Positions 1 through 64,000 of a stretch of DNA of 64,000 nt are shown here, piece after piece. The number at the start of each line of letters is the position of its first letter. Positions within the stretch are counted from its first letter, which is position 1. Where the stretch lies: assembly GCA_018669005.1 (NCBI GenBank), contig JABJAL010000103.1, positions 42,931 through 106,930 of the forward strand, written 5' to 3'. A program made the translations under genes and the position numbers. Under the pieces are notes generated by a model. It was not told where the DNA came from, ran no database searches, and saw only the letters and a list, made by a program, of their open reading frames with translations. This DNA is from Nitrospinaceae bacterium (GTDB lineage Bacteria > UBA8248).

Positions 1-306
1 GGTGTAAATCCCTTGTTTTCGTGATGAGGGGGAAACATAAACGTTCTGTATCCACCAGTAATATCCGTTGTTCCAATCACTCCATTCGAGAGTAACGCGT
101 ATCTGGCCTACCGAATCACCGGAGCTTTTTTCTTCAGCTAGAAAATATTTCCCTTTTTCTGGGTTGCCAAGAGACATTTCAACGCCTTGGCGGACGACCT
201 CTGGTGGGAGTTTCAGACTTTCGCTCTCAAGTGCCATCTCGATATTGAAGCGAACGATGATGTTTATGTCGTCTGCGAGCGCGGGCCGAATATTAATGCT
301 GTCCAA
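1..306 (-). CDS. GNAT family N-acetyltransferase (N-terminal part; gene runs off the left edge)
   Basis: Not in the ORF track because there is no stop in the window. The minus-strand frame from TTG 306-304, preceded by AGGAG (317-313), reads LDSINIRPALADDINIIVRFNIEMALESESLKL...GQIRVTLEWSDWNNGYYWWIQNVYVSPSSRKQGIYT. The V-x-V-x-P-x-x-R-x-x-GI pattern is the GNAT acetyl-CoA motif. The + ORF 68-376 is its antisense shadow. Confidence 0.7.
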   Translation of the reverse strand, partial: MDSINIRPALADDINIIVRFNIEMALESESLKLPPEVVRQGVEMSLGNPEKGKYFLAEEKSSGDSVGQIRVTLEWSDWNNGYYWWIQNVYVSPSSRKQGIYT

Positions 307-421
307 AATATACTCCTGTAGGTGTTGGTGCTGGCTTGTATTAGAGAGTTTCAGATTGTATCTCACTGAAAGATAAAACCATTTTCGGATAATAATTTCC
401 ACCGTAGGTCAATTTTTTCCT

Positions 422-439
422 TATTAACATTCGTTAATA
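422..439. promoter_or_regulatory. Perfect inverted repeat TATTAAC-attc-GTTAATA (candidate operator)
   Basis: 7-bp perfect arms with a 4-bp spacer, in the AT-rich divergent intergenic region between the GNAT gene (start 306) and the NPCAAK-repeat gene (start 691). Confidence 0.35.
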
Positions 440-690
440 GGCAATACTGGGGCGGGAATCATCAAAATAGAATTCAGATGCTCTAACCGGGAATAATATA
501 GGTCCCAGAATCGTTCTCTCTCTTATAGCCTGATAATGGCGGCTTTTAGGAGAGAAAATATCCTAGGGGAGGGTGTGAAGCCGCATGATGGTGCCCCTAA
601 CGATAAAAAAGTCTTTTTTAAGGCGCTTTCCGCGTAGTGCGGGAGCGTTTAACCATGCAACCTTGATTTTTGGGAAAACGGAGGATACAC

Positions 691-960
691 ATGATGAAAA
701 TGCTCAAAGTTATGTTTCTGGGATTTGCCGTCACCTCGCTTCTTATGATTAGTGGCATTTCGGCGGAAGCGGCGTCCAACCCTTGCGCTGCGAAAAATCC
801 GTGCAATCCTTGCGCTGCGAAGAATCCTTGTGCCGCGAAGAATCCTTGTGCCGCGAAGAACCCTTGTGCCGCGAAGAACCCTTGCGCTGCCAAGAATCCC
901 TGTGCTGCGAAGAACCCTTGCGCCGCGAAGAATCCTTGCAACCCCTGCGCAAAAAAATAA
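691..960 (+). CDS. Secreted Cys-rich mini-protein made of NPCAAK hexapeptide repeats
   Basis: ATG 691 lies 5 nt after GGAGGA (680-685); the ORF-track TTG 670 is a less likely start. Signal peptide MMKMLKVMFLGFAVTSLLMISGISAEA, then NPCAAK-NPC-(NPCAAK)x7-NPC-NPCAKK. Repeat units differ only at synonymous positions. Confidence 0.8.
   Translation: MMKMLKVMFLGFAVTSLLMISGISAEAASNPCAAKNPCNPCAAKNPCAAKNPCAAKNPCAAKNPCAAKNPCAAKNPCAAKNPCNPCAKK
778..957 (+). repeat. In-frame 18-nt tandem repeat (nine full units plus two 9-nt half units) encoding NPCAAK
   Basis: Units of the form aa(t/c) cc(t/c/g) tg(c/t) gc(t/c/a) gc(g/c) aa(g/a). The other frames and strand yield the spurious repeat ORFs in the track (GFFAAQ, RILRGT and similar). 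Confidence 0.95.
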
Positions 961-989
961 TTTTGTCTGCCTGAGCAAGGTGGATAATC

Positions 990-1029
990 CCCCGGAGGAG
1001 AGGGTATCCTTTTCCTTCGGGGTTTTTTT
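990..1029 (+). terminator. Rho-independent terminator
   Basis: A roughly 15-bp stem, CCCCGGAGGAGAGGG / CCTTTTCCTTCGGGG (three G-U pairs), with loop TAT, followed by T7. It lies 30 nt after the stop of the repeat gene. Confidence 0.8.
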
Positions 1030-1078
1030 GTCCTGTTTTGTGGTTTTCTAATAAAATTGTTTTTTTCTGAGAGAGTCG

Positions 1079-2344
1079 ATGAAACGCCTCGGCATTTTAA
1101 GTTCTACTATTTTGGTTTTCTTGCTTGCGGGATTGAATTTTCAATTGCCAGTTCGTTTATCCTCTGCCGCCGAAAAAAAATCTATTTCGGCTTGGAAGTC
1201 TGCCGCTGAATTCGCGAAACAACATTGGCGTACACCAGTTCCTCCGATGGGGAAGGCTCCGGCGTCTCACAAAAAACGTGAGCGCTCCTTGCTTCCCGAG
1301 GATTGTGGTAGTTGCCATCCAGACCAATACAAGCAATGGAAAACGACACTTCATGCCGGAGCGATGAGCCCTGGTATTTACGGTCAGACCGTAGATCTGT
1401 GGGCAAATAATCCTGGTTCCGCTCAAAGTTGTAATGAGTGTCATGCACCGCTAGCCGAGCAGCAGAAAAAATCCCTGGCGGGCATCGGGCCTCTCGCTTC
1501 ATGGAAAAAGAATCCGGCTCATATATTGAAACTCGAAATGGCCGGGCTGGCTTGCGCTGCCTGCCATGTACGAAACTGGCGAGTCTACGGCCCCCCGAAG
1601 CGCGAAACAAAGGTCGGAATTAATGATGCAACATCAACCGGGGAGCACGGTGGGGTGGAGCGTACCCCGTTTTTTGAGCGCGCCGAGTTTTGTATGGGTT
1701 GTCATCAGTTCGAGGGCGGTGGGCCGAACGGAAAATCCATCCAGAATACCTATAATGAATGGAAGGCGAGTATCTGGGCCAAGGAGGGGGTTCAGTGTCA
1801 GAACTGCCATATGCCCAAGCGAGCACATCTTTGGCGCGGCATACACGATAAAGAAATGGCGCAGAGCGCTGTTACCCTGGATGTTGAACTCGAAGACAAA
1901 GCTCCTAAAGATATTGTCTCGGCCAAAATCATTCTTACCAACACGGGTGCTGGCCATTATTTTCCAACATACATCACGCCCTCGGTTGATGTTATCGCAT
2001 GGTTAGAGGACAAAAACGGAGCTGCCCTTCCGGGGAGCCAGGTGGTTGAGATTATTGAGCGGAAACTTTCTTCTGATTTTAGTCGCGAAATTTACGATAA
2101 ACGCATTCCCCCACAAGAAGCGTTCATCATGAACTATCGTCGGGGAAGGCCCCCTGAGGCCGCCACCCTTCGCGTTCGGGTACGTGTTCGACCTGATTCT
2201 TTCTATCTTGGATTTTTCAAAGCAACGCTCGGAGGCCGGGGACTTTCCAAAAAAGCAAGAAAACTCCTTGAGGAAGCCAAACGGCGTGCGGAAAATTCGC
2301 CGTTTGATATTTTCGATGATCGGATAGAACTGGATAAAGGGTAG
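1079..2344 (+). CDS. Pentahaem c-type cytochrome, periplasmic
   Basis: N-terminal signal/anchor MKRLGILSSTILVFLLAGLNF. Five CxxCH motifs are present: CGSCH, CNECH, CAACH, CMGCH, CQNCH. The C-terminal part has a TNTGAGHYFPT motif seen in multihaem cytochrome families. Confidence 0.85.
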   Translation: MKRLGILSSTILVFLLAGLNFQLPVRLSSAAEKKSISAWKSAAEFAKQHWRTPVPPMGKAPASHKKRERSLLPEDCGSCHPDQYKQWKTTLHAGAMSPGIYGQTVDLWANNPGSAQSCNECHAPLAEQQKKSLAGIGPLASWKKNPAHILKLEMAGLACAACHVRNWRVYGPPKRETKVGINDATSTGEHGGVERTPFFERAEFCMGCHQFEGGGPNGKSIQNTYNEWKASIWAKEGVQCQNCHMPKRAHLWRGIHDKEMAQSAVTLDVELEDKAPKDIVSAKIILTNTGAGHYFPTYITPSVDVIAWLEDKNGAALPGSQVVEIIERKLSSDFSREIYDKRIPPQEAFIMNYRRGRPPEAATLRVRVRVRPDSFYLGFFKATLGGRGLSKKARKLLEEAKRRAENSPFDIFDDRIELDKG

Positions 2345-2410
2345 TGAAATTCAGGAGATTGTTTTATCTCTCTTGAGTAGCCTTGCCACCTAGAAATTTA
2401 ACCGGGAAAA

Positions 2411-3526
2411 CTAATCCTCTAGCTCTTCGGGTTCGATGGGAAGGCGCACGGCCTCGCCTCGCCTGGCTGAAAGATCCATGGCTTTTGAGATGATCAGATT
2501 CCGGTGTCCGTCGGCTGCGGTGGCGTGCGGGGTGTCGCGATCACTATGAACTCGGGATAACCATGTGAGAGTTTCGTCTCGGATGGGCCCCCAATGTTGA
2601 CCAAAGGCGAAATCGCCTGCAGGATAGCTTTCGAGAAAATCGACGTTTCGCTTTATATCAGGGGTGTAGCCCGCTGGTTGGCCTTTCTCGGTGGCGAGCA
2701 CTTGATCTCGATGGGTGTCGTCGATGGTGAGCACACCTTCTGTTCCCACAATACCAAATTCGTTGCTGCAAACCGAACCTGGCCAGATTTCTGGCAGGGC
2801 CCAATTGATAGACATGCTCAATATGGTTCCGTCCTCGAAAGTGACGATGCCGAATGTGGCGTCCTTTGTGCCGAGTGGTGCCATTGTTTTTGATACCGAG
2901 CTTGCGTAGATCTGGACAGGTTTTTTCTCTTCAAGAAACCACAATGACAAATCCAGGGTGTGTGTGCCGGCAATTACCATGGGTGTAAATTTAGCGGCGT
3001 CGTCCGCACGTTTAACGATGGCAGATGAGGCAATACGGTTCATGAATGCCCGGGTTGTCATCGAGGTGACGTCGCCGAGCTGGCCCGTCATGATCCTTTC
3101 CCTTGCCGTGAGAAAGCGGCGGAGGAAGCGTCTAGTGTAGCCTACGACGGCGTCAACGCCGGTGGATTGAAGAGTCTTGAGGACTTTGGCCGATTCGCGG
3201 GCATCAACGGCCAGGGGCTTTTCGACCATGATGGCATGGCCCGCCTCTGCAGCGGCGAGCACCGGCTCGACATGATTTTTTTCATCCGTGGCAACGATGA
3301 CAGCGTTTGCTTCAGGGCAGTCGAAAAGTTCCCGATAGTCGGTCGTGAAAAAGTCAGCCTTGATTTCCTCTGCGAAGGCTTTGCCGAATTCTTCATTATG
3401 ATCGCAGACACCCAGCCACCCGAGGCCGCCGAATTCCCGGGCGATTTGAGCCCGGGTGCGTCCAATCATGCCGCAGCCCACAAGAGCCAAGCCGACGGGT
3501 TGGTGGGTTTTTGTCTCCTCGCTCAT
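2411..3526 (-). CDS. Gfo/Idh/MocA family oxidoreductase
   Basis: N-terminal Rossmann motif LALVGCGMIGRT plus an EKPLA motif. Length is typical for the family. Confidence 0.8.
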   Translation of the reverse strand: MSEETKTHQPVGLALVGCGMIGRTRAQIAREFGGLGWLGVCDHNEEFGKAFAEEIKADFFTTDYRELFDCPEANAVIVATDEKNHVEPVLAAAEAGHAIMVEKPLAVDARESAKVLKTLQSTGVDAVVGYTRRFLRRFLTARERIMTGQLGDVTSMTTRAFMNRIASSAIVKRADDAAKFTPMVIAGTHTLDLSLWFLEEKKPVQIYASSVSKTMAPLGTKDATFGIVTFEDGTILSMSINWALPEIWPGSVCSNEFGIVGTEGVLTIDDTHRDQVLATEKGQPAGYTPDIKRNVDFLESYPAGDFAFGQHWGPIRDETLTWLSRVHSDRDTPHATAADGHRNLIISKAMDLSARRGEAVRLPIEPEELED

Positions 3527-3701
3527 AGCGGCTCCTGTTTCATTAAACAGAATAGATTTAAGTTCTCGTGAATTTTCGGATAACTGAATTCTAGCACACG
3601 GTTGGCTGCCTCTGCATGTTGATCTGGATTTAGGGTCAAATTTTATACAAATAAAGTTCAGGATCTGGAGAGGTGTTTAAGATTTGCAGGGAAACAGGTG
3701 G

Positions 3702-4463
3702 CTAGAGGAGTCCATATATGAATTTTGCGACTAACGTTATTCCGACGAGACCGAGAAGGCTGAGGACCATACGCTCGAATCCGGATTCTGAGAGCGATTG
3801 GCGAAAACGATTACCGATCCACATTCCGAGAACGGCAGGTGCGAGAAGAAAAAGACTCTGCCAGCCCGCGCCAGATGCATAAGCGCCAAGGCCTGCGAAT
3901 GTGACAATCTGCGTGAAGATAAGAGTTGTCGAAACGCAATTGAGAAGAAAAACAAAAGCATCCTTCGGGACGGAAATGTAATTAAGGTACAGCACAAGAG
4001 TCGGGGCAGGCATCATTAGTGCGCCATGGAGAAAACCGGTCGCCGCTCCCCAGGCAACTGAAAGGGGGTGTCCGACATGCTCTGTTTTCTTCTCGGGCTT
4101 CCAGCCGCCGAGTCGCATGGCGACAACGATAAAAACACTAGCCCCGATGGCGGCCCGGGTGATGTCCTCGGGAAGCCAGACGACGAGGCGGACACCGATG
4201 GGCACGAAAAATATGCACGCAGGGAGAAAAACGAAGATTCGCGGTGTCTGGCGCCACTCAGAACGGGTGAGTATGAGGGCGTAGATGTTGAGAAGAAGTA
4301 TAGGCACCGCCATCCATGCCATGGCATCCTTAGGAGGAATTACGACAGAGAGAAAGGGAACGGTCGATACGATGAGGCCAAAGCCCATTGTCCCTTTGGC
4401 AAATCCACCAAAGACCATAACGATGAAAAGAAAAATCATGAGAATTACGGGAATTTCAGTCAC
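3702..4463 (-). CDS. TauE/SafE (TSUP) family anion exporter membrane protein
   Basis: Polytopic membrane protein of 253 aa. The N-terminus FGGFAKGTMGFGLIVSTVPFL is typical of TSUP/TauE proteins. Confidence 0.7.
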   Translation of the reverse strand: MTEIPVILMIFLFIVMVFGGFAKGTMGFGLIVSTVPFLSVVIPPKDAMAWMAVPILLLNIYALILTRSEWRQTPRIFVFLPACIFFVPIGVRLVVWLPEDITRAAIGASVFIVVAMRLGGWKPEKKTEHVGHPLSVAWGAATGFLHGALMMPAPTLVLYLNYISVPKDAFVFLLNCVSTTLIFTQIVTFAGLGAYASGAGWQSLFLLAPAVLGMWIGNRFRQSLSESGFERMVLSLLGLVGITLVAKFIYGLL

Positions 4464-4550
4464 AGATGTTTCCTTGGTTCGAATGGAAATCTGAGATTAT
4501 GTGAATAAACAACAACCGAGCCCGGGGACTCTAGCATAGGTGGGCATTGA

Positions 4551-5150
4551 TCACTCCTCTCTATCCTTTTTGAGACGCGAAAGTGCTGCTGTCAGTTCGG
4601 GCGACCCATCGGGTTCTTGCTCGACTATGCCGAAAGCGTAGTTTAGCCGGTTGGCGTAGGTGCGATAACTGGCGCAGGCAATGACATCGACTACATTGTC
4701 TTCGCTGAGCCCAACAGCGCGGAGGGTGTCAATATCGGCCTCTGCGATGGTATGGGGGCTCAGGGTGATTTTAAGGGCGAGCGCACAAATAGCCCGGTCA
4801 GCCCCATCAAGTATCCTTGCGTTTTCGGGGGAGAGTAGGACCTCGGCCAAATCGGCCTCCGAGGTGTTTTCGCTATGACCATGGAACGACCATCCGTGGT
4901 TAATCGCTCAGCCATATCAGCCGCCGTGAGCTGCGACGAAAAATGCTAGCATCTGCTCTCGCCGTACTCCTAGTGTGCTCCCCCCGTAGGCGGCGTTTCT
5001 GAGTGTTTCACGCCCCGAGAGGACTTCGGAACGCCGCCCGAGGGCAAGAAGAAATTTCGAGACGGGTCGGCCCCCGGCCCGAATTTTATCGATAATTTCC
5101 TTTGAGGCGCCTTTGGCTTCATCCAGTTTCATGGGGTGTATCCAGTTCAT
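4551..5150 (-). CDS. AhpD/carboxymuconolactone-decarboxylase-family peroxidase-related enzyme, candidate selenoprotein (UxxU)
   Basis: ORFs 4917-5150 and 4551-4850 are in the same frame. The join reads ...REQMLAFFVAAHGG-TGA-Y-G-TGA-AINHGWSFHG..., and the two TGAs (4919-4917, 4910-4908) sit exactly on the CxxCxxxH catalytic cysteines of this family. AGGAG lies 7 nt before ATG 5150. A SECIS-like hairpin follows. Confidence 0.6.
4878..4900 (-). other. SECIS-like stem-loop downstream of the in-frame TGA codons
   Basis: mRNA ACCACGGA-UGGUCGU-UCCAUGGU forms an 8-bp stem with one C.A mismatch and a 7-nt loop containing GGUC. It begins 8 nt after the second TGA and 17 nt after the first. Confidence 0.45.
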
Positions 5151-5265
5151 ATGTCATCTCCTGGCGATGAGTTAGGGCCATTTTCGGACTGCCGCCCCCT
5201 CGTAAAAAAAATATGAGCCTAAAACCCTTATTTTTCGGGCGTTCTGTATTTTTTTAAATAATTAC

Positions 5266-5292
5266 TAAAGATATCATTAATATCGACCGTAG
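5266..5292 (+). promoter_or_regulatory. Possible sigma-28-like promoter (TAAAGATA-N11-GACCGTAG)
   Basis: It shares TAAAG-N11-ATCGAC with the element at 11654-11680, at identical spacing. The -10 half matches only 4/8 of GCCGATAA. It lies about 40 nt upstream of the 64-aa YjfB-like ORF. Confidence 0.3.
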
Positions 5293-5333
5293 ATAGTAAC
5301 GGGTGGCCAATTAATTTTTTCGAGGATAAGGAG

Positions 5334-5528
5334 ATGTATATTAAGCCCGTACAAGTAGGACCAAGTTCTCATGCAATAGCCCGAGGGGGCGGAGGTGGTA
5401 AACCCGCGTCACAGAATGCGGCTCTTCAGTTGATCATGTCTGCTGTGGAGGTATCGACGACCTCCACAAAACAGGCGGTGGCGGCAGCCGTATCGGGCAG
5501 AGGATCGAGTATCAATACTCACGCCTGA
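5334..5528 (+). CDS. Small YjfB-like (putative motility-associated) protein
   Basis: 64 aa. GAGGA lies 7 nt upstream of the ATG. The C-terminal ...SGRGSSINTHA matches the tail shared with ORFs 11729, 12365 and 13130 and resembles the G-x-x-I-D-I-x-A end of YjfB-type proteins. Confidence 0.5.
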   Translation: MYIKPVQVGPSSHAIARGGGGGKPASQNAALQLIMSAVEVSTTSTKQAVAAAVSGRGSSINTHA

Positions 5529-5579
5529 AAATTTTTAAGCCTCATATCTTGCGGCTTCTAAAGGGTGTGTTTTGCCCTA

Positions 5580-6443
5580 TCACTTTTCCTCACACATGCA
5601 TCGAAATCCAAATAGCAGGTGGCGAGCTCTCGGAGATCGGCCATGCCGCGAGGCGGCCCGAGTGATGCCCGGCTGATCGTCCCAAGAGCCCCCACCTTTC
5701 ATAACGCCCCGTCCAGGGTCAAAATCGCTCGAAGTCCACTCGAAAACGTTGCCCGCCATATCGAGAACCCCGTACGGGCTGGCACCCTTTGTGTAAGTGC
5801 CAATTGGGGTAGTTCCTTTGTGATGGTAGGCGTGATTTAAACGAGCGGGGTCGAATCGATTACCCCAAGGAAAATAAGCGCCTTGTGTGCCGCGAGCGGC
5901 TTTTTCCCACTCGGCCTCGGTGGGGAGGCGCAAGTGCTTGCCGCCGGATTTTCCCCTGCGCCAGGCGCACATGGCCTCGCCATCTAATCGACTGACGAGG
6001 ACGACGGGATGGCGCTCAAGGCCAGCAGGGTGGGTCGGTTTGCCGCCCGCGTCTTTTAACCATAGGTATCGGCGCACAGCCTTGTAGGGATGAACGAGAT
6101 ATCCTTGTCGCTGATAGTCTTCAGGGGAAATGAAAGGTGCAGGGTGGCCAGTCTCCCGAACAAAAAATTGATATTCGCTTTGGGTAACGAGATTCTTGTC
6201 GATGAAATAATTTTTTAAAAAGAGCTGTTTGCGGGGAAGTTCCCATGCATCAAACCATCGGCCTTTTCGTGCGGCGTTGCTGCCGATGCGGTAGGCGAGA
6301 TCCCTCTCGGCCCGGTCACTTCCCATCCAAAAATGTCCCGCTGGTATTTTGATGAGAGAGTTGTCGCCGCTGCAGGGTTCACCACTGACCATGCCAGGCA
6401 GGGAAATCCAAAAAAATAGCGCTACGGTTAATGCTGCCCTCAT
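5580..6443 (-). CDS. Formylglycine-generating-enzyme (SUMF1/FGE) family protein, secreted
   Basis: Signal peptide MRAALTVALFFWISLPGMVSG. Family motifs present: FWMGS, HPVVLVS, RLPTEAEWEKAARG, GNVFEWTSS, GGSW. Confidence 0.8.
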   Translation of the reverse strand: MRAALTVALFFWISLPGMVSGEPCSGDNSLIKIPAGHFWMGSDRAERDLAYRIGSNAARKGRWFDAWELPRKQLFLKNYFIDKNLVTQSEYQFFVRETGHPAPFISPEDYQRQGYLVHPYKAVRRYLWLKDAGGKPTHPAGLERHPVVLVSRLDGEAMCAWRRGKSGGKHLRLPTEAEWEKAARGTQGAYFPWGNRFDPARLNHAYHHKGTTPIGTYTKGASPYGVLDMAGNVFEWTSSDFDPGRGVMKGGGSWDDQPGITRAASRHGRSPRARHLLFGFRCMCEEK

Positions 6444-6480
6444 GGGTTTTCTTACCCGAGTTATTTTATCTGAGAGGCGT

Positions 6481-6936
6481 TTATCGTGCGTCTTGCACGA
6501 TTTTCGCGAAGATCACGTCAAGCTCGGCGGCCATTTTATCGAGGTCGGCGCTTCCGTAGGGACGGAAAACATCGCTCGGTTTTTTGTAGGTAATTGTCGC
6601 CGTGCCATCGGTATTTTCGTAAAGATAGATTCGAATCGGCGCCTCGATTCCCGCCGGTATGCTCGCCTGGAGCATTCGAACGGCAAAGCGTGGATGATAT
6701 ACACCAAAAACCCGGTTGCCCTTAATTTTAACGCCTATTGCCGCTGCACCATGCGTAGCACTCGCTTTGCTGACGAGTCCCATCTTGTTTTTCCTGATGG
6801 CGGCGGTTAGGTCTTTTTCTGTTTGAAGAAATGGCGCCTTGGTCTTGAAGCGAGGCATTTCACCGGTGTGGGCAGGGCTGGTCGTGAGCAGGGTAATTGA
6901 AAAGAACATGGCGAAAATAACGGCTAAATTACGCAT
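6481..6936 (-). CDS. DUF302 domain protein, secreted
   Basis: Signal peptide, then a GIEAPIRIYLYENTDGTATITYKKPS core typical of DUF302. Confidence 0.65.
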   Translation of the reverse strand: MRNLAVIFAMFFSITLLTTSPAHTGEMPRFKTKAPFLQTEKDLTAAIRKNKMGLVSKASATHGAAAIGVKIKGNRVFGVYHPRFAVRMLQASIPAGIEAPIRIYLYENTDGTATITYKKPSDVFRPYGSADLDKMAAELDVIFAKIVQDAR

Positions 6937-7064
6937 TCGATAATTCCCTCTTTTTCTAGGGGGTAGCCCACCGTGAATAATTTCCCTCGGATGATGTTAT
7001 TCTTTCCAGAGGGGAGATGTATCGTCCATTTGGGCCGAAAATCACTCTATAGTGGAAAAACAAT

Positions 7065-7661
7065 ATGCACACGAAAGTATTCCGTATTGCGGCACTCCTT
7101 TTTCTGATTGCCTTTTTTGCGATGGCGATAGAGCAGACCGCAACGGCGGCCCCAGTGTTCAACAAGCTTCTTCTTGCTCCCGAGGGCTCGACGCCACCCA
7201 AGGATTTTTCCTACCCGGCCCTTGATGGCAAAAAACGTACCTTGACCGAATTTCGGGGAAAGGTGGTTTTCCTCGTTTTTTTCGCCACCTGGTGTCCTTT
7301 ATGTAATGAGGAAATGCCCGCACTCGTTCGACTCTATGAAAAATACAAAGAGCGCGGGCTCACAGTGGTTGCCGTATCAATCGACCGTGCTCCGGTTTCT
7401 CTTGTTAAGGCTTGGAGCGCCTCTAAAAAGCTGACTTATCCTGTTCTCCACGACCAAAAGTTCGCATCGAGGCTTCGTTATAACATTCGAAATGTCCCGA
7501 CAATCTACGTTCTTGATCGAGATTTAAATCTTGCCGCCTGGACTGTGGGCCGCGTGAGCTGGAAGGGGAAAAAGGCGACCGCACTAATTGAAAAGCTTCT
7601 CGAAAAACGTACGACCTCCTCTCAGTGGCCCCCGGGAAAGAAAACTGCCAGCCTACGCTGA
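7065..7661 (+). CDS. TlpA/ResA-like thiol:disulfide oxidoreductase (redoxin), periplasmic
   Basis: Signal/anchor sequence followed by the thioredoxin-fold active site FFATWCPLCNEEMP. Confidence 0.8.
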   Translation: MHTKVFRIAALLFLIAFFAMAIEQTATAAPVFNKLLLAPEGSTPPKDFSYPALDGKKRTLTEFRGKVVFLVFFATWCPLCNEEMPALVRLYEKYKERGLTVVAVSIDRAPVSLVKAWSASKKLTYPVLHDQKFASRLRYNIRNVPTIYVLDRDLNLAAWTVGRVSWKGKKATALIEKLLEKRTTSSQWPPGKKTASLR

Positions 7662-9521
7662 GAGACCTCTAGCCCCGCCGGGCCATAGCCGATGAAGCTG
7701 TAGACTTTCATCAATCCCCTTGAGTTCTCCGTCGAAAATTTCCTCGCGAAAGTTTATCTGCGATAAAAAATCATCAACGGCTGGCTCCTGTCTGAGCGAA
7801 TCGGTGATCACGATATCACCGCCCAAGCTTTGGCCTTGGATGCGGGCGGCGATGTTGACCGTTGTTCCGAAAAAATCTGTCTGCCCATTCAGGTTGACCG
7901 CGATGGCATGACCTGTGTGGACTCCCAACTTGATAATTACCGGGTTGTCTGCTCCTTCGGCGTTTCGCTTGCCAATTTTTTGTTGGATGGCGAAGGCGGC
8001 CTCTAGTGCTTTCTCAGAGGATTTAAAAGCGGCCATTATGGCATCGCCGATTGTTTTGACGAGGTGGCCGTCGCGGGCAAGTATTTCTGCGCTCAGGATG
8101 TCGAAGTGTCCTCGCACGACCCCGTAGGCGACGGCATCCCCGATATCTTCATACATTTGGGTCGAGCCTTTGAGATCGGTGAACATGAGCGCGACGTTCT
8201 GGATGGCGATGTTCTCGCCGGGCCGAATGGCGTCCGGCCCGAAGATGCGCCTGAACTGCGGAAAAAAGGCGATGTCTATTGCCGTTGCGGCATCGTCGGC
8301 CCAGGCTACCCGCTCCAGTACAATAAGCGTTTCCTCGGCGGCCGTGTTTGTGTAATTCAAACAGAGGATATCGGCAGGCTCTTGAATGAAAAACGGGTCG
8401 AGGCCCTCTTCGGTGATTCTGATTTTCGTTTCTTGCGCTTCGTTTTGGCGAGTGTCATCTGTCATTCGAATGGAAACATAGGTTTTGCTTTTCTCGCACC
8501 GGATGCGATAGGCGCCGGGGGGAAGGTGGTGTTTGGCCCGGCGCGAGCCGCCCGGCTCTAGCGTGAACTGCTCAGCCACATGGGGCGTGTTGCCGGGTCC
8601 CCCGACGCAGTATATTTCCTCTCGGATTTGTCGAAGGCCAGGCGAGGGAGAAAAGGTCACTTCGAGCGAGCGGTCAAACTCCACCTCGTAGTCGATGTTG
8701 CATGCCTCACAATAGGCCCCTGAGGTGACTTCGCCGAGCGAGGTGTATTGCGCCTTTGCATCTCGGCAGTGTGGACACATGAGGTTCCAGGTCAGGTTGA
8801 GGACGCCCGCCTGAACCGAGGAGAGGAACACTGAGAGAACCTCATCTTTAGGGTAGCCAAACTCCCGAGCCAGTGCGTAGGGGCGCATATAGCGTAGGTC
8901 CCGGCCTTCTGTCGTGGATATATGGCGAGCCAGTTTATCGAGAAGATCCTGGTCGGGTGGAGGAGAGATTTTGCCGAGCAGGCGGGCAGCCTCTCTTTCC
9001 ACTGAGGAGCGCCAGCGACCGGGGGAGGCGTGGTCCGCGCGGTCAAGTATTTCAGCTACAAATCCCTCGTATACCTTGCCGAAGGAGACTTTCGCCCGGC
9101 TTGCCACCATTTTCAGAAGAGGCGCTATCAGCGGCCACCGGGGCCTTAGAGACAAGGTCTGGACTAGGTGGGTTCCCTTGGTTTCGGGAAAAAGCTCGAC
9201 GCGGCTGGTGTAACTGTGGAGCGGCCCTGACTCGAAATCGCGCCTCACGGAAAGGCGGTGGTTTTCCACCCACTCGAATGGGTGTTCCCGGTAGCGGAGC
9301 GGAATGAGGCCTAGCAGGCGGATTTCTGCGTAGGTTCGCGAGCCGCCGCCCTCAATCGGGACGGTCCTGTAGGTGACTGAAGGGAGGCCTGCGAGTCGGT
9401 TCACTTTGTCGGTGTCACAGACGTGTGGCCAGAGCTGCTCGGGGGAGACTCCAAAGCGCCATTCCCAGATAAAGGTGTGAACTGATTCCGATTGTGCGGT
9501 ATCGTTGTCTTCACTGATCAA
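7653..9521 (-). CDS. Class III adenylate/guanylate cyclase with large N-terminal sensor region
   Basis: C-terminal motifs: ALMFTDLKGSTQMYE, VKTIGDAIMAAF, GVHTGHAIA, FFGTTVNIAARIQG. The N-terminal ~400 aa include a CPHC...CEAC zinc-ribbon-like pair. Confidence 0.8.
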   Translation of the reverse strand: MISEDNDTAQSESVHTFIWEWRFGVSPEQLWPHVCDTDKVNRLAGLPSVTYRTVPIEGGGSRTYAEIRLLGLIPLRYREHPFEWVENHRLSVRRDFESGPLHSYTSRVELFPETKGTHLVQTLSLRPRWPLIAPLLKMVASRAKVSFGKVYEGFVAEILDRADHASPGRWRSSVEREAARLLGKISPPPDQDLLDKLARHISTTEGRDLRYMRPYALAREFGYPKDEVLSVFLSSVQAGVLNLTWNLMCPHCRDAKAQYTSLGEVTSGAYCEACNIDYEVEFDRSLEVTFSPSPGLRQIREEIYCVGGPGNTPHVAEQFTLEPGGSRRAKHHLPPGAYRIRCEKSKTYVSIRMTDDTRQNEAQETKIRITEEGLDPFFIQEPADILCLNYTNTAAEETLIVLERVAWADDAATAIDIAFFPQFRRIFGPDAIRPGENIAIQNVALMFTDLKGSTQMYEDIGDAVAYGVVRGHFDILSAEILARDGHLVKTIGDAIMAAFKSSEKALEAAFAIQQKIGKRNAEGADNPVIIKLGVHTGHAIAVNLNGQTDFFGTTVNIAARIQGQSLGGDIVITDSLRQEPAVDDFLSQINFREEIFDGELKGIDESLQLHRLWPGGARGLSA

Positions 9522-9637
9522 CTGGAAACCTCGAAGATGCGTTTCACCGGCCCTGGCGCGTTTAACTCAAGCGCATAGATTAAGGGTATTATAGGTAGGC
9601 TGCCGTCCCTCAACAAGAAGAATCAATGGGAGAAATC

Positions 9638-10279
9638 ATGCCCCTCGACCCAACGCTCATCGTCATAACGGACAAAAAAATTCTGGCTCACTCCTCGAAC
9701 ATGCCGATGGCCGATGCCGTCCGTGCTGCGGCGGCTGGCGGCGCGACGATGATTCAGTACCGCGAAAAGGAAATGGAGAGTGCCGAGTTGCTGCGCGAGG
9801 CAGACGAGCTATGCGCCGCGCTCGATGGAACCGGATGTTCATTCACAGTGAATGATCGCATCGATATTGCTCTCGCCTCTGGAGCTGCGGGGGTGCATCT
9901 TGGCCAGACGGATTTACCCCTTCCCCGCGCGAAGGCGTTGGGAGGTAGCCTGTTCTATGGCGTGACTGCGGGGAGAATAGAGTGGGCCGCAAAAGCAGAG
10001 GCTGATGGAGCAGATTATTTCGGGGTGGGGCCAATCTATCCGACGGGCAGCAAGGATAATGCGCGGCCACCCATCGGCCCTGCCGGGATGGGCAAAATTC
10101 TTCCCTATGCGGGTGGTATTCCGGCGGTGGCCATCGGTGGGGTGAATGCTGAAAATCTTGCGCCCGTCATAGCTGCCGGGGCGCAAGGGGTGGCGGTTAT
10201 TGGGGCGGTGATGGGAGCGTCCGATCCAGAGGCGGCAGCGCGGGAGTTGAGGCGCCGTATCGAGGAGGCCAAAGGGTGA
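9638..10279 (+). CDS. thiE: Thiamine-phosphate synthase
   Basis: Typical ThiE length and motifs (IQYREK, VHLGQTDLP, GVGPIYPTGSK, AIGG). ATG 9638 follows GGGAGA; the ORF-track start 9626 is also possible. Confidence 0.85.
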   Translation: MPLDPTLIVITDKKILAHSSNMPMADAVRAAAAGGATMIQYREKEMESAELLREADELCAALDGTGCSFTVNDRIDIALASGAAGVHLGQTDLPLPRAKALGGSLFYGVTAGRIEWAAKAEADGADYFGVGPIYPTGSKDNARPPIGPAGMGKILPYAGGIPAVAIGGVNAENLAPVIAAGAQGVAVIGAVMGASDPEAAARELRRRIEEAKG

Positions 10280-11331
10280 ATGCAAAAGTGCAAGAAACGG
10301 CGGGAGGTTATGGCGAATTTGCTCTGATCGAGCGCCTGCGCTCGAAGCTGACCAAGTCACTCGAGGGCCCGAATGTCATCGTTGGTATCGGTGATGATGC
10401 CGCCGTGCTCGATGCTGGCGATGGGAAATGTTGGGTAGTTTCGTGCGATGCGCAGGTGCAAGGCACCCATTTTCCGAAGACGGGCGCTTCAGGCTTCAGT
10501 GTTGGCCACAAGGGACTTGCTGTGAATATAAGCGATGTTGCCTCGATGGGCGCCCGTCCGCTTTATGCGCTGATTTCTCTTGGGGTGACAGATGACACGT
10601 CGCTCGAATTTCTTGACGAGGTTTATGAGGGAATTAATGCCAAGGCCGAGCAGTGGGGCCTCGCCGTTGTTGGCGGAAACGTAACGCGCACTGAAGGGCC
10701 GTTTTTCATCGACGTGTTTATTACGGGAGAGGTGGCGCGCGAGAATCTTCTTCTCCGTAGCGGAGCGCGGCCGGGCGATCTAATTCTGGTGACAGGTAAC
10801 CTGGGAGACGCCGCCGCAGGTTTTTATATCTTGAACCACCCGGAGTTGAAGATCGGCTATGAATCGAGAACGATGCTCACCTTCGCACATCAGCGACCAC
10901 AACCTCGGGTGAGAGAGGCGCAGGCCATTTCGGCGCTTTGCAAGGCAACCGCGATGATGGATATCAGTGATGCGCTGGCAGGCGATGTCGAGCATATTTG
11001 CAAAGCAAGTGAAGTGGGGGCGGTGATTTGGGAGCATGAACTGCCTATTTCGACAGCGGCCCTCGATTTGGCGTCAATTGTTCAGGTGGACCCAAAAGAG
11101 TGGGCTCTCTATGGGGGCGAGGATTATCAGCTTTTGTTAACGGCCCCGGTCTCAGAGGTGCCCGCGCTTCAAGAAGCTGTAAGATCCGTTGGCGGCGGCT
11201 CTCTTACCCCGATTGGAGAGATATTGCTGCCCTCAGAGGGGATTTTGATTAAAAAAAGAAGTGGCACGGAGCCCCTTGAGGTTAAATCATGGGATCATTT
11301 CGGAAAACCTGAAGAGGACCCTAAAAGTTAA
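10276..11331 (+). CDS. thiL: Thiamine-monophosphate kinase
   Basis: GEFALIERL...GIGDDAAVL N-terminus and PurM-like fold. It shows 4-nt overlap coupling with thiE. Confidence 0.85.
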   Translation: MNAKVQETAGGYGEFALIERLRSKLTKSLEGPNVIVGIGDDAAVLDAGDGKCWVVSCDAQVQGTHFPKTGASGFSVGHKGLAVNISDVASMGARPLYALISLGVTDDTSLEFLDEVYEGINAKAEQWGLAVVGGNVTRTEGPFFIDVFITGEVARENLLLRSGARPGDLILVTGNLGDAAAGFYILNHPELKIGYESRTMLTFAHQRPQPRVREAQAISALCKATAMMDISDALAGDVEHICKASEVGAVIWEHELPISTAALDLASIVQVDPKEWALYGGEDYQLLLTAPVSEVPALQEAVRSVGGGSLTPIGEILLPSEGILIKKRSGTEPLEVKSWDHFGKPEEDPKS

Positions 11332-11484
11332 AGTATTGATAAAATGGGGGTTATTTGTGATCTCTCTGACGGTGCTGTTGTCTGGGGAAGATCGCGTGAT
11401 TATTCGGCTAAAATAGTTGACGGACTAAACTGTCTGAATTATATTTTTCGTGGGGAGTCCTTGGACTCCTATCTTCCGCACCTC

Positions 11485-11526
11485 GGCCCTCGTCGGCGTC
11501 TCCTCCGGCGGGGGCCATTTTTTTTC
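11485..11526 (+). terminator. Rho-independent terminator of thiE-thiL
   Basis: 12-bp stem GGCCCUCGUCGG / CCGGCGGGGGCC (two G-U pairs), 8-nt loop, then A followed by T9. It lies inside the spurious ORF 11344-11622. Confidence 0.75.
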
Positions 11527-11653
11527 TTGAAATTGTATTTTTCAGGTAAAAAGCGGGCGAATTTTCTTTCGATCTTAATGACAGATAAGTTATTGTTAAT
11601 ATTTAACTTATACGGAAAATAAGATTTTTTTTCAAAAAAATCACTTTTTCCCC

Positions 11654-11680
11654 TAAAGTTTTCCCTTAAATCGACGTTAA
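11654..11680 (+). promoter_or_regulatory. Sigma-28 (FliA)-type promoter TAAAGTTT-N11-GACGTTAA
   Basis: The -35 half matches 8/8 and the -10 half 6/8 of the TAAAGTTT-N11-GCCGATAA consensus, with exact 11-nt spacing. It is about 50 nt upstream of ORF 11729. Confidence 0.55.
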
Positions 11681-11728
11681 AAGATATGGGGGAATATTTA
11701 AAATGAACAAATGTAGGAAACTGAGAAT

Positions 11729-12109
11729 ATGAGCGGTGAGATACGATTTACCGAATCGGCGATATTTAAGGCACAACTGCTGAGCATCCGAGGATCTGTT
11801 AAAAGCTCTTTGCTAGGAGGTATAGGCTCTAGCGACGGGCTTTCCAACGCCTCTGGGGCGCTGTTGGCGAATGTCTCGAGTCAGAATACAGCCGATGCAT
11901 TTCTTGCGCAGGACGCCATTGCGAGCAATATTCAGAAAGGTGGGATAAATCTTGCCGCCAAGCTTGGCTCGCAGATCGTTGACCAGAATTTGGCTAGTTC
12001 GTTGGTGTCGGGAGGGGGGCTGTCTCTTCGGGTTCAGTCGAATTTGATCACGGTGGGTCTGAAGAGTCTAGGTGGTTCAAGGGGTAGTAACGTTAACTTC
12101 CTGGGCTAA
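11729..12109 (+). CDS. Hypothetical Gly/Ser-rich protein with YjfB-like C-terminal tail
   Basis: 126 aa with AGGA upstream. It ends ...GGSRGSNVNFLG and is preceded by a sigma-28-type promoter. Confidence 0.55.
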   Translation: MSGEIRFTESAIFKAQLLSIRGSVKSSLLGGIGSSDGLSNASGALLANVSSQNTADAFLAQDAIASNIQKGGINLAAKLGSQIVDQNLASSLVSGGGLSLRVQSNLITVGLKSLGGSRGSNVNFLG

Positions 12110-12239
12110 AAAAGGGTTGTAAAAGGGGGGATCGCTGCTGATTTTGTGAGGGTTTTCAGTTTTTCTCTCACTTATCGGGATTAATCTCAATATTTTTTTT
12201 GAGATGGTCCAAACGGGAGATTCTAATTACCTGTTGATC

Positions 12240-12266
12240 TTATCGGCTGTTTTCTGGGAAACTTTA
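12240..12266 (-). promoter_or_regulatory. Perfect sigma-28 (FliA) consensus promoter on the minus strand
   Basis: The minus strand reads TAAAGTTT-cccagaaaaca-GCCGATAA, a 16/16 match with exact 11-nt spacer. It points leftward, towards and antisense to ORF 11729-12109. No minus-strand ORF lies downstream. Confidence 0.7.
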
Positions 12267-12364
12267 GGGGTTGATGTAAAGAAACTTTTTCAATGGTTGA
12301 GTAATTTTTAGTACAAATGTACGTTTAGAGAAACATTAATCTAAATTTTCAATGGGGCAAGGCC

Positions 12365-13105
12365 ATGGTTGATAACGTAGGTAGTACACCGCAATTGGGT
12401 GGCCGTAATTTAAACGAGCTTGTGGCCAAGCGAGATAGCCAGAGTACGCTGGTGCGCTCGGTGAGTGGCCCTCCGGCTACGGCGGTTGCGCCAAGCAGTT
12501 CTGAGGCGCCCGAAACGGATCCGGCAATTAAGGGGCCCGATACCGGAGAGCAAATTAGTAAGGCACGCGAGCGACGCCGGAATCTTGAGTCTTCCTCTGT
12601 GTCTGTCCAGAACGCGGCGCAGGGTGCGAATACTTCGTCGCAATTGCGCGAGCTTACAGGCCAGGCAATCCAGGCACAGGCCCAGTCACGCCCGGCCCCT
12701 CCGCCAGTTCAGCCGGAGCAAACACAAAGCCCGGCGGGTGTGGGAAATGCTCCCCAGGGGGCGCCTGATAGTGGGCAAGAAGTTGCCGCTGTTTCCCCTC
12801 GAACGGAGGCTCCTGAAGTCGCCCCGGTTGCTGTTGGTGGAAGTGCTGGGCAGCAGACGAATACTGCCGCGACAGAGACATCGAGCCAGGCAGCGCCTGT
12901 CGCAGAGGCACCCAACCCGACACCAACGCTTCAGACGAGTGAAAGCCAGGCTCCGCAAGCTGTAGGTGGCACAGGTCCTGCGCCGCAAGCGAGTATCCCC
13001 GAGGTGGCGGTTCCCAATGCGCCTGAAACATCCGCTGATAATACAAGTACGGATTCTTCTGATGTGCCGGAAGTTAGAGGCGATGTTGTGAATGTTGTTG
13101 CTTGA
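12365..13105 (+). CDS. Low-complexity P/A/Q/S/E-rich (probably disordered) protein with YjfB-like tail
   Basis: 246 aa. It starts MVDN, like the next ORF (MVDS), and ends ...EVRGDVVNVVA. Overlapping alternate-frame ORFs are composition artefacts. Confidence 0.55.
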   Translation: MVDNVGSTPQLGGRNLNELVAKRDSQSTLVRSVSGPPATAVAPSSSEAPETDPAIKGPDTGEQISKARERRRNLESSSVSVQNAAQGANTSSQLRELTGQAIQAQAQSRPAPPPVQPEQTQSPAGVGNAPQGAPDSGQEVAAVSPRTEAPEVAPVAVGGSAGQQTNTAATETSSQAAPVAEAPNPTPTLQTSESQAPQAVGGTGPAPQASIPEVAVPNAPETSADNTSTDSSDVPEVRGDVVNVVA

Positions 13106-13129
13106 TAATTAGGGAAAAGGAAATGGCTA

Positions 13130-13369
13130 ATGGTTGATTCTATTCAAGTGGCGGCGCAGGGTGGCAAGCCGTTGCCTGCAGGGCCCAAGGGCCCGGAAAC
13201 GACCGCTGCTTTTCCTGTGTCCTCGAAAGTCATTGCTGCGAGTGTTGGGGGCAAGGATACGTTTCCTACGAAACCGGCTCGATTAACCCAAAATCTCCAG
13301 CAGAAAAGCCTGAAGACGAATTTTCTTCGCGAGGGCGGCCGGGGGGCGAACGTTAATTTGATTACCTGA
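13130..13369 (+). CDS. Small YjfB-like protein
   Basis: 79 aa. It lies 24 nt after the previous stop, with AAGGAA upstream. N-terminus MVDSIQVAAQ and C-terminus ...GGRGANVNLIT. Confidence 0.55.
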   Translation: MVDSIQVAAQGGKPLPAGPKGPETTAAFPVSSKVIAASVGGKDTFPTKPARLTQNLQQKSLKTNFLREGGRGANVNLIT

Positions 13370-13393
13370 CGAATTGGTTTTTTAGTGAGTTCA

Positions 13394-13421
13394 CCCCTCT
13401 CTGCGAGAGGGGATTTTTTTT
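13394..13421. terminator. Rho-independent terminator between convergent genes
   Basis: CCCCTCTC-tgc-GAGAGGGG followed by A then T9. Confidence 0.8.
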
Positions 13422-13432
13422 GCCTGAAAGGC

Positions 13433-14635
13433 CTAAAGAAACATCTGTTTTTCAGTCTTGTCGGGAGAGTCTGGGTGGATGCCGCTTGAGAATCGCTCGA
13501 TAATACCGGCCAGCATCGCTGTACGCGGCACGAGAGAGGATAGCTCGATGTATTCCTCTACTGTATGGAGTCCGCCTCCCACAGGCCCCAGGCCATCGAG
13601 GACGGGCACACGCATGGGTGCGAGGTAGTTACCGTCTGAGCCTCCCCCTGTTTGGGTGTGAGAAAATGAAACGCCGGCATCGGAGGCAATTTTCTCGGCG
13701 AGTTGGAGAAGCGTTCCCGTCTCCTCGCCGGTCTCCATGGCTGGCCGCCCGCCTCCCTCGGTGAAGATGAGGCGCGTTCCCTCGACGTTGGGAGTTTGAA
13801 TATTCTTGGCCAATTCATTTCGCATGGCGTCGAGCGTTTCCTGTTGCCAGGCCCTGATTTCAATGGTGCAGTCCGCCTTATCGGCCACGATGTGCGGGCG
13901 CTCCCCGCCGCTCAGGCCGGTGACGTTGAGTGTTCCGCCGGGGCGAACAAGACCGTAGGCTTGGACAATTTGCCGGGCCACTTCCTCGACCGCGCTGCGC
14001 CCTTTTTCGGGGTCAACACCGGCGTGTGCGGCGATTCCTTCTATAGAAAGCGTGCCGATGGCGCTTCCCATTCTGGCGCTGACGACCGAGCCATCTGCTC
14101 GGGCAGGCTCTAGTATCAGGGCCGCCGCCGCAAATTCGCCCATCTCCTCAATCAGACCCTTTGAGGAGGGGTTTCCTCGCTCCTCGTCCGTGTCGTAGAG
14201 AATGGTGATGGTGCCGAAATCATCGAAGCCCTCTGCGAGTAAGGTTTCCATCGCGTGGAGGCATGTAACCAGCCCGCCTTTCATGTCGATGATGCCAGGG
14301 CCCATCGCGCGGTCTCCGGTAATTTTAAAAGGGCGTTTGGCGGCCTCGCCCTCTGGGAATACCGTATCGCAGTGTCCGATGAGAAAAAGCTTGGGTTTGT
14401 CTGGGCGTTTTCCCCGGAAGCGAACTGTCAGGTGGTCGCCCGTACCGTGCGTGCCAGGTATGCGATCCACATCGCCGCCCATATTCCGGTAGCGCGCCTC
14501 GAAGTATGAGGCGACTTTAGTTGTTCCCTGCCCCGGAAAGGTGGGTGAATCGATTGAGACAACTTGCCTGAGATTCTCGATTATCTCGCTCTGGCGCGGC
14601 TCAATTTTTTCGCGCAGTTTTTTTGCACCGATCAT
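13433..14635 (-). CDS. M20 family metallopeptidase (carboxypeptidase G2 / YgeY-like)
   Basis: Motifs LIGHCDTVFPEGEA and GPGIIDMKGGL. The start is taken at MIGAKKLREK (ATG 14635), forming an ATGA overlap with the upstream stop; the 29-aa extension in the ORF track is unlikely. Confidence 0.8.
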   Translation of the reverse strand: MIGAKKLREKIEPRQSEIIENLRQVVSIDSPTFPGQGTTKVASYFEARYRNMGGDVDRIPGTHGTGDHLTVRFRGKRPDKPKLFLIGHCDTVFPEGEAAKRPFKITGDRAMGPGIIDMKGGLVTCLHAMETLLAEGFDDFGTITILYDTDEERGNPSSKGLIEEMGEFAAAALILEPARADGSVVSARMGSAIGTLSIEGIAAHAGVDPEKGRSAVEEVARQIVQAYGLVRPGGTLNVTGLSGGERPHIVADKADCTIEIRAWQQETLDAMRNELAKNIQTPNVEGTRLIFTEGGGRPAMETGEETGTLLQLAEKIASDAGVSFSHTQTGGGSDGNYLAPMRVPVLDGLGPVGGGLHTVEEYIELSSLVPRTAMLAGIIERFSSGIHPDSPDKTEKQMFL

Positions 14636-15417
14636 TTTTTCTCTCCGATAAGATAAAATCGGCCTTCCACCGAATCTCCCGTCACGCACATATCGAAGAT
14701 GCCCTCGGGCACTGATTCCCATACTTCCTCGGCAAGACGAAGGCGCTCCTGAGATAGACAGTGGCTTAGGTAGAGAATTTTCTTAGCGCTGGCAGGGAGA
14801 CGCGCTGGATAGCTCTCGGGATGTGAGGCCAGTGCGGCCAGGTGGCGAGGCTCAAGCGTGTCGCCTTGCGCAAAGCCGCCGATTCGGCAGGAGGTCTCAA
14901 AGCGAAAAACGATATCCGGGTTCGCGCTCATACCGATGGCCTTTAGTCCCTGTACAAGAATGCAGTGCGATACGCCACCCGGAATGACAGGCTCTGTTTC
15001 TGAGGGGGCCTTAATGAGTCTCTTTCGCGCACCGTCGGTCTTCACGATGAGCACGTTTCCGCTGCCCATGGCATGAAGCGCCTCCACCTGCTCAAGCGGA
15101 ATGCCAAGAAACATATCTTTGGGCAGCTTTTTTTCTACCCAGACAACCGCGCCTCGCGCGGCCCATTCCTGGGCTGCCGCATCGGCCTTTTCTCTTTCGG
15201 CCTCGCTGAGGAGTAAGGAAGGACCACTCCAATCCTGGAGCGATTGAAGGTTGGTCGTGCCCGTAACGAGCACGGGCTTTCCGGCCTCTACGAATTCGAT
15301 TACGAGTCGCTTCGTGATCGTTGCCTTGCCGCCGGCGCCCATGACAGCGGTCATTTCGCCGGGCTTGATATCAATGATTTTTGAAAGAAGTGGTAGTGCG
15401 TCTATATTTTTATTCAT
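14632..15417 (-). CDS. yqeC: YqeC-like protein (putative selenium-dependent hydroxylase accessory protein family)
   Basis: Walker-A-like VMGAGGKAT near the N-terminus, followed by VLVTGTT and a later EPVIPGG segment. This is the arrangement I associate with YqeC. Size is 261 aa. Confidence 0.5.
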   Translation of the reverse strand: MNKNIDALPLLSKIIDIKPGEMTAVMGAGGKATITKRLVIEFVEAGKPVLVTGTTNLQSLQDWSGPSLLLSEAEREKADAAAQEWAARGAVVWVEKKLPKDMFLGIPLEQVEALHAMGSGNVLIVKTDGARKRLIKAPSETEPVIPGGVSHCILVQGLKAIGMSANPDIVFRFETSCRIGGFAQGDTLEPRHLAALASHPESYPARLPASAKKILYLSHCLSQERLRLAEEVWESVPEGIFDMCVTGDSVEGRFYLIGEKK

Positions 15418-15419
15418 GG

Positions 15420-16571
15420 CTACGCGGCAGCCCTGTAAATTTTCTCGATGTCCTCGAGAGTCAGCTTTTTCGGATTGAACCCGAGGAGTCGCTGTTGTGT
15501 CTCAAAAGCGGCCTCCGCCAGCTCGGGAATGACATGGGCGGGTACATCGACCTCACTGAGTTGAGTGGGCACACCACAGTCTTTGCATAGGCGCTCCACG
15601 GCGCCGACCGAGCGCTCTGCGGCCTCCTCAATTGACAAGCTGGCGATATCCTCGCCCAGAATTGCCGCAATTCGGGCGAATTTTTCTGGGTTTGCCGGAT
15701 AGTTCACTTTCATTACGTGGGAGAACATGAGCGAATTACTCACCCCGTGTGGAATATGAAAGCGCGAGCCGAGGGGATACGCCAAGGCGTGAATCGCCCC
15801 GGCCCCTGCGCTCGTCAGGCAGACGCCCCCGTAGTGGGAGCCGAGGGCCATATCGCTCCGAGCGGCGAGATCGCTACCCTCCTCGCATACACGCCGGAGG
15901 GAGCCGGCGATGAGTTCCATGCCCTGTACGCTGTATAGCTCGCTCAGGGCCGATGAGTTCGGATTAACAAATGATTCGACACAATGAGTGAAAGCGTCAA
16001 CGCCTGAGGCCGCGGTTACTTTATGCGGCAATGTCAAAGTAAGCTCCGGGTCGATTATCGCCGCACTAGGAACTATTCGTGTGCTGACGATTGCGAGTTT
16101 TACCCCTTTTTCAGGGACGGAAAAAATGGCGTTAGGCGTCGCCTCGGCACCTGTGCCGCTTGTTGTTGGAATGAGAACACAGGCAAGGCCTGCATTGGGA
16201 ACAAGCTCAGTTCCGAGGTAGTCCCGTGGTTCTCCAGGATTCGTGAATAGAACGGACATGGATTTTGCGAGGTCCATGGAGCTTCCCCCGCCGATGCCGA
16301 CGATGAAATCGAAAGCCTCGTCTCGATAGTGCTCATATGCGGATTCCAGATCGCCAATGGCAGGCTCCGGCGCACATTCATCGTAGACGGTGACATCGAC
16401 GCCGGAGGCCTTGAGCGGGTCAATTGCCCGGGAGGCGATTCCTGCGCTCATGACGCCCTTGTCCGTGAAAACCAGGGCCTTTTTTGCGCTGGCGAATGTG
16501 GCTTCCTCTGATACTTTCTCTACGGTTCCTGCGCCGAACCAGGTGCGGACGGGGTGTCGGATGCTGAACAT
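15420..16571 (-). CDS. Iron-containing alcohol dehydrogenase
   Basis: GIGGGSSMDLAK and histidine-rich metal-site motifs (HALAYPLG, HGVSN). 383 aa. Confidence 0.85.
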   Translation of the reverse strand: MFSIRHPVRTWFGAGTVEKVSEEATFASAKKALVFTDKGVMSAGIASRAIDPLKASGVDVTVYDECAPEPAIGDLESAYEHYRDEAFDFIVGIGGGSSMDLAKSMSVLFTNPGEPRDYLGTELVPNAGLACVLIPTTSGTGAEATPNAIFSVPEKGVKLAIVSTRIVPSAAIIDPELTLTLPHKVTAASGVDAFTHCVESFVNPNSSALSELYSVQGMELIAGSLRRVCEEGSDLAARSDMALGSHYGGVCLTSAGAGAIHALAYPLGSRFHIPHGVSNSLMFSHVMKVNYPANPEKFARIAAILGEDIASLSIEEAAERSVGAVERLCKDCGVPTQLSEVDVPAHVIPELAEAAFETQQRLLGFNPKKLTLEDIEKIYRAAA

Positions 16572-16630
16572 GATTCGAACTCCTTTCGTGGGAGATAAAT
16601 TTTTAGTCTTAGCGCCTGATCTCGGGCCAT

Positions 16631-18223
16631 TTATCCGCCCGATTTCACACCGGCTTCCTTGCTTAGTGCCTCTCTCACAATATAGTCCGCCAACAACTGA
16701 TAACCCGCTGTCGTGTAATGCCCGCGGGAAGGGAAAAATTTTGGGTCGTATTTTTTCTCTTCAAGAGCTCTTTCGAAATTAGTCAGCGGAATATTCAGTT
16801 CCCGGAGAATTTTTATTATTTCCGTCCGGTCGACCCGCTCTTCCGATTTGATTGAAAAATATCTGGAACCCAGCACCTGTACCGGAAGATAGACCACATG
16901 GATTTTCCCGCCCCAGGCGGCCGTTTCTTCTTTGGCCCTTTTGAAAATAGTTCTTAATTTTTCGAGGAGTACTCTGTTTTGATTTTTTTTCAGGCGGATG
17001 CCGGTGGAGCCGAGTAATGTCCTTAACTTTGATAGGACGATAAAGTTGCGAATGTTTGTTACGGTTGATCTGAAGTCATATTTTTCTTTTTTTTCGGATG
17101 TTTGTTTTGTAGGGGTATCATACTGGCGCGGGGTATCTCCCCCGCCGCGCGAGAATTTTCGGAATGAAAAACGCCGAGCTATCTCGTCTATCTTTTTTCG
17201 GGAGTCTATCTGGGCGGTCTTTTTTGGGGAGTCTTTCGAGGCATTTATCTCGATTAGTTCTTTTTTGATGTTGATGAAACGTTTCCAGAATGAATCAATT
17301 TCATCTTGCCGCTTCGTCAGTCCTTGATAGAATTTTTTACTTAGGTAATTTTTTAAATACTGGCTTCCCAGTTCTTCTTTTAGGTTTCTTAGGTCGTTTC
17401 CCTCGTAATAAACCCAAAAAACAATTTTGGGCTTTAATATGCGCCCGTATTCCACGAGGCCGGCCAGTTCCAGCAAAGGGCCATTGCCTCGAACGGCAAT
17501 ATTGATGGCGTTGTATCCATGGGCCCGCAGCCTGCCTCCGATATCCTTTCCTTCGGGAACGCAAGAGCCGTGCGCAAAGGAATCGCCGAGGATCATTAGG
17601 CGGGGACCGGGGCGCGAATAGACCGTATCGTCGTTGTTGAACCCATGCCGGTCGCTTTGATAAATGGCCCAGTCTCCGGTTTCGTTGCAAAGGACAGTTT
17701 TTATATTGGAGATGCCTCCGATCGGAAAAATGTTTCCGAATGGATGTATCCCACTGTTCAAGTAGTCATTGTCTAAATTGTTGAAAAGTTGAGAGGCGAC
17801 ACCTGAAGGATAGGCGTCGATGTTTTGTCTTTTGAAGTCGTTAATTACTTCTATTTTGTTGCGGCGGTCAAATCTTTTTTTGGCGCTTCGTTTGTTTCTC
17901 GCGACACCTACTTCCCGGTAAGCTTGTTTTTGGTCGCTGCTTTCTCGGATTTCTAAAATAAAATTAAAAAGATAAGCTCCGGTGCCAAGAGAGAAGATCA
18001 AAAGTGCGAAATTAAGCCGATAGGCAGGCCATAGAAAATAGGCCACTCCGATAAAAGCCGAAAAGGCGCCGGCCGCGCCCATGATTATTTTTCCCGAGTC
18101 GGCAACGATCTCGATTATCGAAAATCCATAAACAAGGATGAAAATCCCCACTAGAAAGCTGATTACGAATATGCCTTTGGCAACTAGTTGCAAGGCTATT
18201 GGTGGCTGATAGGTAGCGGTCAT
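16631..18223 (-). CDS. Membrane-anchored SGNH/GDSL-type hydrolase family protein
   Basis: The start is taken at MTATYQ (ATG 18223); the track's 5' extension overlaps the upstream gene. About four N-terminal TM segments are present. SGNH blocks: LGDSFAHG, VRGNG, YEGNDL, GHYT. A Lys-rich insert is present and the DNA is visibly AT-rich. Confidence 0.65.
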   Translation of the reverse strand: MTATYQPPIALQLVAKGIFVISFLVGIFILVYGFSIIEIVADSGKIIMGAAGAFSAFIGVAYFLWPAYRLNFALLIFSLGTGAYLFNFILEIRESSDQKQAYREVGVARNKRSAKKRFDRRNKIEVINDFKRQNIDAYPSGVASQLFNNLDNDYLNSGIHPFGNIFPIGGISNIKTVLCNETGDWAIYQSDRHGFNNDDTVYSRPGPRLMILGDSFAHGSCVPEGKDIGGRLRAHGYNAINIAVRGNGPLLELAGLVEYGRILKPKIVFWVYYEGNDLRNLKEELGSQYLKNYLSKKFYQGLTKRQDEIDSFWKRFINIKKELIEINASKDSPKKTAQIDSRKKIDEIARRFSFRKFSRGGGDTPRQYDTPTKQTSEKKEKYDFRSTVTNIRNFIVLSKLRTLLGSTGIRLKKNQNRVLLEKLRTIFKRAKEETAAWGGKIHVVYLPVQVLGSRYFSIKSEERVDRTEIIKILRELNIPLTNFERALEEKKYDPKFFPSRGHYTTAGYQLLADYIVREALSKEAGVKSGG

Positions 18224-18312
18224 ATTCCGGATTCTGGCATAAGTCGGGCCGACGATTCGAGTAATTCGTAAGAAAAAATTATAGCAAAAAAAGCCATTTG
18301 CCAACCACCCGT

Positions 18313-19419
18313 TTAATTGGCTGGCGCCTTGCCGGGCCAGTTTGAACCGGTAAGGCGGGTCCAGGCGTTTTTGAACGCAAGCCGCTGACGGGTGGGCGGT
18401 GTTAGGTGTTCTAATATGCGGCGCCGATAGCTTTGTATTCGAGCAGAATATATCTCGGGGGTCGAATATTTTATCGAACTGCCCGTATGAAAGTGAGAGA
18501 TCCGCGATTCGAGCAGCGAACGCCATTCGGGCGAAAATCCTTCACCCGGATCGATCAGAAGATTCTCCCTCGGCTGGGAAAAAATGGTTTTAAGCTGTGG
18601 CGGCCGCTGGGTCAGTATAAAATACAGGTTCGGTCGGCGCAGGGTGATAGCGCGAATGAGCCCGTGGCCGTAGCCGGGTAGTTTCCCTGAATTGGGGAGA
18701 TACCCGGCACGGTTCCATATGACGGAGGCACCGACATAGGCCCGAAACTGACGTTCAAGCCAGCCGAGTCCGTTGTCCTCGGGTTCCATATTGAGCCAGA
18801 GCGGCGCTTTTTTTTCCGCGGAAAGACGTAGAAGGGCTTCAAACGCGGCTTTTTGTCTTGTGATTTTATTGGCTCGGGGGTCTTTTTGTTCACCGTCCAG
18901 AATTTTTCCCGGGGCGAGGTTAAGAAAAACCCTGCCGATTCCATACGCGCCAGCTTCGAGTTCCTGGCGGGTTGAGGCCAGATGACCACTCCCGGGCGCA
19001 GACCATGAAATTCCTCTGGGCGAGGTTGTGAGTGGAATTATCCGAGCGGGATATCTTTGCACCGCTCGCGAGATCGTTTCTTTCTCGTGGGCCGAGACGG
19101 CAGCTAGTGCCACGCCGGAGAGATCCATGGTTTCGATCAGACCTGCCAGGTCAGTTTTGGGCGCCAGTAAAATATCCATGTCGATTATTGGCAGGTGACC
19201 TCCCTTGAGAAAAGCCTGAACAGTTTTTCGGTAGAGCGCGTTTCGACCCTCGCGGGTGGCAGGGGTACTCGCCGGGGTTAGCGAAATAGGTCTGGGGGCG
19301 GGGCCGCATCCCGCCAATAGTGCGCTTCCTGTAAAGAGCACTAAAACGAAAATTAAAACATGAAGCGTCTCTTTTTGAGGGGTCCACATTATTCGTCTTG
19401 TCTGCTTGATGTTGGCCAT
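18313..19419 (-). CDS. Hypothetical lipoprotein
   Basis: The start is taken at MANIKQTRR (ATG 19419). A lipobox, LLAGC, follows a hydrophobic stretch. I recognise no family motif. Confidence 0.6.
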   Translation of the reverse strand: MANIKQTRRIMWTPQKETLHVLIFVLVLFTGSALLAGCGPAPRPISLTPASTPATREGRNALYRKTVQAFLKGGHLPIIDMDILLAPKTDLAGLIETMDLSGVALAAVSAHEKETISRAVQRYPARIIPLTTSPRGISWSAPGSGHLASTRQELEAGAYGIGRVFLNLAPGKILDGEQKDPRANKITRQKAAFEALLRLSAEKKAPLWLNMEPEDNGLGWLERQFRAYVGASVIWNRAGYLPNSGKLPGYGHGLIRAITLRRPNLYFILTQRPPQLKTIFSQPRENLLIDPGEGFSPEWRSLLESRISHFHTGSSIKYSTPEIYSARIQSYRRRILEHLTPPTRQRLAFKNAWTRLTGSNWPGKAPAN

Positions 19420-19432
19420 GCTTCGATTCCGA

Positions 19433-20161
19433 TTATTCCATAATGGCGACGGCGCGGATGTGGGTGCCAGTGGCGCCCATCCAGTGGAGCGGCAGTACAC
19501 TCACGGTGAAGCCATGTGCTTTGGGAATGTCGCCTAAATTGGCGAGGTTTTCAATGTGCCAGTACTCACGCTTTTGGAAGAGGCGGTGGCAGGGCCAGGG
19601 GTCTTTGCGATCAAGCATTTCTTTAATCGGTAAATCGAAGCCCGGTGCGTCGATGCCCATTACCTGAATGCCCTTGTCGATGAGCCATTCGGCGCTCTCG
19701 CCCACCATGCCGGGATGATCTGTTAGATAACGCGGCTCCTCGTTGTAGTCGGCAGCGCCGGTCCATAGCAGGACGATCTCGCCGCCCTTGAACTCGTAGC
19801 TCTCTTTGTCGAGTGCAGCCTGAAGATCGCCTTCTGTAATCAACTCGCCCGGTTTTTTGTGACGCATGTCGAGGCGTACACCGGGGCCGTAACATTTGTC
19901 GATGGGAATCTTCTCGGTGGGCGAGTCGAGTTGGCCGCCGTGGCTTCTGGCATCAATATGGGTGCCGCAGTGTTCGCTGAAGATGCAAACGCTGTGCTGG
20001 AAAAGCTCGGGAAACCCCATCTTGTCTGTGCCGACGCGTTTGGCCGACTCGAAAGTGGTTTCCACCGTTTTGATGAGCGGCTGGAGCGTGCCCGGATAAT
20101 GCTGCATGTTCTGGTGCACAGGCATTGAAAGATCGATCAACTGGGGCATTTTTATCTCCAC
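19433..20161 (-). CDS. Cyclase family protein (kynurenine formamidase-like)
   Basis: HCGTHIDARSH motif (HxGTHxDxPxH type). 242 aa. Confidence 0.75.
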   Translation of the reverse strand: MEIKMPQLIDLSMPVHQNMQHYPGTLQPLIKTVETTFESAKRVGTDKMGFPELFQHSVCIFSEHCGTHIDARSHGGQLDSPTEKIPIDKCYGPGVRLDMRHKKPGELITEGDLQAALDKESYEFKGGEIVLLWTGAADYNEEPRYLTDHPGMVGESAEWLIDKGIQVMGIDAPGFDLPIKEMLDRKDPWPCHRLFQKREYWHIENLANLGDIPKAHGFTVSVLPLHWMGATGTHIRAVAIME

Positions 20162-20182
20162 TTGATATGTAGCGTTCAGGTT

Positions 20183-20899
20183 CTATTTAATGCGGCCCGG
20201 TGCGTATTTGATGAAATCCCACCACCACATCTCACGGATGGGGCCAACAAGTTTGCCAATCGTCTCGGCACTTCGCGAAGTGCCTGTGGCGGCTTCTTTC
20301 CATTCCGCCGAACCGATGGGTTCGAGGGTGGACATTTCATAAATGGCGATGAGGGTCTGCTGGCCGTCTTGTTTGCCCTGCATTTTGGTTTCTGCGGTTT
20401 TCTCGTCTGAAACAGCATCTCGCCGGAAGAGCCGCGCCCGGACCACGCAGTCAAGCGCGCACAGACGAGGGAGGTGCTCCTCGCGATACCAGGAGATGAC
20501 TTCCGCCTCGGCTCCCTCGGTCGGGTCGCACCGGAAGGTGTAGATGTAGGGTGGCTCGACGCGAGGCCTATCACCCGAGGTGGCCTCTAGCGTGTAGACG
20601 CCGCGCCGGGCGTCCTTGATGACACCCATTGATTTTTGGGTCCATGGGGTGGGGTTGTTGCGCGATTCGCGGTAGTAGGGGCTGTCGAAGGTGGCCAAAT
20701 CCTCGCCCTCGAATACGGTGAGCCGCTTATGGTGTCCTTCGCCACCCTCGCTGTTGTAGCGGCGGCAGGCGATGTAGCCAGGGCCCTCGAGGCGCTCGGT
20801 CGTGTGCTCAAGATTGTGCCACTTGCGGATTTCCTCTTCCTTTTCCTTGGGAATGTTCGACCAGATAGCGGTGATGGCTTTCGCCTCGGGAAGGCTCAT
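20183..20899 (-). CDS. Uncharacterised two-domain protein, distant relative of the 45.4-47.7 kb paralogues
   Basis: The start is taken at MSLPEAKAITAIW (ATG 20899). Two repeats carry a W-x(n)-EH(L/T) pattern (IRKWHNLEHTTERL and ISWYREEHLPRL), consistent with a duplicated ferredoxin-like alpha/beta barrel. Confidence 0.55.
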   Translation of the reverse strand: MSLPEAKAITAIWSNIPKEKEEEIRKWHNLEHTTERLEGPGYIACRRYNSEGGEGHHKRLTVFEGEDLATFDSPYYRESRNNPTPWTQKSMGVIKDARRGVYTLEATSGDRPRVEPPYIYTFRCDPTEGAEAEVISWYREEHLPRLCALDCVVRARLFRRDAVSDEKTAETKMQGKQDGQQTLIAIYEMSTLEPIGSAEWKEAATGTSRSAETIGKLVGPIREMWWWDFIKYAPGRIK

Positions 20900-20909
20900 T
20901 TGTTTCTCC

Positions 20910-22343
20910 TTAATCCTTGATGTTCGCCAGCCACTTGGCGTATTCGACCGAAGGGGCAACCTTATGCTCGCGCCAGATGGTCATCTTTTCGGCCTCGATT
21001 GAGCCCTCGGCGTGGATGGCGAGGACGGCCTGGTAGCCGCCAAAATCTGTCGCCGTTATCTCGGCGATGAGGTTCATTAGCCGCAAGCGGTCACCAGCCG
21101 ACACGCCGCCCGCCCCGCCCAGGTATTTTTCGACCAGCTCGCCCAGGCGTGGGTCGTTCATGTCCTCCTCGGTGGGCCCGGTAACCAAAAGCCCGCCCGC
21201 GATGTCTTGCACCCAGGCGAGGGCCTGGTGGTACCCGGTGGCAAAGTGGAGTTTGGCGATGTTCACCGTCTCGACATCGGGCACGGCGATGCCGTCCACG
21301 GTGCGACACTCTCTTGCCGCCTCGCGGGTCATTCCCCGCAGGATTTGCGCGTAGCTGATAAGCCGGGCGAGCTTGTCGCGGACATGGCCCGCGCGAAGGA
21401 CGCCATTGTACTCGGCCATCAGGTAGGAGGCCCCGACGAACAAATCTACCAGCGGGAGCTTGTAGCTGATAGCCGTGAAGCGGTGATACTCAACGAAAGT
21501 TTTCGCAAGCGCCCCGGCCATTCCCACCTCGCCGTTCAGGAACACCCGATCCCAGGGCACTTTTACGTCCTCGAAGATTGTGAGCGTTTCCATCATCTTG
21601 TGTTTTGAGGCGATGGGGTACTCGAATTCGTTGCCGCCCCGCCCGTAGCCTGAGGCGATCATGGTGAGCCCCGGCGCATTTGCAGGCACCGCGCAGGCCA
21701 CTGCATAAGCTTCGTCGCCCTCGCCCATTGCCCGCGTCGGCAAAACAATAATCTCGTGTGCGTTCGTCGAAACAGAAGTGTGAATTTTCGCACCGCGCAG
21801 GGTGATGCCCTCTGCGTCCTCGGAGACGACGCGGACGTAATAATCGGGGTGGTTCTGCTCGCCGGGGCCCTTTGCTCTGTCGCCCTTCACATCCGTCTGG
21901 GCGACGGCGATGGCAAGGTCGTTGTCGCGGCAATGCTCGTAGAATTTCTTGACGCGGGGTAGATACTCGGTCCCCATCTCGCGGTCCATGTGCTCGGCGA
22001 TCAGATGAAGCGCGAACAGCGCGTCCGTGCCAATTTCTTTAATGAGGACCACCAGCGTCCCGCCCAGCGCCGTTGCCCGCTCGATGAGGGCGCTCCGCTT
22101 GAGCAGGTTTCCTGCGTTCCCTGGAATGTGGTAGTAGCGCGAGTAGGGGCCGTTTGGGCCCTCCACCACCGCTAGCTTCCTGTCATCCCCCTCGTGGGCC
22201 ATCTCGTAGTCGATGGCGGCGTGATCCACCGCGACGCCAATCACCGGATGCGCCGCGACATCCTCAACCGCCTCCCCCCGGTAAAACACCCGCCGCCCGT
22301 CCTGCAGGCTTGCCTTGTAGTCGTCCGGACTCATCAGGGGCAT
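20910..22343 (-). CDS. 4-hydroxyphenylacetate 3-hydroxylase (HpaB) / AbfD superfamily flavin enzyme
   Basis: 477 aa. The N-terminus DYKASLQDGRRVFYRGEAVEDVAAHP is typical of the family. The Cys/His pattern for an AbfD-type 4Fe-4S cluster is not evident. Confidence 0.7.
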   Translation of the reverse strand: MPLMSPDDYKASLQDGRRVFYRGEAVEDVAAHPVIGVAVDHAAIDYEMAHEGDDRKLAVVEGPNGPYSRYYHIPGNAGNLLKRSALIERATALGGTLVVLIKEIGTDALFALHLIAEHMDREMGTEYLPRVKKFYEHCRDNDLAIAVAQTDVKGDRAKGPGEQNHPDYYVRVVSEDAEGITLRGAKIHTSVSTNAHEIIVLPTRAMGEGDEAYAVACAVPANAPGLTMIASGYGRGGNEFEYPIASKHKMMETLTIFEDVKVPWDRVFLNGEVGMAGALAKTFVEYHRFTAISYKLPLVDLFVGASYLMAEYNGVLRAGHVRDKLARLISYAQILRGMTREAARECRTVDGIAVPDVETVNIAKLHFATGYHQALAWVQDIAGGLLVTGPTEEDMNDPRLGELVEKYLGGAGGVSAGDRLRLMNLIAEITATDFGGYQAVLAIHAEGSIEAEKMTIWREHKVAPSVEYAKWLANIKD

Positions 22344-22521
22344 TCCCGCGCCCTCCCTGGTTGCTGACTGGATGCCCTAGATTAGCCCCTATCGGCCCCG
22401 GCGTGAAGCGGGGAAGGGGTATCACCAGCACCGTGAATCCACACCGCCGTCGGAGCTATCGCGTTATACAGTTCCGGTCGGGTGGGCTAGAATGTATTTT
22501 CCAATTTTCAGGGAGAGCGGG

Positions 22522-22920
22522 ATGGACCTGGCCTTAGTTGGCATCATTGTGGCGATTTTCTTCGGTGTCATCGGTGTCCTTTTGACAATCGGCGGGTTCA
22601 TATTTTCACACCACCGAAGGGCGATGGAGCAACCCGAATCCCGAGAGGATTACATCCGCCGCCTGAATCATCCCGTTTATTTCCAGTTGCTCGAATCCTG
22701 TCTTGGCTGGATGGATGATTTTTTCGGCCCCCAGATGTCGCTACGCCCCTTTCGTTTCGAGTGGCGGGGTTTTTTCGTGTGCGAGGCCATTTCTCTTGGT
22801 TATGCCTACGCATCATTCGTCATTGGCTGGATGATGGGTGCGCCCGGCGCGCTGGGGAGAGTGTCGATGTTTTCCGATTCCGCACCGCTGGCTGGCTGCC
22901 GAACTGGCTTCGCGGGGTGA
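22522..22920 (+). CDS. Hypothetical membrane protein
   Basis: ATG 22522 follows GGGAGAG. One clear TM segment (LALVGIIVAIFFGVIGVLLTIGGFIF) is present. The stop overlaps GTG 22917 (GTGA). This may instead be the frameshifted 5' part of the next ORF. Confidence 0.45.
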   Translation: MDLALVGIIVAIFFGVIGVLLTIGGFIFSHHRRAMEQPESREDYIRRLNHPVYFQLLESCLGWMDDFFGPQMSLRPFRFEWRGFFVCEAISLGYAYASFVIGWMMGAPGALGRVSMFSDSAPLAGCRTGFAG

Positions 22921-23798
22921 TCATACTGGCGCTTCCGTTTGTGGTGTACTTTATTATCACAAGAGGGATTTCTGGAACAGAAAAAGTGGGGAAAAGATTC
23001 GGTCTGAAATTGTGGGGGCCGATGATGGGGTCTAGATTTTATCTCTTAGCCATAGCCATAGTCGTAGAGGTAGCCGTAGCCAGAGCCGGAGCCTTAGACA
23101 GAGCTGTAGCCAGCGGCGGAGCCGTAGCCGGAGCCTTAGCCGTAGCCGTAGCCGTAGCCTCAGCCTCAGCCTCTTATTTTAAAACGGGCATAATGGATGA
23201 TTATTCCATCACGGTCGTTTTATTTTTAGTTGTACTTCCTTTTCTGAACGGGGCGTGGGACTGGTTCTCGCTCAGCGTCAGCCGCTGTCTCGGGGAGGAT
23301 ATTCTCAAGCGAAGGTCCGGCTTGAGGGCGCTCGGTCTTGCTTTGCTCGATGTGGCCGCCGCCGTGTTTTTTCTCTTCACCCTCGCCGCCGTTTTGATTC
23401 TCGGAATAGAGACTCTTGTCTACTTTGCGGAGTGGGATTTTAACCTCCAAGATTTTCTGATTGTCGCCGCCACTGACCCCTGGGGCCAGGGATTCTGGGT
23501 CTCGTTCATGCTTTTGAGCACACTTGTACCCACGGCGGCGCATTTCGCCGTCGTGCTTTTCGGCGTTGTCCCCTCGCTGGGCTGGGGGTTTAGAGGCACT
23601 CTGACAGAGAAGATAAACGGCACCGAGTCCAGGTATCTTCTTCCCGCGGTTTATTTCGCCTTCTGGGGAATTGCCTCGGTGGCGATGGTGATAGCGGGGT
23701 TCTGGGTGGTATTCTGGGGCATCGGCAAGAGCGGGTATCCGGTATCGCAAATGCTTTTGGATTACGCGAATTGGATTCTGGACCTCATCGGCTCTTAG
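22917..23798 (+). CDS. Hypothetical polytopic membrane protein with (AV)n(AS)n low-complexity segment
   Basis: The frame is open from 22761, and the conservative start is GTG 22917, coupled to the upstream stop. Multiple TM segments are present. I recognise no family. Confidence 0.5.
   Translation: MIILALPFVVYFIITRGISGTEKVGKRFGLKLWGPMMGSRFYLLAIAIVVEVAVARAGALDRAVASGGAVAGALAVAVAVASASASYFKTGIMDDYSITVVLFLVVLPFLNGAWDWFSLSVSRCLGEDILKRRSGLRALGLALLDVAAAVFFLFTLAAVLILGIETLVYFAEWDFNLQDFLIVAATDPWGQGFWVSFMLLSTLVPTAAHFAVVLFGVVPSLGWGFRGTLTEKINGTESRYLLPAVYFAFWGIASVAMVIAGFWVVFWGIGKSGYPVSQMLLDYANWILDLIGS
23048..23173 (+). repeat. Imperfect hexanucleotide tandem repeat (gccgta / gcctca / gccata variants) inside a CDS
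   Basis: Reads ...gccatagccatagtcgtagaggtagccgtagccagagccggagcc...gccgtagccgtagccgtagcctcagcctcagcctc. It encodes AIAIVVEVAVARAGA...ALAVAVAVASASAS. Confidence 0.85.
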
Positions 23799-23823
23799 CC
23801 GATCTAGTCCGAAATGGAATCAC

Positions 23824-23857
23824 AAAAAAACCTCCCGCTCTGGGGAGGTTTTTTTGT
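23824..23857. terminator. Bidirectional rho-independent terminator
   Basis: A7-CCTCCC-gctctg-GGGAGG-T7, between convergent genes ending at 23798 and 23880. Confidence 0.85.
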
Positions 23858-23879
23858 GTTGATTCTGGTGGTCTGGCGA

Positions 23880-24140
23880 TTACGCCTCGGCGGCGAGCTC
23901 ATTGAGGCGGCCCTGCTTGTCGAGGTTCTGAAGCTGGGGAAAGCCGCCGATGGCCTCGCCGTTGATGAGGATCTGGGGGGCGGATTTGCCGCCCGTAAGT
24001 TCCATCATGGCGTCCCACTCGGGGGTGTGGCCGAATACGAGGTGTTCGGTGTATTCGAGCCCCCGCTTTTTGAGCAGCATCTTTGCCGCCATGCAGAAGG
24101 TGCATGGCTCGGTGGTATAGACTTCGATTTCTGTAGCCAT
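23880..24140 (-). CDS. Glutaredoxin
   Basis: 86 aa. Active site CTFC at positions 13-16 and a GGFPQL-type C-terminal motif. GGAGG lies 7 nt upstream of the ATG. Confidence 0.85.
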   Translation of the reverse strand: MATEIEVYTTEPCTFCMAAKMLLKKRGLEYTEHLVFGHTPEWDAMMELTGGKSAPQILINGEAIGGFPQLQNLDKQGRLNELAAEA

Positions 24141-24230
24141 TCAAAAACCTCCGTAGCTGGACCCTTGCCGGGCTCAGGTATGCCGGGCCTCGGGTTCGCG
24201 GACTCCCCTCTCGCGAAGAGGAAAGCTACC

Positions 24231-24254
24231 AAAAAAGGGACGCCCCCGCATCCC
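24231..24254 (-). terminator. Intrinsic-terminator-like hairpin in the leader upstream of glutaredoxin
   Basis: Minus-strand GGGAUGC-GGGG-GCGUCCC followed by U6, about 90 nt upstream of the grx start. No minus-strand gene lies upstream of it. Confidence 0.4.
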
Positions 24255-24542
24255 CCTCCGGTGGCCCGCTCGGGGCCTCGCACGGCGGCGGCGCTAAGTG
24301 TCTGATATTACCCCATTTTCAAAACCGGCCGATTCTCCCGGAAAACAAGGGGATCTCCCCGAATTTTTTGTTGACTTGAGGCCGGATTGAGGGTAAAAGA
24401 TCGCCTCTGAAGTTTAATAAAGCGCTATTTGGATGAGTGGTTAACTAAACTCTTTTACCCTTGCCGGGGCGATCCGCCGGGGTGATTCGCGCCGGAGATA
24501 AACGGGCGTTCTGCCAACTGGGCTAACCGGGAGGGACAGCTA

Positions 24543-25154
24543 ATGAGCGAAAAGAAAAACGGCGTCTCTCCCGCCAGGGAAAATGGAACGGCGCACGGAA
24601 ACCATGGCGGCGAAATATGGCAGGTCGGCGAGCGCATTCACGATCTGAGGATGTCCTATGGGCTCACCCAGGAGGAGCTTGCCGACCGCTCGAATCTCAC
24701 TAAGGGGTTCATTAGTCAGCTTGAGCGAGATCTAAGTTCACCCTCTCTTGAGAGCCTGGTGGGGATTCTTCGTGCGCTGGACACTGACATTGTCTCGTTT
24801 TTCAAGGGTCAGGATGAAGAGGATTTCGTGTTCGGGGAGGGCGATGTCATCAACTCGGACACCCATCCCGAGGTGGCCGGGTTCCGCCTTCTGGTTCCGG
24901 GGGGCGCCAATTGCAACCTGGAGCCGGCACTCGTCACGCTTGACCCAGGCCAGGAGATAGCCGAGCAATCTCACATGGGCGAGGAGTACGGCTATGTCCT
25001 GTCAGGAAAGGTGGCGGTGACCTGGGGCGAGCGTGAGCAGACCGCCAGCCGTGGGCAGAGTTTTTATTTTGTCTCCGACCGGGCGCACAAACTTTCAAAC
25101 CCCTTCGCGAAGCCTGCGAAGGTTCTATGGGTTTCGTCCCCGCCAAGTTTTTAG
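24543..25154 (+). CDS. XRE-family HTH transcriptional regulator with C-terminal cupin domain (PuuR-like)
   Basis: HTH segment LRMSYGLTQEELADRSNLTKGFISQLERD plus a C-terminal cupin (GEEYGYVLSGKV). It sits upstream of the polyamine operon. Confidence 0.8.
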   Translation: MSEKKNGVSPARENGTAHGNHGGEIWQVGERIHDLRMSYGLTQEELADRSNLTKGFISQLERDLSSPSLESLVGILRALDTDIVSFFKGQDEEDFVFGEGDVINSDTHPEVAGFRLLVPGGANCNLEPALVTLDPGQEIAEQSHMGEEYGYVLSGKVAVTWGEREQTASRGQSFYFVSDRAHKLSNPFAKPAKVLWVSSPPSF

Positions 25155-25215
25155 GGCGGGAGTAGGTGGATGATGCCGGGGCATGGGACTTCGAAAACAA
25201 GGAGGCGGAAATATT

Positions 25216-25620
25216 TTGAATTCATTGGGCAGACATATTCTTTCTGAATTCTATGATTGCGCTCCCGAATTGCTTAATGATCCCGAGGCAATCGAGCTGG
25301 TAATGAGGAAGGCGGCGGAGGTCAGTGGTGCCACTATCGTTCAGAGTGTGTTCCACATGTTCAGTCCCCACGGGGTGAGCGGGGTAGTGGTTGTGGCGGA
25401 AAGCCATCTCGCCGTTCACACCTGGCCCGAGTACGGATTTGCCGCAGTGGACTATTTCACCTGCGGCGAGGTCGATGCCGGGGCGGCGATTCGCCACCTC
25501 AAGGAAAAATTTGGCGCAGAGCGCGTGACATCCCGAGAGGTGGGGCGTGGCATTTTTTCGGCGGGCGGCGATGGGAGGGGCGTTTTGGCCGGCCCCGAAA
25601 GCGGAGAGCAAAGAGCATGA
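25216..25620 (+). CDS. speH: S-adenosylmethionine decarboxylase proenzyme (small bacterial/archaeal type)
   Basis: [13 protein letters not shown]-terminus and the self-cleavage/active region [28 protein letters not shown]. The start is taken at TTG 25216, 11 nt after AAGGAGG; the ORF-track start is 25183. Confidence 0.85.
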
Positions 25621-26084
25621 TTTACACTGTTCCATCTAAATACTATCTGGTTCGCGGTTGCGCCGAGGGTTTCACGACGTTGAATGCTTTTGACTCGGCG
25701 CTGCTGAACGCCGGGGTCGGCAATACGAATCTGGTTCGGATGAGCAGCATTCTTCCCCCGAAATGTGAGCGAATAGCACCCGTCAAGCTGCCTCAAGGAG
25801 CGCTGGTTCCGGTAGCGTATTCGACCATCGATTCTACCCGGCCGGGCGAGGTGATCACGGCGGCAGTGGCAATCGCGTATCCGACAGATGAGGATCACTG
25901 CGGCCTGATTATGGAGTATCACGAGGCGGCGCCGAAGGATGTGGTCGAGGAGAAAGTTTGTCGAATGGCCGAGGAGGGCATGCACTTCCGGGGCCAGACG
26001 ATTAAACGGGTCGAGATCGCCGCCGCCGAGCACACGGTTGAAAATACGGGGGCGGCTTTTGCCGCCGTGGTTCTATGGAATTAA
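25617..26084 (+). CDS. pdaD: Pyruvoyl-dependent arginine decarboxylase
   Basis: 155 aa with the [11 protein letters not shown] processing-site motif. ATGA overlap with speH. Confidence 0.8.
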
Positions 26085-26956
26085 ACAAACGCCCTTTTTC
26101 CCAGCCGGAGGCTCCAACGAGCGGGGAGATGTGGTTCACCGAGTATCAGTCCCCCGGCTGCGGCCTCACCCTCAGGGTCAAGAGATCTCTTTTCTCAGGA
26201 AAGAGCGATTTTCAGGATATCCAGATTTTCGACACAGAGGATTATGGTCGAATGCTCGTTTTGGACGGGGCGATTCAAACGACCGAACGGGACGAGTTCG
26301 TTTACCATGAGATGATAGTCCACACGCCGCTGTGTACACATCCAAATCCGAAACGGGTGCTTATCGTAGGGGGTGGCGATGGCGGCTGCGTGCGCGAGGT
26401 GCTTCGCCATCCGGAGGTTGAGCAAGTTACGCTGGTTGAGATTGACGGGATGGTGGTGGATCTTTGCCGGGAGTATCTTCCGAAAATATCAGGGAAACTT
26501 GGCGATCCGCGTGTTGAGGTGCGCATCGAGGACGGGGTGAAGTTTGTTCGGAATCATAAGAAGGCGTTCGACGTTATTATTGTAGATTCGACCGACCCGG
26601 TGAACATGGCCTCGCCATTGACGAGGGTGCCGTTTTTTCGGGCGGCGAAGGAGGCTTTGCGCCTAGGTGGACTGTATTGCTGCCAGTCCCAAGGACCGTT
26701 GTTTGAGGCACGGGGAATGCGCCGGGTGGCCCGGACGATTCGGAAGGTGTTTCCGGATGCGGCACACTACTGGGCCCACGTTCCGACCTATCCGGGTGGG
26801 GTGTGGTGTTTTGCCATCGCCTCTAAAAGCGGAAAGCGGCCCGAGAGGGTGGAGCCGCGCCCCCTGCCGAAAGGGGTGGAGACCCGCTATTATACGAGTG
26901 AACTTCATCAAGCGGCGTTTGCCCTACCTCAATATGTTCAGGAGCTTCTTGCGTGA
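26075..26956 (+). CDS. speE: Spermidine synthase (polyamine aminopropyltransferase)
   Basis: Motifs MWFTEYQ, LVLDGAIQTTERDEFVYHEM, VLIVGGGDGG and DSTDP. Confidence 0.9.
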   Translation: MELNKRPFSQPEAPTSGEMWFTEYQSPGCGLTLRVKRSLFSGKSDFQDIQIFDTEDYGRMLVLDGAIQTTERDEFVYHEMIVHTPLCTHPNPKRVLIVGGGDGGCVREVLRHPEVEQVTLVEIDGMVVDLCREYLPKISGKLGDPRVEVRIEDGVKFVRNHKKAFDVIIVDSTDPVNMASPLTRVPFFRAAKEALRLGGLYCCQSQGPLFEARGMRRVARTIRKVFPDAAHYWAHVPTYPGGVWCFAIASKSGKRPERVEPRPLPKGVETRYYTSELHQAAFALPQYVQELLA

Positions 26957-27831
26957 GCACAGATAACACTGAGACGCCGCCGAGGAGAGAGTACTTTCTT
27001 GGCGCGGAAAAGAGATCGTATGAGGAGGCGCTCATTGCGCTATTTGGGTGTCCCTTCGATGAGACGGTGTCGTTCAGGGCTGGTGCCAGGAATGGGCCCG
27101 CTGCCATCCGAGATTATTCAGAGGTTCTTGAAACCTACAGCCCTGAGTTTGAAAAGGATCTTGGCGGTGTTGCTTTTTGCGACATGGGGGATCTTGTCCT
27201 GGAAGAGGAGAGGCTGGAGGCAAACCTTGAGATTATTAGCAACCGGGCGAGGGAGGTTCTCTCGGCGGGCAAGGTGCCTTTTGCGCTGGGGGGAGAGCAT
27301 CTGGTGAGCTTGCCGCTTATTGTGGCGGCGCTGGAGCATCATCCGGATCTTGTTGTTTTTCAATGGGATGCGCATGCCGACTTGCGTGGGGATTTTGAAG
27401 GGGCGGTGCTTTCCCACGCAACGGTTATGCGGCGTGTCGTCGAGGCGCTAGGCGAGGACCGGATTGTCCAATATGGAATACGCTCGGGCACCCGTGAGGA
27501 ATGGGATTGGATGACGAAACACATGACGGTGTGGCCGATGATCCCTGAAAATATGATGGCCGGGCTGGTACAGCATCAGGGGCGGCCCGTGTATTTGACG
27601 GTGGATGTGGATGTTCTCGACCCATCGGAGTGCCCCGGGACGGGAACGCCAGAGCCGGGTGGCTCAACTTTTGTGAATTTGATTGCGTGCATAAAGGCGA
27701 TGCGCCAGGCGGGGGCGCCGATAATTGGTGTTGATGTTGTGGAGCTTGCGCCTAATATTGATAGAAGCGGCATTAGCGCGATTGCGACTGCGAAATTGGT
27801 CAGGGAGCTTCTCCTAAGCCTTCGAATTTAG
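26953..27831 (+). CDS. speB: Agmatinase (arginase family)
   Basis: Motifs GGEHLVSLP, WDAHADLR and VDVDVLDPSECPGTGTPEPGG. GTGA overlap with speE. Confidence 0.9.
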   Translation: MSTDNTETPPRREYFLGAEKRSYEEALIALFGCPFDETVSFRAGARNGPAAIRDYSEVLETYSPEFEKDLGGVAFCDMGDLVLEEERLEANLEIISNRAREVLSAGKVPFALGGEHLVSLPLIVAALEHHPDLVVFQWDAHADLRGDFEGAVLSHATVMRRVVEALGEDRIVQYGIRSGTREEWDWMTKHMTVWPMIPENMMAGLVQHQGRPVYLTVDVDVLDPSECPGTGTPEPGGSTFVNLIACIKAMRQAGAPIIGVDVVELAPNIDRSGISAIATAKLVRELLLSLRI

Positions 27832-28218
27832 CGGACCAAGCCTTCGAATCCAGCGGAAGAATCGGGATTAAAGCTGCTCGGGCTGAATATCCAAGCTTCC
27901 CAGGAGGGTTTCCAAGGGCCCAAATATCCTCCCCTATTTGATTTTAGTGAGATTTCAAGGCCCTGAAGGGGAGAATCAAGGAGGATTTACTTCTCCACCC
28001 TCCCCATTGAGAGAGGTTGTCCTGCCCGACGGGGGGTTTGCGATCAAGGCCATATTACCGGTATATTGGTGGGGCGTTGGGATGTAGCTATCAAATCGTA
28101 CACCGTATACATTTTTATGCTCCTTATGAGCGCCATGTGCGTTCAATCGTATAAGTGTCTTACTATCAATGATTTTTGTGATGTCTTGATTTAGGGCTGA
28201 AATTAGCTGGAGGTGGAT

Positions 28219-29385
28219 ATGGCTGAAGAAAAACCCCGGCAGTTTGTCGGAAAAACCGAGTTTAAGAAGGGCCTCGAAGGTGCCATTACGAACGAAAGTG
28301 CCATCAGTTATGTAGATGGTGCCAACGGTAAGCTCATCTATCGTGGCTACAGCATCGATGATCTGTGTGCGGGCGGCGGGGGGTTCGAGGAGTGCGCCTA
28401 TCTGCTGATAGATGGCTTGTTGCCCACTAAGGCGCAACTCGATGCCTTCAGTAAGGATTTGGCCGGCCGCCGGACTATTCCCCAGGAGGTCAAGGATATG
28501 ATCACTCTCCTTGCCCCCAATACGCATCCAATGAACACCCTCCGCACAGCCGTTTCCATGTTGGGATGCCTCAATTCCAAAGAGTTCGAAGTGACGGTTG
28601 AAAATGATCTGGATATCGCAATGTCCCTCACGGCGCAGTTCCCCACCATCGTCGGGGCCATTCAGCGGGTAAGAAGCGGCAAGCCGATTGTGGACCCGGA
28701 CCCCTCTCTCGGTCACTCCGAGGATTTCATGCGGATGATGACGGGCGAGCCTGCCGATGCTCGGACCGCAGAGGTTATGGACATGGCGCTCATCATCCAT
28801 GCCGAGCACGGCATGAATGCCTCGACCTTTAGCGCAATGGTGACGAATAGCTCCCTCACAGATCTTTACAGTTCTATTTGCGCTGGCATCGGTTCCCTCA
28901 AAGGCCCTCTCCACGGCGGCGCCAACGAGGCAACGCTGAAAACATTCTTGGAAATTGGAGATCCGGCTAAGACCGACGAATGGTTCGCGGCCTCCAAGGA
29001 GAAGAAGCAAAAGGTGATGGGCTTTGGCCACCGCGTGTATAAAGCCTATGATCCCCGGGCGGTAATATTCGACCCTGTTGCCAAGGAATTTTCCGAGCGT
29101 GCGGGTTCAGGCCACCTCTACGAAATCGCCAAAAAGCTCGAGGCCCTCGTTGTCGCCGATCTCGGCGGCAAGGGAATATTCCCGAACGTGGACTACTTCT
29201 CGGGCCTGATTTACAACGCGATGGGAATCGACACCGACATGTTCACACCGATTTTCGCGGTGCCGCGCATCGCCGGATGGTCGGCACGTGTCCTCGAATA
29301 TCTGCCCGAGAATCGTCTTTTCCGCCCGCGCGCGGTCTATGTGGGCGATCTTGAGGCGAGCTACACGCCGATTGATAAGAGGTAG
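28219..29385 (+). CDS. gltA: Citrate synthase
   Basis: Motifs GFGHRVYKAYDPR, HAEHGMNAST and PRIAGW. ATG 28219 lies 5 nt after GGAGG. Confidence 0.9.
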   Translation: MAEEKPRQFVGKTEFKKGLEGAITNESAISYVDGANGKLIYRGYSIDDLCAGGGGFEECAYLLIDGLLPTKAQLDAFSKDLAGRRTIPQEVKDMITLLAPNTHPMNTLRTAVSMLGCLNSKEFEVTVENDLDIAMSLTAQFPTIVGAIQRVRSGKPIVDPDPSLGHSEDFMRMMTGEPADARTAEVMDMALIIHAEHGMNASTFSAMVTNSSLTDLYSSICAGIGSLKGPLHGGANEATLKTFLEIGDPAKTDEWFAASKEKKQKVMGFGHRVYKAYDPRAVIFDPVAKEFSERAGSGHLYEIAKKLEALVVADLGGKGIFPNVDYFSGLIYNAMGIDTDMFTPIFAVPRIAGWSARVLEYLPENRLFRPRAVYVGDLEASYTPIDKR

Positions 29386-29417
29386 AAGCGGTGTAGCTGT
29401 TTAAATCAGTAAAATCA

Positions 29418-29446
29418 GGGGCGGGTCTATGACCCGTCCTTTTTTT
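29418..29446 (+). terminator. Rho-independent terminator
   Basis: GGCGGGTC-tat-GACCCGTCC followed by T7. Confidence 0.75.
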
Positions 29447-29484
29447 GTCCAGAGGGTTTTCAGGGTAGTCCGTTTGACGAGGCG

Positions 29485-29910
29485 ATGAAAATGTCCACCT
29501 ACGCGCATTCATTTCAGATTGATACGCAAGGATTTGCTGACATCAGGGACATTACCGGCGAGGTCTCGGAAGCTGTTCTTAAGAGTGGACTCGATTCGGG
29601 GGTCTGCGTGGTATTTGTTCCAGGTTCAACGGCCGGTGTGACCACCATTGAGTTTGAGTCAGGGGCTCTCGCCGACTTGAAGGAAGCCATTGCCCGCCTT
29701 GTTCCCGAGGGTGAGGCGTATGCTCACGACGCTCGCTGGGGTGACGGGAACGGGTTTTCCCATGTTCGTGCCGCGCTCTTGGGGCCCAGCCTTTCTCTGC
29801 CCTTCAGAGATAGGGTGCTAATCACCGGAACTTGGCAGCAGATTGTCCTGGTCGATTTCGACAACCGCCCGAGGCAGCGACGGATCGAGGTCCAACTCGT
29901 CGGCGGGTGA
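29485..29910 (+). CDS. yjbQ: YjbQ/UPF0047 family protein (secondary thiamine-phosphate synthase)
   Basis: 141 aa. Motifs GSTAGVTTIEFESG and SHVRAALLGPSLSLP. Confidence 0.75.
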   Translation: MKMSTYAHSFQIDTQGFADIRDITGEVSEAVLKSGLDSGVCVVFVPGSTAGVTTIEFESGALADLKEAIARLVPEGEAYAHDARWGDGNGFSHVRAALLGPSLSLPFRDRVLITGTWQQIVLVDFDNRPRQRRIEVQLVGG

Positions 29911-29916
29911 GAGGTT

Positions 29917-30405
29917 TTAGGAATTCCCCCTCACCGTTTTCTCTATCAGCTCAAGCGCGGCCTGGGTGAAGGCCCACATGTTTGCCACTCGATCTGCGCT
30001 TCCGGTTTCCAGGGTAATCACGGCATCCCTAGGCCCTGAGACACCAATACACGAATGACCTGCGTCATCCCCGTACCGGTTTCCCTTGGGTCCTGTGGCT
30101 CCGGTTTCGCCAACGCCCCAAGTGGAGCCCAAGTGCTCCCGCGCCGCCCGGGCGATGCGGAGGGCATATTCCTCGGTGCTGGGTCTCATGCCGTCGAAAG
30201 TGTCTTGCGGAAGATCAAGCATCTTGTTGCGCGACTCATAGGTGTAAAGCACCCCGCCTCCCAGGAAGTAGGCCGAAGCGCCTCCTATCGATAGCAAGGA
30301 AGCCGAAATCAACCCTCCGGCCGATGTTTCGGCTATTGCAATGGTCTCGCCCTTCTCTTTCAGAAGCGCTCCCAGTGACGTACCCATTTCATCTAGATTC
30401 GGCAT
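29917..30405 (-). CDS. CinA C-terminal domain / nicotinamide-nucleotide amidase (PncC-like)
   Basis: IAIAETSAGGLISASLLSIGGASAYFLGGGVLYTYESRNKML. ATG 30405 is preferred because GGAGGA lies 4-5 nt upstream; the ORF-track start is 30417. Confidence 0.75.
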   Translation of the reverse strand: MPNLDEMGTSLGALLKEKGETIAIAETSAGGLISASLLSIGGASAYFLGGGVLYTYESRNKMLDLPQDTFDGMRPSTEEYALRIARAAREHLGSTWGVGETGATGPKGNRYGDDAGHSCIGVSGPRDAVITLETGSADRVANMWAFTQAALELIEKTVRGNS

Positions 30406-30429
30406 GACATCCTCCATAAATGTATTGCT

Positions 30430-31464
30430 TTAAAGTGATTCAGCTATCTTCATTTTCAAAATTTCAAAGTTGGAAATATCCATTTCAAGCTCGCCCTTGT
30501 CGATCATTAGGGCAATTTCAGTCACGGCGTCGTTGTAGGGTGTCGGGATGCCCACCTCGCGCCCTTTGCTCGACACGAGGCCGTTGATGAATGCCATCTC
30601 GCTTCTGCGGCCCTTGATGTGATCCTGGATTGGGGCGGTTCTGGCGCGTGTCCCGACATGGCTCATCAGCGTTTTCATCGCCGTTATCAATACCTGATCG
30701 TCTGAGCCGGAAAAATCGTCAGCGTTCAAGCCGAAAACGGGTTCAATGTTGTAGCCGAGCGCGGTGCCCACCTCCATTGATTCTTTGCCGAGGTTCATTT
30801 GTATTTCAAGTAAACCATCCAGGCCCGCCGCCTCGGCATTCCTGGTGCCGAGTAGCCCGTAGGGACCCATCGTCATCGAATTGGCGAGAAGCTTTGTCCA
30901 TCTTGAGCCGTAAATATTCTCGGTGATATCTACCTTCGCAACGTGGCTCAAGATTTCTTGAAGCTCCTTAACACGCGGGGTGACGGAGCCGTCGAGCTCC
31001 CCGATGCCAAACCAGGTGCCCTCATGGGTGGTGTTTCGCTGGACGATTCCTGGTGTGAATATTTCAGCAGAAAGCTCTATGGCGCAGCCTACAACGCGCT
31101 CGCGGCCCAATATGGATGCGTGTGAATCATCGTTCAGGCTATTTTGCAGGCCAACGAGCACACCGTCGCTCTTTAGATAAGGTTCAATGAATTCGACCAT
31201 CCAGCGTCTGTCGTAAGATTTTACGCAGAGGAATACGATGTCGAACTGGGGGTACAGCGAGGCCATTTCGTAAAGATGGCAGGCATTTACCTGCACTTTA
31301 AGATCCATATCCGGAAATTTGATGTGCAGTCCTTTTTCTTTCATCACCTCAACATGCTCGGCCCACTGGTCAACGATGGTTACATCGTATTCCGCTTTCG
31401 TGAGGTCGGCGGCCACGCTGCTACCGATGGCGCCAGTGCCCAATACTGCAATTTTCTTGTCCAT
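30430..31464 (-). CDS. Ketopantoate reductase (PanE/ApbA) family oxidoreductase
   Basis: N-terminal KIAVLGTGAIGSSVAADL Rossmann motif. Length and C-terminal helical domain are typical. Confidence 0.7.
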   Translation of the reverse strand: MDKKIAVLGTGAIGSSVAADLTKAEYDVTIVDQWAEHVEVMKEKGLHIKFPDMDLKVQVNACHLYEMASLYPQFDIVFLCVKSYDRRWMVEFIEPYLKSDGVLVGLQNSLNDDSHASILGRERVVGCAIELSAEIFTPGIVQRNTTHEGTWFGIGELDGSVTPRVKELQEILSHVAKVDITENIYGSRWTKLLANSMTMGPYGLLGTRNAEAAGLDGLLEIQMNLGKESMEVGTALGYNIEPVFGLNADDFSGSDDQVLITAMKTLMSHVGTRARTAPIQDHIKGRRSEMAFINGLVSSKGREVGIPTPYNDAVTEIALMIDKGELEMDISNFEILKMKIAESL

Positions 31465-31534
31465 AATTTAAGCCCTTATAATGATTGGTCTGTCGATTCT
31501 TATAGCTGGAAATTATGCCATGGCCGCATTTTTT

Positions 31535-31996
31535 TTAATAATGAGACTCGAAACTAATCCCCTCGCGGCGGATGAGTTCATCGAGGTCGATGTAGGAGCG
31601 TTTTGTGTCCTTGTCGACCGTGAACTGCATCTTTTTCGACGTGTCGGTGGTGCCTCGGACGCTCAGCAGACGCATCGTCTCGGTGACTTCCCATTCGTGT
31701 GCCCCGGCGAGTCCGGGCGGGCAGTAGATCGAAGTTTCCGGGCCCACTTCATATTCTTTGCCTTCGATATCGCGGACAGTGGCGCGCCCCGAGATGACGA
31801 AGTAATAAGATTCAATCGGATGCCAGTGGAGTTTTTCGAGCGTCCCCGGGACAAACGTTGCCAGCGCAACCCGGATTCTGTCCGAAGGCCGGCCATCGCT
31901 TCCGATTATCGGCTGCTGGGTCTGACCTTCGGTCACCCCCTGATGGGATGCAATTTCGCTCTCTTTGATTACTTGAAGTGTCGATTTAATTTCCAT
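31535..31996 (-). CDS. Cupin domain protein
   Basis: The start is taken at MEIKSTLQ (ATG 31996), 6 nt after AGGAG. Cupin motifs GTLEKLHWHPIESYYFVISG and PPGLAGAHEW. Confidence 0.7.
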   Translation of the reverse strand: MEIKSTLQVIKESEIASHQGVTEGQTQQPIIGSDGRPSDRIRVALATFVPGTLEKLHWHPIESYYFVISGRATVRDIEGKEYEVGPETSIYCPPGLAGAHEWEVTETMRLLSVRGTTDTSKKMQFTVDKDTKRSYIDLDELIRREGISFESHY

Positions 31997-32207
31997 GTCG
32001 TACTCCTTGAGAAAAAATGGCGCCCCAGCATGAAAACAAAGGGGCCTAAAGAGGGATTGTGCCATATTCATTTTGTCGAATGAATTAATACTACGCTGAT
32101 ATTGGTAATTTGTGGAGAGGAGAGGGAGAGTTATTAAACGTCCTGTTAGTCAGGCCACTATCTTGGGTGAATCTGCTCATTGGTTGAAATGTCTGACGGC
32201 GGCATGA

Positions 32208-32451
32208 CTATTTTACGTGGCCATTCTTCCGGTGGCCATGCGACGATCTTAAAGCAATTTCCCATCCGACAAGAATTACTATCGCATCTATCCCCCAGTC
32301 AAGATACGTTTCGGTCGGTGCGTTAGAGGCGCTAACTCCTAGGATTGCAATGGCCATGTAGTAGAGCATTTTGATCTTCTGTAACTTTCCCCGCGCGCAA
32401 ATCTTCTGCAAGGGTTTTGGTGTTCCAGAAGTAAATGCCGAATTTCTTCAT
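32208..32451 (-). pseudogene. Possible frameshifted small membrane-protein gene
   Basis: ATG 32451 opens MKKFGIYFWNTKTLAEDLRAGKVTEDQ..., which stops after 39 aa. The -1 frame continues from the A-run (gatcaaaatg) as KMLYYMAIAILGVSAS...VILVGWEIAL, which is ORF-track 32208-32411. Confidence 0.25.
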
Positions 32452-32588
32452 GGTGAACCTTATTATGTTGAAAAAAATAATTAAAGGATGAGTGTCGAGA
32501 AGCAATCCGCTGCATAACTACGTAAAAGATAAGGGGCCGTGGTCTGCTTATTTTCAAGCAAAGGTTCTTTATTGAGGTGCTTGTTTTT

Positions 32589-33374
32589 CTAGATAGACCA
32601 ACCTCTCCCACCGTCAACGGGTACGAGGGCGCCGGTCATGTAGGAGGCGGCGTCGGATGAGAGAAACACAGCAAGCTGGGCGGCCTCTGTCGGGTCTCCA
32701 AGGCGGCCAGTTGGATTCTGGGAGGCACGGAGTTTTTCTGCATCTTCAACCGTTATTTCGTGAAGCTTTGCATAGGTCTCAAAACCCCGGCGAAGCATGG
32801 GGGTGTCGAACTGGCCTAGAAGCACAGCATTTATGCGAATGCACTTGGGTGCCATAAGTTTGGACAGGGCTTTGGTCGCACTCAGTATGCCGCCTCCAGC
32901 GGCGGCAGCCATGACGTTCTCGGGTATCGGCTCTCTATAGACGGTAGCACCCATAAACACGACGGAGCCGCTTTCGCGCTCGCTCATTCGCGCAAGCACC
33001 TTTTGGGTGAGGTAAAGTGGGGAGACGATTCGATTCTTGAGAATCTCTTCCCACAGCGCTGGTTCGGTAGCAAAAAAATCGCCTGGATAGCTTCTCCCTG
33101 CATTGTTGATCAGTATATCGACGGGCCCCAGCTTATTTTCTGTTTCCTCAATTATTCGGTCCATGTCCGGGAGGTTGGCGAGATCGGCCTGGATTTCAAG
33201 CACCTCGGCTCCATCGCCGCGAAGTTCCTTTGCCACGCCCGCCATTTTCTCTTCATCCCGCCCGGTGATGGCCACTTTGGCACGGCCCTTGGCGTACAGG
33301 CGCGCAATTTCGAGGCCGATGCCGCTGGTTCCTCCCGTGACGATGGCGATTTTTCCATCTAGTTCGTAGTCCAT
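32589..33374 (-). CDS. SDR family oxidoreductase
   Basis: TGGTSGIGLEIA cofactor motif and NNAG. 261 aa. Confidence 0.85.
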   Translation of the reverse strand: MDYELDGKIAIVTGGTSGIGLEIARLYAKGRAKVAITGRDEEKMAGVAKELRGDGAEVLEIQADLANLPDMDRIIEETENKLGPVDILINNAGRSYPGDFFATEPALWEEILKNRIVSPLYLTQKVLARMSERESGSVVFMGATVYREPIPENVMAAAAGGGILSATKALSKLMAPKCIRINAVLLGQFDTPMLRRGFETYAKLHEITVEDAEKLRASQNPTGRLGDPTEAAQLAVFLSSDAASYMTGALVPVDGGRGWSI

Positions 33375-33509
33375 TTTTTTGTCCCCTAAAATTTTTATTT
33401 GTTATGACAATACATGGCAGGCGAGGCTCTGAAGAATCTGCCTGCATGAGGAGCACTATTATCAAGTGCCGTTATTCGTTCCCGTCCATTCCAAGGCCGA
33501 GTATTCAGG

Positions 33510-34406
33510 TTATCTACCTGAAATAATTCCGAACGCGCCGGCGACGGCCAGAATGCCCCCGAACACGATACGGCGATTGATGAGTTCTTGTTTTCTGAAA
33601 AACAACCACGAGAAGAAAATTACAAGAAGCACAGACAGGCGGTTGAGAGGCACCACCCGGACGAGGTCGCCATATTTCATCGCACCCCAGAGGGTAATTG
33701 AGGCGAATCCGTTGAGAACTGAACCAAAGCATATTGCCAGAAGTGGTCTTTTTTCAAGAGTTTTCCACTTGACCCCATCGGTCAGAAATAAAAGGCCGGT
33801 CGTAAAGAATATGGCGGTCATACTGGCGGAGAGCATGCCGAAGGCGGGCGAGGGAATTATGAGAAGACCGCGCTTCACACTCATGTGGGCGAAGGAGAAG
33901 GACAATGTCATTACGAGAGGGACGAGGTAGTAGCGTAGCGGAAAATTCTTCTTTGCCTCTCCTTTGTCGAGGACGAGCAGAATCGAGCCGCACATGATGC
34001 CGATGGTTCCAGCCGCGATGGAGAAAGTCATCCGCTCGCCCAGGAACACGACTGCAGGCACCGCTGACCAGATTAATACGGTTTGCGCCATTACGGCGGA
34101 GCGGGCCATTCCGAGTAGCTTGATGGAAACCATGAGCATGAAGCGCCCAAAGAAAGTTCCGAAAACACCCACCGAGATAAACCAGAGTAGGCCTTCGAGC
34201 GGCCACTTCTCCAAGCCCCCTTCGGATTGGTAAACCAACAGGGCGATGGCTGTGCTGATCAGGGCGAGGATGAAATTCGATAGGGCTGGGGTGACTTTCG
34301 CGAGGCCCGAGGTGTAAAAAACGCGTGCTACCGCAATGAAAAGCGCTGACAAAATTGCCAGAAAATCAGGGTTCCATGAATCGAGCAACGGTATTACCTC
34401 TAGCAT
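33510..34406 (-). CDS. EamA/DMT family transporter
   Basis: About ten TM segments. It is a paralogue of the ORFs at 59536 and 60452, sharing the C-terminal VPLNRLSVLLVIFFSWLFFRKQE. Confidence 0.75.
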   Translation of the reverse strand: MLEVIPLLDSWNPDFLAILSALFIAVARVFYTSGLAKVTPALSNFILALISTAIALLVYQSEGGLEKWPLEGLLWFISVGVFGTFFGRFMLMVSIKLLGMARSAVMAQTVLIWSAVPAVVFLGERMTFSIAAGTIGIMCGSILLVLDKGEAKKNFPLRYYLVPLVMTLSFSFAHMSVKRGLLIIPSPAFGMLSASMTAIFFTTGLLFLTDGVKWKTLEKRPLLAICFGSVLNGFASITLWGAMKYGDLVRVVPLNRLSVLLVIFFSWLFFRKQELINRRIVFGGILAVAGAFGIISGR

Positions 34407-34560
34407 AAATTCATAATTGATTAGGTGGGCATTCTAGAACAATTGTGCGAATTTTGTTTAGTTCAGTAGTGAAAGGGTGACGTAAACTCCAGTTCTCCAT
34501 TATAATAAATATTCATTTGATGTTCATGCTGACACTTTCTTTTACTCAAGGAGAATTTTA

Positions 34561-34986
34561 ATGCCAGTTTATAAGATTTTCGAGATGGACAAGCACAAAG
34601 AGGAAGCATCGCCAGAGGGCGACATACAGCGGGTCAAGGGCGACCTGATGAAGGCGGGAATCGTGATGTATCCCAAGGGCAAGGGCGCGCCGCCACATTC
34701 ACATCCGAACGATGAGCAGTTCAATCTGATCTTGGAGGGACGCCGGGTGATGATTCTCGATGGTGTGGTGACCGAGGTTGGCGCCGGCGACCTGATTCAT
34801 ATTCAACGCAATTCTGTCCACGGCGCTGGCCGCTCACTGGATGAAAAGTGTGTTTTCTTTGCAGTGAAAAGCCCGGCCGGCACCGGGGTCATGGGCGAGG
34901 ACTATCAGGCGGTGGATAACGCTGATGATCTTATCCGCATGGTGGACGAAAGAGTGGCCGAGATAGAGGCTGAGGAGGGAAGTTAG
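34561..34986 (+). CDS. Cupin domain protein (HSHPN(D/E)EQ subgroup)
   Basis: Motifs GAPPHSHPNDEQFNLILEG and IHIQRNSVHGA. Confidence 0.75.
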   Translation: MPVYKIFEMDKHKEEASPEGDIQRVKGDLMKAGIVMYPKGKGAPPHSHPNDEQFNLILEGRRVMILDGVVTEVGAGDLIHIQRNSVHGAGRSLDEKCVFFAVKSPAGTGVMGEDYQAVDNADDLIRMVDERVAEIEAEEGS

Positions 34987-35015
34987 CCTAATAACATTCA
35001 GCGGGAGGATTAGAG

Positions 35016-35435
35016 TTGAGTGAAGCCGAGGGCGTCCCTAAAAAATATGAGGTGTCTGTTCAGGCGATGGATGAGCAGTGCACCAAAGCGAGCGGCGACT
35101 ACGATGATTTAACCCAGATGGGTGAGATGGATACAGAGGGGATAGCGGCGCTTTTGGATAAATTTCACCGACTCCCTTATCCTCAGCCGGAGCTGCCCGA
35201 TGATCATTGTCAGCCGCAGATTCTTGTTTCACGAGATGATCAGTGGCTCTCATTTATTCATGACGGAGGCAGGCTCCTGGAGTGTCAGACCGATACGCAT
35301 GTGAATTCCGAGGAGGGAGCTGCTCTGGTGGCGCGCTACTTTGCATCCATAAAGCCTCGCGAAAAGATTTGGCATTCTCTTAAATTTTCAGGAAAGGTCG
35401 GGCGGGTTATCGATTTTTTTCGGACTGTCCGGTAA
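35016..35435 (+). CDS. Hypothetical protein
   Basis: TTG start follows GGAGGA. 139 aa, acidic N-terminal half. No recognisable motif. Confidence 0.45.
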   Translation: MSEAEGVPKKYEVSVQAMDEQCTKASGDYDDLTQMGEMDTEGIAALLDKFHRLPYPQPELPDDHCQPQILVSRDDQWLSFIHDGGRLLECQTDTHVNSEEGAALVARYFASIKPREKIWHSLKFSGKVGRVIDFFRTVR

Positions 35436-35459
35436 ATTCTTGAGAATGTAAGAAGAAAC

Positions 35460-35951
35460 TCAGTCGTCGCCCTCGGCATATTCCTCAAAGGTGTAGAACA
35501 GCCCGTCAACAACACGGGCAGCCCGATCATCCACACCTTCTTCATCTAGAGTCAGATCGATGGCATAGCGAAACACGTCGTCGTGGTAGTGCTCTACCTT
35601 GTGTTCTGCATCCTCCTCGCCGGCCTCTTCCATGCCGTCGTAAATAAAATCGTCAATCGGATCCTTGCTGTCGAGAATAGCGTGTTCGATGTCTTCGTTG
35701 ACGGTTCGATTTGAAGTGGCGAAGCTGATGCGGAGCTTGTTTTCTGGTTCATTTTTTTCTGCTTCGAACCAACACTCATCGTTAAATCTGAGCCGAATAA
35801 TTTTACCCGCCGGATCGGGCTCCATCGTAAACCGGTCGTCTGCCGCGTAACGTTTGATCATTCCCGTAATAATATCGGCCACGTTGTAGCCTCCATAGCG
35901 TTTTAAAAATTTCATAGATGTCACAGGGTATGCAGCGCGAGGGAGCGCCAC
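35460..35951 (-). CDS. Hypothetical acidic protein
   Basis: 163 aa from GTG 35951; ATG 35915 (MKFLKRYGG) is an alternative start. Strongly acidic C-terminal half. No recognisable motif. Confidence 0.5.
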   Translation of the reverse strand: MALPRAAYPVTSMKFLKRYGGYNVADIITGMIKRYAADDRFTMEPDPAGKIIRLRFNDECWFEAEKNEPENKLRISFATSNRTVNEDIEHAILDSKDPIDDFIYDGMEEAGEEDAEHKVEHYHDDVFRYAIDLTLDEEGVDDRAARVVDGLFYTFEEYAEGDD

Positions 35952-36097
35952 TCAACCTTGAAGGTGGCGCTAATATAGCGCGAAGTGGGACGGCGCTCCA
36001 GAGGAAACTGGAATTAAAAAAAAGATAAAAGTATCTAGATAGATTGGGTTTTGCGACCCGGCGCAGCCCTGTCCTTGTGGTGAGGTTTGGTGTTTCG

Positions 36098-36490
36098 TTA
36101 TGCCACCGGAGGCTCAATGTATACCTCCTGCGCCTCCTCAATATTGCTCACTCCGATGTAGGTAAAAATCACAAAATCGGATTCGTCCCCGACATTTTCG
36201 AAGCAATAGATCTCCCCTTTGTGTACATAGGCGAAATCCTCGGCCGAAAAATCCATCTCCTCAAGCTGATGATCAGGGCCAACGAGGAGGCGGCCCTGGC
36301 CCCTCACCTTGTACATCGCCAAATCGGCGTTGACGTTAAAGTGGCGGCGGGTTCTACCTTTAGGAGGAATGGAGAAATTCCCCATTACGAAACCGGGATT
36401 TTCCACAATTTGATCGCTAATGCCGATTCGGGTGGTGGCCGGTACCGCGCAATCGAGGTTGTCTGTGTAGTCTCTGGAAATCGTTGACAT
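36098..36490 (-). CDS. Cupin domain protein
   Basis: ATG 36490 lies 8 nt after AGGAG. It is related to the two downstream-listed cupins (PPKGRTRRHFNVNADLAMYKVRG, VHKGEIYCFEN). Confidence 0.7.
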   Translation of the reverse strand: MSTISRDYTDNLDCAVPATTRIGISDQIVENPGFVMGNFSIPPKGRTRRHFNVNADLAMYKVRGQGRLLVGPDHQLEEMDFSAEDFAYVHKGEIYCFENVGDESDFVIFTYIGVSNIEEAQEVYIEPPVA

Positions 36491-36562
36491 TTCGTTATCT
36501 CCTGACAATATTTTTTATCATCGAATATAAAAATTCGTCCAATCTATGGGGCTGCCCGTACT

Positions 36563-36958
36563 TTATTTGTGCGGTGGTTCGATGAAAACAGTCCCAGCCT
36601 CTTTAAGTGAGCCGACGCCGGAATAGCAAAAAATAAGCTCCGTGAACTCGCCGCAGCCAATGGCGCTGTGTATCTCGCCCTTGGGGATGAAATTAAAATC
36701 TCCCGGGATAAAATCCTGCTCGGTGGTTTCGTGTTCTGGTCCGATGAGAAGGCGCACAGGCCCTTTTATTCGGTATTGTCCAGTGTTGCAGTGGTTGTGG
36801 TAGTGACGCTGGTTTTTTACATCAGGATTTGAGCGCGTAAGGCCCATGACAATTTTGGCGCCTTTTACCGTTTCCTCATTAATGCCGAAAAAAATTCCGC
36901 ATGGCGGTTCATATTTCGTATTTACCTTGATGTCTTTCAAGTGAATTACCGTTGCCAT
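36563..36958 (-). CDS. Cupin domain protein (tandem paralogue 1)
   Basis: MATVIHLKDIKVNTKYEPPCGIFFGINEETVKGAKIVMGLTRS...QRHYHNHC...IPKGEIHSA. Confidence 0.75.
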   Translation of the reverse strand: MATVIHLKDIKVNTKYEPPCGIFFGINEETVKGAKIVMGLTRSNPDVKNQRHYHNHCNTGQYRIKGPVRLLIGPEHETTEQDFIPGDFNFIPKGEIHSAIGCGEFTELIFCYSGVGSLKEAGTVFIEPPHK

Positions 36959-36970
36959 TTAAATCTCCGT

Positions 36971-37390
36971 TTACGAAGTTGGCGGCTGTGTTGGCGCCTG
37001 CCTAGGTGGTTCGATAAACACCGTCCCGGTTTCCTCAAGGGAGCCGGCTCCAGGATAACAAAATATCAGTTCGTTAGATTCTCCAGTGCCCTTGGCACTG
37101 TGTAATTCGCCCTTGGGAATATAATGAAAATCCCCAGGCAAGAAATCCTTTTCACTGGTTTCATAAAATGCGCCGCTCATCAACTTGTCACTTCCCTTGA
37201 TTTTGTACTGGCCTACTTTACAATTGTTGTGATAGTGGCGCTGGTTTCTCATGTCGGGGCCCGAGCGTGTAAGGCCCATGACAATCTTGGCCCCTTTTAC
37301 GGTTTCCTTGTTAATGCCGAAAAAAATACCACAAGGCGGCTCATAGGTGGTGTTGGCCATGATGTCTTTTAAATGGATAACTGTAGCCAA
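36971..37390 (-). CDS. Cupin domain protein (tandem paralogue 2)
   Basis: The start is taken at TTG 37390, 8 nt after AAGGAG, giving (M)ATVIHLKDIMANTTYEPPCGIFFGINKETVKGAKIVMGLTRS. This is collinear with the neighbour; the track's longer N-terminus is unlikely. Confidence 0.75.
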   Translation of the reverse strand: MATVIHLKDIMANTTYEPPCGIFFGINKETVKGAKIVMGLTRSGPDMRNQRHYHNNCKVGQYKIKGSDKLMSGAFYETSEKDFLPGDFHYIPKGELHSAKGTGESNELIFCYPGAGSLEETGTVFIEPPRQAPTQPPTS

Positions 37391-37533
37391 GATGTTTTCT
37401 CCTTCAATTTGGGTTTGCCCGTATGTTTTGTAGGTAATTTTAATATAACATAACGAGTATCCATGCCCCACTAACTATCCGCCGAAGGCGGGTTCGAAAT
37501 GTATTAACCTACTAGCGAATGGGAGGATTACCG

Positions 37534-37986
37534 ATGGCGGAGCGACCCACCGAGATGGATGAATTTTTATGTGAGCCCCGCATGGCCCGTATTGCTACCG
37601 TGAAAAAGAATGGCACCGTCCATATGGTGCCGGTGGTTTATATTTTCAACCCCGAGGACGGTTCTTTTTTTGTCAGCACTGGTGCAGATTCACTCACGGT
37701 ACGGAATTTAAAAAAGAACCCTTCTATTACCATTTGCGTGGATGACGATGAACATCCATTTCGAGCGGTGATTGTCGAGGGCGAGCCGGAGATATCAGAG
37801 CCCTTGGGAAAGGATCACGAAGGGCTCAAAAGGATTGTTGACCACTATTATCGCCCAGGCATGTGGGAGGAGTGGGAAAAATCGTCCTCAGCGGAGAAGA
37901 TTCGTATCCGGCTGACCCTGAAACCGAGAAGTTGGAAATGGTGGAATCAACGACTTGGGACCAAAGGGTCTGTTCGAGTCGGCTAA
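37534..37986 (+). CDS. Pyridoxamine 5'-phosphate oxidase (PPOX) family / F420- or FMN-binding split-barrel protein
   Basis: ATG 37534 follows GGGAGGA. The sequence LCEPRMARIATVKKNGTVHMVPVVYIF is typical of PPOX-class proteins. Confidence 0.65.
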   Translation: MAERPTEMDEFLCEPRMARIATVKKNGTVHMVPVVYIFNPEDGSFFVSTGADSLTVRNLKKNPSITICVDDDEHPFRAVIVEGEPEISEPLGKDHEGLKRIVDHYYRPGMWEEWEKSSSAEKIRIRLTLKPRSWKWWNQRLGTKGSVRVG

Positions 37987-38000
37987 ATTGGGAGGATGAA

Positions 38001-38993
38001 ATGGCAGCGGAGCAGATGAAAGTTCTTCAGATAGATGCGCACGGGGGCCCCGAGGTGATGCATCTTGCCGAGGTCTCTGTCCCTGAACCGGGGGCGGATG
38101 AAGTGCAGGTGAAGATGGAGGCATGCGGTCTCAATTTTTCAGATATCATGGCACGCGAAGGGCGCTATCTCAGAAAAATATCTTTGCCCCACATACTTGG
38201 TCATGAAATTTGCGGTGTCATAGAAAAAATCGGTCAGGGTGTTGAAGGTTGGAGTGTGGGCCAGCGGGTCTTGGCGACTACGCAATCGGGCGGTGGCTTG
38301 GCTGAGTATGTCGTTGTTTCAGAAACGAATCTGATGCTATGCCCCGATGAGCTTACTCCGCCTCAAGGGGCTGCGCTCCTTGTTCAAGGGCTTACATCGG
38401 TGATGATGATCGACAATGCCGCTAGTGTAGTGGCCGGGGAAACAGTTGTTGTCCACGCGGCGGCGGGCGGCGTGGGTACGCTCGTTGTTCAGATTGCACG
38501 CGCAAAAGGAGCGCGGGTAATTGGAACCGCCTCAAGCAATTTGAAGTGTCGCCTTATTGAAGAGTTGGGTGCAGTAGCAATTAATTATAGTGAAACCGAT
38601 TGGGTAAAAGAGGTTCTTGCACTGACGGAGGGCAAGGGGGCTGAGGTGATTTTTGAATCCGTGGGTGGTGAGGTTCTAGCCCGTTCCTATCGAGAGGCGC
38701 TGGCTGACTTTGGACGCCTCGTAGTCTACGGGGTCGCAAGCGGCGATGTCGTAAATTTTGACAACTACGAAGTTCTTGCTTCGAACAAATCGTTGATTGG
38801 TTTTTGGCTTGGTCCCCACCTGGTGGGTCATCCTGATCGGGTCATCGCGGCTAAACAACGCCTTGTGGACATGGTTCAGAGGGAAGAAATTCGTCTTATT
38901 GTAGAGAAAACTTTTCCTCATGAGCGGGCGGTAGACGCCTTCGAGCATTTGCAGGGACGAAAAAGCATGGGCAAGGTCGTTGTCACGGCCTGA
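38001..38993 (+). CDS. NADPH:quinone oxidoreductase / zinc-type alcohol dehydrogenase superfamily (MDR)
   Basis: ATG 38001 lies 4 nt after GGAGGA. Motifs MKVLQIDAHGGPEVM and VHAAAGGVGTLVVQIAR, with GKVVV at the C-terminus. Confidence 0.85.
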   Translation: MAAEQMKVLQIDAHGGPEVMHLAEVSVPEPGADEVQVKMEACGLNFSDIMAREGRYLRKISLPHILGHEICGVIEKIGQGVEGWSVGQRVLATTQSGGGLAEYVVVSETNLMLCPDELTPPQGAALLVQGLTSVMMIDNAASVVAGETVVVHAAAGGVGTLVVQIARAKGARVIGTASSNLKCRLIEELGAVAINYSETDWVKEVLALTEGKGAEVIFESVGGEVLARSYREALADFGRLVVYGVASGDVVNFDNYEVLASNKSLIGFWLGPHLVGHPDRVIAAKQRLVDMVQREEIRLIVEKTFPHERAVDAFEHLQGRKSMGKVVVTA

Positions 38994-39013
38994 GAGGGCT
39001 GACTCTGAGATTT

Positions 39014-39056
39014 TTTCGACCGGGGAGGCAGACGATGCTCGCCTCCCCGGTCGAAA
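39014..39056. terminator. Bidirectional terminator-like hairpin
   Basis: 16-bp perfect stem TTTCGACCGGGGAGGC / GCCTCCCCGGTCGAAA with an 11-nt loop, between convergent genes. Confidence 0.7.
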
Positions 39057-39062
39057 CAGAAT

Positions 39063-39797
39063 CTATTTTACCGGGTTGCCCTGGATTCCCCAAGAAGTGT
39101 CCTTCGCGGTGACGAATACATAGTCTTCACTGCCCACCACTTCACCCGAGTGAATCGCATTCGGGGGTATGTGGGCGATGTCGTCTGCGACGAGGGTGCT
39201 TTCGTCCCCATCGATATTCATGTGAAAACTTCCACTTAAAACGATGACCATCTGCTCGTTCGGATGGCTATGGGGAGCGGCTTTTGTCCCCGCGGGAATG
39301 CTGAGCTTACCGAAGATGACGCGCTCGCCCTCGATCCACGCGCCGTGGGTATCGGCGTAGGCCTCGCCCGCCTTGCGGTCTTCCATTTCTTTGACACTGT
39401 AAAAATGCTGGACGGCGTCCGGTCCGCCCTGCCGGGCTGCTTCCTCCGGGGTGGCAAGATTGCCCTGAATGCCCCAGGCGGTGTCCTTGGCCGTAATAAA
39501 GCTGAAGTCCTCGCCCTCTAGTACTTTTGCCGAATGGATGGCGTTGGGGGGGCGGTAGCTGAAGTCGTCCGCGACGAGGGTCTTCTTGTCTCCCTCGACA
39601 TCCATTTGGACCTGACCACCCAGGACGAGGCTGATTTGCTCGTTTGGATGTGAGTGGGCCTTGGAGTGGGTGCCCGCTGGGATTTTAAGTTTTCCAAAGA
39701 TGAGGCGCTCGCCCTCTACCCAAGAGCCGTTTGTGGGGGCGTAGGCTTCACCGGCTAGGCCGACCTCCATTTCGCTGATCTTATAATAGTGCTGCAT
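39063..39797 (-). CDS. Bicupin protein (two HSHPNEQ-type cupin modules)
   Basis: Both halves contain EGER(L/V)IFGKL(K/S)IPAGT..HSHPNEQ...PPNAIHS...TAKDT(A/S)WGIQGN. Confidence 0.8.
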   Translation of the reverse strand: MQHYYKISEMEVGLAGEAYAPTNGSWVEGERLIFGKLKIPAGTHSKAHSHPNEQISLVLGGQVQMDVEGDKKTLVADDFSYRPPNAIHSAKVLEGEDFSFITAKDTAWGIQGNLATPEEAARQGGPDAVQHFYSVKEMEDRKAGEAYADTHGAWIEGERVIFGKLSIPAGTKAAPHSHPNEQMVIVLSGSFHMNIDGDESTLVADDIAHIPPNAIHSGEVVGSEDYVFVTAKDTSWGIQGNPVK

Positions 39798-39869
39798 CGG
39801 ATGATCTCCCCTATATCGAATATTTGGCGGACGCTAAAAGATCGTCTCGCCGGTTGTTAGATTCTATGC

Positions 39870-40391
39870 CTACCGCGATTTTTTCTTCGCGGTTTTTCGT
39901 TTCGTTGCCTTTTTAGCTGTTTTTTTCTTGACCACCTTCCGGGCTGTTGTTTTTTTTGCCACTTTTTTCTTGGTGGTCTTTTTGGCTGCTTTTTTCTTTG
40001 TAATTTTTTTTGCCTTGGGCTTTGCGCCTCCTTGTTTGATTCCGTGAATTCCCCACGAGGCGTCTTTTGTTGTGATGAAGATATGGTCTTCATCACCCAG
40101 TACAGTTGCGCTGTGTATCGCGTTTGCGGGTGTGTGGATAATGTCCCCGCGTTTTGCGATTTTTACTTTGCCGTTGATGGTCATGCGAACGCGGCCTTGG
40201 AGGACATAGCTGAACTGCTCGTTCGGATGGCTATGGGGCTCAGCTTTTGTTCCGGCGGGAATCGTGATTTTGCCGAAAATCAGACGCTCGCCCTCGATGA
40301 AGGGACCGTGCGCCGTGGAGTAGTCACCCCCGGCGTGGCGCGCCTTCATGGTCTTCGTGTTGTGAACGTATGATTTATATCTTTTTACCAT
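39870..40391 (-). CDS. Cupin protein with Lys/Ala/Thr-rich histone-H1-like C-terminal tail
   Basis: ATG 40391 lies 5 nt after GAGGAA. It has the same cupin module as the bicupin (EGERLIFGKITIPAGTKAEPHSHPNEQ), then GGAKPKAKKITKKKAAKKTTKKKVAKKTTARKVVKKKTAKKATKRKTAKKKSR. Confidence 0.75.
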   Translation of the reverse strand: MVKRYKSYVHNTKTMKARHAGGDYSTAHGPFIEGERLIFGKITIPAGTKAEPHSHPNEQFSYVLQGRVRMTINGKVKIAKRGDIIHTPANAIHSATVLGDEDHIFITTKDASWGIHGIKQGGAKPKAKKITKKKAAKKTTKKKVAKKTTARKVVKKKTAKKATKRKTAKKKSR

Positions 40392-40418
40392 TGAATTTCC
40401 TCGTTGAAATGCCGGCAG

Positions 40419-40450
40419 AAAAAAGGGGCCTCCCCGTATGGGAAGGCCCC
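40419..40450 (-). terminator. Rho-independent terminator after tctC
   Basis: Minus-strand GGGGCCT-tcccatacgggg-AGGCCCC followed by T6. Confidence 0.7.
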
Positions 40451-40467
40451 TTTGATATCCTGGCGGT

Positions 40468-41436
40468 TTATTTGCCGGTAATCGATTTGATGAGCGTGGT
40501 GTATTCTTTGTATCGCTGGGGGCGGGTCTTGTCGTACTCCTCACCCTTCACGAAAGTAACGCTCTCGCCGATGCTGCGCATGAAGCGCTTGAAGGATTTG
40601 TTCTTCATCAACTTCACGAAGGCAAGACGTAGCTTAGTGAGATGATCCGCCGGGATTTTGGACGGCGCCATGAAGATTCGCTCCATCTGAAAGCTGACGG
40701 ATTTATATCCGATCTCGGCCGCTGTTGGGACGTTCCTGAATACGGGATCCTTCGAGAGGCGCTTGTCACCCGTGATCACGAGGGCCCGAATCTTACCCGC
40801 TTTGGCGTGTGAGCGGGCCTGGGTGGGGAACGCCATTCCCACGTCGTCCTGGCCCGAGAGCAGGGCGCGAAGCGCGGGACCGCCGCCCTTATGGGGGATG
40901 AAGTTGACCTTGATTCCGGCGGCCTTCACCAGCTGCATCGAGGGTATGTGTCCGGCACCCCAAACGCCGCTGTGGCCCCAATTGATCTTTCCGGGATTTT
41001 TCTTCGCGTAGGCGATGAGCTCTTTCATGTTCTTCCAGGGCTTGTTGGTCAGAGAGATAAACATCGGCTGCGCATGGTTGATCTTGGCGATGGTCTTGAA
41101 ATCTTTCAGGGTGTTGAAGGGGACTTTACGCGTCTGCGGCACTATCATATCGAATTGATTTGCCGAAAAAAGAATGGTGTAGCCGTCCGGTTTTGCCTTG
41201 GCGACATATCCCGTTCCCTTCATGGCGGCGCCGCCGGGCAGTAGCTTGACGATCATCGGCTGGCCCAGGATGTCGGCGATGATGCTCGTGATGCCGCGTG
41301 CGTGTAGGTCGTGGCTTCCGCCCGCGCCCACCGGTAGGACGAGCGTAATTGGCCGATTTGGGTACTCGTCAGCCGAGGCGGCCAGAGGCGGTGCCAAAAG
41401 GGCAATCGCGAACAAAAAGACAAAAAATCGTTTCAT
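40468..41436 (-). CDS. tctC: Tripartite tricarboxylate transporter substrate-binding protein (Bug/TctC family)
   Basis: Signal peptide followed by YPNRPITLVLPVGAGGSHDLHARG, the hallmark N-terminal motif of the family. 322 aa. Confidence 0.85.
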   Translation of the reverse strand: MKRFFVFLFAIALLAPPLAASADEYPNRPITLVLPVGAGGSHDLHARGITSIIADILGQPMIVKLLPGGAAMKGTGYVAKAKPDGYTILFSANQFDMIVPQTRKVPFNTLKDFKTIAKINHAQPMFISLTNKPWKNMKELIAYAKKNPGKINWGHSGVWGAGHIPSMQLVKAAGIKVNFIPHKGGGPALRALLSGQDDVGMAFPTQARSHAKAGKIRALVITGDKRLSKDPVFRNVPTAAEIGYKSVSFQMERIFMAPSKIPADHLTKLRLAFVKLMKNKSFKRFMRSIGESVTFVKGEEYDKTRPQRYKEYTTLIKSITGK

Positions 41437-41573
41437 GGCGTTTCTCCTTCTCTCTGGATGGTGCCCCTATTTCTTTTCGGCAAATCACAAGTTCAAGCCA
41501 ACAAGGGGCGGAAAAAACAAGGGCGATCTAAAAGAGCACCCTGAAAATTAGTTAATAAGCCTATCCTAACAGA

Positions 41574-41617
41574 AAAAGCTCCCGGTCCGTATCTAAATTA
41601 ACGGACCGGGAGCTTTT
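41574..41617 (-). terminator. Terminator hairpin between the two tctC paralogues
   Basis: Perfect 17-bp inverted repeat AAAAGCTCCCGGTCCGT / ACGGACCGGGAGCTTTT with a 10-nt loop and A/T-rich flanks. Confidence 0.75.
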
Positions 41618-41638
41618 ATTTTCAAGGAATTCGGTGTT

Positions 41639-42616
41639 TTATTTTCCCGTTATCGCCTTGATGAGCGCGGTGTATTCCTTGTATCTCGTGGGCCGGGTTT
41701 TGTCATAATCGACGCCAGTCATGTAGTTCGTGGGCATTCCAATGCTTCTCATGAAGCGTTTGAAGGATTTGTTCTTCATCAGCTTGGCAAAGGCATCCTG
41801 CAGGTATTTCATCCGTTTGGCCGAAATTCCCGAGGGGGCCATGAAAATGCGGTCCATCCGGAATCCGGTGTTGGGGTAGCCAAGCTCGGTCCACGAGGGA
41901 ACGTGCCCAAAGTCAGGGTCGTTCTTGTAGCGGTCCGGGCCCATGACGGCCAGGGGACGCACTTTACCACCCTTGAAGTTCGGTCGGCACTGCGTCGTCT
42001 GGCACGAGCCGATGTCGAGGCGCCCGGCTAGTGTGGCGCGAAGCAGCGGGCCGCCGCCCTTATGCGGGATAAGGTTAACTTTGATTCCGGCAGCTTTCAG
42101 GATTTGCACCGTGCTCGTGTAGGAACTTCCCCAAACGCCGCTGTGGCCCCAGTTGAGCTTTCCAGGGTTTTTCTTCGCATAATCGACAACTTGTTTGAAG
42201 GTCTTGAAAGGTGATTTGGAGTTGACGGCGATCATGCCGTCAGAGTGATTGATTTTCCAAATGGTCTTAAACGCAGTCTGCGTATTGACTGGTACTTTCC
42301 GGGTCTGCGGCACGATCATGTCAATGCCGTTGTGCGTGAAGAGAACGGTGTAACCGTCTGGCTTCGATTTGGCGACAAAGCTGGTGGCTTTCATTCCGGC
42401 CCCACCCGGCAGGAGTTTCACGATCATGGGCTGGCCAATGATATCGGTCATGATGCTGGTGATGCCGCGAGCGTGAAGATCGTGGCTCCCGCCAGCGCCG
42501 AACGGAATTACGACGACTATGGGGCGGTCAGGATACGCCGCCGAGGCACCGGTGTTCATCATTGGCGAAAGGAATATCGCCAGTGCAGCCATGAGAATTA
42601 TGATCTTGTGTTTCAT
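41639..42616 (-). CDS. tctC: Tripartite tricarboxylate transporter substrate-binding protein (Bug/TctC family), paralogue
   Basis: Signal peptide followed by YPDRPIVVVIPFGAGGSHDLHARG. The C-terminal FKRFMRSIG...YDKTRPTRYKEYTALIKAITGK is near-identical to the neighbour. Confidence 0.85.
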   Translation of the reverse strand: MKHKIIILMAALAIFLSPMMNTGASAAYPDRPIVVVIPFGAGGSHDLHARGITSIMTDIIGQPMIVKLLPGGAGMKATSFVAKSKPDGYTVLFTHNGIDMIVPQTRKVPVNTQTAFKTIWKINHSDGMIAVNSKSPFKTFKQVVDYAKKNPGKLNWGHSGVWGSSYTSTVQILKAAGIKVNLIPHKGGGPLLRATLAGRLDIGSCQTTQCRPNFKGGKVRPLAVMGPDRYKNDPDFGHVPSWTELGYPNTGFRMDRIFMAPSGISAKRMKYLQDAFAKLMKNKSFKRFMRSIGMPTNYMTGVDYDKTRPTRYKEYTALIKAITGK

Positions 42617-42636
42617 GATATTTCTCCCCTTTTCTA

Positions 42637-44157
42637 CTACGGTTGTGCTGCTTGAGCCCCTTGCGATTGTTTTCGCTTGTTCAACCGAGGGCTGATAATT
42701 AGATAGCCGATCCAGATGATCGCTGCGGACAGAAAAATTGAAGAAACTGGCCGCTGAACAAACATGTAGTGGAAAATATCTCCTTTGGCGTAGAGCATGG
42801 TCTGGCTTAGTCGGTATTCGATGGGTTCTGAAAGTACGAACGCAATGACAAGTGGTGCGAGATCAAATTTGAGCTTTCGAAGAATGAAAGAGCATACCCC
42901 GACGACTATCATAATGATGACGTCGGTATAGACACCCGTTGAAAGAGTTCCGACGAACGCCAGCCCCAGGATTATCGGGACCAGATAGGCCTTCTTGGCT
43001 TGAATCGCATAGGCGAACGGTTTAAGCAAAATATAGCCCAGGCCCAGAAACAATATATTGGCAAAGACGATGGACAGGAGCAAAGCGTACATCAGCGGCC
43101 CCTGTTCCTCGAAGATCTGAGGGCCTGGGCGCATACCGTGCGCCACAAATGCGCCCAGGAGAATCGCTGTTATGTTGTCGCCGGGGATGCCGAGCGTGAG
43201 CAATGGCACCAGGGTGGGGCCGTTGACGGCGTTGTTAGCCGCCTCGGGGGCGGCGATGCCGTCGAGATTTCCCTTGCCGTAGCTGTCCGGATCGTCCGAG
43301 GCGCGTTTGGCGGCGCTGTAGCTGATGAAGGCGGCGACGACCTGGCCCACGCCAGGCACCATGCCGATGCCCGTGCCGATGGCAGTCGATCTGAGAATTG
43401 TTATGATTGAGCGCTTGAACTCGGGCCATCTGAGGCGCTCGCCCGCCTTGGAGAGGTCGATGTGCTCGTCGATAAATCGCGGCGCGCGCGATTGAACAGC
43501 TTCAAGGACCTCAGGCACCGCAAAAATTCCGATAACCAGCGGGATGATTGGAATGCCAGCCGAAAGAATTTCCAAACCGAATGTCAGTCTTGTCGCACCA
43601 GTGGCGGCGTCTGTGCCGATCAGTCCCAGCCCGAGCCCGATACAGGCGGCGATGGCGCCCTTCAAGCCAGATTCGCTTGATACGCTCGCGATCAAAACAA
43701 GCGAGAAAATGATGATGGCGAAAACTTCAGGGGGGCCAACCATTAAGATAACAAGAGCGATGGGGCCAATTGCGGCCAGAGTGAAAATATCCGATAAGGT
43801 ATCGCCAGTAACAGAGGCGTAAAGAGCCATTTCGAGGGCTTTGCGCCCCTGGCCTTTGCGCGTTAGAGCGGGGCCGTCGAACGTAGTGGCGATGGATGCA
43901 CCGGTTCCCGGAATGCCCACCAGGATGGCCGAAATGCTGCCACCGTAGATGCCCCCCTTATAGATACCGATAAGAAACGGGATGCCGAGCATGGGCTCAA
44001 GTTTAAAAGAGACTGGAAGTAGAATAGCCATGGTCAGGGTGGTTGTCAGACCGGGCATTGCACCGACAAACATGCCCAGAGCAAGCCCGATGCAAATATA
44101 AAAATAGGTGTCTATCCGGAAAAGAAGAAAAAATCCCTCAATAAAAGCATCAAGCAT
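42637..44157 (-). CDS. tctA: Tripartite tricarboxylate transporter large permease
   Basis: 506-aa polytopic protein with GMFVGAMPGLTTTLTMAILLP and GIPGTGASIATTFDG motifs. Confidence 0.85.
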   Translation of the reverse strand: MLDAFIEGFFLLFRIDTYFYICIGLALGMFVGAMPGLTTTLTMAILLPVSFKLEPMLGIPFLIGIYKGGIYGGSISAILVGIPGTGASIATTFDGPALTRKGQGRKALEMALYASVTGDTLSDIFTLAAIGPIALVILMVGPPEVFAIIIFSLVLIASVSSESGLKGAIAACIGLGLGLIGTDAATGATRLTFGLEILSAGIPIIPLVIGIFAVPEVLEAVQSRAPRFIDEHIDLSKAGERLRWPEFKRSIITILRSTAIGTGIGMVPGVGQVVAAFISYSAAKRASDDPDSYGKGNLDGIAAPEAANNAVNGPTLVPLLTLGIPGDNITAILLGAFVAHGMRPGPQIFEEQGPLMYALLLSIVFANILFLGLGYILLKPFAYAIQAKKAYLVPIILGLAFVGTLSTGVYTDVIIMIVVGVCSFILRKLKFDLAPLVIAFVLSEPIEYRLSQTMLYAKGDIFHYMFVQRPVSSIFLSAAIIWIGYLIISPRLNKRKQSQGAQAAQP

Positions 44158-44164
44158 GTCTTAT

Positions 44165-44755
44165 TTAGCCTTTCCATCCAAAAAATATGCTTACGAGTAT
44201 CTGCATAAGGCCTTCTTCGGCAACGGCGATCAGCTCAAATTCCGATCTCGGAAGTGATATGGCCAGCAGGCGTTCAAAAACGAATCGAATCATTATTGGT
44301 GTGAAGATCGAAAAAGACAATACCTGCCACCAGATCCGCGTACCCAGAAACAGGGTCATCCCCCCTATCAGGAAAATCGTGGAAATGACATAGCCGAGTG
44401 GGGGAAGCAGGAAAGGATAAACTACTGCGAAAGAATATAAAGTCAGGATTCGAGGGAGCGTTCCTTGTTCTTCGAAAATACCACCATCCTCGGCCTGGTT
44501 CAGAGTGCGGGCGGTGCTGATGAAATAGGTTAGTGAGAGCCCGGAGAGAATGGCGAAAGCCAGTCGGGGGAAAAAGACCGGCGAGAGCCTCAGGAAGTCC
44601 GTTTGGGCCTCGGGAATACCTCCCTGAGCGATGAGGCTTGGCATCATGACGAATAAGGTCAACGAGCCAACGGTGAACAACCCCCCCACTACCAACGCCA
44701 TGATAACGAATGAACGGTTTGGTATATTGGATTTTTCTTCTTCTTCCATGAACAA
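44165..44755 (-). CDS. tctB: Tripartite tricarboxylate transporter small permease (TctB-like)
   Basis: About four TM segments. It lies immediately upstream of tctA, and the size and position are typical. Confidence 0.65.
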   Translation of the reverse strand: MFMEEEEKSNIPNRSFVIMALVVGGLFTVGSLTLFVMMPSLIAQGGIPEAQTDFLRLSPVFFPRLAFAILSGLSLTYFISTARTLNQAEDGGIFEEQGTLPRILTLYSFAVVYPFLLPPLGYVISTIFLIGGMTLFLGTRIWWQVLSFSIFTPIMIRFVFERLLAISLPRSEFELIAVAEEGLMQILVSIFFGWKG

Positions 44756-44988
44756 TTCCTAAAAAGTTGACTTTCCTTGGATGAGGTAAAATTACCTTGA
44801 ACCAAGGCCGATTAAGTCATGTATGTAAATATAGACCTATTATTCACTAAAAGAGGGGGAGAGGCAACTTTAAAAGTGGGGGCGGGTTCGGCGGTGGACT
44901 CCGGGTGAAATGGGTTTTACTATCTATCCATCCGAGTTGTTTTCAACGCTATTTCAGGCGGCAGTAAAATTACAGGGGAAGGATTGTT

Positions 44989-45390
44989 ATGAATTCTGAA
45001 AAATCTATGAAAATCATTAATTCCGTCGATGTGAACAAGGATCTCGAATATGAGCCTCCCTATACGATCCTCTGGGGGGTGAACGATGAAACGACCGACA
45101 CCACGGTGATGACGATGGCGCGGACGATTATTCCGCCGGGTGGGAAAAACAAGATGCATTACCATGCATGTGATGCGACTTTTTATGTCGCCCGGGGGCC
45201 TATCTATGTTTACTCAGGCGACCCTGAGAATCCTGACAAGCAACTGGTTGAGCAGGGGAACTTTTGCTATGCACCTGCGGGTGTGGTGCACGGCCAGGAA
45301 AATCCCAGCAAAACAGAGGTGGCGGAACTCATCGCCACCTACGGAAATTGCTCTCACCGCGATAAAGCGGGAACGGTGTTTGTTCAATAA
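44989..45390 (+). CDS. Cupin domain protein
   Basis: It is related to the 36.1-37.4 kb cupins (YEPPYTILWGVNDETT...KMHYHACD...APAGVVHGQEN). Confidence 0.7.
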   Translation: MNSEKSMKIINSVDVNKDLEYEPPYTILWGVNDETTDTTVMTMARTIIPPGGKNKMHYHACDATFYVARGPIYVYSGDPENPDKQLVEQGNFCYAPAGVVHGQENPSKTEVAELIATYGNCSHRDKAGTVFVQ

Positions 45391-45439
45391 CTTCCATTCG
45401 TGGATTTGGTTTTGCGTATTTATTTTTCGGGAGTAAGCG

Positions 45440-46180
45440 ATGGATCAAGGAATGATCGCGTTTTGGTACGACCTGTCCGACTCAGGCCAGAGTGAATATC
45501 TTTCGTGGCTTCATGAGGTCCATCTGCCTGAAGTGTTGGCGGGGCGTGAAGATCTTCTGTGGGCGGCGCATTTTCATAACGAGGGTGGAGGAGAGCGATT
45601 TCACGAGGTCGTTAAGGACATGATGCGCTCGGGGAAGGACGAGGTTGGGAGCGGACGTGAGTATTTGCTTCTCATTGGAGCCGAGTCGCCGTATTCCTTT
45701 TTTAACCCGAACTTTCCTCAGATTAAGGAGCGCCAGAGCGGGGAGACAAAGGAAATGGTTGGCCTGCGGGAGGGGCTGAACCTTTGCGTGTTCTCCGAGG
45801 AGAAGCGCGTGGATGGGCCCGATGCTGGGCTCCGACCAGCGGGTACGGCTCCTGGAAATTATATTCAGATGGGTAATTTCAATGTCGCCAAGCCGGATGA
45901 TGGTCATGTTCTTGGCGGGTGGTATGCCCAGGAGCGGCTGCCCTTCATGCAAAAGATGCCTGGTTGTATCGGTGCCCGTAAACTAACTGCATCGGTCGGG
46001 TGGGGGAAGCACTCGATTCTTTATGAGTTTGCCTCCTCGAAAGCGCGTGATGATAATTTTATTGCGCACGAGGAAGAGGGTTTTGTTGAAAATTCATGGA
46101 CGGCCAAGGTTCATGAATTTGTCATCCATGCCCCATGCTCTCCTTTTGTCGGCCCGCGTCTTTGGCCGCCGGTCGAATAA
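45440..46180 (+). CDS. Uncharacterised two-domain protein, tandem paralogue 1
   Basis: FWYDLSDSGQSEYLSWLHEVHLPEV in the N-terminal half and GGWYAQERLPFMQKMPGCIGARKL...HSILYEF in the C-terminal half. It aligns over full length with the next two ORFs. Confidence 0.7.
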   Translation: MDQGMIAFWYDLSDSGQSEYLSWLHEVHLPEVLAGREDLLWAAHFHNEGGGERFHEVVKDMMRSGKDEVGSGREYLLLIGAESPYSFFNPNFPQIKERQSGETKEMVGLREGLNLCVFSEEKRVDGPDAGLRPAGTAPGNYIQMGNFNVAKPDDGHVLGGWYAQERLPFMQKMPGCIGARKLTASVGWGKHSILYEFASSKARDDNFIAHEEEGFVENSWTAKVHEFVIHAPCSPFVGPRLWPPVE

Positions 46181-46195
46181 AGGGAGAATTGAGCC

Positions 46196-46939
46196 TTGCC
46201 AATCGACAGGGGAATTTGGGCGACATGGTACGACCTTCCTGAAGGTGGAAGGACGGATTTTCTCTCGTGGCTACACGAGATTCATTTGCCAGAGGTGGCC
46301 CAAAGACCCGGCTATCTTTGGGCAGGGCATTACGAGATAGCAGACAGTTCCTCGCGAATGAATCGGGTCAAGGATAAACTCACCTATACGGATTTGTCTG
46401 ATGTTGGTGGAGGGACTCAATTTCTTGTCCTTCGTGGGGCCGCGTCGCCGCATGTTTTTTGCGACCCGAATCCGGCCCAGTTGGTGGAGCACCAAAGCGC
46501 GGAGGTTGGCGAGATGCTGGGTCGCCGCATTGGTGTGCGGTCATGTATTTTTGCCGAGGAGGCGCGGGTGGACGGCCCGGAGGTGAGAGGCCGCGCACCT
46601 GGTTTGACGCCAGGCCCGGCTATCCAGATGGGGAGCTTTGTCGCCAACTCGCTTGAGGCTGAACTCGATTTGGGTGCTTGGTATGCCCAATATCGCCTTC
46701 CTTCGATGGGACGGATGCCGGGTTGTGTGGGTGCGCGAAAGTTGGTTTCGATTGCCGGCTGGGCGAAGCATTCGATACTTTATGAGTTCACTTCTCTCGA
46801 TGCTCGTGAGGAGAATTTTCAGAAGCACGAGGAGCTTTCGATTGATGAAAAGGAGTGGTCTGGCAAAGTAATTAGGTATTTGACTCATGCGCCGGGATCG
46901 CCCAGCGTTGGGCGGCGAATCTGGCCTGCGGCGCGATAA
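46196..46939 (+). CDS. Uncharacterised two-domain protein, tandem paralogue 2
   Basis: TTG start 15 nt after the previous stop. TWYDLPEGGRTDFLSWLHEIHLPEV ... GAWYAQYRLPSMGRMPGCVGARKL...HSILYEF. Confidence 0.7.
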   Translation: MPIDRGIWATWYDLPEGGRTDFLSWLHEIHLPEVAQRPGYLWAGHYEIADSSSRMNRVKDKLTYTDLSDVGGGTQFLVLRGAASPHVFCDPNPAQLVEHQSAEVGEMLGRRIGVRSCIFAEEARVDGPEVRGRAPGLTPGPAIQMGSFVANSLEAELDLGAWYAQYRLPSMGRMPGCVGARKLVSIAGWAKHSILYEFTSLDAREENFQKHEELSIDEKEWSGKVIRYLTHAPGSPSVGRRIWPAAR

Positions 46940-46983
46940 AATTTTATATTATTTTTATTATTTTAAGTGAAAGGGAGGGTTTC

Positions 46984-47718
46984 ATGGACCGTTCTATCTG
47001 GGCTATTTGGTACGATTTACCCGAGGAGGGGCGCGAGGAATATCTGGACTGGCTCCACACTGTGCATATTCCCGAGTCGAAAGAGCGCCCTGGATATTTG
47101 TGGGCTGCTCACTATGAATCCCAAGAAAGTCAAAAACTTAAGAATAATGTCGAGGGTCGCCTTGGGCATACGGGCGATGGGTTGGTGCCCTCGGGAGATA
47201 GGTACATTCTCCTTTTCGGCGCCGAGACGACTAAACCATTTTTCGAGCCAACTCCCGCAGAACTTGCCGAGACTTATTCGACCGAGACTAATCAGATGCT
47301 CTCGCGTCGCATTGGCGAGCGCTCGGCCATTTTCGTAGAAGAGGCCCGGGTTGATGGGCCCGACATCTCGCAGAGAAGTGCTGATATGACACCGGGCCCA
47401 TGGATGCAAATGGGTAGTTTTAACGCAGGAAGCCTCGAGGATGAAGACGAACTAGGCGCTTGGTATGCCCAGTGGCGACTTCCGTGCATGGAGACGCTTC
47501 CGGGGTGCATTGGTTGTCGGAAATTGGTTTCGGCCTCCTCGTGGGCTAAACACTCCGTTCTTTATGAATTTGTTTCACTTGAGATGCGAAATGAGCATTT
47601 TCCGGGACATGAGAAGCACGATCCTGAAAAGGAGGCATGGACGGATGTTGTCGTTCGCAAGCTTGTCCATGCCCCGGGCTCGCCCAATGTGGGCCGTCGT
47701 CTCTATCCGGCCATATAG
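46984..47718 (+). CDS. Uncharacterised two-domain protein, tandem paralogue 3
   Basis: IWYDLPEEGREEYLDWLHTVHIPES ... GAWYAQWRLPCMETLPGCIGCRKL...HSVLYEF. Confidence 0.7.
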   Translation: MDRSIWAIWYDLPEEGREEYLDWLHTVHIPESKERPGYLWAAHYESQESQKLKNNVEGRLGHTGDGLVPSGDRYILLFGAETTKPFFEPTPAELAETYSTETNQMLSRRIGERSAIFVEEARVDGPDISQRSADMTPGPWMQMGSFNAGSLEDEDELGAWYAQWRLPCMETLPGCIGCRKLVSASSWAKHSVLYEFVSLEMRNEHFPGHEKHDPEKEAWTDVVVRKLVHAPGSPNVGRRLYPAI

Positions 47719-48003
47719 ATTGACGATATGTAAAACTATGGTTGGGCATGGTGGGCTCTGTGAAGGGGAAGTCGGCGAATCTATAGACGGAGAGTATTTT
47801 AAAGTAAAATAGTCAAGGTTTAAGATTCCGATGATTTTATCCTGGAATCGAATAAGCGACTGTTCCGGTTGGTAGACTTTCGTGCCTATAGAGCTTATTA
47901 TTTTCTGGGAAATTCGCCCTACCTGAACCCGGTTTGGAGCGTGCCAATTTGAAGTTATCCGAGGATGGCTCGCCTACTCGGCATTTAGAAAGCACATCGG
48001 AAT

Positions 48004-49497
48004 ATGAATGTTTTGACGGCTGAGTCTAGGGAACCAAGACCCCGGCAGCTTGAAGATAAAAACGGCGGGCCCGGGAAAACATATCCCGCAATAATACAAG
48101 GCGGCATGGGGGCGGGTGTTTCCAACTGGCGGCTAGCAAACGCTGTGGCCAGAACAGGCCAGTTGGGTGTGGTTTCCGGGACCGCGCTGGATGCCATTCT
48201 GGCCCGTCGCCTTCAGGATGGAGATCCTGGTGGCCACATGCGCCGTGCCTTGGCCCATTTTCCTCTTCCAAAAATCGTTGAGCGTCTGATCGACTGGTAT
48301 TTCATTCCAGGTGGCAAAGACTCCGACAAACCTTATAAGGCAGTTCCAAAATACAGCATCACTCCTGGAAAACGTCTTCAGGAGTTGACGATAGCAGCGA
48401 ATTTTGTCGAGGTATGGCTGGCCAAAGAGGGGCATGACGGACCAGTCGGCGTCAATCTGCTTGAAAAGATACAGTTACCCAATATCTTTTCTCTATATGG
48501 TGCCATGATGGCTGGGGTCGATTATGTCCTGATGGGTGCAGGCATACCGCGTGAAATCCCTGGTATTTTAGACAAACTTGCTCGCCATGAAGAAGCTAGG
48601 CTTCGGATTAACGTTGCGGACGTGAAAAATGGGGAGAGTTTCTATTCGCGCCTCGATCCCCGGAAAATAATCCCCCTTGACCTGCCTCCTCTCAAGCGGC
48701 CCGAATTTCTTGCGATTGTCGCCTCCGTTACGCTAGCGATAACCTTAATAAAAAAAGCGGCAGGGAAAGTTAACGGTTTCATTATAGAAGGCCCCACGGC
48801 AGGTGGGCATAACGCACCTCCTCGCGGGCAGCTTCAACTTGATGAAGAGGGGGAGCCACTCTACGGGCCCAAGGATGTTGTCGATCTCATGAAAATAAAG
48901 GAACTTGGCCTGCCGTTCTGGGTGGCAGGGTCCTGTGCCGATCCTGAGAAGCTTAAAGAAATTAAGGAATTAGGTGCTATCGGTGTTCAGGCCGGAACTT
49001 TGTTTGCCTATTGTGAGGAATCCGGATTCACCGAATCCATAAAGCGAGCGATTTGTGAGAAGGCGGTTCGGGGTGAAGCGCAGGTATTCACCGATCCTGT
49101 AGCATCTCCCACCAGTTTTCCCTTCAAAGTAGTTCAACTAGAAGACACAAATTCTGATAAAAATATTTATGATGAGCGCCCCCGCAAATGCGATTTGGGC
49201 TATCTTCATCAAACCTATCTCCGTGAGGATGGGAAAGTGTGTTATCGGTGTCCGTCGGAACCGGTAGAGGATTACGAGAAAAAAGGCGGAAGACTAGAGA
49301 ACACCGAGGGGCGCAAGTGCCTTTGTAATGGTCTGTTCACCAATATTGGTTTGCCCCAGGTTCGCGAGTCGGGGTATCGCGAGTTGGCGCTTGTTACTTC
49401 AGGGAACGATGTAAATAAAATTGCTCGTTTCTTAAAAGAGGGAAAAACTTCTTATACCGCACAGGAAGTGATTAATTACCTGCTGAACGAGGGATAG
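48004..49497 (+). CDS. Nitronate monooxygenase / FMN-dependent enoyl-reductase-like (NPD family), long form
   Basis: IIQGGMGAGVSNWRLANAVARTGQLGVVSGT N-terminal motif and GFIIEGPTAGGH. At 497 aa it is longer than typical family members. Confidence 0.7.
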   Translation: MNVLTAESREPRPRQLEDKNGGPGKTYPAIIQGGMGAGVSNWRLANAVARTGQLGVVSGTALDAILARRLQDGDPGGHMRRALAHFPLPKIVERLIDWYFIPGGKDSDKPYKAVPKYSITPGKRLQELTIAANFVEVWLAKEGHDGPVGVNLLEKIQLPNIFSLYGAMMAGVDYVLMGAGIPREIPGILDKLARHEEARLRINVADVKNGESFYSRLDPRKIIPLDLPPLKRPEFLAIVASVTLAITLIKKAAGKVNGFIIEGPTAGGHNAPPRGQLQLDEEGEPLYGPKDVVDLMKIKELGLPFWVAGSCADPEKLKEIKELGAIGVQAGTLFAYCEESGFTESIKRAICEKAVRGEAQVFTDPVASPTSFPFKVVQLEDTNSDKNIYDERPRKCDLGYLHQTYLREDGKVCYRCPSEPVEDYEKKGGRLENTEGRKCLCNGLFTNIGLPQVRESGYRELALVTSGNDVNKIARFLKEGKTSYTAQEVINYLLNEG

Positions 49498-49537
49498 TAT
49501 GGAATGTGAATAGAGATAATTAGTTTCTGTTAAAGGA

Positions 49538-50158
49538 TTAATTGAGCGGCGGGTTTTTAGACTCGCCGTTTTTGTTTGCCTTTCTCACTCCGAGAAGAAC
49601 CTCGACCTCTCCCCAGCGTGGCACAATCAAAAGCCCGGCCAGGGCGATGCTCAGCGACACGAGGGCGAGATCTGCCCGCGCTACTAAAATGGCAACCCCC
49701 GGAAGGAGAGTGATGGTCAGAATTTCGGCATGTGCTCTTCGACCGATGATTGCCGATAGCAGGGCGTAGAGAGTGAGCGTAATGATGAGTGTCCAGGGAG
49801 AAGCCGCAAGAATTGCCCCGGCAGCGGTAGCGCCCCCTTTTCCACCGCTAAAATCGTGAAAAAGAGGCCATATTTGCCCAGCCACTACTGCAATCCCCGC
49901 GAGAAGAACCACCCAAGGTGAATTGGTAAACAGCAGCGCGCCGCTGACGGCAATATATCCCTTGAAAAGATCGGCTGCGAATACGATTACGCCTACAGGT
50001 TTTCCTAAAATTATTCCGGCGTTCATAAAACTAAGGGACTCATCGCCCTCGAAGCGAAGATCTAGCCCACGGGCTCTGCCTGCGAACCAGGCGGGCGATA
50101 TCGAGCCGAGTGCGTAGGCAAGAGTTATTATTAAGATAGTAGTAAAGATTAAAATCAA
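49538..50158 (-). CDS. plsY: PlsY-like glycerol-3-phosphate acyltransferase family membrane protein (divergent)
   Basis: LGSISPAWFAGRARGLDLR N-terminus and FSGGKGGATAAG motif. The usual GSGNxGATN motif is degenerate (EGDESLSFMNAG). Confidence 0.55.
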   Translation of the reverse strand: MILIFTTILIITLAYALGSISPAWFAGRARGLDLRFEGDESLSFMNAGIILGKPVGVIVFAADLFKGYIAVSGALLFTNSPWVVLLAGIAVVAGQIWPLFHDFSGGKGGATAAGAILAASPWTLIITLTLYALLSAIIGRRAHAEILTITLLPGVAILVARADLALVSLSIALAGLLIVPRWGEVEVLLGVRKANKNGESKNPPLN

Positions 50159-50213
50159 AACGATATCTCACATAAAGAGTTGTTTTTTTATTCGTTTAAG
50201 CACGACTGAAAAT

Positions 50214-51599
50214 CTAATTGACCTGATTCTTTTGGTCTGCTTTGCGTCGCCATCCAAAAACAAACCATGTGAATAGTGCTAGTCCACCAAGAATATGGCT
50301 GATGGAAACGGCCCACCAGATGCCGAGTTCAGCCATTCCAAAAAGCGTACTAGCTGCATAGGCGATGGGAAGCATTACCGCCCAGCGTGCTATGGCCTCT
50401 ACGAACATAGGTGGTTTGGTTTGTGAGGCCCCCTCGAATATTCCGGCAAGCACCCGCCTGGTTCCCTCGAACAAAGTTCCGAGGCATAGAATTCGAAAAC
50501 AGATGACTCCGGCGGGGGCGGCATCGCCCTTGAGGCCGAAGAAATGGATAACCTCTTCAGCCCAGATAAATACCACACTTGTTGTCAGAAGAAGAATAGA
50601 AAAAACAATAGATATTGTGTACCAAGCGGCTGCTCGAGCTCGATCAGGGTGTCTGGCCCCGATATTCTGGCCCACCATGGTGCGTACCGCACCTTGGAGA
50701 GCGAAACCGGGCATCCGTCCCATCTGGCTCACCCGGCTTCCCACGCCCCAGGCGGCGAGTGCAAGTGCCCCGAAGGGGGAGATGATCTTGATTAGCACGA
50801 TGTTCGCTGTGCGCTCAAAAAGGTTTTGCCCACAGATAGGCCAGCCGAGATTTATAATGCGTGACAGAAGGTCATACCGAGGCAGGAGGTGATTTGGTTT
50901 GAGGTGAATTCGGGATTTTCCTGTAAAGAGGAAAAACAACATCAAAAGAGCACCCGTGAGGCGCCCCGCTCCTAGCCCCAGTGGCGTGCCTGCCAGTCCC
51001 AGAGCAGGTAGGGGACCTGCCCCGTAAACTAAAAGAGGAATTGAAATAAATACAGCGATTGTGTTGACGATCATTCCCATCAGCGAGTAGCCAGGCTCAC
51101 CTGCGCCACGAAATATAGAGGCGAGAGTAAAAATGCCGTCAATGAACATGACCACGATAAAAGAAGCGCGTAAATAGATGGTTCCGAGGCGTATGATTTC
51201 GGTGTCCGATGAAAGGGCTGCCATCAGATAGGGGGCGCTCACCAAGCCCGCGATGGTGATGAGGGTGAAACATAAGGTATGGAGAATGATAACTTGGCCT
51301 GCAGTTAGGGAGGCACCCTCGAGGTCGCCAGCGCCGACACGCTGGGCCACGAGCGCTTGGCCCGCAGTGCGAATACCCATTCCAAGTGAGCGGCTTGCGG
51401 CCACGAATATGAAACCGAGCGACATGGCTGCCAGGGCGTTCGCACCCAGCCGTCCCACCCAATAGAGCTCAATTACCACGTCGATGTTCCACGCGGTAAG
51501 CTCAAAAAAAACTGGGACGGCCAGACGCGACAACCCGCGACGAATGGAACCTTTAGTGTAGTCGTAGCGAACTTTGGTTGCAGATACTTGACGGCTCAT
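50214..51599 (-). CDS. MATE family efflux transporter
   Basis: About twelve TM segments and a typical N-terminus (GSIRRGLSRLAVPVFFELTAWNI). The start is taken at ATG 51599 (MSRQVS). Confidence 0.8.
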   Translation of the reverse strand: MSRQVSATKVRYDYTKGSIRRGLSRLAVPVFFELTAWNIDVVIELYWVGRLGANALAAMSLGFIFVAASRSLGMGIRTAGQALVAQRVGAGDLEGASLTAGQVIILHTLCFTLITIAGLVSAPYLMAALSSDTEIIRLGTIYLRASFIVVMFIDGIFTLASIFRGAGEPGYSLMGMIVNTIAVFISIPLLVYGAGPLPALGLAGTPLGLGAGRLTGALLMLFFLFTGKSRIHLKPNHLLPRYDLLSRIINLGWPICGQNLFERTANIVLIKIISPFGALALAAWGVGSRVSQMGRMPGFALQGAVRTMVGQNIGARHPDRARAAAWYTISIVFSILLLTTSVVFIWAEEVIHFFGLKGDAAPAGVICFRILCLGTLFEGTRRVLAGIFEGASQTKPPMFVEAIARWAVMLPIAYAASTLFGMAELGIWWAVSISHILGGLALFTWFVFGWRRKADQKNQVN

Positions 51600-51630
51600 G
51601 CAGCTAGCCTTCTGTTGCAAGCCGAAAAAA

Positions 51631-53307
51631 TTATGGCCGGGGCGCCATTGCGTGAATATCCGTCACGACATCCAGGACAACTGGACCGTCTTTAATGGCA
51701 AGCGCCTGCTCCAGCGCTCCCTGAAGTTCACTTGGTTTTTCCACACGAATGGCATGTGCTCCCATCGATTCTGCTATGGTCTTGAAGTTTGTTTTTTGGA
51801 AATACCAGAGCTCGTGTCCCGACTCGGGTTGTTTGCCGCCATATGCTTTGTCAAAAATTTTCTCTTCCTGATTCTGTGCGCCGTTGTTGTTAACCATGAC
51901 GATTGTATTAATACCCCGGCGTACAGCTGTTTCAATTTCGCTGAGGTGATACCAAAATCCTGCATCTCCTGTAAATAGGACGACAGGCCGATCTGGCGCC
52001 CCGCATTTAGCACCGAGGGAAGCCGGGAATCCCCAGCCGAGGTGACCCGCAGCACGCATGTAGCTCTGATCTGGGCTGTTCAGATCGAGATATCCGCCTG
52101 TCCACATGCCTGAATGTCCCGTATCGGCGACAACGATAGCATCGGAGGGCAAAAAGTCGCTGAAGGTCTGGCAGATGCGCTCCGGGCGGATGGGGGCATT
52201 GTCAGAGTTAAGAAGCGGCGCCCACTCTTCGCGCCATTCAGATACGACGCTCTGGCAATGTTCGACCCATTCCTTGCGGATAGCATTGGTGGACGGGTCT
52301 ACGGCGTCGATGAGTTTTCTCAGCGAGACTTTAGCATCGCCCATAATAGCGGCCTTAAGCGGATAGTTTCTTCCCAATTCCTCGGGGTCAATGTCGAGCT
52401 GAATGGCTGGAGTTCCGATTGGAGGGACTGACCAGAAGTGCGTGACCATTCCTCCAGTTTGTGTTCCGACGAAAAACACGAGGTCCGCTTCGCGAACTAG
52501 TTGGTTGGCACTCCTTCTGGGATAAGAGCCCGATGAGCCAAGTGCGAGTGGATGGTTGCCGGGTACTGTGTCTTTGCCGTTCATTGAGTTGGCAATGGGA
52601 ATCTGGAGTTTTTCGGCAAGTTCGACGATTTCGGCGCCTGCACCTGAAGTGCGAACGCCGCCGCCGGAAATAATAACCGGTTTTTTCGCTGCCCCAAGAA
52701 TATCTGCCGCCTGAGCAATGTGACTGGCTTCTGGTTCTGGGCGGAATGGCGGGACGCGAGAAAATTGCTCTTCGACGAGAATTTCGGAATCGAGTTCCTG
52801 CTCTTCGATCTGACCTAGATTTCCGGCGAATCGGAGGTGAACGGGGCCGGGTGTTCCTGAAGTGGCGGCTCTAAAAGCTTGACGAAGGAGGTCCGGAATC
52901 CGGTCCACGCTGTCTACGCATGCGTTGAATTTCGTAACCGGGTCGAAGGCCGAGATATCCTCGACTTCCTGGTAAGCGTTGCGGTAACGCTCCTGTGGGG
53001 TGGTTCCACCCGAGAAGGCAATGAGCGGTGTACAGGAGAGCCAGGCGTCGCGAAGTCCCGCAGCGAGATTTACACCGCCTACGATCTGAGACATGCAGAT
53101 GCCCGGCCGCCCCGAGGCGCGGGCGTAGCCGTCTGCCATATACGCCGCAGCTTTCTCCCCGTGAGTGAGGACCCTCGTGATGCCCATTTTCCTTTTGTCC
53201 ATCTCCGCGAGCATCGTGCTAAGTATCGTGGGAACAAAGAAAATATGGCTTACTCCGTATCCTTTCATTGATTCTGCGAGATATTGTGCACCTGTCATTT
53301 TTGGCAT
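51631..53307 (-). CDS. Thiamine-diphosphate-dependent enzyme (acetolactate synthase large-subunit-like)
   Basis: N-terminus MTGAQYLAESMKGYGVSHIFFVP and ThDP motif GDAGFWYHLSEIETAVRRGINTIVMVNNNG. Confidence 0.85.
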   Translation of the reverse strand: MPKMTGAQYLAESMKGYGVSHIFFVPTILSTMLAEMDKRKMGITRVLTHGEKAAAYMADGYARASGRPGICMSQIVGGVNLAAGLRDAWLSCTPLIAFSGGTTPQERYRNAYQEVEDISAFDPVTKFNACVDSVDRIPDLLRQAFRAATSGTPGPVHLRFAGNLGQIEEQELDSEILVEEQFSRVPPFRPEPEASHIAQAADILGAAKKPVIISGGGVRTSGAGAEIVELAEKLQIPIANSMNGKDTVPGNHPLALGSSGSYPRRSANQLVREADLVFFVGTQTGGMVTHFWSVPPIGTPAIQLDIDPEELGRNYPLKAAIMGDAKVSLRKLIDAVDPSTNAIRKEWVEHCQSVVSEWREEWAPLLNSDNAPIRPERICQTFSDFLPSDAIVVADTGHSGMWTGGYLDLNSPDQSYMRAAGHLGWGFPASLGAKCGAPDRPVVLFTGDAGFWYHLSEIETAVRRGINTIVMVNNNGAQNQEEKIFDKAYGGKQPESGHELWYFQKTNFKTIAESMGAHAIRVEKPSELQGALEQALAIKDGPVVLDVVTDIHAMAPRP

Positions 53308-53397
53308 GTCATAACTCCTCAGGAAAATATATGAAGCAAAATAATGAAATGAACCCGGATGAGCCAGATTTGGCTTGTCAGGGAGAATATCTCGATC

Positions 53398-54210
53398 TTA
53401 GCTGGCCGAGGGAAGCCCTAGCATTTTGCGTGCCTCCTCCACTGTCGCAAGTTCGCGGCCGAGTTCACGAGAGATCCTTCCCATACGGGCAACGAGCTGG
53501 GCATTGTCCTCGGCTAGAACGCCCTCGCTATAGTAGGGCTCATCTTCTGTTCCCACCCGGACATGGCCACCCTGAATGATCGACACCGTTTCAAGGGCGG
53601 TTTGCGTAAGTCCCGCAGCACTCACCGAAAACCGGCAGTCCGATGGCAGGTGCTCGATTCGATGCAAGAGTTCCTTGAGCGTGGCCGGAGACCAGAAACC
53701 GCCCGGCCAGCCGAAGAAAATAGTGAGTATCAAAGGTGCCTCGACAATGCCTTTGTCGAGTAGCCATTCGAGATTCCACAGATGACCCAGGTTGAAGCAT
53801 TCAAATTCAGGTTTAACGCCGTTGTCGTTAAAGAGCCGAACCTGATCCTCTATCTCCTGGCGTGTGTGCTCAACAAGAAGATCGGCGTCAATAAACGCGA
53901 AATCGTGCGAGCCCAGAGCGATGGAAGCCATGTCGGGTTTGTTGTGGATAATCTTCTCTCGCCCCTTGAGGCCCATGGCGGCGATGCCGAACTGAATAAT
54001 CGCCTCGGGACAAGCCTCTCGGACAGCATTGGTAAGAGGCTCCCAGCTTTCAAGCTTCATCGGTATGCCGTGAATATGAGCAATTACGGCACCAGCGTCA
54101 TAGCTGTTGCGAATTTCTTTGGCGACGGCATCGGGTGTTTGAAGGCGCTTTGGGACACCTTCATGCTTCCTGGAATCGGCGGCGCAATTAGTGATTATGA
54201 GTTTTTCCAT
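53398..54210 (-). CDS. 3-keto-5-aminohexanoate cleavage enzyme family (BKACE/DUF849)
   Basis: MEKLIITNCAADSRKHEGVP...TPDAVAKEIRNSYDAGAVIAHIHG is typical of the family. 270 aa. Confidence 0.75.
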   Translation of the reverse strand: MEKLIITNCAADSRKHEGVPKRLQTPDAVAKEIRNSYDAGAVIAHIHGIPMKLESWEPLTNAVREACPEAIIQFGIAAMGLKGREKIIHNKPDMASIALGSHDFAFIDADLLVEHTRQEIEDQVRLFNDNGVKPEFECFNLGHLWNLEWLLDKGIVEAPLILTIFFGWPGGFWSPATLKELLHRIEHLPSDCRFSVSAAGLTQTALETVSIIQGGHVRVGTEDEPYYSEGVLAEDNAQLVARMGRISRELGRELATVEEARKMLGLPSAS

Positions 54211-54226
54211 GTCAGAGGCCTCTTTT

Positions 54227-54997
54227 TTAGTCTAACGAGCCTTCTACGTAGAGAAGACTTCGGATTCGCTGGGTGAGGGCGACGAATTTCTCATCCCCCA
54301 TGGTGGCAAGATTGCGTGGCCGAGGAATTTCGACGTCAATTATCTCGGCGATTTTACCAGGCCGAGGTGTCATCACGACGACCCTGTCCCCGAGAAAGAC
54401 CGCCTCCGGGATACTATGAGTAATGAAGAATACTGTTTTTTTGCTATCGAGCCATATCCGCTGGAGCTCCATGTTCATCTGCTCGCGGGTCATGGCGTCG
54501 AGCGCACCGAAGGGCTCGTCCATTAAGAGGACAGCCGGGTCGTGTATCAGAGCGCGAATAATCGCGTTTCGCTGCCGCATGCCGCCCGATAGTTCACTGG
54601 GATAGACATTCTCGAATTCATCCAGCCCAACCAGCTTAATTAAATCATGCGCCCGTGGGTGCGTAACTTTCGGATCAAGCCCCATTATCTCGGCGGGTAA
54701 AAGAGTGTTGTTCAGGACTGTCCGCCAGGGAAGGAGGATGGGGTCCTGAAAAACAATGCCAACGTCGCTGTGAGGGCCCGTGATGGCTTTGCCCATGAGA
54801 GAGGCCGACCCCGACGTGATGGAAAGCAGACCACTCAAAATTTTCAGAAGTGTGCTTTTACCGCAGCCACTTGGTCCGACGATGCAGACAAATTCACCCT
54901 CTTCAATCTCAAGATTGATATCATCCAGAGCGTTTACCGGCTCGCGGTTGGTGGTGATGTAAATCTTATTTAGGTCGGATACGGTGATGTAAGACAT
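54227..54997 (-). CDS. ABC transporter ATP-binding protein (NitT/TauT-type)
   Basis: Walker A GPSGCGKST, signature LSGGMRQR and Walker B LLMDEPFGALD. Confidence 0.9.
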   Translation of the reverse strand: MSYITVSDLNKIYITTNREPVNALDDINLEIEEGEFVCIVGPSGCGKSTLLKILSGLLSITSGSASLMGKAITGPHSDVGIVFQDPILLPWRTVLNNTLLPAEIMGLDPKVTHPRAHDLIKLVGLDEFENVYPSELSGGMRQRNAIIRALIHDPAVLLMDEPFGALDAMTREQMNMELQRIWLDSKKTVFFITHSIPEAVFLGDRVVVMTPRPGKIAEIIDVEIPRPRNLATMGDEKFVALTQRIRSLLYVEGSLD

Positions 54998-55072
54998 TTT
55001 TCCTCTCTTGAATCAGGCCCTGGGACACACCGCAGTCGATGTGCCCCAGGGTAAAAAAGACGAGCCTATTCT

Positions 55073-55984
55073 CTATTGTGCGCTCTCTATCTTATCGTTT
55101 TCAGGCGCCCAGAAAAGCACCTTTAGCTTGATGAAGCGCACTGTTTTGTGCATTCCCAGACCCATCATTGAGAGGATCACCAAGATGGCGAAAGTGCCGG
55201 TGGTGTCGGCGGAAAAACTCATCTGCATGAGTAAAATCCCCAACCCGCATTGACCGCGGCCACCCCACATACATTGACCCGCCCCGACGAATTCGCCGAG
55301 TATCGCGCCCAACAGGCTGAACACCGCGGCGATCTCAAAGCCAGCGAAAATAAAGGTGAGGGCACTAGGAAATTGAAGCTTCCAGAATGTTTTCCATCTG
55401 GAAGCCGAAAGCGAGCGCAGAAGATCAAGTTGGTCCTGATTGACCGACCTGAGTCCCACCATTGTGTTTACGAGTAGCGGGAAAAATGCCACCAGGCCCG
55501 CCAAGAAAATCTTTGATTCCACTTCATAGCCGAACCAGATGATGAACAGCGGGGCGATTGCCAATTTTGGGAGCGTCTGAAACGCCACCACGTAGGGCAT
55601 GATAATCGCCTCGACCCACTTTGACTGCATGAATAGCAGCCCCAGCCCCAGCCCGATGAAGCTGCCCATGAAGAATCCCATCACCGCTTCAAACATGGTG
55701 TGGCTGATGTGGTTGTAAAAACTGCCCTGCATCAGGTTCATGAAATCCGCCGCCTCAGCGACAGGATTACCAGCATCTACGAAGAACAATCCTCGCAGAA
55801 GTGCCATGCCAATTCCCGATGGAGCAGGGAGGAGAAATTCATCAATTTCAAAGAAGCGTATAAACCCCTCCCAAACCGCGATCAGAACAAAAAAGGAGAT
55901 CGGGAACAGGAGGTACTGCTTCTCCAGCAAAGTGTCTGCCAGTGAAGGAGCCTCATCTTTTATTTGTTGTTTGTTTTCAGCCAT
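55073..55984 (-). CDS. ABC transporter permease (NitT/TauT-type)
   Basis: Polytopic protein with a binding-protein-dependent transport permease core. It lies between the SBP and ATPase genes. Confidence 0.8.
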   Translation of the reverse strand: MAENKQQIKDEAPSLADTLLEKQYLLFPISFFVLIAVWEGFIRFFEIDEFLLPAPSGIGMALLRGLFFVDAGNPVAEAADFMNLMQGSFYNHISHTMFEAVMGFFMGSFIGLGLGLLFMQSKWVEAIIMPYVVAFQTLPKLAIAPLFIIWFGYEVESKIFLAGLVAFFPLLVNTMVGLRSVNQDQLDLLRSLSASRWKTFWKLQFPSALTFIFAGFEIAAVFSLLGAILGEFVGAGQCMWGGRGQCGLGILLMQMSFSADTTGTFAILVILSMMGLGMHKTVRFIKLKVLFWAPENDKIESAQ

Positions 55985-55986
55985 TT

Positions 55987-57159
55987 TTATTTGCCATAAC
56001 GTTTTTCGAGCGCTCTGAAGTTTTTAACCTCTTTGGCAAAGTCCCAATTTTTCGCCCGATCAATAACTTTCTGGCGGTCAAAATTGTTGACCTCGTCAAT
56101 CATGTCGTTCGTGTAAAGCTCTTTCAGTAATTTTTTGGAAATTATCTTGTCGAGGCCGACAAATTTAAGATACTCGTCCCATTCGCCCGCGTGATGCGCG
56201 CCGAATTTGTTGATTTTCTCCGTTCCATCATCCGGACGGAGTTTGGGCGCCCGGTCTACGAGTACATTGAGCATGCGTGCGGTGGCTTTTGCCTTGCTTA
56301 TACCTTTGGGCATGGACTCGGGGTAAAGCACCCAGTGCGCCTCAAGCGTGGCCTTCGGGTTCGTATAGAAAAACAGGCTGCCCTTCGCGAGGCCTCGCAG
56401 GAAACCGATCACGGTCTTGCGGTTCTTGGCAAGGTATTCTTTGTTTACCCAGACCACGTTACCGAAAAGGTTCTTGGTCCAACCCTTCTGATAAGGAATG
56501 ATGTTGAATTTAAAGCCGCTCGCCTTTGCCAGCGTGTACTGCACGTCAACGTTTGCCCATGCTTCTACACGACCCAGTTTCATGGCCGTTGCAGCTTTCG
56601 CGACCGGGCCTACCGGCAAGTAGGTCACGCGCTGATTTTTTTTGGGAATGCCGCAAGTCTCAAGCGCTTTTTTGACAAAAAGCGGGCCAGCGTCGCGCTG
56701 GCTCATCACGCCAACTTTTTTGCCCTGCAAGTCACAAACGCTCTTGATGGGACTGCCAATCGGAACGGCCACGCCGTCGGCGTAGATGGCGTCGCGGTTC
56801 ACAATGTATACGCCCATTAAAGGCGGTGCTTTCTGTGCTTTTGCGGCTTTAAAGAGGATTGGAATGGGCCGCGGAATCGCGATATGGGTCCGGCCTGCGA
56901 GAGCCCATCCCATCCCCTGGGCGCCGCCCTGGGCTGCGACGAACTGGGCGTCTACGCCCTCTTCCTGGTAGTAGCCAAGGAAGTTACTGATCCAGAGGAA
57001 GGAAATTCCCGGGTTAAACAGAGGATTAGCCAATGTAATTTTGATGTTGTTCAGTTTTTCGGCGGCTGAAGCCGTCTGAGGCGCAAGTGAAAATGAGGTA
57101 ATCATTAATACAGCGATAAAGAAAACTGAAATTCTTTTCATCTTGATTTTCCTCCTCAA
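55987..57159 (-). CDS. ABC transporter periplasmic substrate-binding protein (NMT1/THI5-like)
   Basis: Signal peptide MKRISVFFIAVLMITSFSLAPQTASA. It is adjacent to, and co-directional with, the permease and ATPase genes. The start may be ATG 57141. Confidence 0.65.
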   Translation of the reverse strand: MRRKIKMKRISVFFIAVLMITSFSLAPQTASAAEKLNNIKITLANPLFNPGISFLWISNFLGYYQEEGVDAQFVAAQGGAQGMGWALAGRTHIAIPRPIPILFKAAKAQKAPPLMGVYIVNRDAIYADGVAVPIGSPIKSVCDLQGKKVGVMSQRDAGPLFVKKALETCGIPKKNQRVTYLPVGPVAKAATAMKLGRVEAWANVDVQYTLAKASGFKFNIIPYQKGWTKNLFGNVVWVNKEYLAKNRKTVIGFLRGLAKGSLFFYTNPKATLEAHWVLYPESMPKGISKAKATARMLNVLVDRAPKLRPDDGTEKINKFGAHHAGEWDEYLKFVGLDKIISKKLLKELYTNDMIDEVNNFDRQKVIDRAKNWDFAKEVKNFRALEKRYGK

Positions 57160-57190
57160 TGATTAGTGATAGGTCTTGAAAAAAACACTC

Positions 57191-57958
57191 CTAGTCTTCG
57201 ACTATCGCGACCGGTCGCACCCAGCCACCGCTCGCATCTTTGATGTTGATAGGAAAGCAGGACAGCTTGAAGCTGTGTGGCCGGGGTATCGCGCCGATAT
57301 TCTGGATTTGTTCTATCTGAAAGTACTCGCGCTGCCGGCCAAGGATGTGGTGGCAGGGCATGAGAGATTCTTTCTTGCCTGCCTTGAACTCGGGGATCTG
57401 GTTATTGAACGGGCGGTCGAAGCCAAATGCGTCAATGGCGATGACGCGCACGCCCCGGTCAAGCAGGTACTCGGTTCCCGCGATGCTCATGCCTGGATGA
57501 AGTTCCGAGTAGTTGGGATCGTCGCGTTTCTCGCCGGTGCCCGTCCAGAGAAGAACGATGTCGCCTTCTTTTATCTCGTAGTCAATTTTTTCAAGGGCGC
57601 CCTTGATGTCGTCCTCTGTGATCCAATCTCCCGTGTTCTTGTGCCTGAGGTCGAGTACCACGCCATCGCCGTAGCACCACTCAACAGGAATTTGGTCTAT
57701 CTTCCTGGAAGGTTTGCCCGCAACGGTGGGCCCATAATGCCAGGGAGAATCCATGTGGGTGCCCGAGTGGGTGGAGACATTCAGTTGTTCGGCCGCCCCG
57801 CCGACGCCGTCGTGAAGATCCTCCAGCGGTATTCCCCAACTTTTTGCTGAGCGGGCACCGAATTCCTTGTGATCAAGATAAGTGATCTCGGGCGGACGCG
57901 GCTCGTTGGCGCCGTTCTCAAGGGGGCTGCTGAGATCAATAAAGCGTGTTGCACACAT
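57191..57958 (-). CDS. Cyclase family protein (kynurenine formamidase-like), paralogue of 19433-20161
   Basis: HSGTHMDSPWH motif. 255 aa. Confidence 0.75.
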   Translation of the reverse strand: MCATRFIDLSSPLENGANEPRPPEITYLDHKEFGARSAKSWGIPLEDLHDGVGGAAEQLNVSTHSGTHMDSPWHYGPTVAGKPSRKIDQIPVEWCYGDGVVLDLRHKNTGDWITEDDIKGALEKIDYEIKEGDIVLLWTGTGEKRDDPNYSELHPGMSIAGTEYLLDRGVRVIAIDAFGFDRPFNNQIPEFKAGKKESLMPCHHILGRQREYFQIEQIQNIGAIPRPHSFKLSCFPINIKDASGGWVRPVAIVED

Positions 57959-58031
57959 TTGGTGTTACTCCTGTTTGTAATGTTTTTCTGTTAACAAATG
58001 CCGCATCCTAAAAGGAAAAGGGTGGAGATTA

Positions 58032-59267
58032 TTAAACCACCCAGAGTTTCCTCTCCTGCGGATATACGAATTCATAGCCGGTTTCGGTAACGACAACTGT
58101 TTTCTCAATCTGGGTGCCGCCAAATCCGAAAATCTGCATTGGATTTTCGAGACAAAGTGTGGTTCCCGTCTCAAGCGGGAAATCGCTTGAAGGCGGCAGG
58201 AATTCGCTGTTTTGGGGAAACGGGTTTGTAAGAACATAAGGAACTTCGCGTTGCTCAAGGCCGATGGCATGGCCAGCGAAGTTTCCGTTGTGCTCAGGGT
58301 AGCCTGCGCCTTGTGTTGTCTCCAGCATGGCTTTGTAAAGGGTTGAGCCCAGAGCGCCCGTTTTAACCTTGGCCAGGGCCGCTTCAAAACCATCCTCAGT
58401 TGCTTTCCAAAGGTTTAGTTGCTCTTTGGTTGGCTCGCCGAGGACGCCGCCCCAGCCAGTATCGGCCTGGTAGTTGTTGAGATGGAGGCCTGCGTCGAAT
58501 TTCCACATCTCGCCTTTGGCAACTTTTTTGTTGGTCGGCGGGAAGATACCGGTTGCTCTTCTTCCGGAGCAGAAGTGGAACCACTGCCACTTTCCGCCGC
58601 CCCGCCCGACTTCGGATGCAAAGACATTGGCAATTTCTTGCTCCACAGCCCCATCGGCGACTGCCTCGGAGGCGGCTATGCCGGCTTTCTCGTTCAACTC
58701 GGCGGCGGCGCTCATCGCTTTTAGCTCGTCGGGTGTTTTGACCATACGAATCAGGCGGAAAAGGTCGCTGGCCTCGACAATCGTTGCGTCTGGAATGGCC
58801 GCATCGATCTGGGCACGCACGTTGGGCATGACGCGCTCCTGGTCAAGCCCGATGCGGGCCTTGTCGAGTCCTCTGTCGCGCAAGGCCTGGGCCAGCGAGG
58901 CACCCGGGGATTTTTCTCTTTTGGCGTCATCGTTGTACATGCCAAGGTAGGTTTCTTCCTCAGGCGTTTGCGCCGTGGAGCCCGCTGGTTGTATGAGTGC
59001 GCTTTTGCCGCCAAAGGTGTAGAGATCCTTGATCCAGGATTGCTGCATCGAGGTATAGGTAACTTCCTGGCCAGGTACGATCAGGGCCGGGGCAATTCCC
59101 GCATCACGCGCATAGAGCGCAAATATGTGGACAGAGTAAACATATACCTTGTTGGACCAGCCCCATGTTCCAGCAACATAGGTTACATTCTCAGGGGTGC
59201 TGGCCACTAAAACATCAATGTTGTGTTCGGCCATGAGGCCGCGTGCACGCTCTTCGTTCAGGTACAT
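58032..59267 (-). CDS. M24 family metallopeptidase (creatinase / Xaa-Pro peptidase-like)
   Basis: Creatinase-type N-terminal domain plus a pita-bread C-terminal domain with FAGHAIGLEQREVP and GTTLCLENP. Confidence 0.75.
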   Translation of the reverse strand: MYLNEERARGLMAEHNIDVLVASTPENVTYVAGTWGWSNKVYVYSVHIFALYARDAGIAPALIVPGQEVTYTSMQQSWIKDLYTFGGKSALIQPAGSTAQTPEEETYLGMYNDDAKREKSPGASLAQALRDRGLDKARIGLDQERVMPNVRAQIDAAIPDATIVEASDLFRLIRMVKTPDELKAMSAAAELNEKAGIAASEAVADGAVEQEIANVFASEVGRGGGKWQWFHFCSGRRATGIFPPTNKKVAKGEMWKFDAGLHLNNYQADTGWGGVLGEPTKEQLNLWKATEDGFEAALAKVKTGALGSTLYKAMLETTQGAGYPEHNGNFAGHAIGLEQREVPYVLTNPFPQNSEFLPPSSDFPLETGTTLCLENPMQIFGFGGTQIEKTVVVTETGYEFVYPQERKLWVV

Positions 59268-59535
59268 CTGTTTTTTCTCCTTTTGGGTAGCGGTCGCCCC
59301 ATGTTGCTAATCGATTTGAAGTGCCGACCTCTTTAGAGAAGATGCCGAGGTTGTTGTTAAAGCCGATAGAACTGGGTCGGTTCCGTGACGCAAGTAAGTT
59401 GTATGAAATATGTTACATATCCTACTCCAAATTGAGGATTTATGAAATCCTCTCTCGCCATGCTAGGCGCTAGATTGTTTCCGCATTTAATGAAACTTTA
59501 TCTGACATAAAGATATTTCACTCTCAGGTGGAAAA

Positions 59536-60417
59536 TTGCTAGATTCGTTTTCTCCAAACCTCCTCTCATTCATGGCGGCCATTTTGGTGTCGGTGGCCCA
59601 GACTCTGTTCCGGACCGGATTGACCCATCTGAACCCGACGGCAACGGCGCTCATGATGAACATGACGACGGTCACCCTCGCGGCGATGCTGTATTTTTAT
59701 CTAGATGAAGGTGGTCCTTGGTCCCTTGAGGCGGCGTTTTGGTTTGCGTTGGTTGGATTTTCCGGGGGCTCTTTCGGGAGATATTTTAATTTCCAAGCGG
59801 TAAAACTCATCGGTCTGGCCCGGACGTCGGTTCTAATTCAATCGCTATTGATTTGGACGGCGGTCCTGGGAGTAATGTTCCTGGGAGAGCGATTGACCCT
59901 CGGGGTGGCGGCCGGAACGCTGGCCATTATGTTCGGGGCCGTATTGTTGGTTTATGAAAAAGAAGATGGGAAAAGAAATTATTCGCTATGGCTCTATCTT
60001 CTTCCGTTGATGGCGGCCTTTGCTTATTCTGTGACGTTTTTATTTCGCAAGTACGGATTGGCGCTGATGCCATCGCCGCCATTCGGGATGGTGGTAGCGT
60101 CGGGAAGCGCATCGCTGCTTCTGATGTGCGCGATGCCTTTTACGGAAGGCAAGTCGTCCAAGCCGGAATGGCATTTCGGCTCCTTGGCTTTTGTTGGTTT
60201 GGGTGCGTCATTTAACTTTATGGCCATGGTTCTTTTTTGGAATGCCTTGCGAGATGGAGAAATTGTCCGCGTGGTTCCAATTAACCGGCTCTCGGTGCTT
60301 TTTGTGATTTTTTTCTCGTGGTTCTTCTTCAGGAAACAAGAGGCGGTGACGTTTCGTGTGGTGGCAGGAGGCATTCTCTCCGTTGTAGGTGCCTTTGTCA
60401 TTGTCTGGGGCAAGTAA
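59536..60417 (+). CDS. EamA/DMT family transporter
   Basis: TTG start follows AGGTGGA. About ten TM segments. C-terminal VPINRLSVLFVIFFSWFFFRKQE. Confidence 0.75.
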   Translation: MLDSFSPNLLSFMAAILVSVAQTLFRTGLTHLNPTATALMMNMTTVTLAAMLYFYLDEGGPWSLEAAFWFALVGFSGGSFGRYFNFQAVKLIGLARTSVLIQSLLIWTAVLGVMFLGERLTLGVAAGTLAIMFGAVLLVYEKEDGKRNYSLWLYLLPLMAAFAYSVTFLFRKYGLALMPSPPFGMVVASGSASLLLMCAMPFTEGKSSKPEWHFGSLAFVGLGASFNFMAMVLFWNALRDGEIVRVVPINRLSVLFVIFFSWFFFRKQEAVTFRVVAGGILSVVGAFVIVWGK

Positions 60418-60451
60418 ATGCCGCGCCTGCTTTGTTGCGGGGTAATTTATA

Positions 60452-61330
60452 TTGCTTGAGTCAATTGATCCCAATTTGTTGGCTTTTCTCGGAGCCATAA
60501 TCATTGCGGTGGCCCGGACGCTGTATCGCGGTGCGCTCAGCAGGCTAGGCCCGGGGGTGGTGGCGCTTTTTTCGAGTGCCATCACACTCGTTATCTCCTG
60601 GCTGTATTTTTGGGCCGTGGGGGATGTGGATGTCTGGCACCCGCAAGGACTATTTTGGTTTGCGCTAATCGGATTTATGGGCGGGTTGGGAAACCGCTAC
60701 TTGAGTTTTTTCTCGATGAGCAAGGTGGGCTTGGCACGCACATCTATCCTCATGCAAACCAGTTTGCTTTGGTCCTCGTTGCTGGCTATCGCGTTTCTGG
60801 GCGAGCGCCCAACTCATTGGGTTATCTTGGGATCGATAACCATCATGCTGGGCTCCATTCTTCTCGTGTACCGCCGCGAGAATGAGAAGCTGAATATTCG
60901 TTTTGTTTATTATCTGATCCCATTAGCCATCGCGTTGATTCAAGGCTTCTCTCAGTTATTTCGAAAATACGGGTACTACTGGCTTCCCTCGGCGTCGCTC
61001 GGGATGAGCGTAGCCAATTCGATGGCGATGATCTGTCTGCTTGTGGTTGTTCCGTTCGCCGAGGATGTAAGTTTAAAGCGCTGGGAGCAGCGGCCTGCTT
61101 ATTTGGTAATCCTCGGTGCGCTATTCAATGCGTTCGCGATGATCCTGTTCTGGACGGCGGTCAAGATGGGAAATATCGTTGAAGTCATCCCGATTAACCG
61201 TCTTTCCGTGCTTTTGATTATCCTGTTCTCATGGTTGTTTTTCCGAAAACAAGAGGCGATTACGGCACAGGTGGTGCTGGGAGGTTTCCTGTCGGTGGCT
61301 GGTGCCTGGGCTATCGTTTTGGGGAAATAA
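60452..61330 (+). CDS. EamA/DMT family transporter (tandem paralogue)
   Basis: It is collinear with the preceding ORF and with 33510-34406 (IPINRLSVLLIILFSWLFFRKQE). Confidence 0.75.
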   Translation: MLESIDPNLLAFLGAIIIAVARTLYRGALSRLGPGVVALFSSAITLVISWLYFWAVGDVDVWHPQGLFWFALIGFMGGLGNRYLSFFSMSKVGLARTSILMQTSLLWSSLLAIAFLGERPTHWVILGSITIMLGSILLVYRRENEKLNIRFVYYLIPLAIALIQGFSQLFRKYGYYWLPSASLGMSVANSMAMICLLVVVPFAEDVSLKRWEQRPAYLVILGALFNAFAMILFWTAVKMGNIVEVIPINRLSVLLIILFSWLFFRKQEAITAQVVLGGFLSVAGAWAIVLGK

Positions 61331-61578
61331 GTTGCGCTCTGTTATAGTTTGAATTTATGTAATCCTTTTAAATATAGACATTTAGATGGTTGGATAATTA
61401 GGGAAATTGACGAAATTTAACTTGACCCCTATCTTAGAGTCATCGGTCGATAGTAAATGTTCCTCTATTAAGCAGCGGAGGAGATTTTCTCTGTATCTAA
61501 TGGGTCTGTTTTGTACGTTCTTGCTCATCACCAATGGACGTCATTTATTATGACGCACCTATGACAGGAGGCTGTAAA

Positions 61579-62568
61579 ATGAAAAAAAGGTTGATTTCTT
61601 TATTTTCGGCATTGGCTTTTTTGGCGGCTATTGCAAGTCCTTCTGCCCTTTCCGCCGAGGCGGCAAGTCCTTCTGATTTGCCTTGCCGGGCCGTGAAGCT
61701 GATTGTTCCATGGGGTGCTGGCGGTGGCACGGACGTTATCTTCCGTATCGTTGCGCGCGCGGCGCAAAAACATCTTGGCAAGGATATTATTGTACAGAAC
61801 ATAGGTGGTCAGGGTGGTAACAAGGGAGCCAAGGTGGCGAAGGCTTCCAAACCCAACGGTTGCACTTTGTTTGCTGGCCACGACTCGATGCATACGTCTT
61901 ATGTACAAGGTCGGGTAAATTTTTCGTTTTTCGCTTTCGAGCCTCTCGTTCTTGTAACGCACACTCCATCTATCATCGGTGCGCATCCTGGGGTGCCCTG
62001 GAAGACAGCAAAGGCTCTGGTTGCCGATATGAAGAAAAATTCCGGCAAAAAAGTGCTTTTTGGTGCCACTCTGGGTTCGACGAGCCACTTTTTCCCTGTC
62101 TTGATTGAGGCTGGAACCGGCGTGAAGTTCAAGTATGTCGGCTACGATGGAACACGCCAGAGAATGACCGCCCTCCTTGGGAAGCATATCCAACTTGGCG
62201 AACTGAATATTTCATCCGCTAAAAAGTACTTAGGTAGCGGCAAACTTATCGGCCTTGGTATTGCACTTGAGAAACGTGACTCGCGTCTGCCGAACCTGCC
62301 CACTCTCAAAGAGCAGGGTATTAACGTTGTGACAGGTGTGAACCGCGGCGTTTTTGCTCCGAAAGGAACGCCGGACAATATCCAGGCGATTTTCGAGAAG
62401 GCATTCGGCAAAGCGATGAAGGACCCGGAGGTGGTGAAGAATCTCACCGCGAAAGGTGTAATCATTCAATTCAAGGGGCGCAAGGGGTATAGCGCTTTCT
62501 TGAAGGGAAGCGCCGCAAAAATTACGGGTGCCGCTAAGCGTGTCGGACTCTATAAGCGTAGCAATTAG
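61579..62568 (+). CDS. tctC: Tripartite tricarboxylate transporter substrate-binding protein (Bug/TctC family)
   Basis: ATG 61579 follows GGAGG. Signal peptide MKKRLISLFSALAFLAAIASPSALSA, then KLIVPWGAGGGTDVIFR. Confidence 0.8.
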   Translation: MKKRLISLFSALAFLAAIASPSALSAEAASPSDLPCRAVKLIVPWGAGGGTDVIFRIVARAAQKHLGKDIIVQNIGGQGGNKGAKVAKASKPNGCTLFAGHDSMHTSYVQGRVNFSFFAFEPLVLVTHTPSIIGAHPGVPWKTAKALVADMKKNSGKKVLFGATLGSTSHFFPVLIEAGTGVKFKYVGYDGTRQRMTALLGKHIQLGELNISSAKKYLGSGKLIGLGIALEKRDSRLPNLPTLKEQGINVVTGVNRGVFAPKGTPDNIQAIFEKAFGKAMKDPEVVKNLTAKGVIIQFKGRKGYSAFLKGSAAKITGAAKRVGLYKRSN

Positions 62569-62665
62569 GTAGCTGATAATTCGAACAAGGGGGGTGGTCG
62601 TTTAGGGCCGCCCCTCTTGTTCTTTTTTTGCGATTTGTGATTGGGTGAAAATTTTGGGGGTTTAG

Positions 62666-63148
62666 ATGCGCTTTCGCGCGGATACCATTATCGGGGCCAT
62701 ACTTGTTGTTCTGATCGTCACCTTGTTCGCTATGTCGTTCGCCCTTCCTCCTGCGCCATATGAGACGATGGGGCCTGCTCTTTTTCCGCGTATCCTTCTT
62801 GTCGCGCTTTTCCCTCTTTGTACCATCCTTTTTGTGAAGAGTTTTCTTGGCGATATGAGAGCAAGGCCCGAGGCGTTGCGCCCATTTGCCGAGTGGTTTC
62901 AGGATTATAGGAATGTTCTGGCGAGTTATGCCCTGTTTTTCATGTTCGCCCTTGCCCTTCCTTGGGCGGGATATGTGGCATCGGGTTTTGTTTTTCTTTT
63001 ATTCATGCAGGTGTTGTTGGGCCCGAAAAGCTGGGCCAAAGTGCCGCAATATTTGGCTGTGACCATCGGCGTGTTGGTTGCTCTTTATGTCTTGTTTCGG
63101 GTGGTTCTTCTCGTTTTATTGCCCGAGGGTGAAATCGGTCTGATGTAG
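62666..63148 (+). CDS. tctB: Tripartite tricarboxylate transporter small permease (TctB)
   Basis: Four TM segments, 160 aa, lying between tctC and tctA. Confidence 0.7.
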   Translation: MRFRADTIIGAILVVLIVTLFAMSFALPPAPYETMGPALFPRILLVALFPLCTILFVKSFLGDMRARPEALRPFAEWFQDYRNVLASYALFFMFALALPWAGYVASGFVFLLFMQVLLGPKSWAKVPQYLAVTIGVLVALYVLFRVVLLVLLPEGEIGLM

Positions 63149-63179
63149 CGCTGAGATTCATTGGGGTAAAGGAGTCGAG

Positions 63180-64000
63180 ATGGTAATGGAGAATTTGGGT
63201 CTGGCATTTGCCGCTGTTTTTGAGATCAAAACGGTGATTCTTATTTTTGCCGGCACCTTGGCCGGCATTGTTGCAGGAGCCATTCCCGGGTTCACTATCG
63301 CGATGGCGGTCATACTTACGCTTCCCTTTACTTTTGGCATGACCCCTCTCCAGGGTTCTGCGACGATGATGGGTGTTTTCGTCGGTGGCTATTCTGGGGG
63401 CCTTATTTCTGGAACCCTCCTGGGAATCCCCGGCACACCTTCGTCGGTGGCGACGACATTCGACGGTTTTCCGATGGCGCGCCAGGGAAGGCCTGGTCTG
63501 GCGCTTGGTGTGGGCGTCTGGTCTTCGTTTTTCGGTGGTCTTATCGGGGCGGTGTTCCTCGTTTTGTTCGCGCCCCCCATTGCGCTGTTCGGCCTCAAAT
63601 TTGGTCCTTGGGAGTTCTTTGCCCTTATCGCGTTTGCGTTAACTATCATTGCAAGTCTTAGTAGCGAGTCCATGCTTAAGGGAGGTATTGCCGGGCTGAT
63701 GGGCTTGTTGGTAGCCACTGTTGGGGACGATGACATCACAGGTATTTCGCGATTCGATTTTGGCACCGAGGCCCTCAAGCAGGGTTTTGGATTTTTGCCA
63801 GTGTTGATTGGGCTGTTCGCATTTGCCCAGTTGATGGGGGATGTGGAAGGCGATAAGAAAGCTCAGGCCTCGCTCATGGATGTGGACGCTGAGGGTGTCG
63901 AGGTCGAACACTGGGAAGCGATCAAGACAGTTTGGCGCCAGCCTTTTAACCTTTTCCGGTCGGCCTGTATCGGGGTATTCGTTGGAGCGCTTCCGGCGGC
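63180..64000 (+). CDS. tctA: Tripartite tricarboxylate transporter large permease, 5' part (runs off the right edge)
   Basis: Not in the ORF track because there is no stop in the window. ATG 63180 follows AAAGGAG. It reads MVMENLGLAFAAVFEIKTVILIFAGTLAGIVAGAIPGFTIAMAVILTLPFTFGM...GIPGTPSSVATTFDGFPMARQG, matching the TctA at 42637-44157. Confidence 0.8.
   Translation, partial: MVMENLGLAFAAVFEIKTVILIFAGTLAGIVAGAIPGFTIAMAVILTLPFTFGMTPLQGSATMMGVFVGGYSGGLISGTLLGIPGTPSSVATTFDGFPMARQGRPGLALGVGVWSSFFGGLIGAVFLVLFAPPIALFGLKFGPWEFFALIAFALTIIASLSSESMLKGGIAGLMGLLVATVGDDDITGISRFDFGTEALKQGFGFLPVLIGLFAFAQLMGDVEGDKKAQASLMDVDAEGVEVEHWEAIKTVWRQPFNLFRSACIGVFVGALPA

What the first reader, a model, noticed from the sequence alone, without database searches (positions are those of the whole stretch)
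691..960. Secreted 89-aa protein that is essentially a run of NPCAAK hexapeptides (11 cysteines), an isolated transcription unit next to a pentahaem cytochrome c
After a canonical signal peptide (MMKMLKVMFLGFAVTSLLMISGISAEA), the mature chain is NPCAAK-NPC-(NPCAAK)x7-NPC-NPCAKK. It contains only N, P, C, A and K, with Cys every 6 (or 3) residues and a mirror-symmetric layout, with a short NPC unit second from each end. The 18-nt units differ from one another only at synonymous third positions (aat/aac, cct/ccc/ccg, tgc/tgt, gct/gcc/gcg/gca, aag/aaa). So the peptide sequence, not merely a slipping DNA repeat, appears to be under selection. The gene has its own SD and a very strong terminator (990-1029). 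Next, 49 nt after the terminator, comes a signal-peptide-bearing 5 x CxxCH cytochrome. I do not recognise the repeat as a named family. Hypotheses: a periplasmic thiolate-rich metal/metalloid binder or carrier (Cu, Hg, As, Se, polysulfide); a disulfide-ladder redox partner of the cytochrome; or a precursor peptide.
Basis: seen in the sequence. Interest (0 to 1): 0.75.

Follow-up and report, generated by a model that had tools for sequence, protein, structure and literature searches.

The report
Secreted poly-cysteine NPCAAK repeat peptide
A real, strongly conserved gene encodes a small exported, floppy peptide with a cysteine every six residues; it belongs to a widespread, unnamed module usually found beside or fused to periplasmic haem proteins, probably as a thiol "arm" that holds sulfur or another thiol-loving substrate.

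Summary
Window 691-960 (+) encodes an 89-aa protein: a Sec-type signal peptide, then Ala-Ser, then NPCAAK-NPC-(NPCAAK)x7-NPC-NPCAKK, with 11 Cys. It has a Shine-Dalgarno site and a strong terminator.

Three Nitrospinota orthologues keep the frame. All indels are multiples of 3. In the repeats, synonymous changes outnumber non-synonymous ones 28:0, 32:3 and 27:4.

No Pfam or NCBIfam model and no searchable paper covers the repeat. It is nevertheless widespread: 537 protein clusters, and at least 501 stretches in a one-genome-per-species collection. It occurs alone, or flanking a SoxA/TsdA-like mono-haem domain, cytochrome P460, another cytochrome c, a bufferin and a YHS (seleno)protein.

Conserved neighbours are DUF6969, a YeeE/YedE-like transporter, the window's pentahaem cytochrome family, TlpA-type thioredoxin, DUF302 and an FGE-like protein. 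AlphaFold predicts disorder. Cys parity is random and MNIO enzymes are absent.

Best reading (about 0.4): a disordered periplasmic poly-thiolate carrier or substrate arm, like SoxY or Sud, that serves haem proteins handling sulfane sulfur (possibly Se or As). Rivals are a metal sponge, a sacrificial redox sink and a DUF6969-modified precursor. The function is inferred, not shown.

The parts
680..684 (+). Shine-Dalgarno GGAGG, 6 nt upstream of the ATG
   Evidence: Read directly from the sequence. The GGAGGAT block is conserved in the Nitrospinota orthologues.
691..771 (+). Sec-type signal peptide, MMKMLKVMFLGFAVTSLLMISGISAEA. It has a Lys-containing n-region, a 17-residue hydrophobic core and an A-x-A cleavage motif.
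   Evidence: The same architecture appears in 39 aligned homologues. It evolves freely, at about 10 synonymous to 10 non-synonymous changes, unlike the repeats. No dedicated signal-peptide predictor was available.
772..960 (+). Mature chain: AS + NPCAAK NPC (NPCAAK)x7 NPC NPCAKK + stop. It has 11 Cys, 10 Lys and no acidic, aromatic or His residues.
   Evidence: Purifying selection is 28:0, 32:3 and 27:4 synonymous to non-synonymous against orthologues. AlphaFold2 gives pLDDT 49.7 with no secondary structure.
990..1029 (+). Intrinsic terminator: 15-bp G+C-rich stem, 3-nt loop, T7 run
   Evidence: -38.5 kcal/mol for the 85-nt stretch, z = -5.3. A hairpin is present at the same place in L015, L014 and L013.
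1079..2344 (+). Periplasmic pentahaem cytochrome c of 421 aa, with a C-terminal non-haem domain. It has no Cys outside the five CxxCH motifs. It is a recurrent partner of NPC-repeat genes.
   Evidence: PDB 5ZE8, T. tepidum pentahaem c552, E 8.5e-9; NCBIfam ExtKL 1.3e-17, below the cutoff. Searches give the association and the Cys count.
5580..6443 (-). Exported FGE-sulfatase-domain protein without the FGE catalytic Cys pair. It is a recurrent neighbour of both NPC genes and the pentahaem family.
   Evidence: PF03781, 2.3e-38. It is present in 10 of 83 NPC loci. It is the most frequent other neighbour in the reverse cytochrome set. The missing Cys pair was read from the sequence.
6481..6936 (-). 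Exported DUF302 protein, a recurrent cassette member
   Evidence: PF03625.. It also follows the NPC-type gene on the Skermanella plasmid. DUF302 sits inside soxXYZA-DUF302-B clusters (PMC5037610).
7065..7661 (+). Membrane-anchored or exported TlpA/ResA-type thiol:disulfide oxidoreductase (WCPLC), the candidate reductant for the Cys arms
   Evidence: ResA 6e-27, TlpA 1.5e-18. It is in 10 of 83 loci and lies directly upstream of the NPC gene in Motiliproteus loci.

Best explanation
The gene makes a Sec-exported, intrinsically disordered, lysine-rich peptide that carries 11 cysteine thiols on a 62-residue chain. It is the free-standing form of a modular 'NPC arm'. In hundreds of other genomes that arm is fused to one or both ends of periplasmic haem domains.

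The thiolates most likely act as covalent carrier or acceptor sites for a thiophilic substrate. The favoured substrate is sulfane sulfur or thiosulfonate; selenium or arsenic species are possible. The arm would present that substrate to, or receive it from, partner c-type cytochromes. In this window the partner is the adjacent pentahaem cytochrome.

This is how the Cys arm of SoxY serves SoxAX, and how Sud serves polysulfide reductase. A TlpA-type periplasmic thioredoxin returns the arm to the free-thiol state. The strong terminator after the small gene would let the peptide be made in excess over the cytochrome.

Shown: the gene is real, the export signal is present, the repeats are under selection, disorder is predicted, and the module and its gene neighbourhood exist. 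Inferred: the thiol chemistry, the identity of the substrate, the direction of electron flow and the role of the terminator.
For: (1) NPC repeats flank haem domains of three types, and 59 of 83 loci carry a haem partner. Of 46 stand-alone NPC genes, the next same-strand gene is an NPC-tailed cytochrome c (11), NPC-tailed P460 (4), the pentahaem cytochrome (2) or DUF6969 (7).

(2) The commonest fusion partner, in 39 of 83 loci, matches Pfam SoxA-TsdA_cyt-c (5.5e-5) and TIGR04484 SoxA (7e-5). Its invariant Cys in the EMVQxC motif aligns with Cys114 of SoxA 1H31. I count Cys114 as the haem-1 thiolate ligand. SoxA-family enzymes conjugate thiosulfate to another thiolate, which on SoxY sits on a flexible arm (PMC4423706).

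(3) The window's pentahaem cytochrome belongs to the c552/ExtKL superfamily. ExtKL is the same protein as MccSep, a periplasmic polysulfide and selenite reductase (bioRxiv 10.1101/2025.11.18.688581).

(4) Other conserved neighbours fit a Sox-like logic. These are a YeeE/YedE/TsuA-like transporter in 18 loci (SoxT role in PMC11582611), DUF302 (found in sox clusters), TlpA/redoxin in 10 loci, and Trx+CcdA.

(5) The arm is flexible. N-P-C is the only invariant, Cys spacing is 6, 5 or 3, and pLDDT is 49.7.

(6) The arm is a polycation: 11% Lys and 0.5% Asp+Glu. That lowers thiol pKa and attracts anions such as polysulfide, thiosulfate or selenite (the effect is inference).

(7) The reverse association holds. 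18 of 80 contigs with relatives of the cytochrome carry an NPC-rich ORF.
Against: - There is no experiment, and no canonical sox, dsr, sqr or psr genes appear in the neighbourhoods.
- The window itself lacks the SoxA-like cytochrome, the YeeE-like transporter and DUF6969.
- The probable host phylum (Nitrospinota, nitrite oxidisers) is not known for sulfur lithotrophy.
- Most relatives of the pentahaem cytochrome have no NPC gene on their (short) contigs.
- The pentahaem cytochrome lacks the Cys ligand and the Sec residue that define MccSep catalysis.
- The SoxA similarity is weak: E about 1e-4 to family models and 0.15 to 1H31.
- Fusions to a bufferin in a copper-type operon and to a YHS domain, plus links to ECF sigma with NrsF or ZAS anti-sigma factors, fit a metal or stress reading as well.
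- A variant repeat sits in an arsenosugar cassette.
Confidence: 0.4

Rival explanations
1. Periplasmic metallothionein-like sponge. The thiolates chelate soft metal ions or metalloids (Cu(I), Hg(II), Cd(II), As(III)) and buffer them in the periplasm. The haem partners, if involved at all, only change the redox state of the bound ion.
For: - The composition is metallothionein-like: Cys 19%, Lys 11%, no aromatic residues, His 0.5%.
- An NPC tail is fused to a BufA1 bufferin inside a DUF6969-BufA1-MNIO-HvfC-DoxX operon. Bufferins chelate copper (PMC11626156 and PMC12452194).
- An NPC head is fused to a YHS-type domain.
- CNPC is a CxxC motif.
- An ECF sigma factor is present in 11 of 83 loci, with NrsF or zf-HC2 anti-sigma factors in some.
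- The Nitrosomonas locus lies 6 kb from a mer operon.
- A (KCAP)n variant lies in an arsenosugar cassette.
Against: - No P-type ATPase, RND/CusABC, multicopper oxidase, CopCD, Ars or Mer cluster recurs among the neighbours. Every cluster found in 4 or more of 83 loci was inspected.
- The dominant partners are haem proteins and a sulfur/selenium-type transporter.
- A +10 polycation with no carboxylates or His is not an obvious cation trap.
- MNIO is adjacent in only 2 of 83 loci.
Confidence: 0.25
2. Sacrificial periplasmic redox buffer. The thiols soak up oxidants or reactive nitrogen species (HOCl, H2O2, NO, peroxynitrite), or are oxidised via the haem domains. TlpA/CcdA-type reductants then regenerate them. 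This would be a cysteine analogue of the methionine-rich peptide MrpX.
For: - A TlpA/redoxin or Trx+CcdA lies next to NPC genes.
- AhpD/CMD-type genes are adjacent in the window and in Nitrosomonas.
- ECF sigma factors occur with short ZAS anti-sigma factors or NrsF.
- The fused haem domains resemble the peroxidatic N-terminal haem domain of CCP/MauG/MbnH and cytochrome P460, which binds NO and NH2OH.
- Many hosts are nitrogen-cycle organisms: Nitrospinota, Nitrosomonas, Methylomirabilia and denitrifiers.
- The MrpX analogy rests on my own knowledge (Melnyk et al. 2015, mBio).
Against: - This reading does not explain the tight link to cytoplasmic DUF6969, the YeeE-like transporter or DUF302.
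- No periplasmic peroxiredoxin or Msr recurs in the neighbourhoods.
- Strict conservation of Asn-Pro before every Cys is more than a simple thiol sink would need.
Confidence: 0.15
3. Post-translationally modified product. The Cys repeats are modified in the cytoplasm before Sec export, as bufferins and oxazolins are by MNIO enzymes. Here the enzyme would be a different one, and DUF6969 is the candidate. The mature product would be a modified metallophore or cofactor-like polymer.
For: - DUF6969 has no signal peptide and carries an invariant His cluster, YYYHxH...EHGHFH.
- It is the most tightly linked non-haem neighbour, in 31 of 83 loci.
- It stays next to secreted Cys-repeat genes even when the repeat differs: ANPCAxK in Skermanella, APCAAG in S. 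meliloti pSymA, KCAP in B. glumae, and BufA1-NPC.
- A small precursor-like gene followed by a strong terminator is typical of RiPP operons (inference).
- There is precedent for Sec-signal RiPP precursors with repeated Cys motifs: oxazolins with the EGKCG motif (PMC12452194).
Against: - No DUF6969, MNIO or other candidate modifying enzyme is present in the 64-kb window.
- DUF6969 has no recognisable fold or family relative that would suggest catalysis. There is no PDB sequence hit, and no Foldseek hit with E below 0.3.
- NPC repeats also flank large folded haem proteins, which are unlikely RiPP substrates.
- Azospirillum DUF6969 loci show no Cys-repeat ORF.
Confidence: 0.12
4. A low-complexity spacer, or a disulfide cross-linked structural filler, with no specific chemistry of its own.
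For: Ala/Pro/Lys-rich repeats often serve as periplasmic linkers. The module sits at protein termini.
Against: - Purifying selection on every residue of the unit is very strong, 28:0.
- N-P-C is invariant across phyla.
- Free-standing genes that consist of nothing else are widespread.
- Cys parity is random.
Confidence: 0.03

Closest known systems
SoxY carrier arm with SoxAX (Sox thiosulfate oxidation), and the periplasmic polysulfide-sulfur transferase Sud
   Same: A periplasmic protein presents a cysteine thiolate on a flexible segment. A Cys-ligated c-type cytochrome conjugates sulfur to it (PMC4423706). A YeeE-like permease, DUF302 and periplasmic thioredoxin/CcdA helpers are encoded nearby.
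   Different: SoxY has one carrier Cys (GGCGG) on a folded Ig-like protein paired with SoxZ. Here there are 11 or more Cys on a chain predicted to be fully disordered, often fused directly to the cytochrome. There is no SoxY/Z, SoxB or SoxCD, and no sequence relationship.
Bufferins and oxazolins (MNIO-modified, Sec-exported Cys-containing RiPP metallophores; BufA1/DUF2282, Buf_6/12Cys, EGKCG repeats)
   Same: Small proteins with a Sec signal peptide and repeated Cys motifs. Repeat number is variable and stress-type regulators are nearby. One bufferin actually carries an NPC tail.
   Different: There is no MNIO/DUF2063/DoxX partner in the window, and MNIO appears in only 2 of 83 loci. There is no match to DUF2282 or any Pfam/NCBIfam model. 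The motif is different (NPCAAK). The partners are haem proteins and DUF6969.
Metallothioneins, and small periplasmic metal-binding repeat proteins (for example SmbP of Nitrosomonas europaea; SilE/PcoE)
   Same: Small, low-complexity repeat proteins rich in one ligand residue, and periplasmic in the case of SmbP and SilE. The Cys+Lys-rich, aromatic-free composition resembles metallothionein.
   Different: Bacterial metallothioneins are cytoplasmic and folded around Zn/Cd clusters. SmbP and SilE use His/Met, not Cys. There is no sequence relationship. These comparisons rest on my own knowledge and were not tested beyond the family scans.
MrpX, the methionine-rich periplasmic peptide of perchlorate reducers
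   Same: A short exported peptide made almost entirely of one redox-active residue. It is encoded with a dedicated periplasmic reductase and an ECF sigma/NrsF system; NrsF is seen next to an NPC-type gene.
   Different: MrpX uses Met rather than Cys and is recycled by MsrP/YedY. It is not linked to cytochromes, DUF6969 or YeeE. The analogy comes from memory.
MccSep/ExtKL and T. tepidum cytochrome c552 (the pentahaem family of the neighbouring gene)
   Same: Five CxxCH motifs plus a C-terminal beta domain, and periplasmic. Sequence similarity is E 8.5e-9 to 5ZE8 and 1.3e-17 to the ExtKL model.
   Different: The window's cytochrome and all 50 relatives examined lack any Cys or Sec outside the haem motifs. 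They therefore lack the His/Cys haem ligand (C239) and U325 that define MccSep. The score is far below the ExtKL cutoff (63.6 against 250 bits).

Membership tests
Bufferin/oxazolin RiPP precursors (MNIO substrates) | Sec signal peptide followed by a Cys-containing core | tested here: met
Bufferin/oxazolin RiPP precursors (MNIO substrates) | Adjacent MNIO (MbnB_TglH_ChrH/DUF692) with a DUF2063 partner, usually also DoxX | tested here: not met
   tblastn of MNIO, HvfC and DoxX from L093 against the whole 64-kb window found no hit. MNIO is present in only 2 of 83 NPC loci. The Pfam lists of the window's own locus show none.
Bufferin/oxazolin RiPP precursors (MNIO substrates) | Match to the DUF2282/BufA1, Buf_6/12Cys, EGKCG or CxxxxC signatures | tested here: inconclusive
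   There is no Pfam or NCBIfam hit, including PF10048. The authors' own HMMs (Buf_6/12Cys, EGKCG, CxxxxC; PMC12452194) were not available. The motif differs by eye.
SoxY-type sulfur carrier | SoxY fold/family signature with a C-terminal GGCGG, paired with SoxZ | tested here: not met
   No family hit. No structure is predicted. No SoxZ-like neighbour was found.
SoxY-type sulfur carrier | Covalent sulfur adducts on the carrier Cys, made by a SoxA-family cytochrome | not testable with these tools
   This needs mass spectrometry of the peptide after incubation with thiosulfate or polysulfide and the partner cytochromes.
Left-handed beta-helix 'bacterial transferase hexapeptide' repeat | Hexapeptide periodicity with an aliphatic core residue, folding into a beta-helix (PF00132) | tested here: not met
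   No Pfam hit. AlphaFold2 pLDDT is 49.7 with no strands. Unit length varies between 3, 5 and 6.
Bacterial metallothionein (SmtA/BmtA) | Cytoplasmic, with a Cys/His zinc-cluster fold and a family signature | tested here: not met
   The protein carries an export signal, has no His, and matches no family.
MccSep/ExtKL polysulfide reductase (for the neighbouring cytochrome) | Five CxxCH motifs and a C-terminal Ig-like domain | tested here: met
   The alignment to 5ZE8 extends into the C-terminal domain.
MccSep/ExtKL polysulfide reductase (for the neighbouring cytochrome) | Strictly conserved distal Cys ligand of haem 2, and a Sec/Cys catalytic residue | tested here: not met
   There is no Cys outside the CxxCH motifs in the window protein or in 48 of 50 relatives. 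The features are defined. The NCBIfam score is 63.6 bits against a cutoff of 250.
SoxA/TsdA family of Cys-ligated cytochromes (for the NPC-flanked mono-haem domain found in other genomes) | A CxxCH haem with a conserved distal Cys ligand, in the SoxA-type cytochrome c domain | tested here: inconclusive
   PF21342 scores 5.5e-5 (23.5 bits, cutoff 27) and TIGR04484 scores 7e-5. The invariant Cys aligns with SoxA Cys114 in 1H31, but at E 0.15. Spectroscopy or a structure is needed.

The most novel reading that the evidence does not exclude
NPC repeats are a previously unrecognised, modular 'poly-cysteine substrate arm' system. It consists of disordered strings of Asn-Pro-Cys thiolates, either free-standing or fused to both ends of haem-thiolate and other periplasmic cytochromes. 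The arms shuttle a covalently bound thiophilic substrate (sulfane sulfur, Se or As) between haem active sites, a YeeE-like importer and the cytoplasmic DUF6969 protein. DUF6969 is a family of more than 5,000 members with no fold match in the PDB.

In this window the Cys-free pentahaem cytochrome would depend on the peptide's thiolates in trans. These would stand in for the Cys/Sec chemistry that its relative MccSep carries in cis.
Probability: 0.2. Interest if true: 0.85.

Novelty: new variant of a known kind. Interest (0 to 1): 0.66.

Why it matters
If the arms carry sulfur, selenium or arsenic, this would be a new and very widespread periplasmic carrier logic. It occurs in Nitrospinota, Rokubacteria, NC10, nitrifiers, tubeworm symbionts and many marine Proteobacteria. 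It would link three kinds of orphan or poorly understood haem proteins: SoxA-like mono-haem cytochromes, P460-like proteins and Cys-free pentahaem c552-type cytochromes.

It would also give a first functional handle on DUF6969 (more than 5,400 members) and DUF302. It could expose cryptic sulfur or metalloid chemistry in nitrite oxidisers of oxygen-deficient waters.

If the peptide is instead a metal sponge, it is a new type of exported bacterial metallothionein. Either way the repeat deserves a family model, so that these genes stop being annotated as 'hypothetical' or being missed altogether.

Tried and rejected
- **Family and literature searches.** Pfam and NCBIfam scans of the peptide found nothing. 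Searches for NPCAAK-type strings and for DUF6969 found no relevant paper.
- **Regulatory RNA.** Rfam found nothing over the window at gathering thresholds, nor over 250-1120 at E <= 1. There is no riboswitch or sRNA in the 380-nt upstream spacer.
- **Beta-helix or disulfide ladder.** Rejected. AlphaFold2 predicts disorder, the unit length varies and Cys parity is random.
- **MNIO-type RiPP.** Rejected for this locus.
- **DUF6969 function.** The profile search against PDB sequences gave nothing below E 0.09. A good AlphaFold2 model (pLDDT 88, pTM 0.89) gave no Foldseek PDB match below E 0.3. No function could be assigned.
- **Cysteine supplied in trans.** I tested whether pentahaem relatives without an NPC neighbour carry their own extra Cys. 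They do not: 36 of 37 have none, against 12 of 13 with an NPC neighbour. The test is therefore uninformative.
- **Metagenomic copies of the window gene.** L001-L006 are identical in DNA to the window, so they say nothing about selection. More distant Nitrospinota orthologues were used instead.
- **Arsenosugar link.** It is real in B. glumae but rare in NPC loci: ArsS-like in 3 of 83 and the TIGR04282-like glycosyltransferase in 2 of 83.
- **ORF calling.** My ORF calling in high-G+C soil contigs was noisy. Only homology-confirmed families were counted.
Full report
**1. Observation**

Window 691-960 (+) is an 89-codon ORF. It reads MMKMLKVMFLGFAVTSLLMISGISAEA-AS-NPCAAK-NPC-(NPCAAK)x7-NPC-NPCAKK.

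It left out the Ala-Ser that follows the A-E-A cleavage motif.

- GGAGG sits 6 nt before the ATG.
- Tandem Repeats Finder reports an 18-nt period, 7.5 copies and 87% identity.
- All differences between units are synonymous third-position changes, apart from the terminal AKK.
- Downstream, a 15-bp hairpin plus T7 run is an outlier against shuffles (-38.5 kcal/mol for the 85-nt stretch, z = -5.3).
- The next ORF, 1079-2344, has a signal peptide and exactly five CxxCH motifs.
- No other NPC-rich ORF exists in the 64 kb.

**2. Is the gene real?**

The same protein is called on at least 23 metagenomic contigs, but these are identical in DNA and so uninformative.

Three more distant Nitrospinota MAG loci (L013-L015) align through the gene.
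- Repeat codons differ at 28 synonymous and 0 non-synonymous positions (L013), 32/3 (L015) and 27/4 (L014).
- The signal peptide shows about 10/10.
- Every indel is a multiple of 3: 9, 15, 18 or 27 nt.
- A terminator-like hairpin is kept at the same place.

Neither is seen. The 'mirror' layout is not conserved and is probably incidental.

**3. What family is it?**

Pfam and NCBIfam give nothing. No paper in the searchable library contains NPCAAK-type strings.

Even so, a search of 5.8 billion proteins gives 537 clusters with E < 0.01. The hosts include:
- Nitrospinota (the best hits, so the window is probably Nitrospinota), Rokubacteria and Methylomirabilia;
- Nitrosomonas, Methylotenera and Gallionella;
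- tubeworm endosymbionts;
- Motiliproteus, Marinobacter, Hahella, Psychromonas, Stutzerimonas and Terasakiella;
- many Alphaproteobacteria and two cyanobacteria.

Statistics over 229 distinct proteins:
- The invariant is Asn-Pro-Cys (N at 85%, P at 89%).
- The spacer varies, giving Cys-Cys spacings of 6 (63%), 3 (18%) and 5 (13%).
- Composition is A 25, C 19, P 18, N 17 and K 11%, with D+E 0.5% and H 0.5%.
- Cys number is even in 79 and odd in 77 stand-alone members.

AlphaFold2 with a 39-sequence alignment gives pLDDT 49.7 and no secondary structure. The product is best described as a disordered, polycationic string of thiols. It is not a disulfide ladder or a beta-helix.

**4. The module is mostly attached to haem proteins**

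The same repeats flank the following domains:
- a roughly 120-aa mono-haem domain matching SoxA-TsdA_cyt-c/CCP_MauG, usually on both sides;
- a cytochrome P460 domain;
- a second type of cytochrome c;
- a small beta domain with no family match;
- a BufA1 bufferin;
- a YHS (seleno)protein domain.

I called ORFs in 83 non-redundant loci and clustered them with the repeats masked. The recurrent neighbours are:

| Neighbour | Loci (of 83) |
|---|---|
| NPC-flanked SoxA-like cytochrome | 39 |
| DUF6969 | 31 |
| Histidine kinases | 18 |
| YeeE/YedE/TsuA-like transporter | 18 |
| Homologues of the window's pentahaem cytochrome (window included) | 16 |
| NPC-flanked cytochrome P460 | 14 |
| 150-170-aa exported protein with no Pfam match | 11 |
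| ECF sigma factor | 11 |
| DUF3179 | 11 |
| TlpA/redoxin | 10 |
| DedA | 10 |
| Exported FGE-like protein | 10 |
| DUF302 | 7 |

Typical gene orders are TlpA > NPC > cytochrome-NPC > pentahaem > exported protein > YeeE, and NPC > cytochrome-NPC > DUF6969.

59 of 83 loci carry a haem partner. Of 46 stand-alone NPC genes, the next same-strand gene is a haem protein in 17 and DUF6969 in 7.

The window holds a reduced version of the cassette: NPC, pentahaem cytochrome, FGE-like, DUF302 and TlpA, with nothing else of it in 64 kb.

Reverse test: of 80 metagenomic loci with relatives of the pentahaem cytochrome (41-62% identity), 18 carry an NPC-rich ORF. Among the 64 with at least 600 nt upstream, 12 have it directly upstream on the same strand. 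The pairing is therefore real but facultative.

**5. What the partners say**

*The mono-haem domain.* It has an invariant Cys in the motif EMVQxC. In the HMMER alignment to SoxA (1H31) this Cys falls on Cys114, with YPxxV and EQMxxxC in register. By my count and memory, Cys114 is the thiolate ligand of SoxA haem 1. The statistics are weak, at E about 1e-4 to the family models. SoxA-family enzymes oxidatively join thiosulfate to another thiolate, which in the Sox pathway sits on the flexible arm of SoxY (PMC4423706).

*The window's cytochrome.* Its best PDB match is the T. tepidum pentahaem c552 (5ZE8, 8.5e-9). Its best NCBIfam model is ExtKL (1.3e-17, far below the cutoff). ExtKL, also called MccSep, was recently shown to be a periplasmic polysulfide and selenite reductase that uses a His/Cys haem and a selenocysteine (bioRxiv 10.1101/2025.11.18.688581). 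The window protein and nearly all its relatives have no Cys outside the haem motifs. It is therefore a superfamily relative, not an MccSep.

*Other partners.*
- YeeE-like proteins import thiosulfate or sulfur (PMC11582611).
- DUF302 is embedded in soxXYZA-DUF302-B clusters (PMC5037610).
- TlpA, or Trx+CcdA, would supply periplasmic reducing power.

Taken together this resembles the logic of the Sox system, with the carrier arm multiplied and often fused to the enzyme.

**6. DUF6969**

This cytoplasmic protein belongs to a family with 5,429 relatives at E < 1e-10. It has an invariant His cluster. It stays next to secreted Cys-repeat genes even when the repeat changes:
- ANPCAxK on a Skermanella plasmid, followed by DUF302, a sigma factor and NrsF;
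- APCAAG on S. meliloti pSymA;
- KCAP on a B. glumae plasmid, inside a Trx-CcdA-ECF-ZAS-MFS-...-MTAP-arsenosugar-glycosyltransferase cassette;
- a bufferin with an NPC tail.

Its AlphaFold2 model is confident (pLDDT 88, pTM 0.89). It has no PDB fold match and no PDB sequence match. It could be a modifying enzyme, or a cytoplasmic handler of whatever the arms capture. That remains open. It is absent from the window.

**7. Mechanism and rivals**

I rank the readings as follows.

- **Carrier or substrate arm for periplasmic haem proteins handling a thiophilic, probably sulfur-type substrate (0.4).** It explains the haem fusions, the SoxA-like and MccSep-like relatives, the YeeE-like transporter, DUF302, TlpA, the disorder and the polycationic character.
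- **Metal or metalloid sponge (0.25).** It is supported by the bufferin and YHS fusions, the composition, and the ECF/NrsF/ZAS regulators. It is weakened by the absence of any recurrent metal-efflux or detoxification genes.
- **Sacrificial redox or RNS sink (0.15).** It fits the thioredoxins, the AhpD-like genes, and the P460 and peroxidase-like haem domains. It does not explain DUF6969 or YeeE.
- **DUF6969-modified precursor (0.12).** It fits the tight DUF6969 linkage. It has no support in this window.
- **Inert linker (0.03).** It is contradicted by the selection data.

None of the chemistry is shown. All of it is inferred from sequence and gene context.

**8. Novelty**

The peptide fails the membership tests for bufferins/oxazolins (no MNIO), SoxY, metallothionein and hexapeptide beta-helices.

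It is an unnamed, widespread module. I file it as a new variant of a known kind: exported Cys-rich carrier or chelator peptides. There is a non-negligible chance (about 0.2) that it is a distinct system, namely poly-cysteine arms serving haem enzymes together with DUF6969.

Noticed in passing
window 4551-5150 (-): An AhpD/CMD 'peroxidase-related enzyme' gene is split by two in-frame TGA codons exactly at the two Cys positions of its CxxC motif (...AAHGG-TGA-Y-G-TGA-AINHG...). With TGA read as Cys, the 199-aa product matches TIGR01926 end to end (80.9 bits, cutoff 81.8). It may be a rare UxxU double-selenocysteine protein, or else a pseudogene. A hairpin follows the TGAs but is not significant (z = -1.3). 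There is no tRNA-Sec in the window..
   Followed up: partly
L007 7340-8041, L093 3620-4351, L175 7004-7732, L177 5962-6684 (absent from the window): DUF6969 has 5,429 relatives and an invariant YYYHxH..EHGHFH His cluster. Its AlphaFold2 model is confident (pLDDT 88) but has no PDB fold or sequence match. It sits next to secreted Cys-repeat genes with four different repeat sequences: NPCAAK, ANPCAxK, APCAAG and KCAP..
   Followed up: partly
L177 (Burkholderia glumae BGR1 plasmid bglu_2p, NC_012718.1 118409-131053): A secreted (KCAP)n protein and DUF6969 lie inside a cassette containing ArsS radical SAM, MTA phosphorylase, two 'arsenosugar biosynthesis' glycosyltransferases, Trx+CcdA, ECF sigma with a zf-HC2 anti-sigma factor, an MFS transporter and a DedA-FAD oxidoreductase. 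This hints at an arsenic or selenium link. ArsS-like or GT-like genes recur in only 5 of 83 NPC loci..
   Followed up: partly
window 5580-6443 (-): An exported FGE-sulfatase-domain protein lacks the catalytic Cys pair of true formylglycine-generating enzymes. It is the most frequent neighbour of the Cys-free pentahaem cytochrome family in metagenomes, including where no NPC gene is present..
   Followed up: partly
L041 8879-9394, L007 5229-5687 and 9 other loci: An exported protein of 150-170 aa (motifs TQTPCQFLE ... YSCPLNPTxDY) has no Pfam or NCBIfam match. It recurs between the pentahaem cytochrome and the YeeE-like transporter..
   Followed up: no
L128, L130, L139, L143, L162-L164 (soil metagenome contigs): In high-G+C soil relatives, the pentahaem cytochrome is followed by a conserved methyltransferase-like gene and a gene that looks to me like a gamma-glutamyltranspeptidase. 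That identification is by eye from its N-terminal sequence and was not scanned against any family library. There is no NPC gene in these loci. This may be another thiol-related context..
   Followed up: no
window 310-690: An unusually long (380 nt) divergent intergenic region lies upstream of the NPC gene. By eye it contains two short inverted repeats, at about 566-600 and 632-656. It has no Rfam match, and only a weak sigma-70-like site at 366-393..
   Followed up: partly
window 23045-23173 and 39908-40014: Two further coding-region tandem repeats were seen. One has a 6-nt period with about 19 copies, giving an Ala/Val/Ser-rich stretch in a membrane-protein-like ORF (22761-23798). The other is a pair of 27-nt repeats. 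They appear unrelated to the finding..
   Followed up: no

What the first reader, a model, noticed from the sequence alone, without database searches (positions are those of the whole stretch)
4551..5150. AhpD/CMD-family peroxidase-related gene with both CxxC cysteine codons replaced by in-frame TGA: candidate UxxU selenoprotein
The ORFs listed as 4917-5150 and 4551-4850 are in one frame, and together (199 aa) they have the length and end-to-end sequence pattern of the AhpD-core 'peroxidase-related enzyme' family. The only interruptions are two TGA codons: ...FFVAAHGG-TGA-TAT-GGC-TGA-GCG-ATT-AAC-CAC-GG..., which reads U-Y-G-U-A-I-N-H. These fall exactly on the C-x-x-C-x-x-x-H redox motif of that family. 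Two random nonsense mutations hitting precisely both catalytic Cys positions is very unlikely, and TGA is used as an ordinary stop by many neighbouring genes. A hairpin (ACCACGGA-UGGUCGU-UCCAUGGU, loop containing GGUC as in the E. coli fdhF SECIS loop) starts 8 nt after the second TGA. Sec-containing AhpD-like proteins are established. A version with Sec at both positions, and two UGAs only 6 nt apart served by one hairpin, would be unusual. A YqeC-like gene at 14.6 kb independently hints that this organism handles selenium.
Basis: partly seen in the sequence, partly recalled or inferred. Interest (0 to 1): 0.8.

Follow-up and report, generated by a model that had tools for sequence, protein, structure and literature searches.

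The report
Double-selenocysteine (UxxU) AhpD-like redox protein gene
This is an intact gene for a small AhpD-type redox enzyme in which both catalytic cysteines are encoded by UGA, almost certainly read as selenocysteine; every relative found keeps this state, public annotation misses it, and the selenoprotein reviews I read do not list it for this family.

Summary
Window 4551-5150 (minus strand) is one 199-codon frame interrupted only by TGA at codons 78 and 81.

- **Family.** With U read as C, it matches the AhpD-core "peroxidase-related enzyme" family TIGR01926 end to end. Both TGAs fall on the two Cys of the invariant CxxCxxxH motif.
- **Not a pseudogene.** The same TGA-TAY-GGN-TGA occurs in 23 species-representative genomes, several titled Nitrospinota or Nitrospinaceae, and in 7 metagenome contigs. 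A search that did not use the motif recovered exactly those 23 genomes, with no Cys at either position.
- **Translated.** The 118 codons after the second TGA are under purifying selection (median dN/dS 0.25).
- **RNA element.** A conserved hairpin has its apical loop 16 nt after UGA2 and 25 nt after UGA1. Its synonymous sites are frozen, and it fits the published bacterial SECIS model, borderline on stability.
- **Sec use in the lineage.** At least 18 of the 23 genomes also carry a CxxU paralogue, the known AhpD-like selenoprotein type.
- **Gaps.** No selA, selB, selD or tRNA-Sec lies in the window, so the machinery is inferred.

Verdict: a new UxxU variant of a known selenoprotein family, annotated in public databases only as 117-118-aa "hypothetical" fragments.

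The parts
4551..5150 (-). Complete coding sequence of the UxxU AhpD-like protein: 199 sense codons, ATG at 5148-5150, own stop TGA at 4551-4553.
   Evidence: single frame. TIGR01926, E 9.4e-23, profile positions 2-176 of 178. PDB 6k40, E 1.8e-12; dN/dS 0.14 before and 0.25 after the TGAs.
5158..5162 (-). AGGAG Shine-Dalgarno-like sequence, 7 nt upstream of the ATG.
   Evidence: Read directly from the sequence. Inferred, not tested.
4917..4919 (-). First in-frame TGA (codon 78), a predicted selenocysteine. It occupies the first Cys position of CxxC, the resolving Cys in AhpD.
   Evidence: TGA in all 30 distinct coding sequences compared. No TGC, TGT or TGG at this position in any genuine relative.
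4908..4910 (-). Second in-frame TGA (codon 81), a predicted selenocysteine. It occupies the second Cys position of CxxC, the position that is Sec in the known CxxU AhpD-like selenoproteins.
   Evidence: CxxU relatives are shown.
4896..4898 (-). CAC codon for His85 of the CxxCxxxH motif. It also forms the first three bases of the hairpin's 5' arm.
   Evidence: H85 is invariant in alignment A2. The codon is CAC in 30 of 30 sequences, although CAT makes up 37% of His codons elsewhere in these genes.
4878..4900 (-). Predicted SECIS hairpin. The conserved core at 4880-4898 is CACGGA / U-GGUC-G-U / UCCAUG. The window has one C.A mismatch and two extra outer pairs (AC/GU). The apical loop starts 16 nt after UGA2 and 25 nt after UGA1.
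   Evidence: Consensus structure, with 98.5% of cells paired. Stability -7.5 kcal/mol in the window and -6.8 to -10.5 in relatives. Frozen synonymous sites (CGT 29 of 29, TTC 30 of 30, TTG 21 of 21).
3702..4463 (-). TauE/SafE-family membrane protein gene, 87 nt downstream on the same strand. Probably co-transcribed in the window's sub-clade.
   Evidence: Pfam PF01925, E 1e-22. It is adjacent in L001, L009, L014, L021 and L069-L075. It is not adjacent in the majority clade, where DUF1499 follows instead.

Best explanation
The gene encodes a genuine selenoprotein of the AhpD/carboxymuconolactone-decarboxylase fold, in the TIGR01926 "peroxidase-related enzyme" branch. Both redox-active residues of the CxxCxxxH centre are selenocysteine (U78-Y-G-U81-x-x-x-H85).

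Shown here:
- The frame is intact.
- Both UGAs sit on the catalytic Cys columns.
- Both UGAs, and the reading frame after them, are conserved under purifying selection across a deep lineage.
- A nucleotide-constrained hairpin follows the UGAs.

Inferred:
- SelB carrying Sec-tRNA(Sec) binds that single hairpin and decodes each UGA in turn. The loop is about 25 nt from UGA1 and about 16 nt from UGA2, both inside the 16-37 nt range of the published bacterial SECIS model.
- The protein then works like AhpD. The C-terminal selenolate (U81, equivalent to the nucleophilic Cys that is already Sec in CxxU relatives) attacks a peroxide or an oxidised partner.
- U78 resolves the intermediate, forming an intramolecular diselenide instead of a selenenylsulfide. 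This would give a more reducing centre that resists over-oxidation.
- The likely evolutionary path is CxxC, then CxxU, then UxxU after duplication. At least 18 of the 23 genomes that carry the UxxU gene keep a CxxU paralogue.
For: - **Frame and motif:**. With U read as C, the protein matches TIGR01926 end to end (E 9.4e-23).
- **Solved structures:** phmmer puts both positions on the CxxC of 6k40 (DR1765), 2oyo and 3c1l. In DR1765 the two Cys are needed for full complementation of H2O2 sensitivity (PMC8945050).
- **Alignment with CxxU and CxxC relatives:** C78, C81 and H85 are invariant columns.
- **Conservation:** 23 of 23 species genomes and 7 of 7 metagenome contigs have TGA at both sites. 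The only two extra matches to a pattern that allows any third base at both TGN codons are unrelated DNA.
- **Motif-independent search:** patterns A[MVI]NHG[QR][LS]FR and [FY]AN[RST][IL]N[YF]A[FYM]G return the same 23 genomes.
- **Selection:** median dN/dS is 0.14 upstream and 0.25 downstream of the TGAs over 435 pairs, with synonymous sites near saturation between clades.
- **Hairpin:** it is kept in all sequences. Codon entropy falls from 0.54 to 0.20-0.28 across it (p about 0.002). Arg90 is CGT in 29 of 29 sequences, although CGT is 10% of Arg codons elsewhere.
- **Sec use in the lineage:** at least 18 of the 23 genomes also hold a CxxU paralogue with its own SECIS-like hairpin. YqeC, a selenium-cofactor gene, lies in the window and in syntenic loci. 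MAGs named Nitrospinota, Nitrospinaceae or Nitrospinae (GTDB UBA8248) are among the most selenoprotein-rich bacteria in BSepDB (PMC13326102).
- **Genetic code:** TGA is an ordinary stop here.
Against: - No selA, selB, selD or tRNA-Sec lies in the 64-kb window or in any fetched locus. The only "selD" tblastn hits are ThiL.
- No Rfam SECIS match was found.
- The hairpin shows no two-sided compensatory changes, so its support is invariance and one-sided changes, not covariation.
- Its stability is borderline for the SECIS model: -7.5 kcal/mol in the window and -6.8 in two relatives.
- An alternative helix that pairs the UGA region with the hairpin loop is equally compatible with all sequences.
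- The TIGR01926 score is 0.9 bit below NCBI's curated cut-off.
- I found no other selenoprotein gene in the window with a simple read-through scan.
- There is no experimental evidence for selenium incorporation.
Confidence: 0.85

Rival explanations
1. One or both UGAs are recoded, but not as Sec. A SECIS-dependent Cys-inserting tRNA (tRNA-ReC / SelC*), or near-cognate read-through, inserts Cys or Trp at UGA1. The mature protein would then be CxxU, or a mixture, rather than UxxU.
For: PMC13582414 reports that genomes with UXXU-type group 4 [NiFeSe] hydrogenases are enriched in tRNA-ReC-like genes, about 56% against 2.3%. It raises exactly this possibility for closely spaced UGAs. UGA1 lies 25 nt from the loop and arose after UGA2, since the CxxU relatives are the outgroup.
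Against: TGA at codon 78 is kept in all 30 distinct sequences while synonymous sites are near saturation. If Cys were the product, a change to TGC or TGT would be neutral or better and should have been fixed in some lineage. None is seen. No tRNA of any kind lies in the window.
Confidence: 0.08
2. It is a pseudogene, or a split gene that yields two separate products: a 77-aa N-terminal fragment and a 99-118-aa C-terminal fragment, as public annotation has it.
For: Gene callers predict exactly this. In the majority clade an ATG follows UGA2 directly (A-M-N-H), giving 117-118-aa "hypothetical proteins".
Against: That codon is ATT in the window, GTA in L009, GTC in L017 and ATA in L069, so no start codon is conserved there. 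Both halves are under purifying selection in one frame. The two intervening codons (TAY GGN) and both TGAs are invariant. A split would remove precisely the catalytic residues. A pseudogene would not keep 199 open codons in more than 30 independent assemblies.
Confidence: 0.03
3. The organism uses a variant genetic code in which UGA is a sense codon (Trp or Gly), or the TGAs are sequencing or assembly errors.
For: TGA is the rarest stop among long ORFs in the window, 8 of 48.
Against: Those 8 TGA stops include genes that end where their family profiles end: YqeC, ThiE with a GTGA stop/start overlap, and this gene itself. The TGAs align with Cys, not with Trp or Gly. Identical TGAs appear in more than 30 independent assemblies from different projects.
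Confidence: 0.01
4. It is a real UxxU selenoprotein, but the pair of selenols acts mainly as a binding or transfer site for a soft metal or metalloid, or for selenium itself, rather than as a peroxide-reducing redox couple.
For: Another bacterial UxxU protein is a putative metal-binding, mercuric-reductase-like protein (PMC13188914). In the window's sub-clade the gene is followed by a TauE/SafE anion-exporter-family gene. YqeC, and in the majority clade a molybdenum hydroxylase, lie nearby.
Against: The whole CxxCxxxH redox signature is retained. The nearest characterised homologue acts in H2O2 defence through its CxxC. The neighbouring genes differ between sub-clades, so they give no firm functional link.
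Confidence: 0.1

Closest known systems
AhpD-like selenoproteins (COG2128 / TIGR01926, CxxU motif), first described from Sargasso Sea and GOS metagenomes and from the Olavius symbionts (PMC1088965, PMC2398784, PMC1976440; listed in PMC9312934 and PMC13188914)
   Same: Same protein family and length, and the same CxxCxxxH centre. Sec sits at the second position, with a SECIS hairpin just downstream. CxxU relatives at 37-47% identity were recovered here, 27 of them in species genomes and at least 18 in genomes that also carry the UxxU gene.
   Different: Here the first Cys is also UGA, giving two Sec residues. The 2008, 2022 and 2026 papers list only CxxU and one Sec for this family. The hairpin of the co-resident CxxU paralogue has a different sequence and position: GCUUUC-CGUGCU-GAAAGC, with the loop about 24 nt after its UGA.
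DR1765, the AhpD-like protein of Deinococcus radiodurans (PDB 6K40), and M. tuberculosis AhpD
   Same: It is the best solved-structure match (E 1.8e-12), and its CxxCxxxH aligns residue for residue. The CxxC is needed for H2O2 protection (PMC8945050). From established knowledge of M. tuberculosis AhpD, the second Cys is the nucleophile and the first resolves.
   Different: These proteins use Cys, not Sec. Sequence identity is low. No partner peroxiredoxin or lipoamide system was identified near this gene.
UxxU selenoproteins in other folds: eukaryotic SelL (diselenide; Shchedrina et al. 2007, cited in PMC2398784), bacterial Prx-like 2, a putative mercuric-reductase-like metal-binding protein, the FmdB family, and UXXU group 4 [NiFeSe] hydrogenases (PMC13582414)
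   Same: Two Sec residues separated by two residues, encoded by UGAs 6 nt apart. PMC13582414 proposes that one downstream SECIS serves both UGAs in the hydrogenases; the same is assumed here for the other families. A diselenide is expected in the oxidised state.
   Different: The folds are unrelated: thioredoxin-like, metal-binding or hydrogenase, against the all-alpha AhpD fold. In the hydrogenases the motif ligates Ni rather than cycling as a redox pair.

Membership tests
AhpD-core / TIGR01926 'peroxidase-related enzyme' (CMD superfamily) | End-to-end match to the family profile at or above the curated cut-off | tested here: inconclusive
   With U read as C: E 9.4e-23 and 80.9 bits against a cut-off of 81.8, covering profile positions 2-176 of 178. 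Pfam CMD is weak at 17.9 bits against 23. Homology is clear, but the score is 0.9 bit under the trusted cut-off.
AhpD-core / TIGR01926 'peroxidase-related enzyme' (CMD superfamily) | CxxCxxxH redox motif at the conserved position | tested here: met
   U78-Y-G-U81-A-I-N-H85 aligns with CxxCxxxH of 6k40, 2oyo and 3c1l. It also aligns with CxxU and CxxC relatives, where C78, C81 and H85 are invariant columns. The motif is met with Sec in place of both Cys.
AhpD-core / TIGR01926 'peroxidase-related enzyme' (CMD superfamily) | All-alpha AhpD fold | not tested
The fold is inferred from sequence homology to five solved AhpD-like structures.
AhpD-core / TIGR01926 'peroxidase-related enzyme' (CMD superfamily) | Peroxidase or peroxiredoxin-reductase activity | not testable with these tools
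   This needs biochemistry.
Bacterial selenoprotein (SelB/SECIS-dependent UGA recoding) | In-frame UGA aligned with Cys in homologues | tested here: met
   Both UGAs meet this.
Bacterial selenoprotein (SelB/SECIS-dependent UGA recoding) | UGA and the downstream reading frame conserved across species under purifying selection | tested here: met
   All 30 distinct sequences have TGA at both sites. dN/dS after UGA2 is 0.25.
Bacterial selenoprotein (SelB/SECIS-dependent UGA recoding) | bSECIS model (PMC13188914): apical loop of 3-9 nt, stem of 4-16 bp, G in the first two loop positions, 16-37 nt from the UGA, MFE <= -7.5 kcal/mol | tested here: met
   The loop is GGUC in the window's sub-clade and AGUU in the majority clade. 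The stem has 7-8 pairs. Spacing is 16 nt from UGA2 and 25 nt from UGA1, or 15 and 24 if the closing pair is not counted. MFE is -7.5 in the window and -6.8 to -10.5 in relatives, so this criterion is borderline. bSECISearch itself was not available.
Bacterial selenoprotein (SelB/SECIS-dependent UGA recoding) | selA, selB, selC (tRNA-Sec) and selD in the same genome | not testable with these tools
   None lies in the window or the fetched loci, and whole genomes could not be retrieved. Indirect support comes from the CxxU paralogue in at least 18 of the 23 genomes, YqeC in the window, and BSepDB's ranking of Nitrospinota-named (GTDB UBA8248) MAGs among the richest in selenoproteins.
Known AhpD-like selenoprotein subfamily (CxxU, one Sec) | Cys retained at the first position and a single Sec | tested here: not met
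   The first position is TGA in every member of this clade. It is therefore a distinct UxxU variant, not a member of the CxxU subfamily as described.

The most novel reading that the evidence does not exclude
A whole bacterial lineage, labelled Nitrospinota in several record titles and including sponge-associated and oxygen-deficient-zone MAGs, has fixed an obligate diselenide-forming UxxU centre in the AhpD fold. A single re-positioned SECIS hairpin would drive two successive SelB decoding events only 9 nt apart. That would make it a natural, compact two-UGA/one-SECIS cassette and the first diselenide enzyme of this fold. Its redox potential would be much lower than that of CxxC or CxxU relatives, and its substrate or partner would be specific to this paralogue and differ from that of the CxxU copy kept alongside it.
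Probability: 0.4. Interest if true: 0.72.

Novelty: new variant of a known kind. Interest (0 to 1): 0.6.

Why it matters
- **Rare chemistry.** Natural proteins with two selenocysteines in one redox motif are rare. A diselenide couple in the AhpD fold would extend that chemistry to a new scaffold and give a natural CxxC / CxxU / UxxU series in one family. In at least 18 of the 23 genomes the CxxU and UxxU forms sit side by side, which suits a study of why Sec replaces Cys.
- **Decoding.** The locus is a compact, conserved example of two UGAs 6 nt apart followed by one short hairpin. It could be used to test how SelB and SECIS handle back-to-back recoding, and as a cassette for engineering diselenide proteins.
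- **Annotation.** Every close relative in a database of 5.8 billion protein clusters is stored only as a truncated 117-118-aa fragment; the two that a source names are called "hypothetical protein". Selenoproteome counts for this lineage therefore miss the family, and the gene models can be corrected.

Tried and rejected
- **Rfam.** The whole window at gathering threshold and the 201-nt region at E <= 10 gave no SECIS or other relevant family.
- **ARAGORN.** No tRNA in the window. Only a tRNA-Ser in L009 among 25 loci.
- **Sec machinery by tblastn.** E. coli SelA, SelB and SelD against the window and the loci fetched up to that point hit only ThiL. The AIRS-domain gene at 10276-11331 is ThiL, not SelD.
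- **First protein searches.** The word-indexed search found a single fragment. The single-protein genome scan found nothing. Progress came from DNA patterns spanning the motif.
- I therefore searched with the C-terminal 117 aa. No structure prediction was attempted, because the tool states the same input rule.
- **Other selenoprotein genes in the window.** A scan for read-through ORFs with at least 45 codons on both sides of a TGA gave 74 candidates, none credible. The best-looking one, 27979-29400 (-), lies antisense to citrate synthase. Sec sites near a protein end would be missed by this scan.
- **Covariation in the hairpin.** No pair changes on both sides. Support rests on frozen synonymous sites instead.
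- **Supplementary tables of the BSepDB paper.** They are not held, so I could not check whether that database already lists a two-Sec AhpD-like entry.

Full report
**Observation.** Window 4551-5150 on the minus strand is a single reading frame of 199 sense codons. It starts at ATG 5148-5150, preceded by AGGAG 7 nt upstream, and ends at TGA 4551-4553. The only interruptions are TGA at codon 78 (4917-4919) and codon 81 (4908-4910)...FFVAAHGG-U-YG-U-AINHGWSF.... The gene caller used on the source contig, a 125-kb contig of JGI metagenome 3300072015, split it into 77-aa and 99-aa products.

**Family, and where the TGAs fall.**
- With U read as C, the protein matches NCBIfam TIGR01926 "peroxidase-related enzyme" over profile positions 2-176 of 178. 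The E-value is 9.4e-23 and the score 80.9 bits, 0.9 bit below the curated cut-off. Pfam CMD is only a weak match.
- Against the PDB it matches five AhpD-like structures. The best is 6k40 (E 1.8e-12), and the printed alignments place both TGAs exactly on the CxxC of CxxCxxxH.
- 6k40 is DR1765 of Deinococcus radiodurans. Loss of that gene sensitises cells to H2O2, and complementation is much weaker when the two CxxC Cys are mutated (PMC8945050).
- In an alignment with CxxU and CxxC relatives, columns C78, C81 and H85 are invariant.

**Comparative evidence.**
- The first relative found was a 775-bp metagenome contig at 63% identity. It has the same two TGAs and the same downstream TauE-like gene.
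- The DNA pattern GGN-TGA-TAY-GGN-TGA-GCN-NNN-AAY-CAY-GG has about 0.1 chance matches expected in this collection, by my estimate. It hits 23 species-representative genomes. Several are titled Nitrospinota or Nitrospinaceae, and many are complete 3-4.5 Mb chromosomes. Each hit lies in an intact ~199-codon frame with exactly two TGAs.
- Relaxing both TGA codons to TGN adds only two matches, and both are unrelated DNA in other frames.
- In JGI metagenome contigs the relaxed pattern gives 7 matches, all TGA/TGA. They include the window's closest relatives.
- A motif-independent search used peptide patterns that lie downstream of the TGAs. It returns 23 loci, the same 23 genomes. No orthologue with Cys, Trp or a decayed frame was found.
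- In the 1.84-billion-representative library, the four nearest representatives that reach the N-terminal end of the query are 113-118-aa fragments that begin just after the second TGA.
- In the 5.8-billion-cluster database, the 24 closest clusters are 117-118-aa fragments. The two that a source names are called "hypothetical protein [Nitrospinae bacterium]". Public annotation has therefore missed the gene.

**Selection.** I compared 30 distinct coding sequences, giving 435 pairs. Median dN/dS is 0.14 for the 77 codons before UGA1 and 0.25 for the 118 codons after UGA2. Synonymous differences between sub-clades are near saturation, with pS about 0.7. The part after both UGAs is therefore translated in this frame. 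Both TGAs have survived a divergence over which nearly every free site has changed.

**The RNA element.**
- A hairpin is conserved in all sequences: CACGGR, then C/U, then a 4-nt loop, then G, an unpaired U, and UCCGUG. The loop is GGUC in the window's sub-clade and AGUU in the majority. 98.5% of cells are paired.
- In the window it lies at 4880-4898. It has one C.A mismatch, offset by two extra outer pairs at 4899-4900 and 4878-4879.
- Folded alone it gives -7.5 kcal/mol in the window and -6.8 to -10.5 in relatives.
- There are no two-sided compensatory changes, so classical covariation is absent.
- Synonymous sites across the hairpin are frozen: CAC in 30 of 30, TTC in 30 of 30, TTG in 21 of 21 and CGT in 29 of 29 sequences. 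Elsewhere in these genes CGT is only 10% of Arg codons, and every other conserved Arg column uses 3-5 different codons.
- Normalised codon entropy is 0.20-0.28 across the element against 0.54 elsewhere (p about 0.002). The search pattern left all synonymous positions free, so this is not a selection artefact.
- The published bacterial SECIS model requires a loop of 3-9 nt, a stem of 4-16 bp, G in the first two loop positions, 16-37 nt between UGA and loop, and MFE <= -7.5 kcal/mol (PMC13188914).
- The hairpin meets this model. Spacing is 16 nt from UGA2 and 25 nt from UGA1. Stability is borderline.
- Rfam has no matching family.

**Does the organism use Sec?**
- The machinery is not in the window. 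There is no tRNA and no SelA or SelB. The AIRS-domain gene is ThiL.
- At least 18 of the 23 genomes that carry the UxxU gene also carry a CxxU paralogue at about 44% identity. It is the established AhpD-like selenoprotein type and has its own, different hairpin, whose loop lies about 24 nt after its UGA.
- The selenium-cofactor gene yqeC lies in the window and in the syntenic loci.
- BSepDB ranks three MAGs named Nitrospinota, Nitrospinaceae or Nitrospinae (GTDB phylum UBA8248) among the ten most selenoprotein-rich bacteria, with 48-54 genes each (PMC13326102). Whether the window's organism belongs to that GTDB phylum was not tested.
- TGA is a normal stop in the window, in 8 of 48 long ORFs, including this gene's own. 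That excludes a UGA-sense genetic code.

**Mechanism (inferred).**
- A single SECIS probably serves both UGAs. SelB carrying Sec-tRNA(Sec) bound at the hairpin would decode UGA1. After three more codons, a second complex would decode UGA2 with the hairpin at the mRNA entrance.
- PMC13582414 proposes the same arrangement for UXXU group 4 [NiFeSe] hydrogenases.
- By analogy with AhpD (established knowledge of M. tuberculosis AhpD, and DR1765), U81 is the nucleophile. This is the position that is already Sec in CxxU forms.
- U78 would resolve the intermediate, giving a diselenide in the oxidised state, as shown for eukaryotic SelL (Shchedrina et al. 2007, cited in PMC2398784).
- The outgroups are CxxU (L028, L030 and the paralogues) and CxxC (P0020), which suggests the path CxxC, then CxxU, then UxxU.

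**Rivals.**
- Cys insertion at one UGA by a tRNA-ReC-type tRNA cannot be excluded. It is disfavoured because no lineage has moved to TGC or TGT.
- A pseudogene, a split gene, a variant genetic code and sequencing error are each contradicted by the data above.
- A metal- or selenium-handling role for the diselenol, rather than peroxide reduction, remains possible.

**Novelty.** AhpD-like selenoproteins are well known, but the 2008, 2022 and 2026 papers list them only as CxxU with one Sec. Those papers list UxxU motifs only for other families. I could not check the BSepDB entries themselves. I rate this a new variant of a known kind. It is solid and useful, and moderately rather than highly surprising to a specialist.

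**Context.** The region is syntenic across the lineage: Fe-ADH, YqeC, M20 peptidase, ThiL, ThiE, an optional group of ResA-like, DUF302, FGE-sulfatase-family and cyclase genes, the UxxU gene, and a multihaem cytochrome c. In the window's sub-clade a TauE/SafE gene follows the UxxU gene, at a distance of 87 nt in the window. In the majority clade, DUF1499 and a molybdenum-hydroxylase large subunit follow instead. The gene is therefore vertically inherited, and its immediate neighbours give no firm clue to function.

Noticed in passing
window 4884-4919 (-); alignment A1 columns 5-18 with 27-39: A second helix is possible and excludes the SECIS hairpin. The segment GA-AYGGCUG (part of UGA1, the Tyr-Gly codons and the start of UGA2) can pair with the SECIS loop and the start of its 3' arm. 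97.6% of cells are paired in 19 distinct sequences, and five pairs change on one side only. It may be chance, because the 5' strand is rich in G and U, or it may mask the region before the ribosome arrives.
   Followed up: partly
L040-L066 (for example L045 in OZ253442.1, L050 in VXPH01000064.1): At least 18 of the 23 genomes with the UxxU gene also carry a CxxU AhpD-like paralogue (GGCYGU-T-M/L/I-NH, about 44% identical). Its SECIS-like hairpin is different: GCUUUC-CGUGCU-GAAAGC, with the loop about 24 nt after the UGA.
   Followed up: partly
Protein clusters P0152-P0175 and P0002: All close relatives in the public protein collections are stored as 117-118-aa C-terminal fragments. The two that carry a name are NCBI "hypothetical protein [Nitrospinae bacterium]". 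This is a systematic mis-annotation of the family.
   Followed up: yes
window, 48 long ORFs: Stop-codon use is TAA 21, TAG 19 and TGA 8. TGA looks under-used for DNA with 53% G+C. I did not compare this with other genomes.
   Followed up: no
window 14632-15417 (-) and syntenic loci; L007 3530-5848 (-): yqeC (selenium-cofactor biosynthesis) is kept within about 5-10 kb of the UxxU gene across the lineage. In the majority clade a molybdenum-hydroxylase large subunit (MoCoBD_1, MoCoBD_2, Ald_Xan_dh_C) and a DUF1499 protein lie immediately downstream of the UxxU gene. This hints at a possible selenium-dependent Mo-hydroxylase trait.
   Followed up: partly
window 16631-18526 (-), 18313-19500 (-), 20183-20959 (-), 22761-23798 (+), 12365-13105 (+): Several long ORFs (246-631 aa) have no Pfam or NCBIfam match. 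They are either unannotated families or not real genes. 18313-19500 overlaps 16631-18526 by about 200 nt.
   Followed up: no
window 1079-2344 (+): A multihaem c-type cytochrome (Cytochrome_C554 and MtrC-like domains), with weak similarity to the NCBIfam "multiheme c-type cytochrome (seleno)protein ExtKL". It is conserved at 58-70% identity near the UxxU gene in 13 of the 23 genome loci and in L071.
   Followed up: no
L021 (MAG ODZ_NOB7a), just after the hairpin: The orthologue has an in-frame tandem duplication, GGATDA-GGATDA, 6 residues after the SECIS region. The frame and both TGAs are intact.
   Followed up: no
window 5580-6443 (-): A protein of the FGE-sulfatase family has its best, though weak, NCBIfam hits to EgtB and to selenoneine synthase SenA C-terminal domains. 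The identical protein occurs in three other metagenome samples.
   Followed up: no
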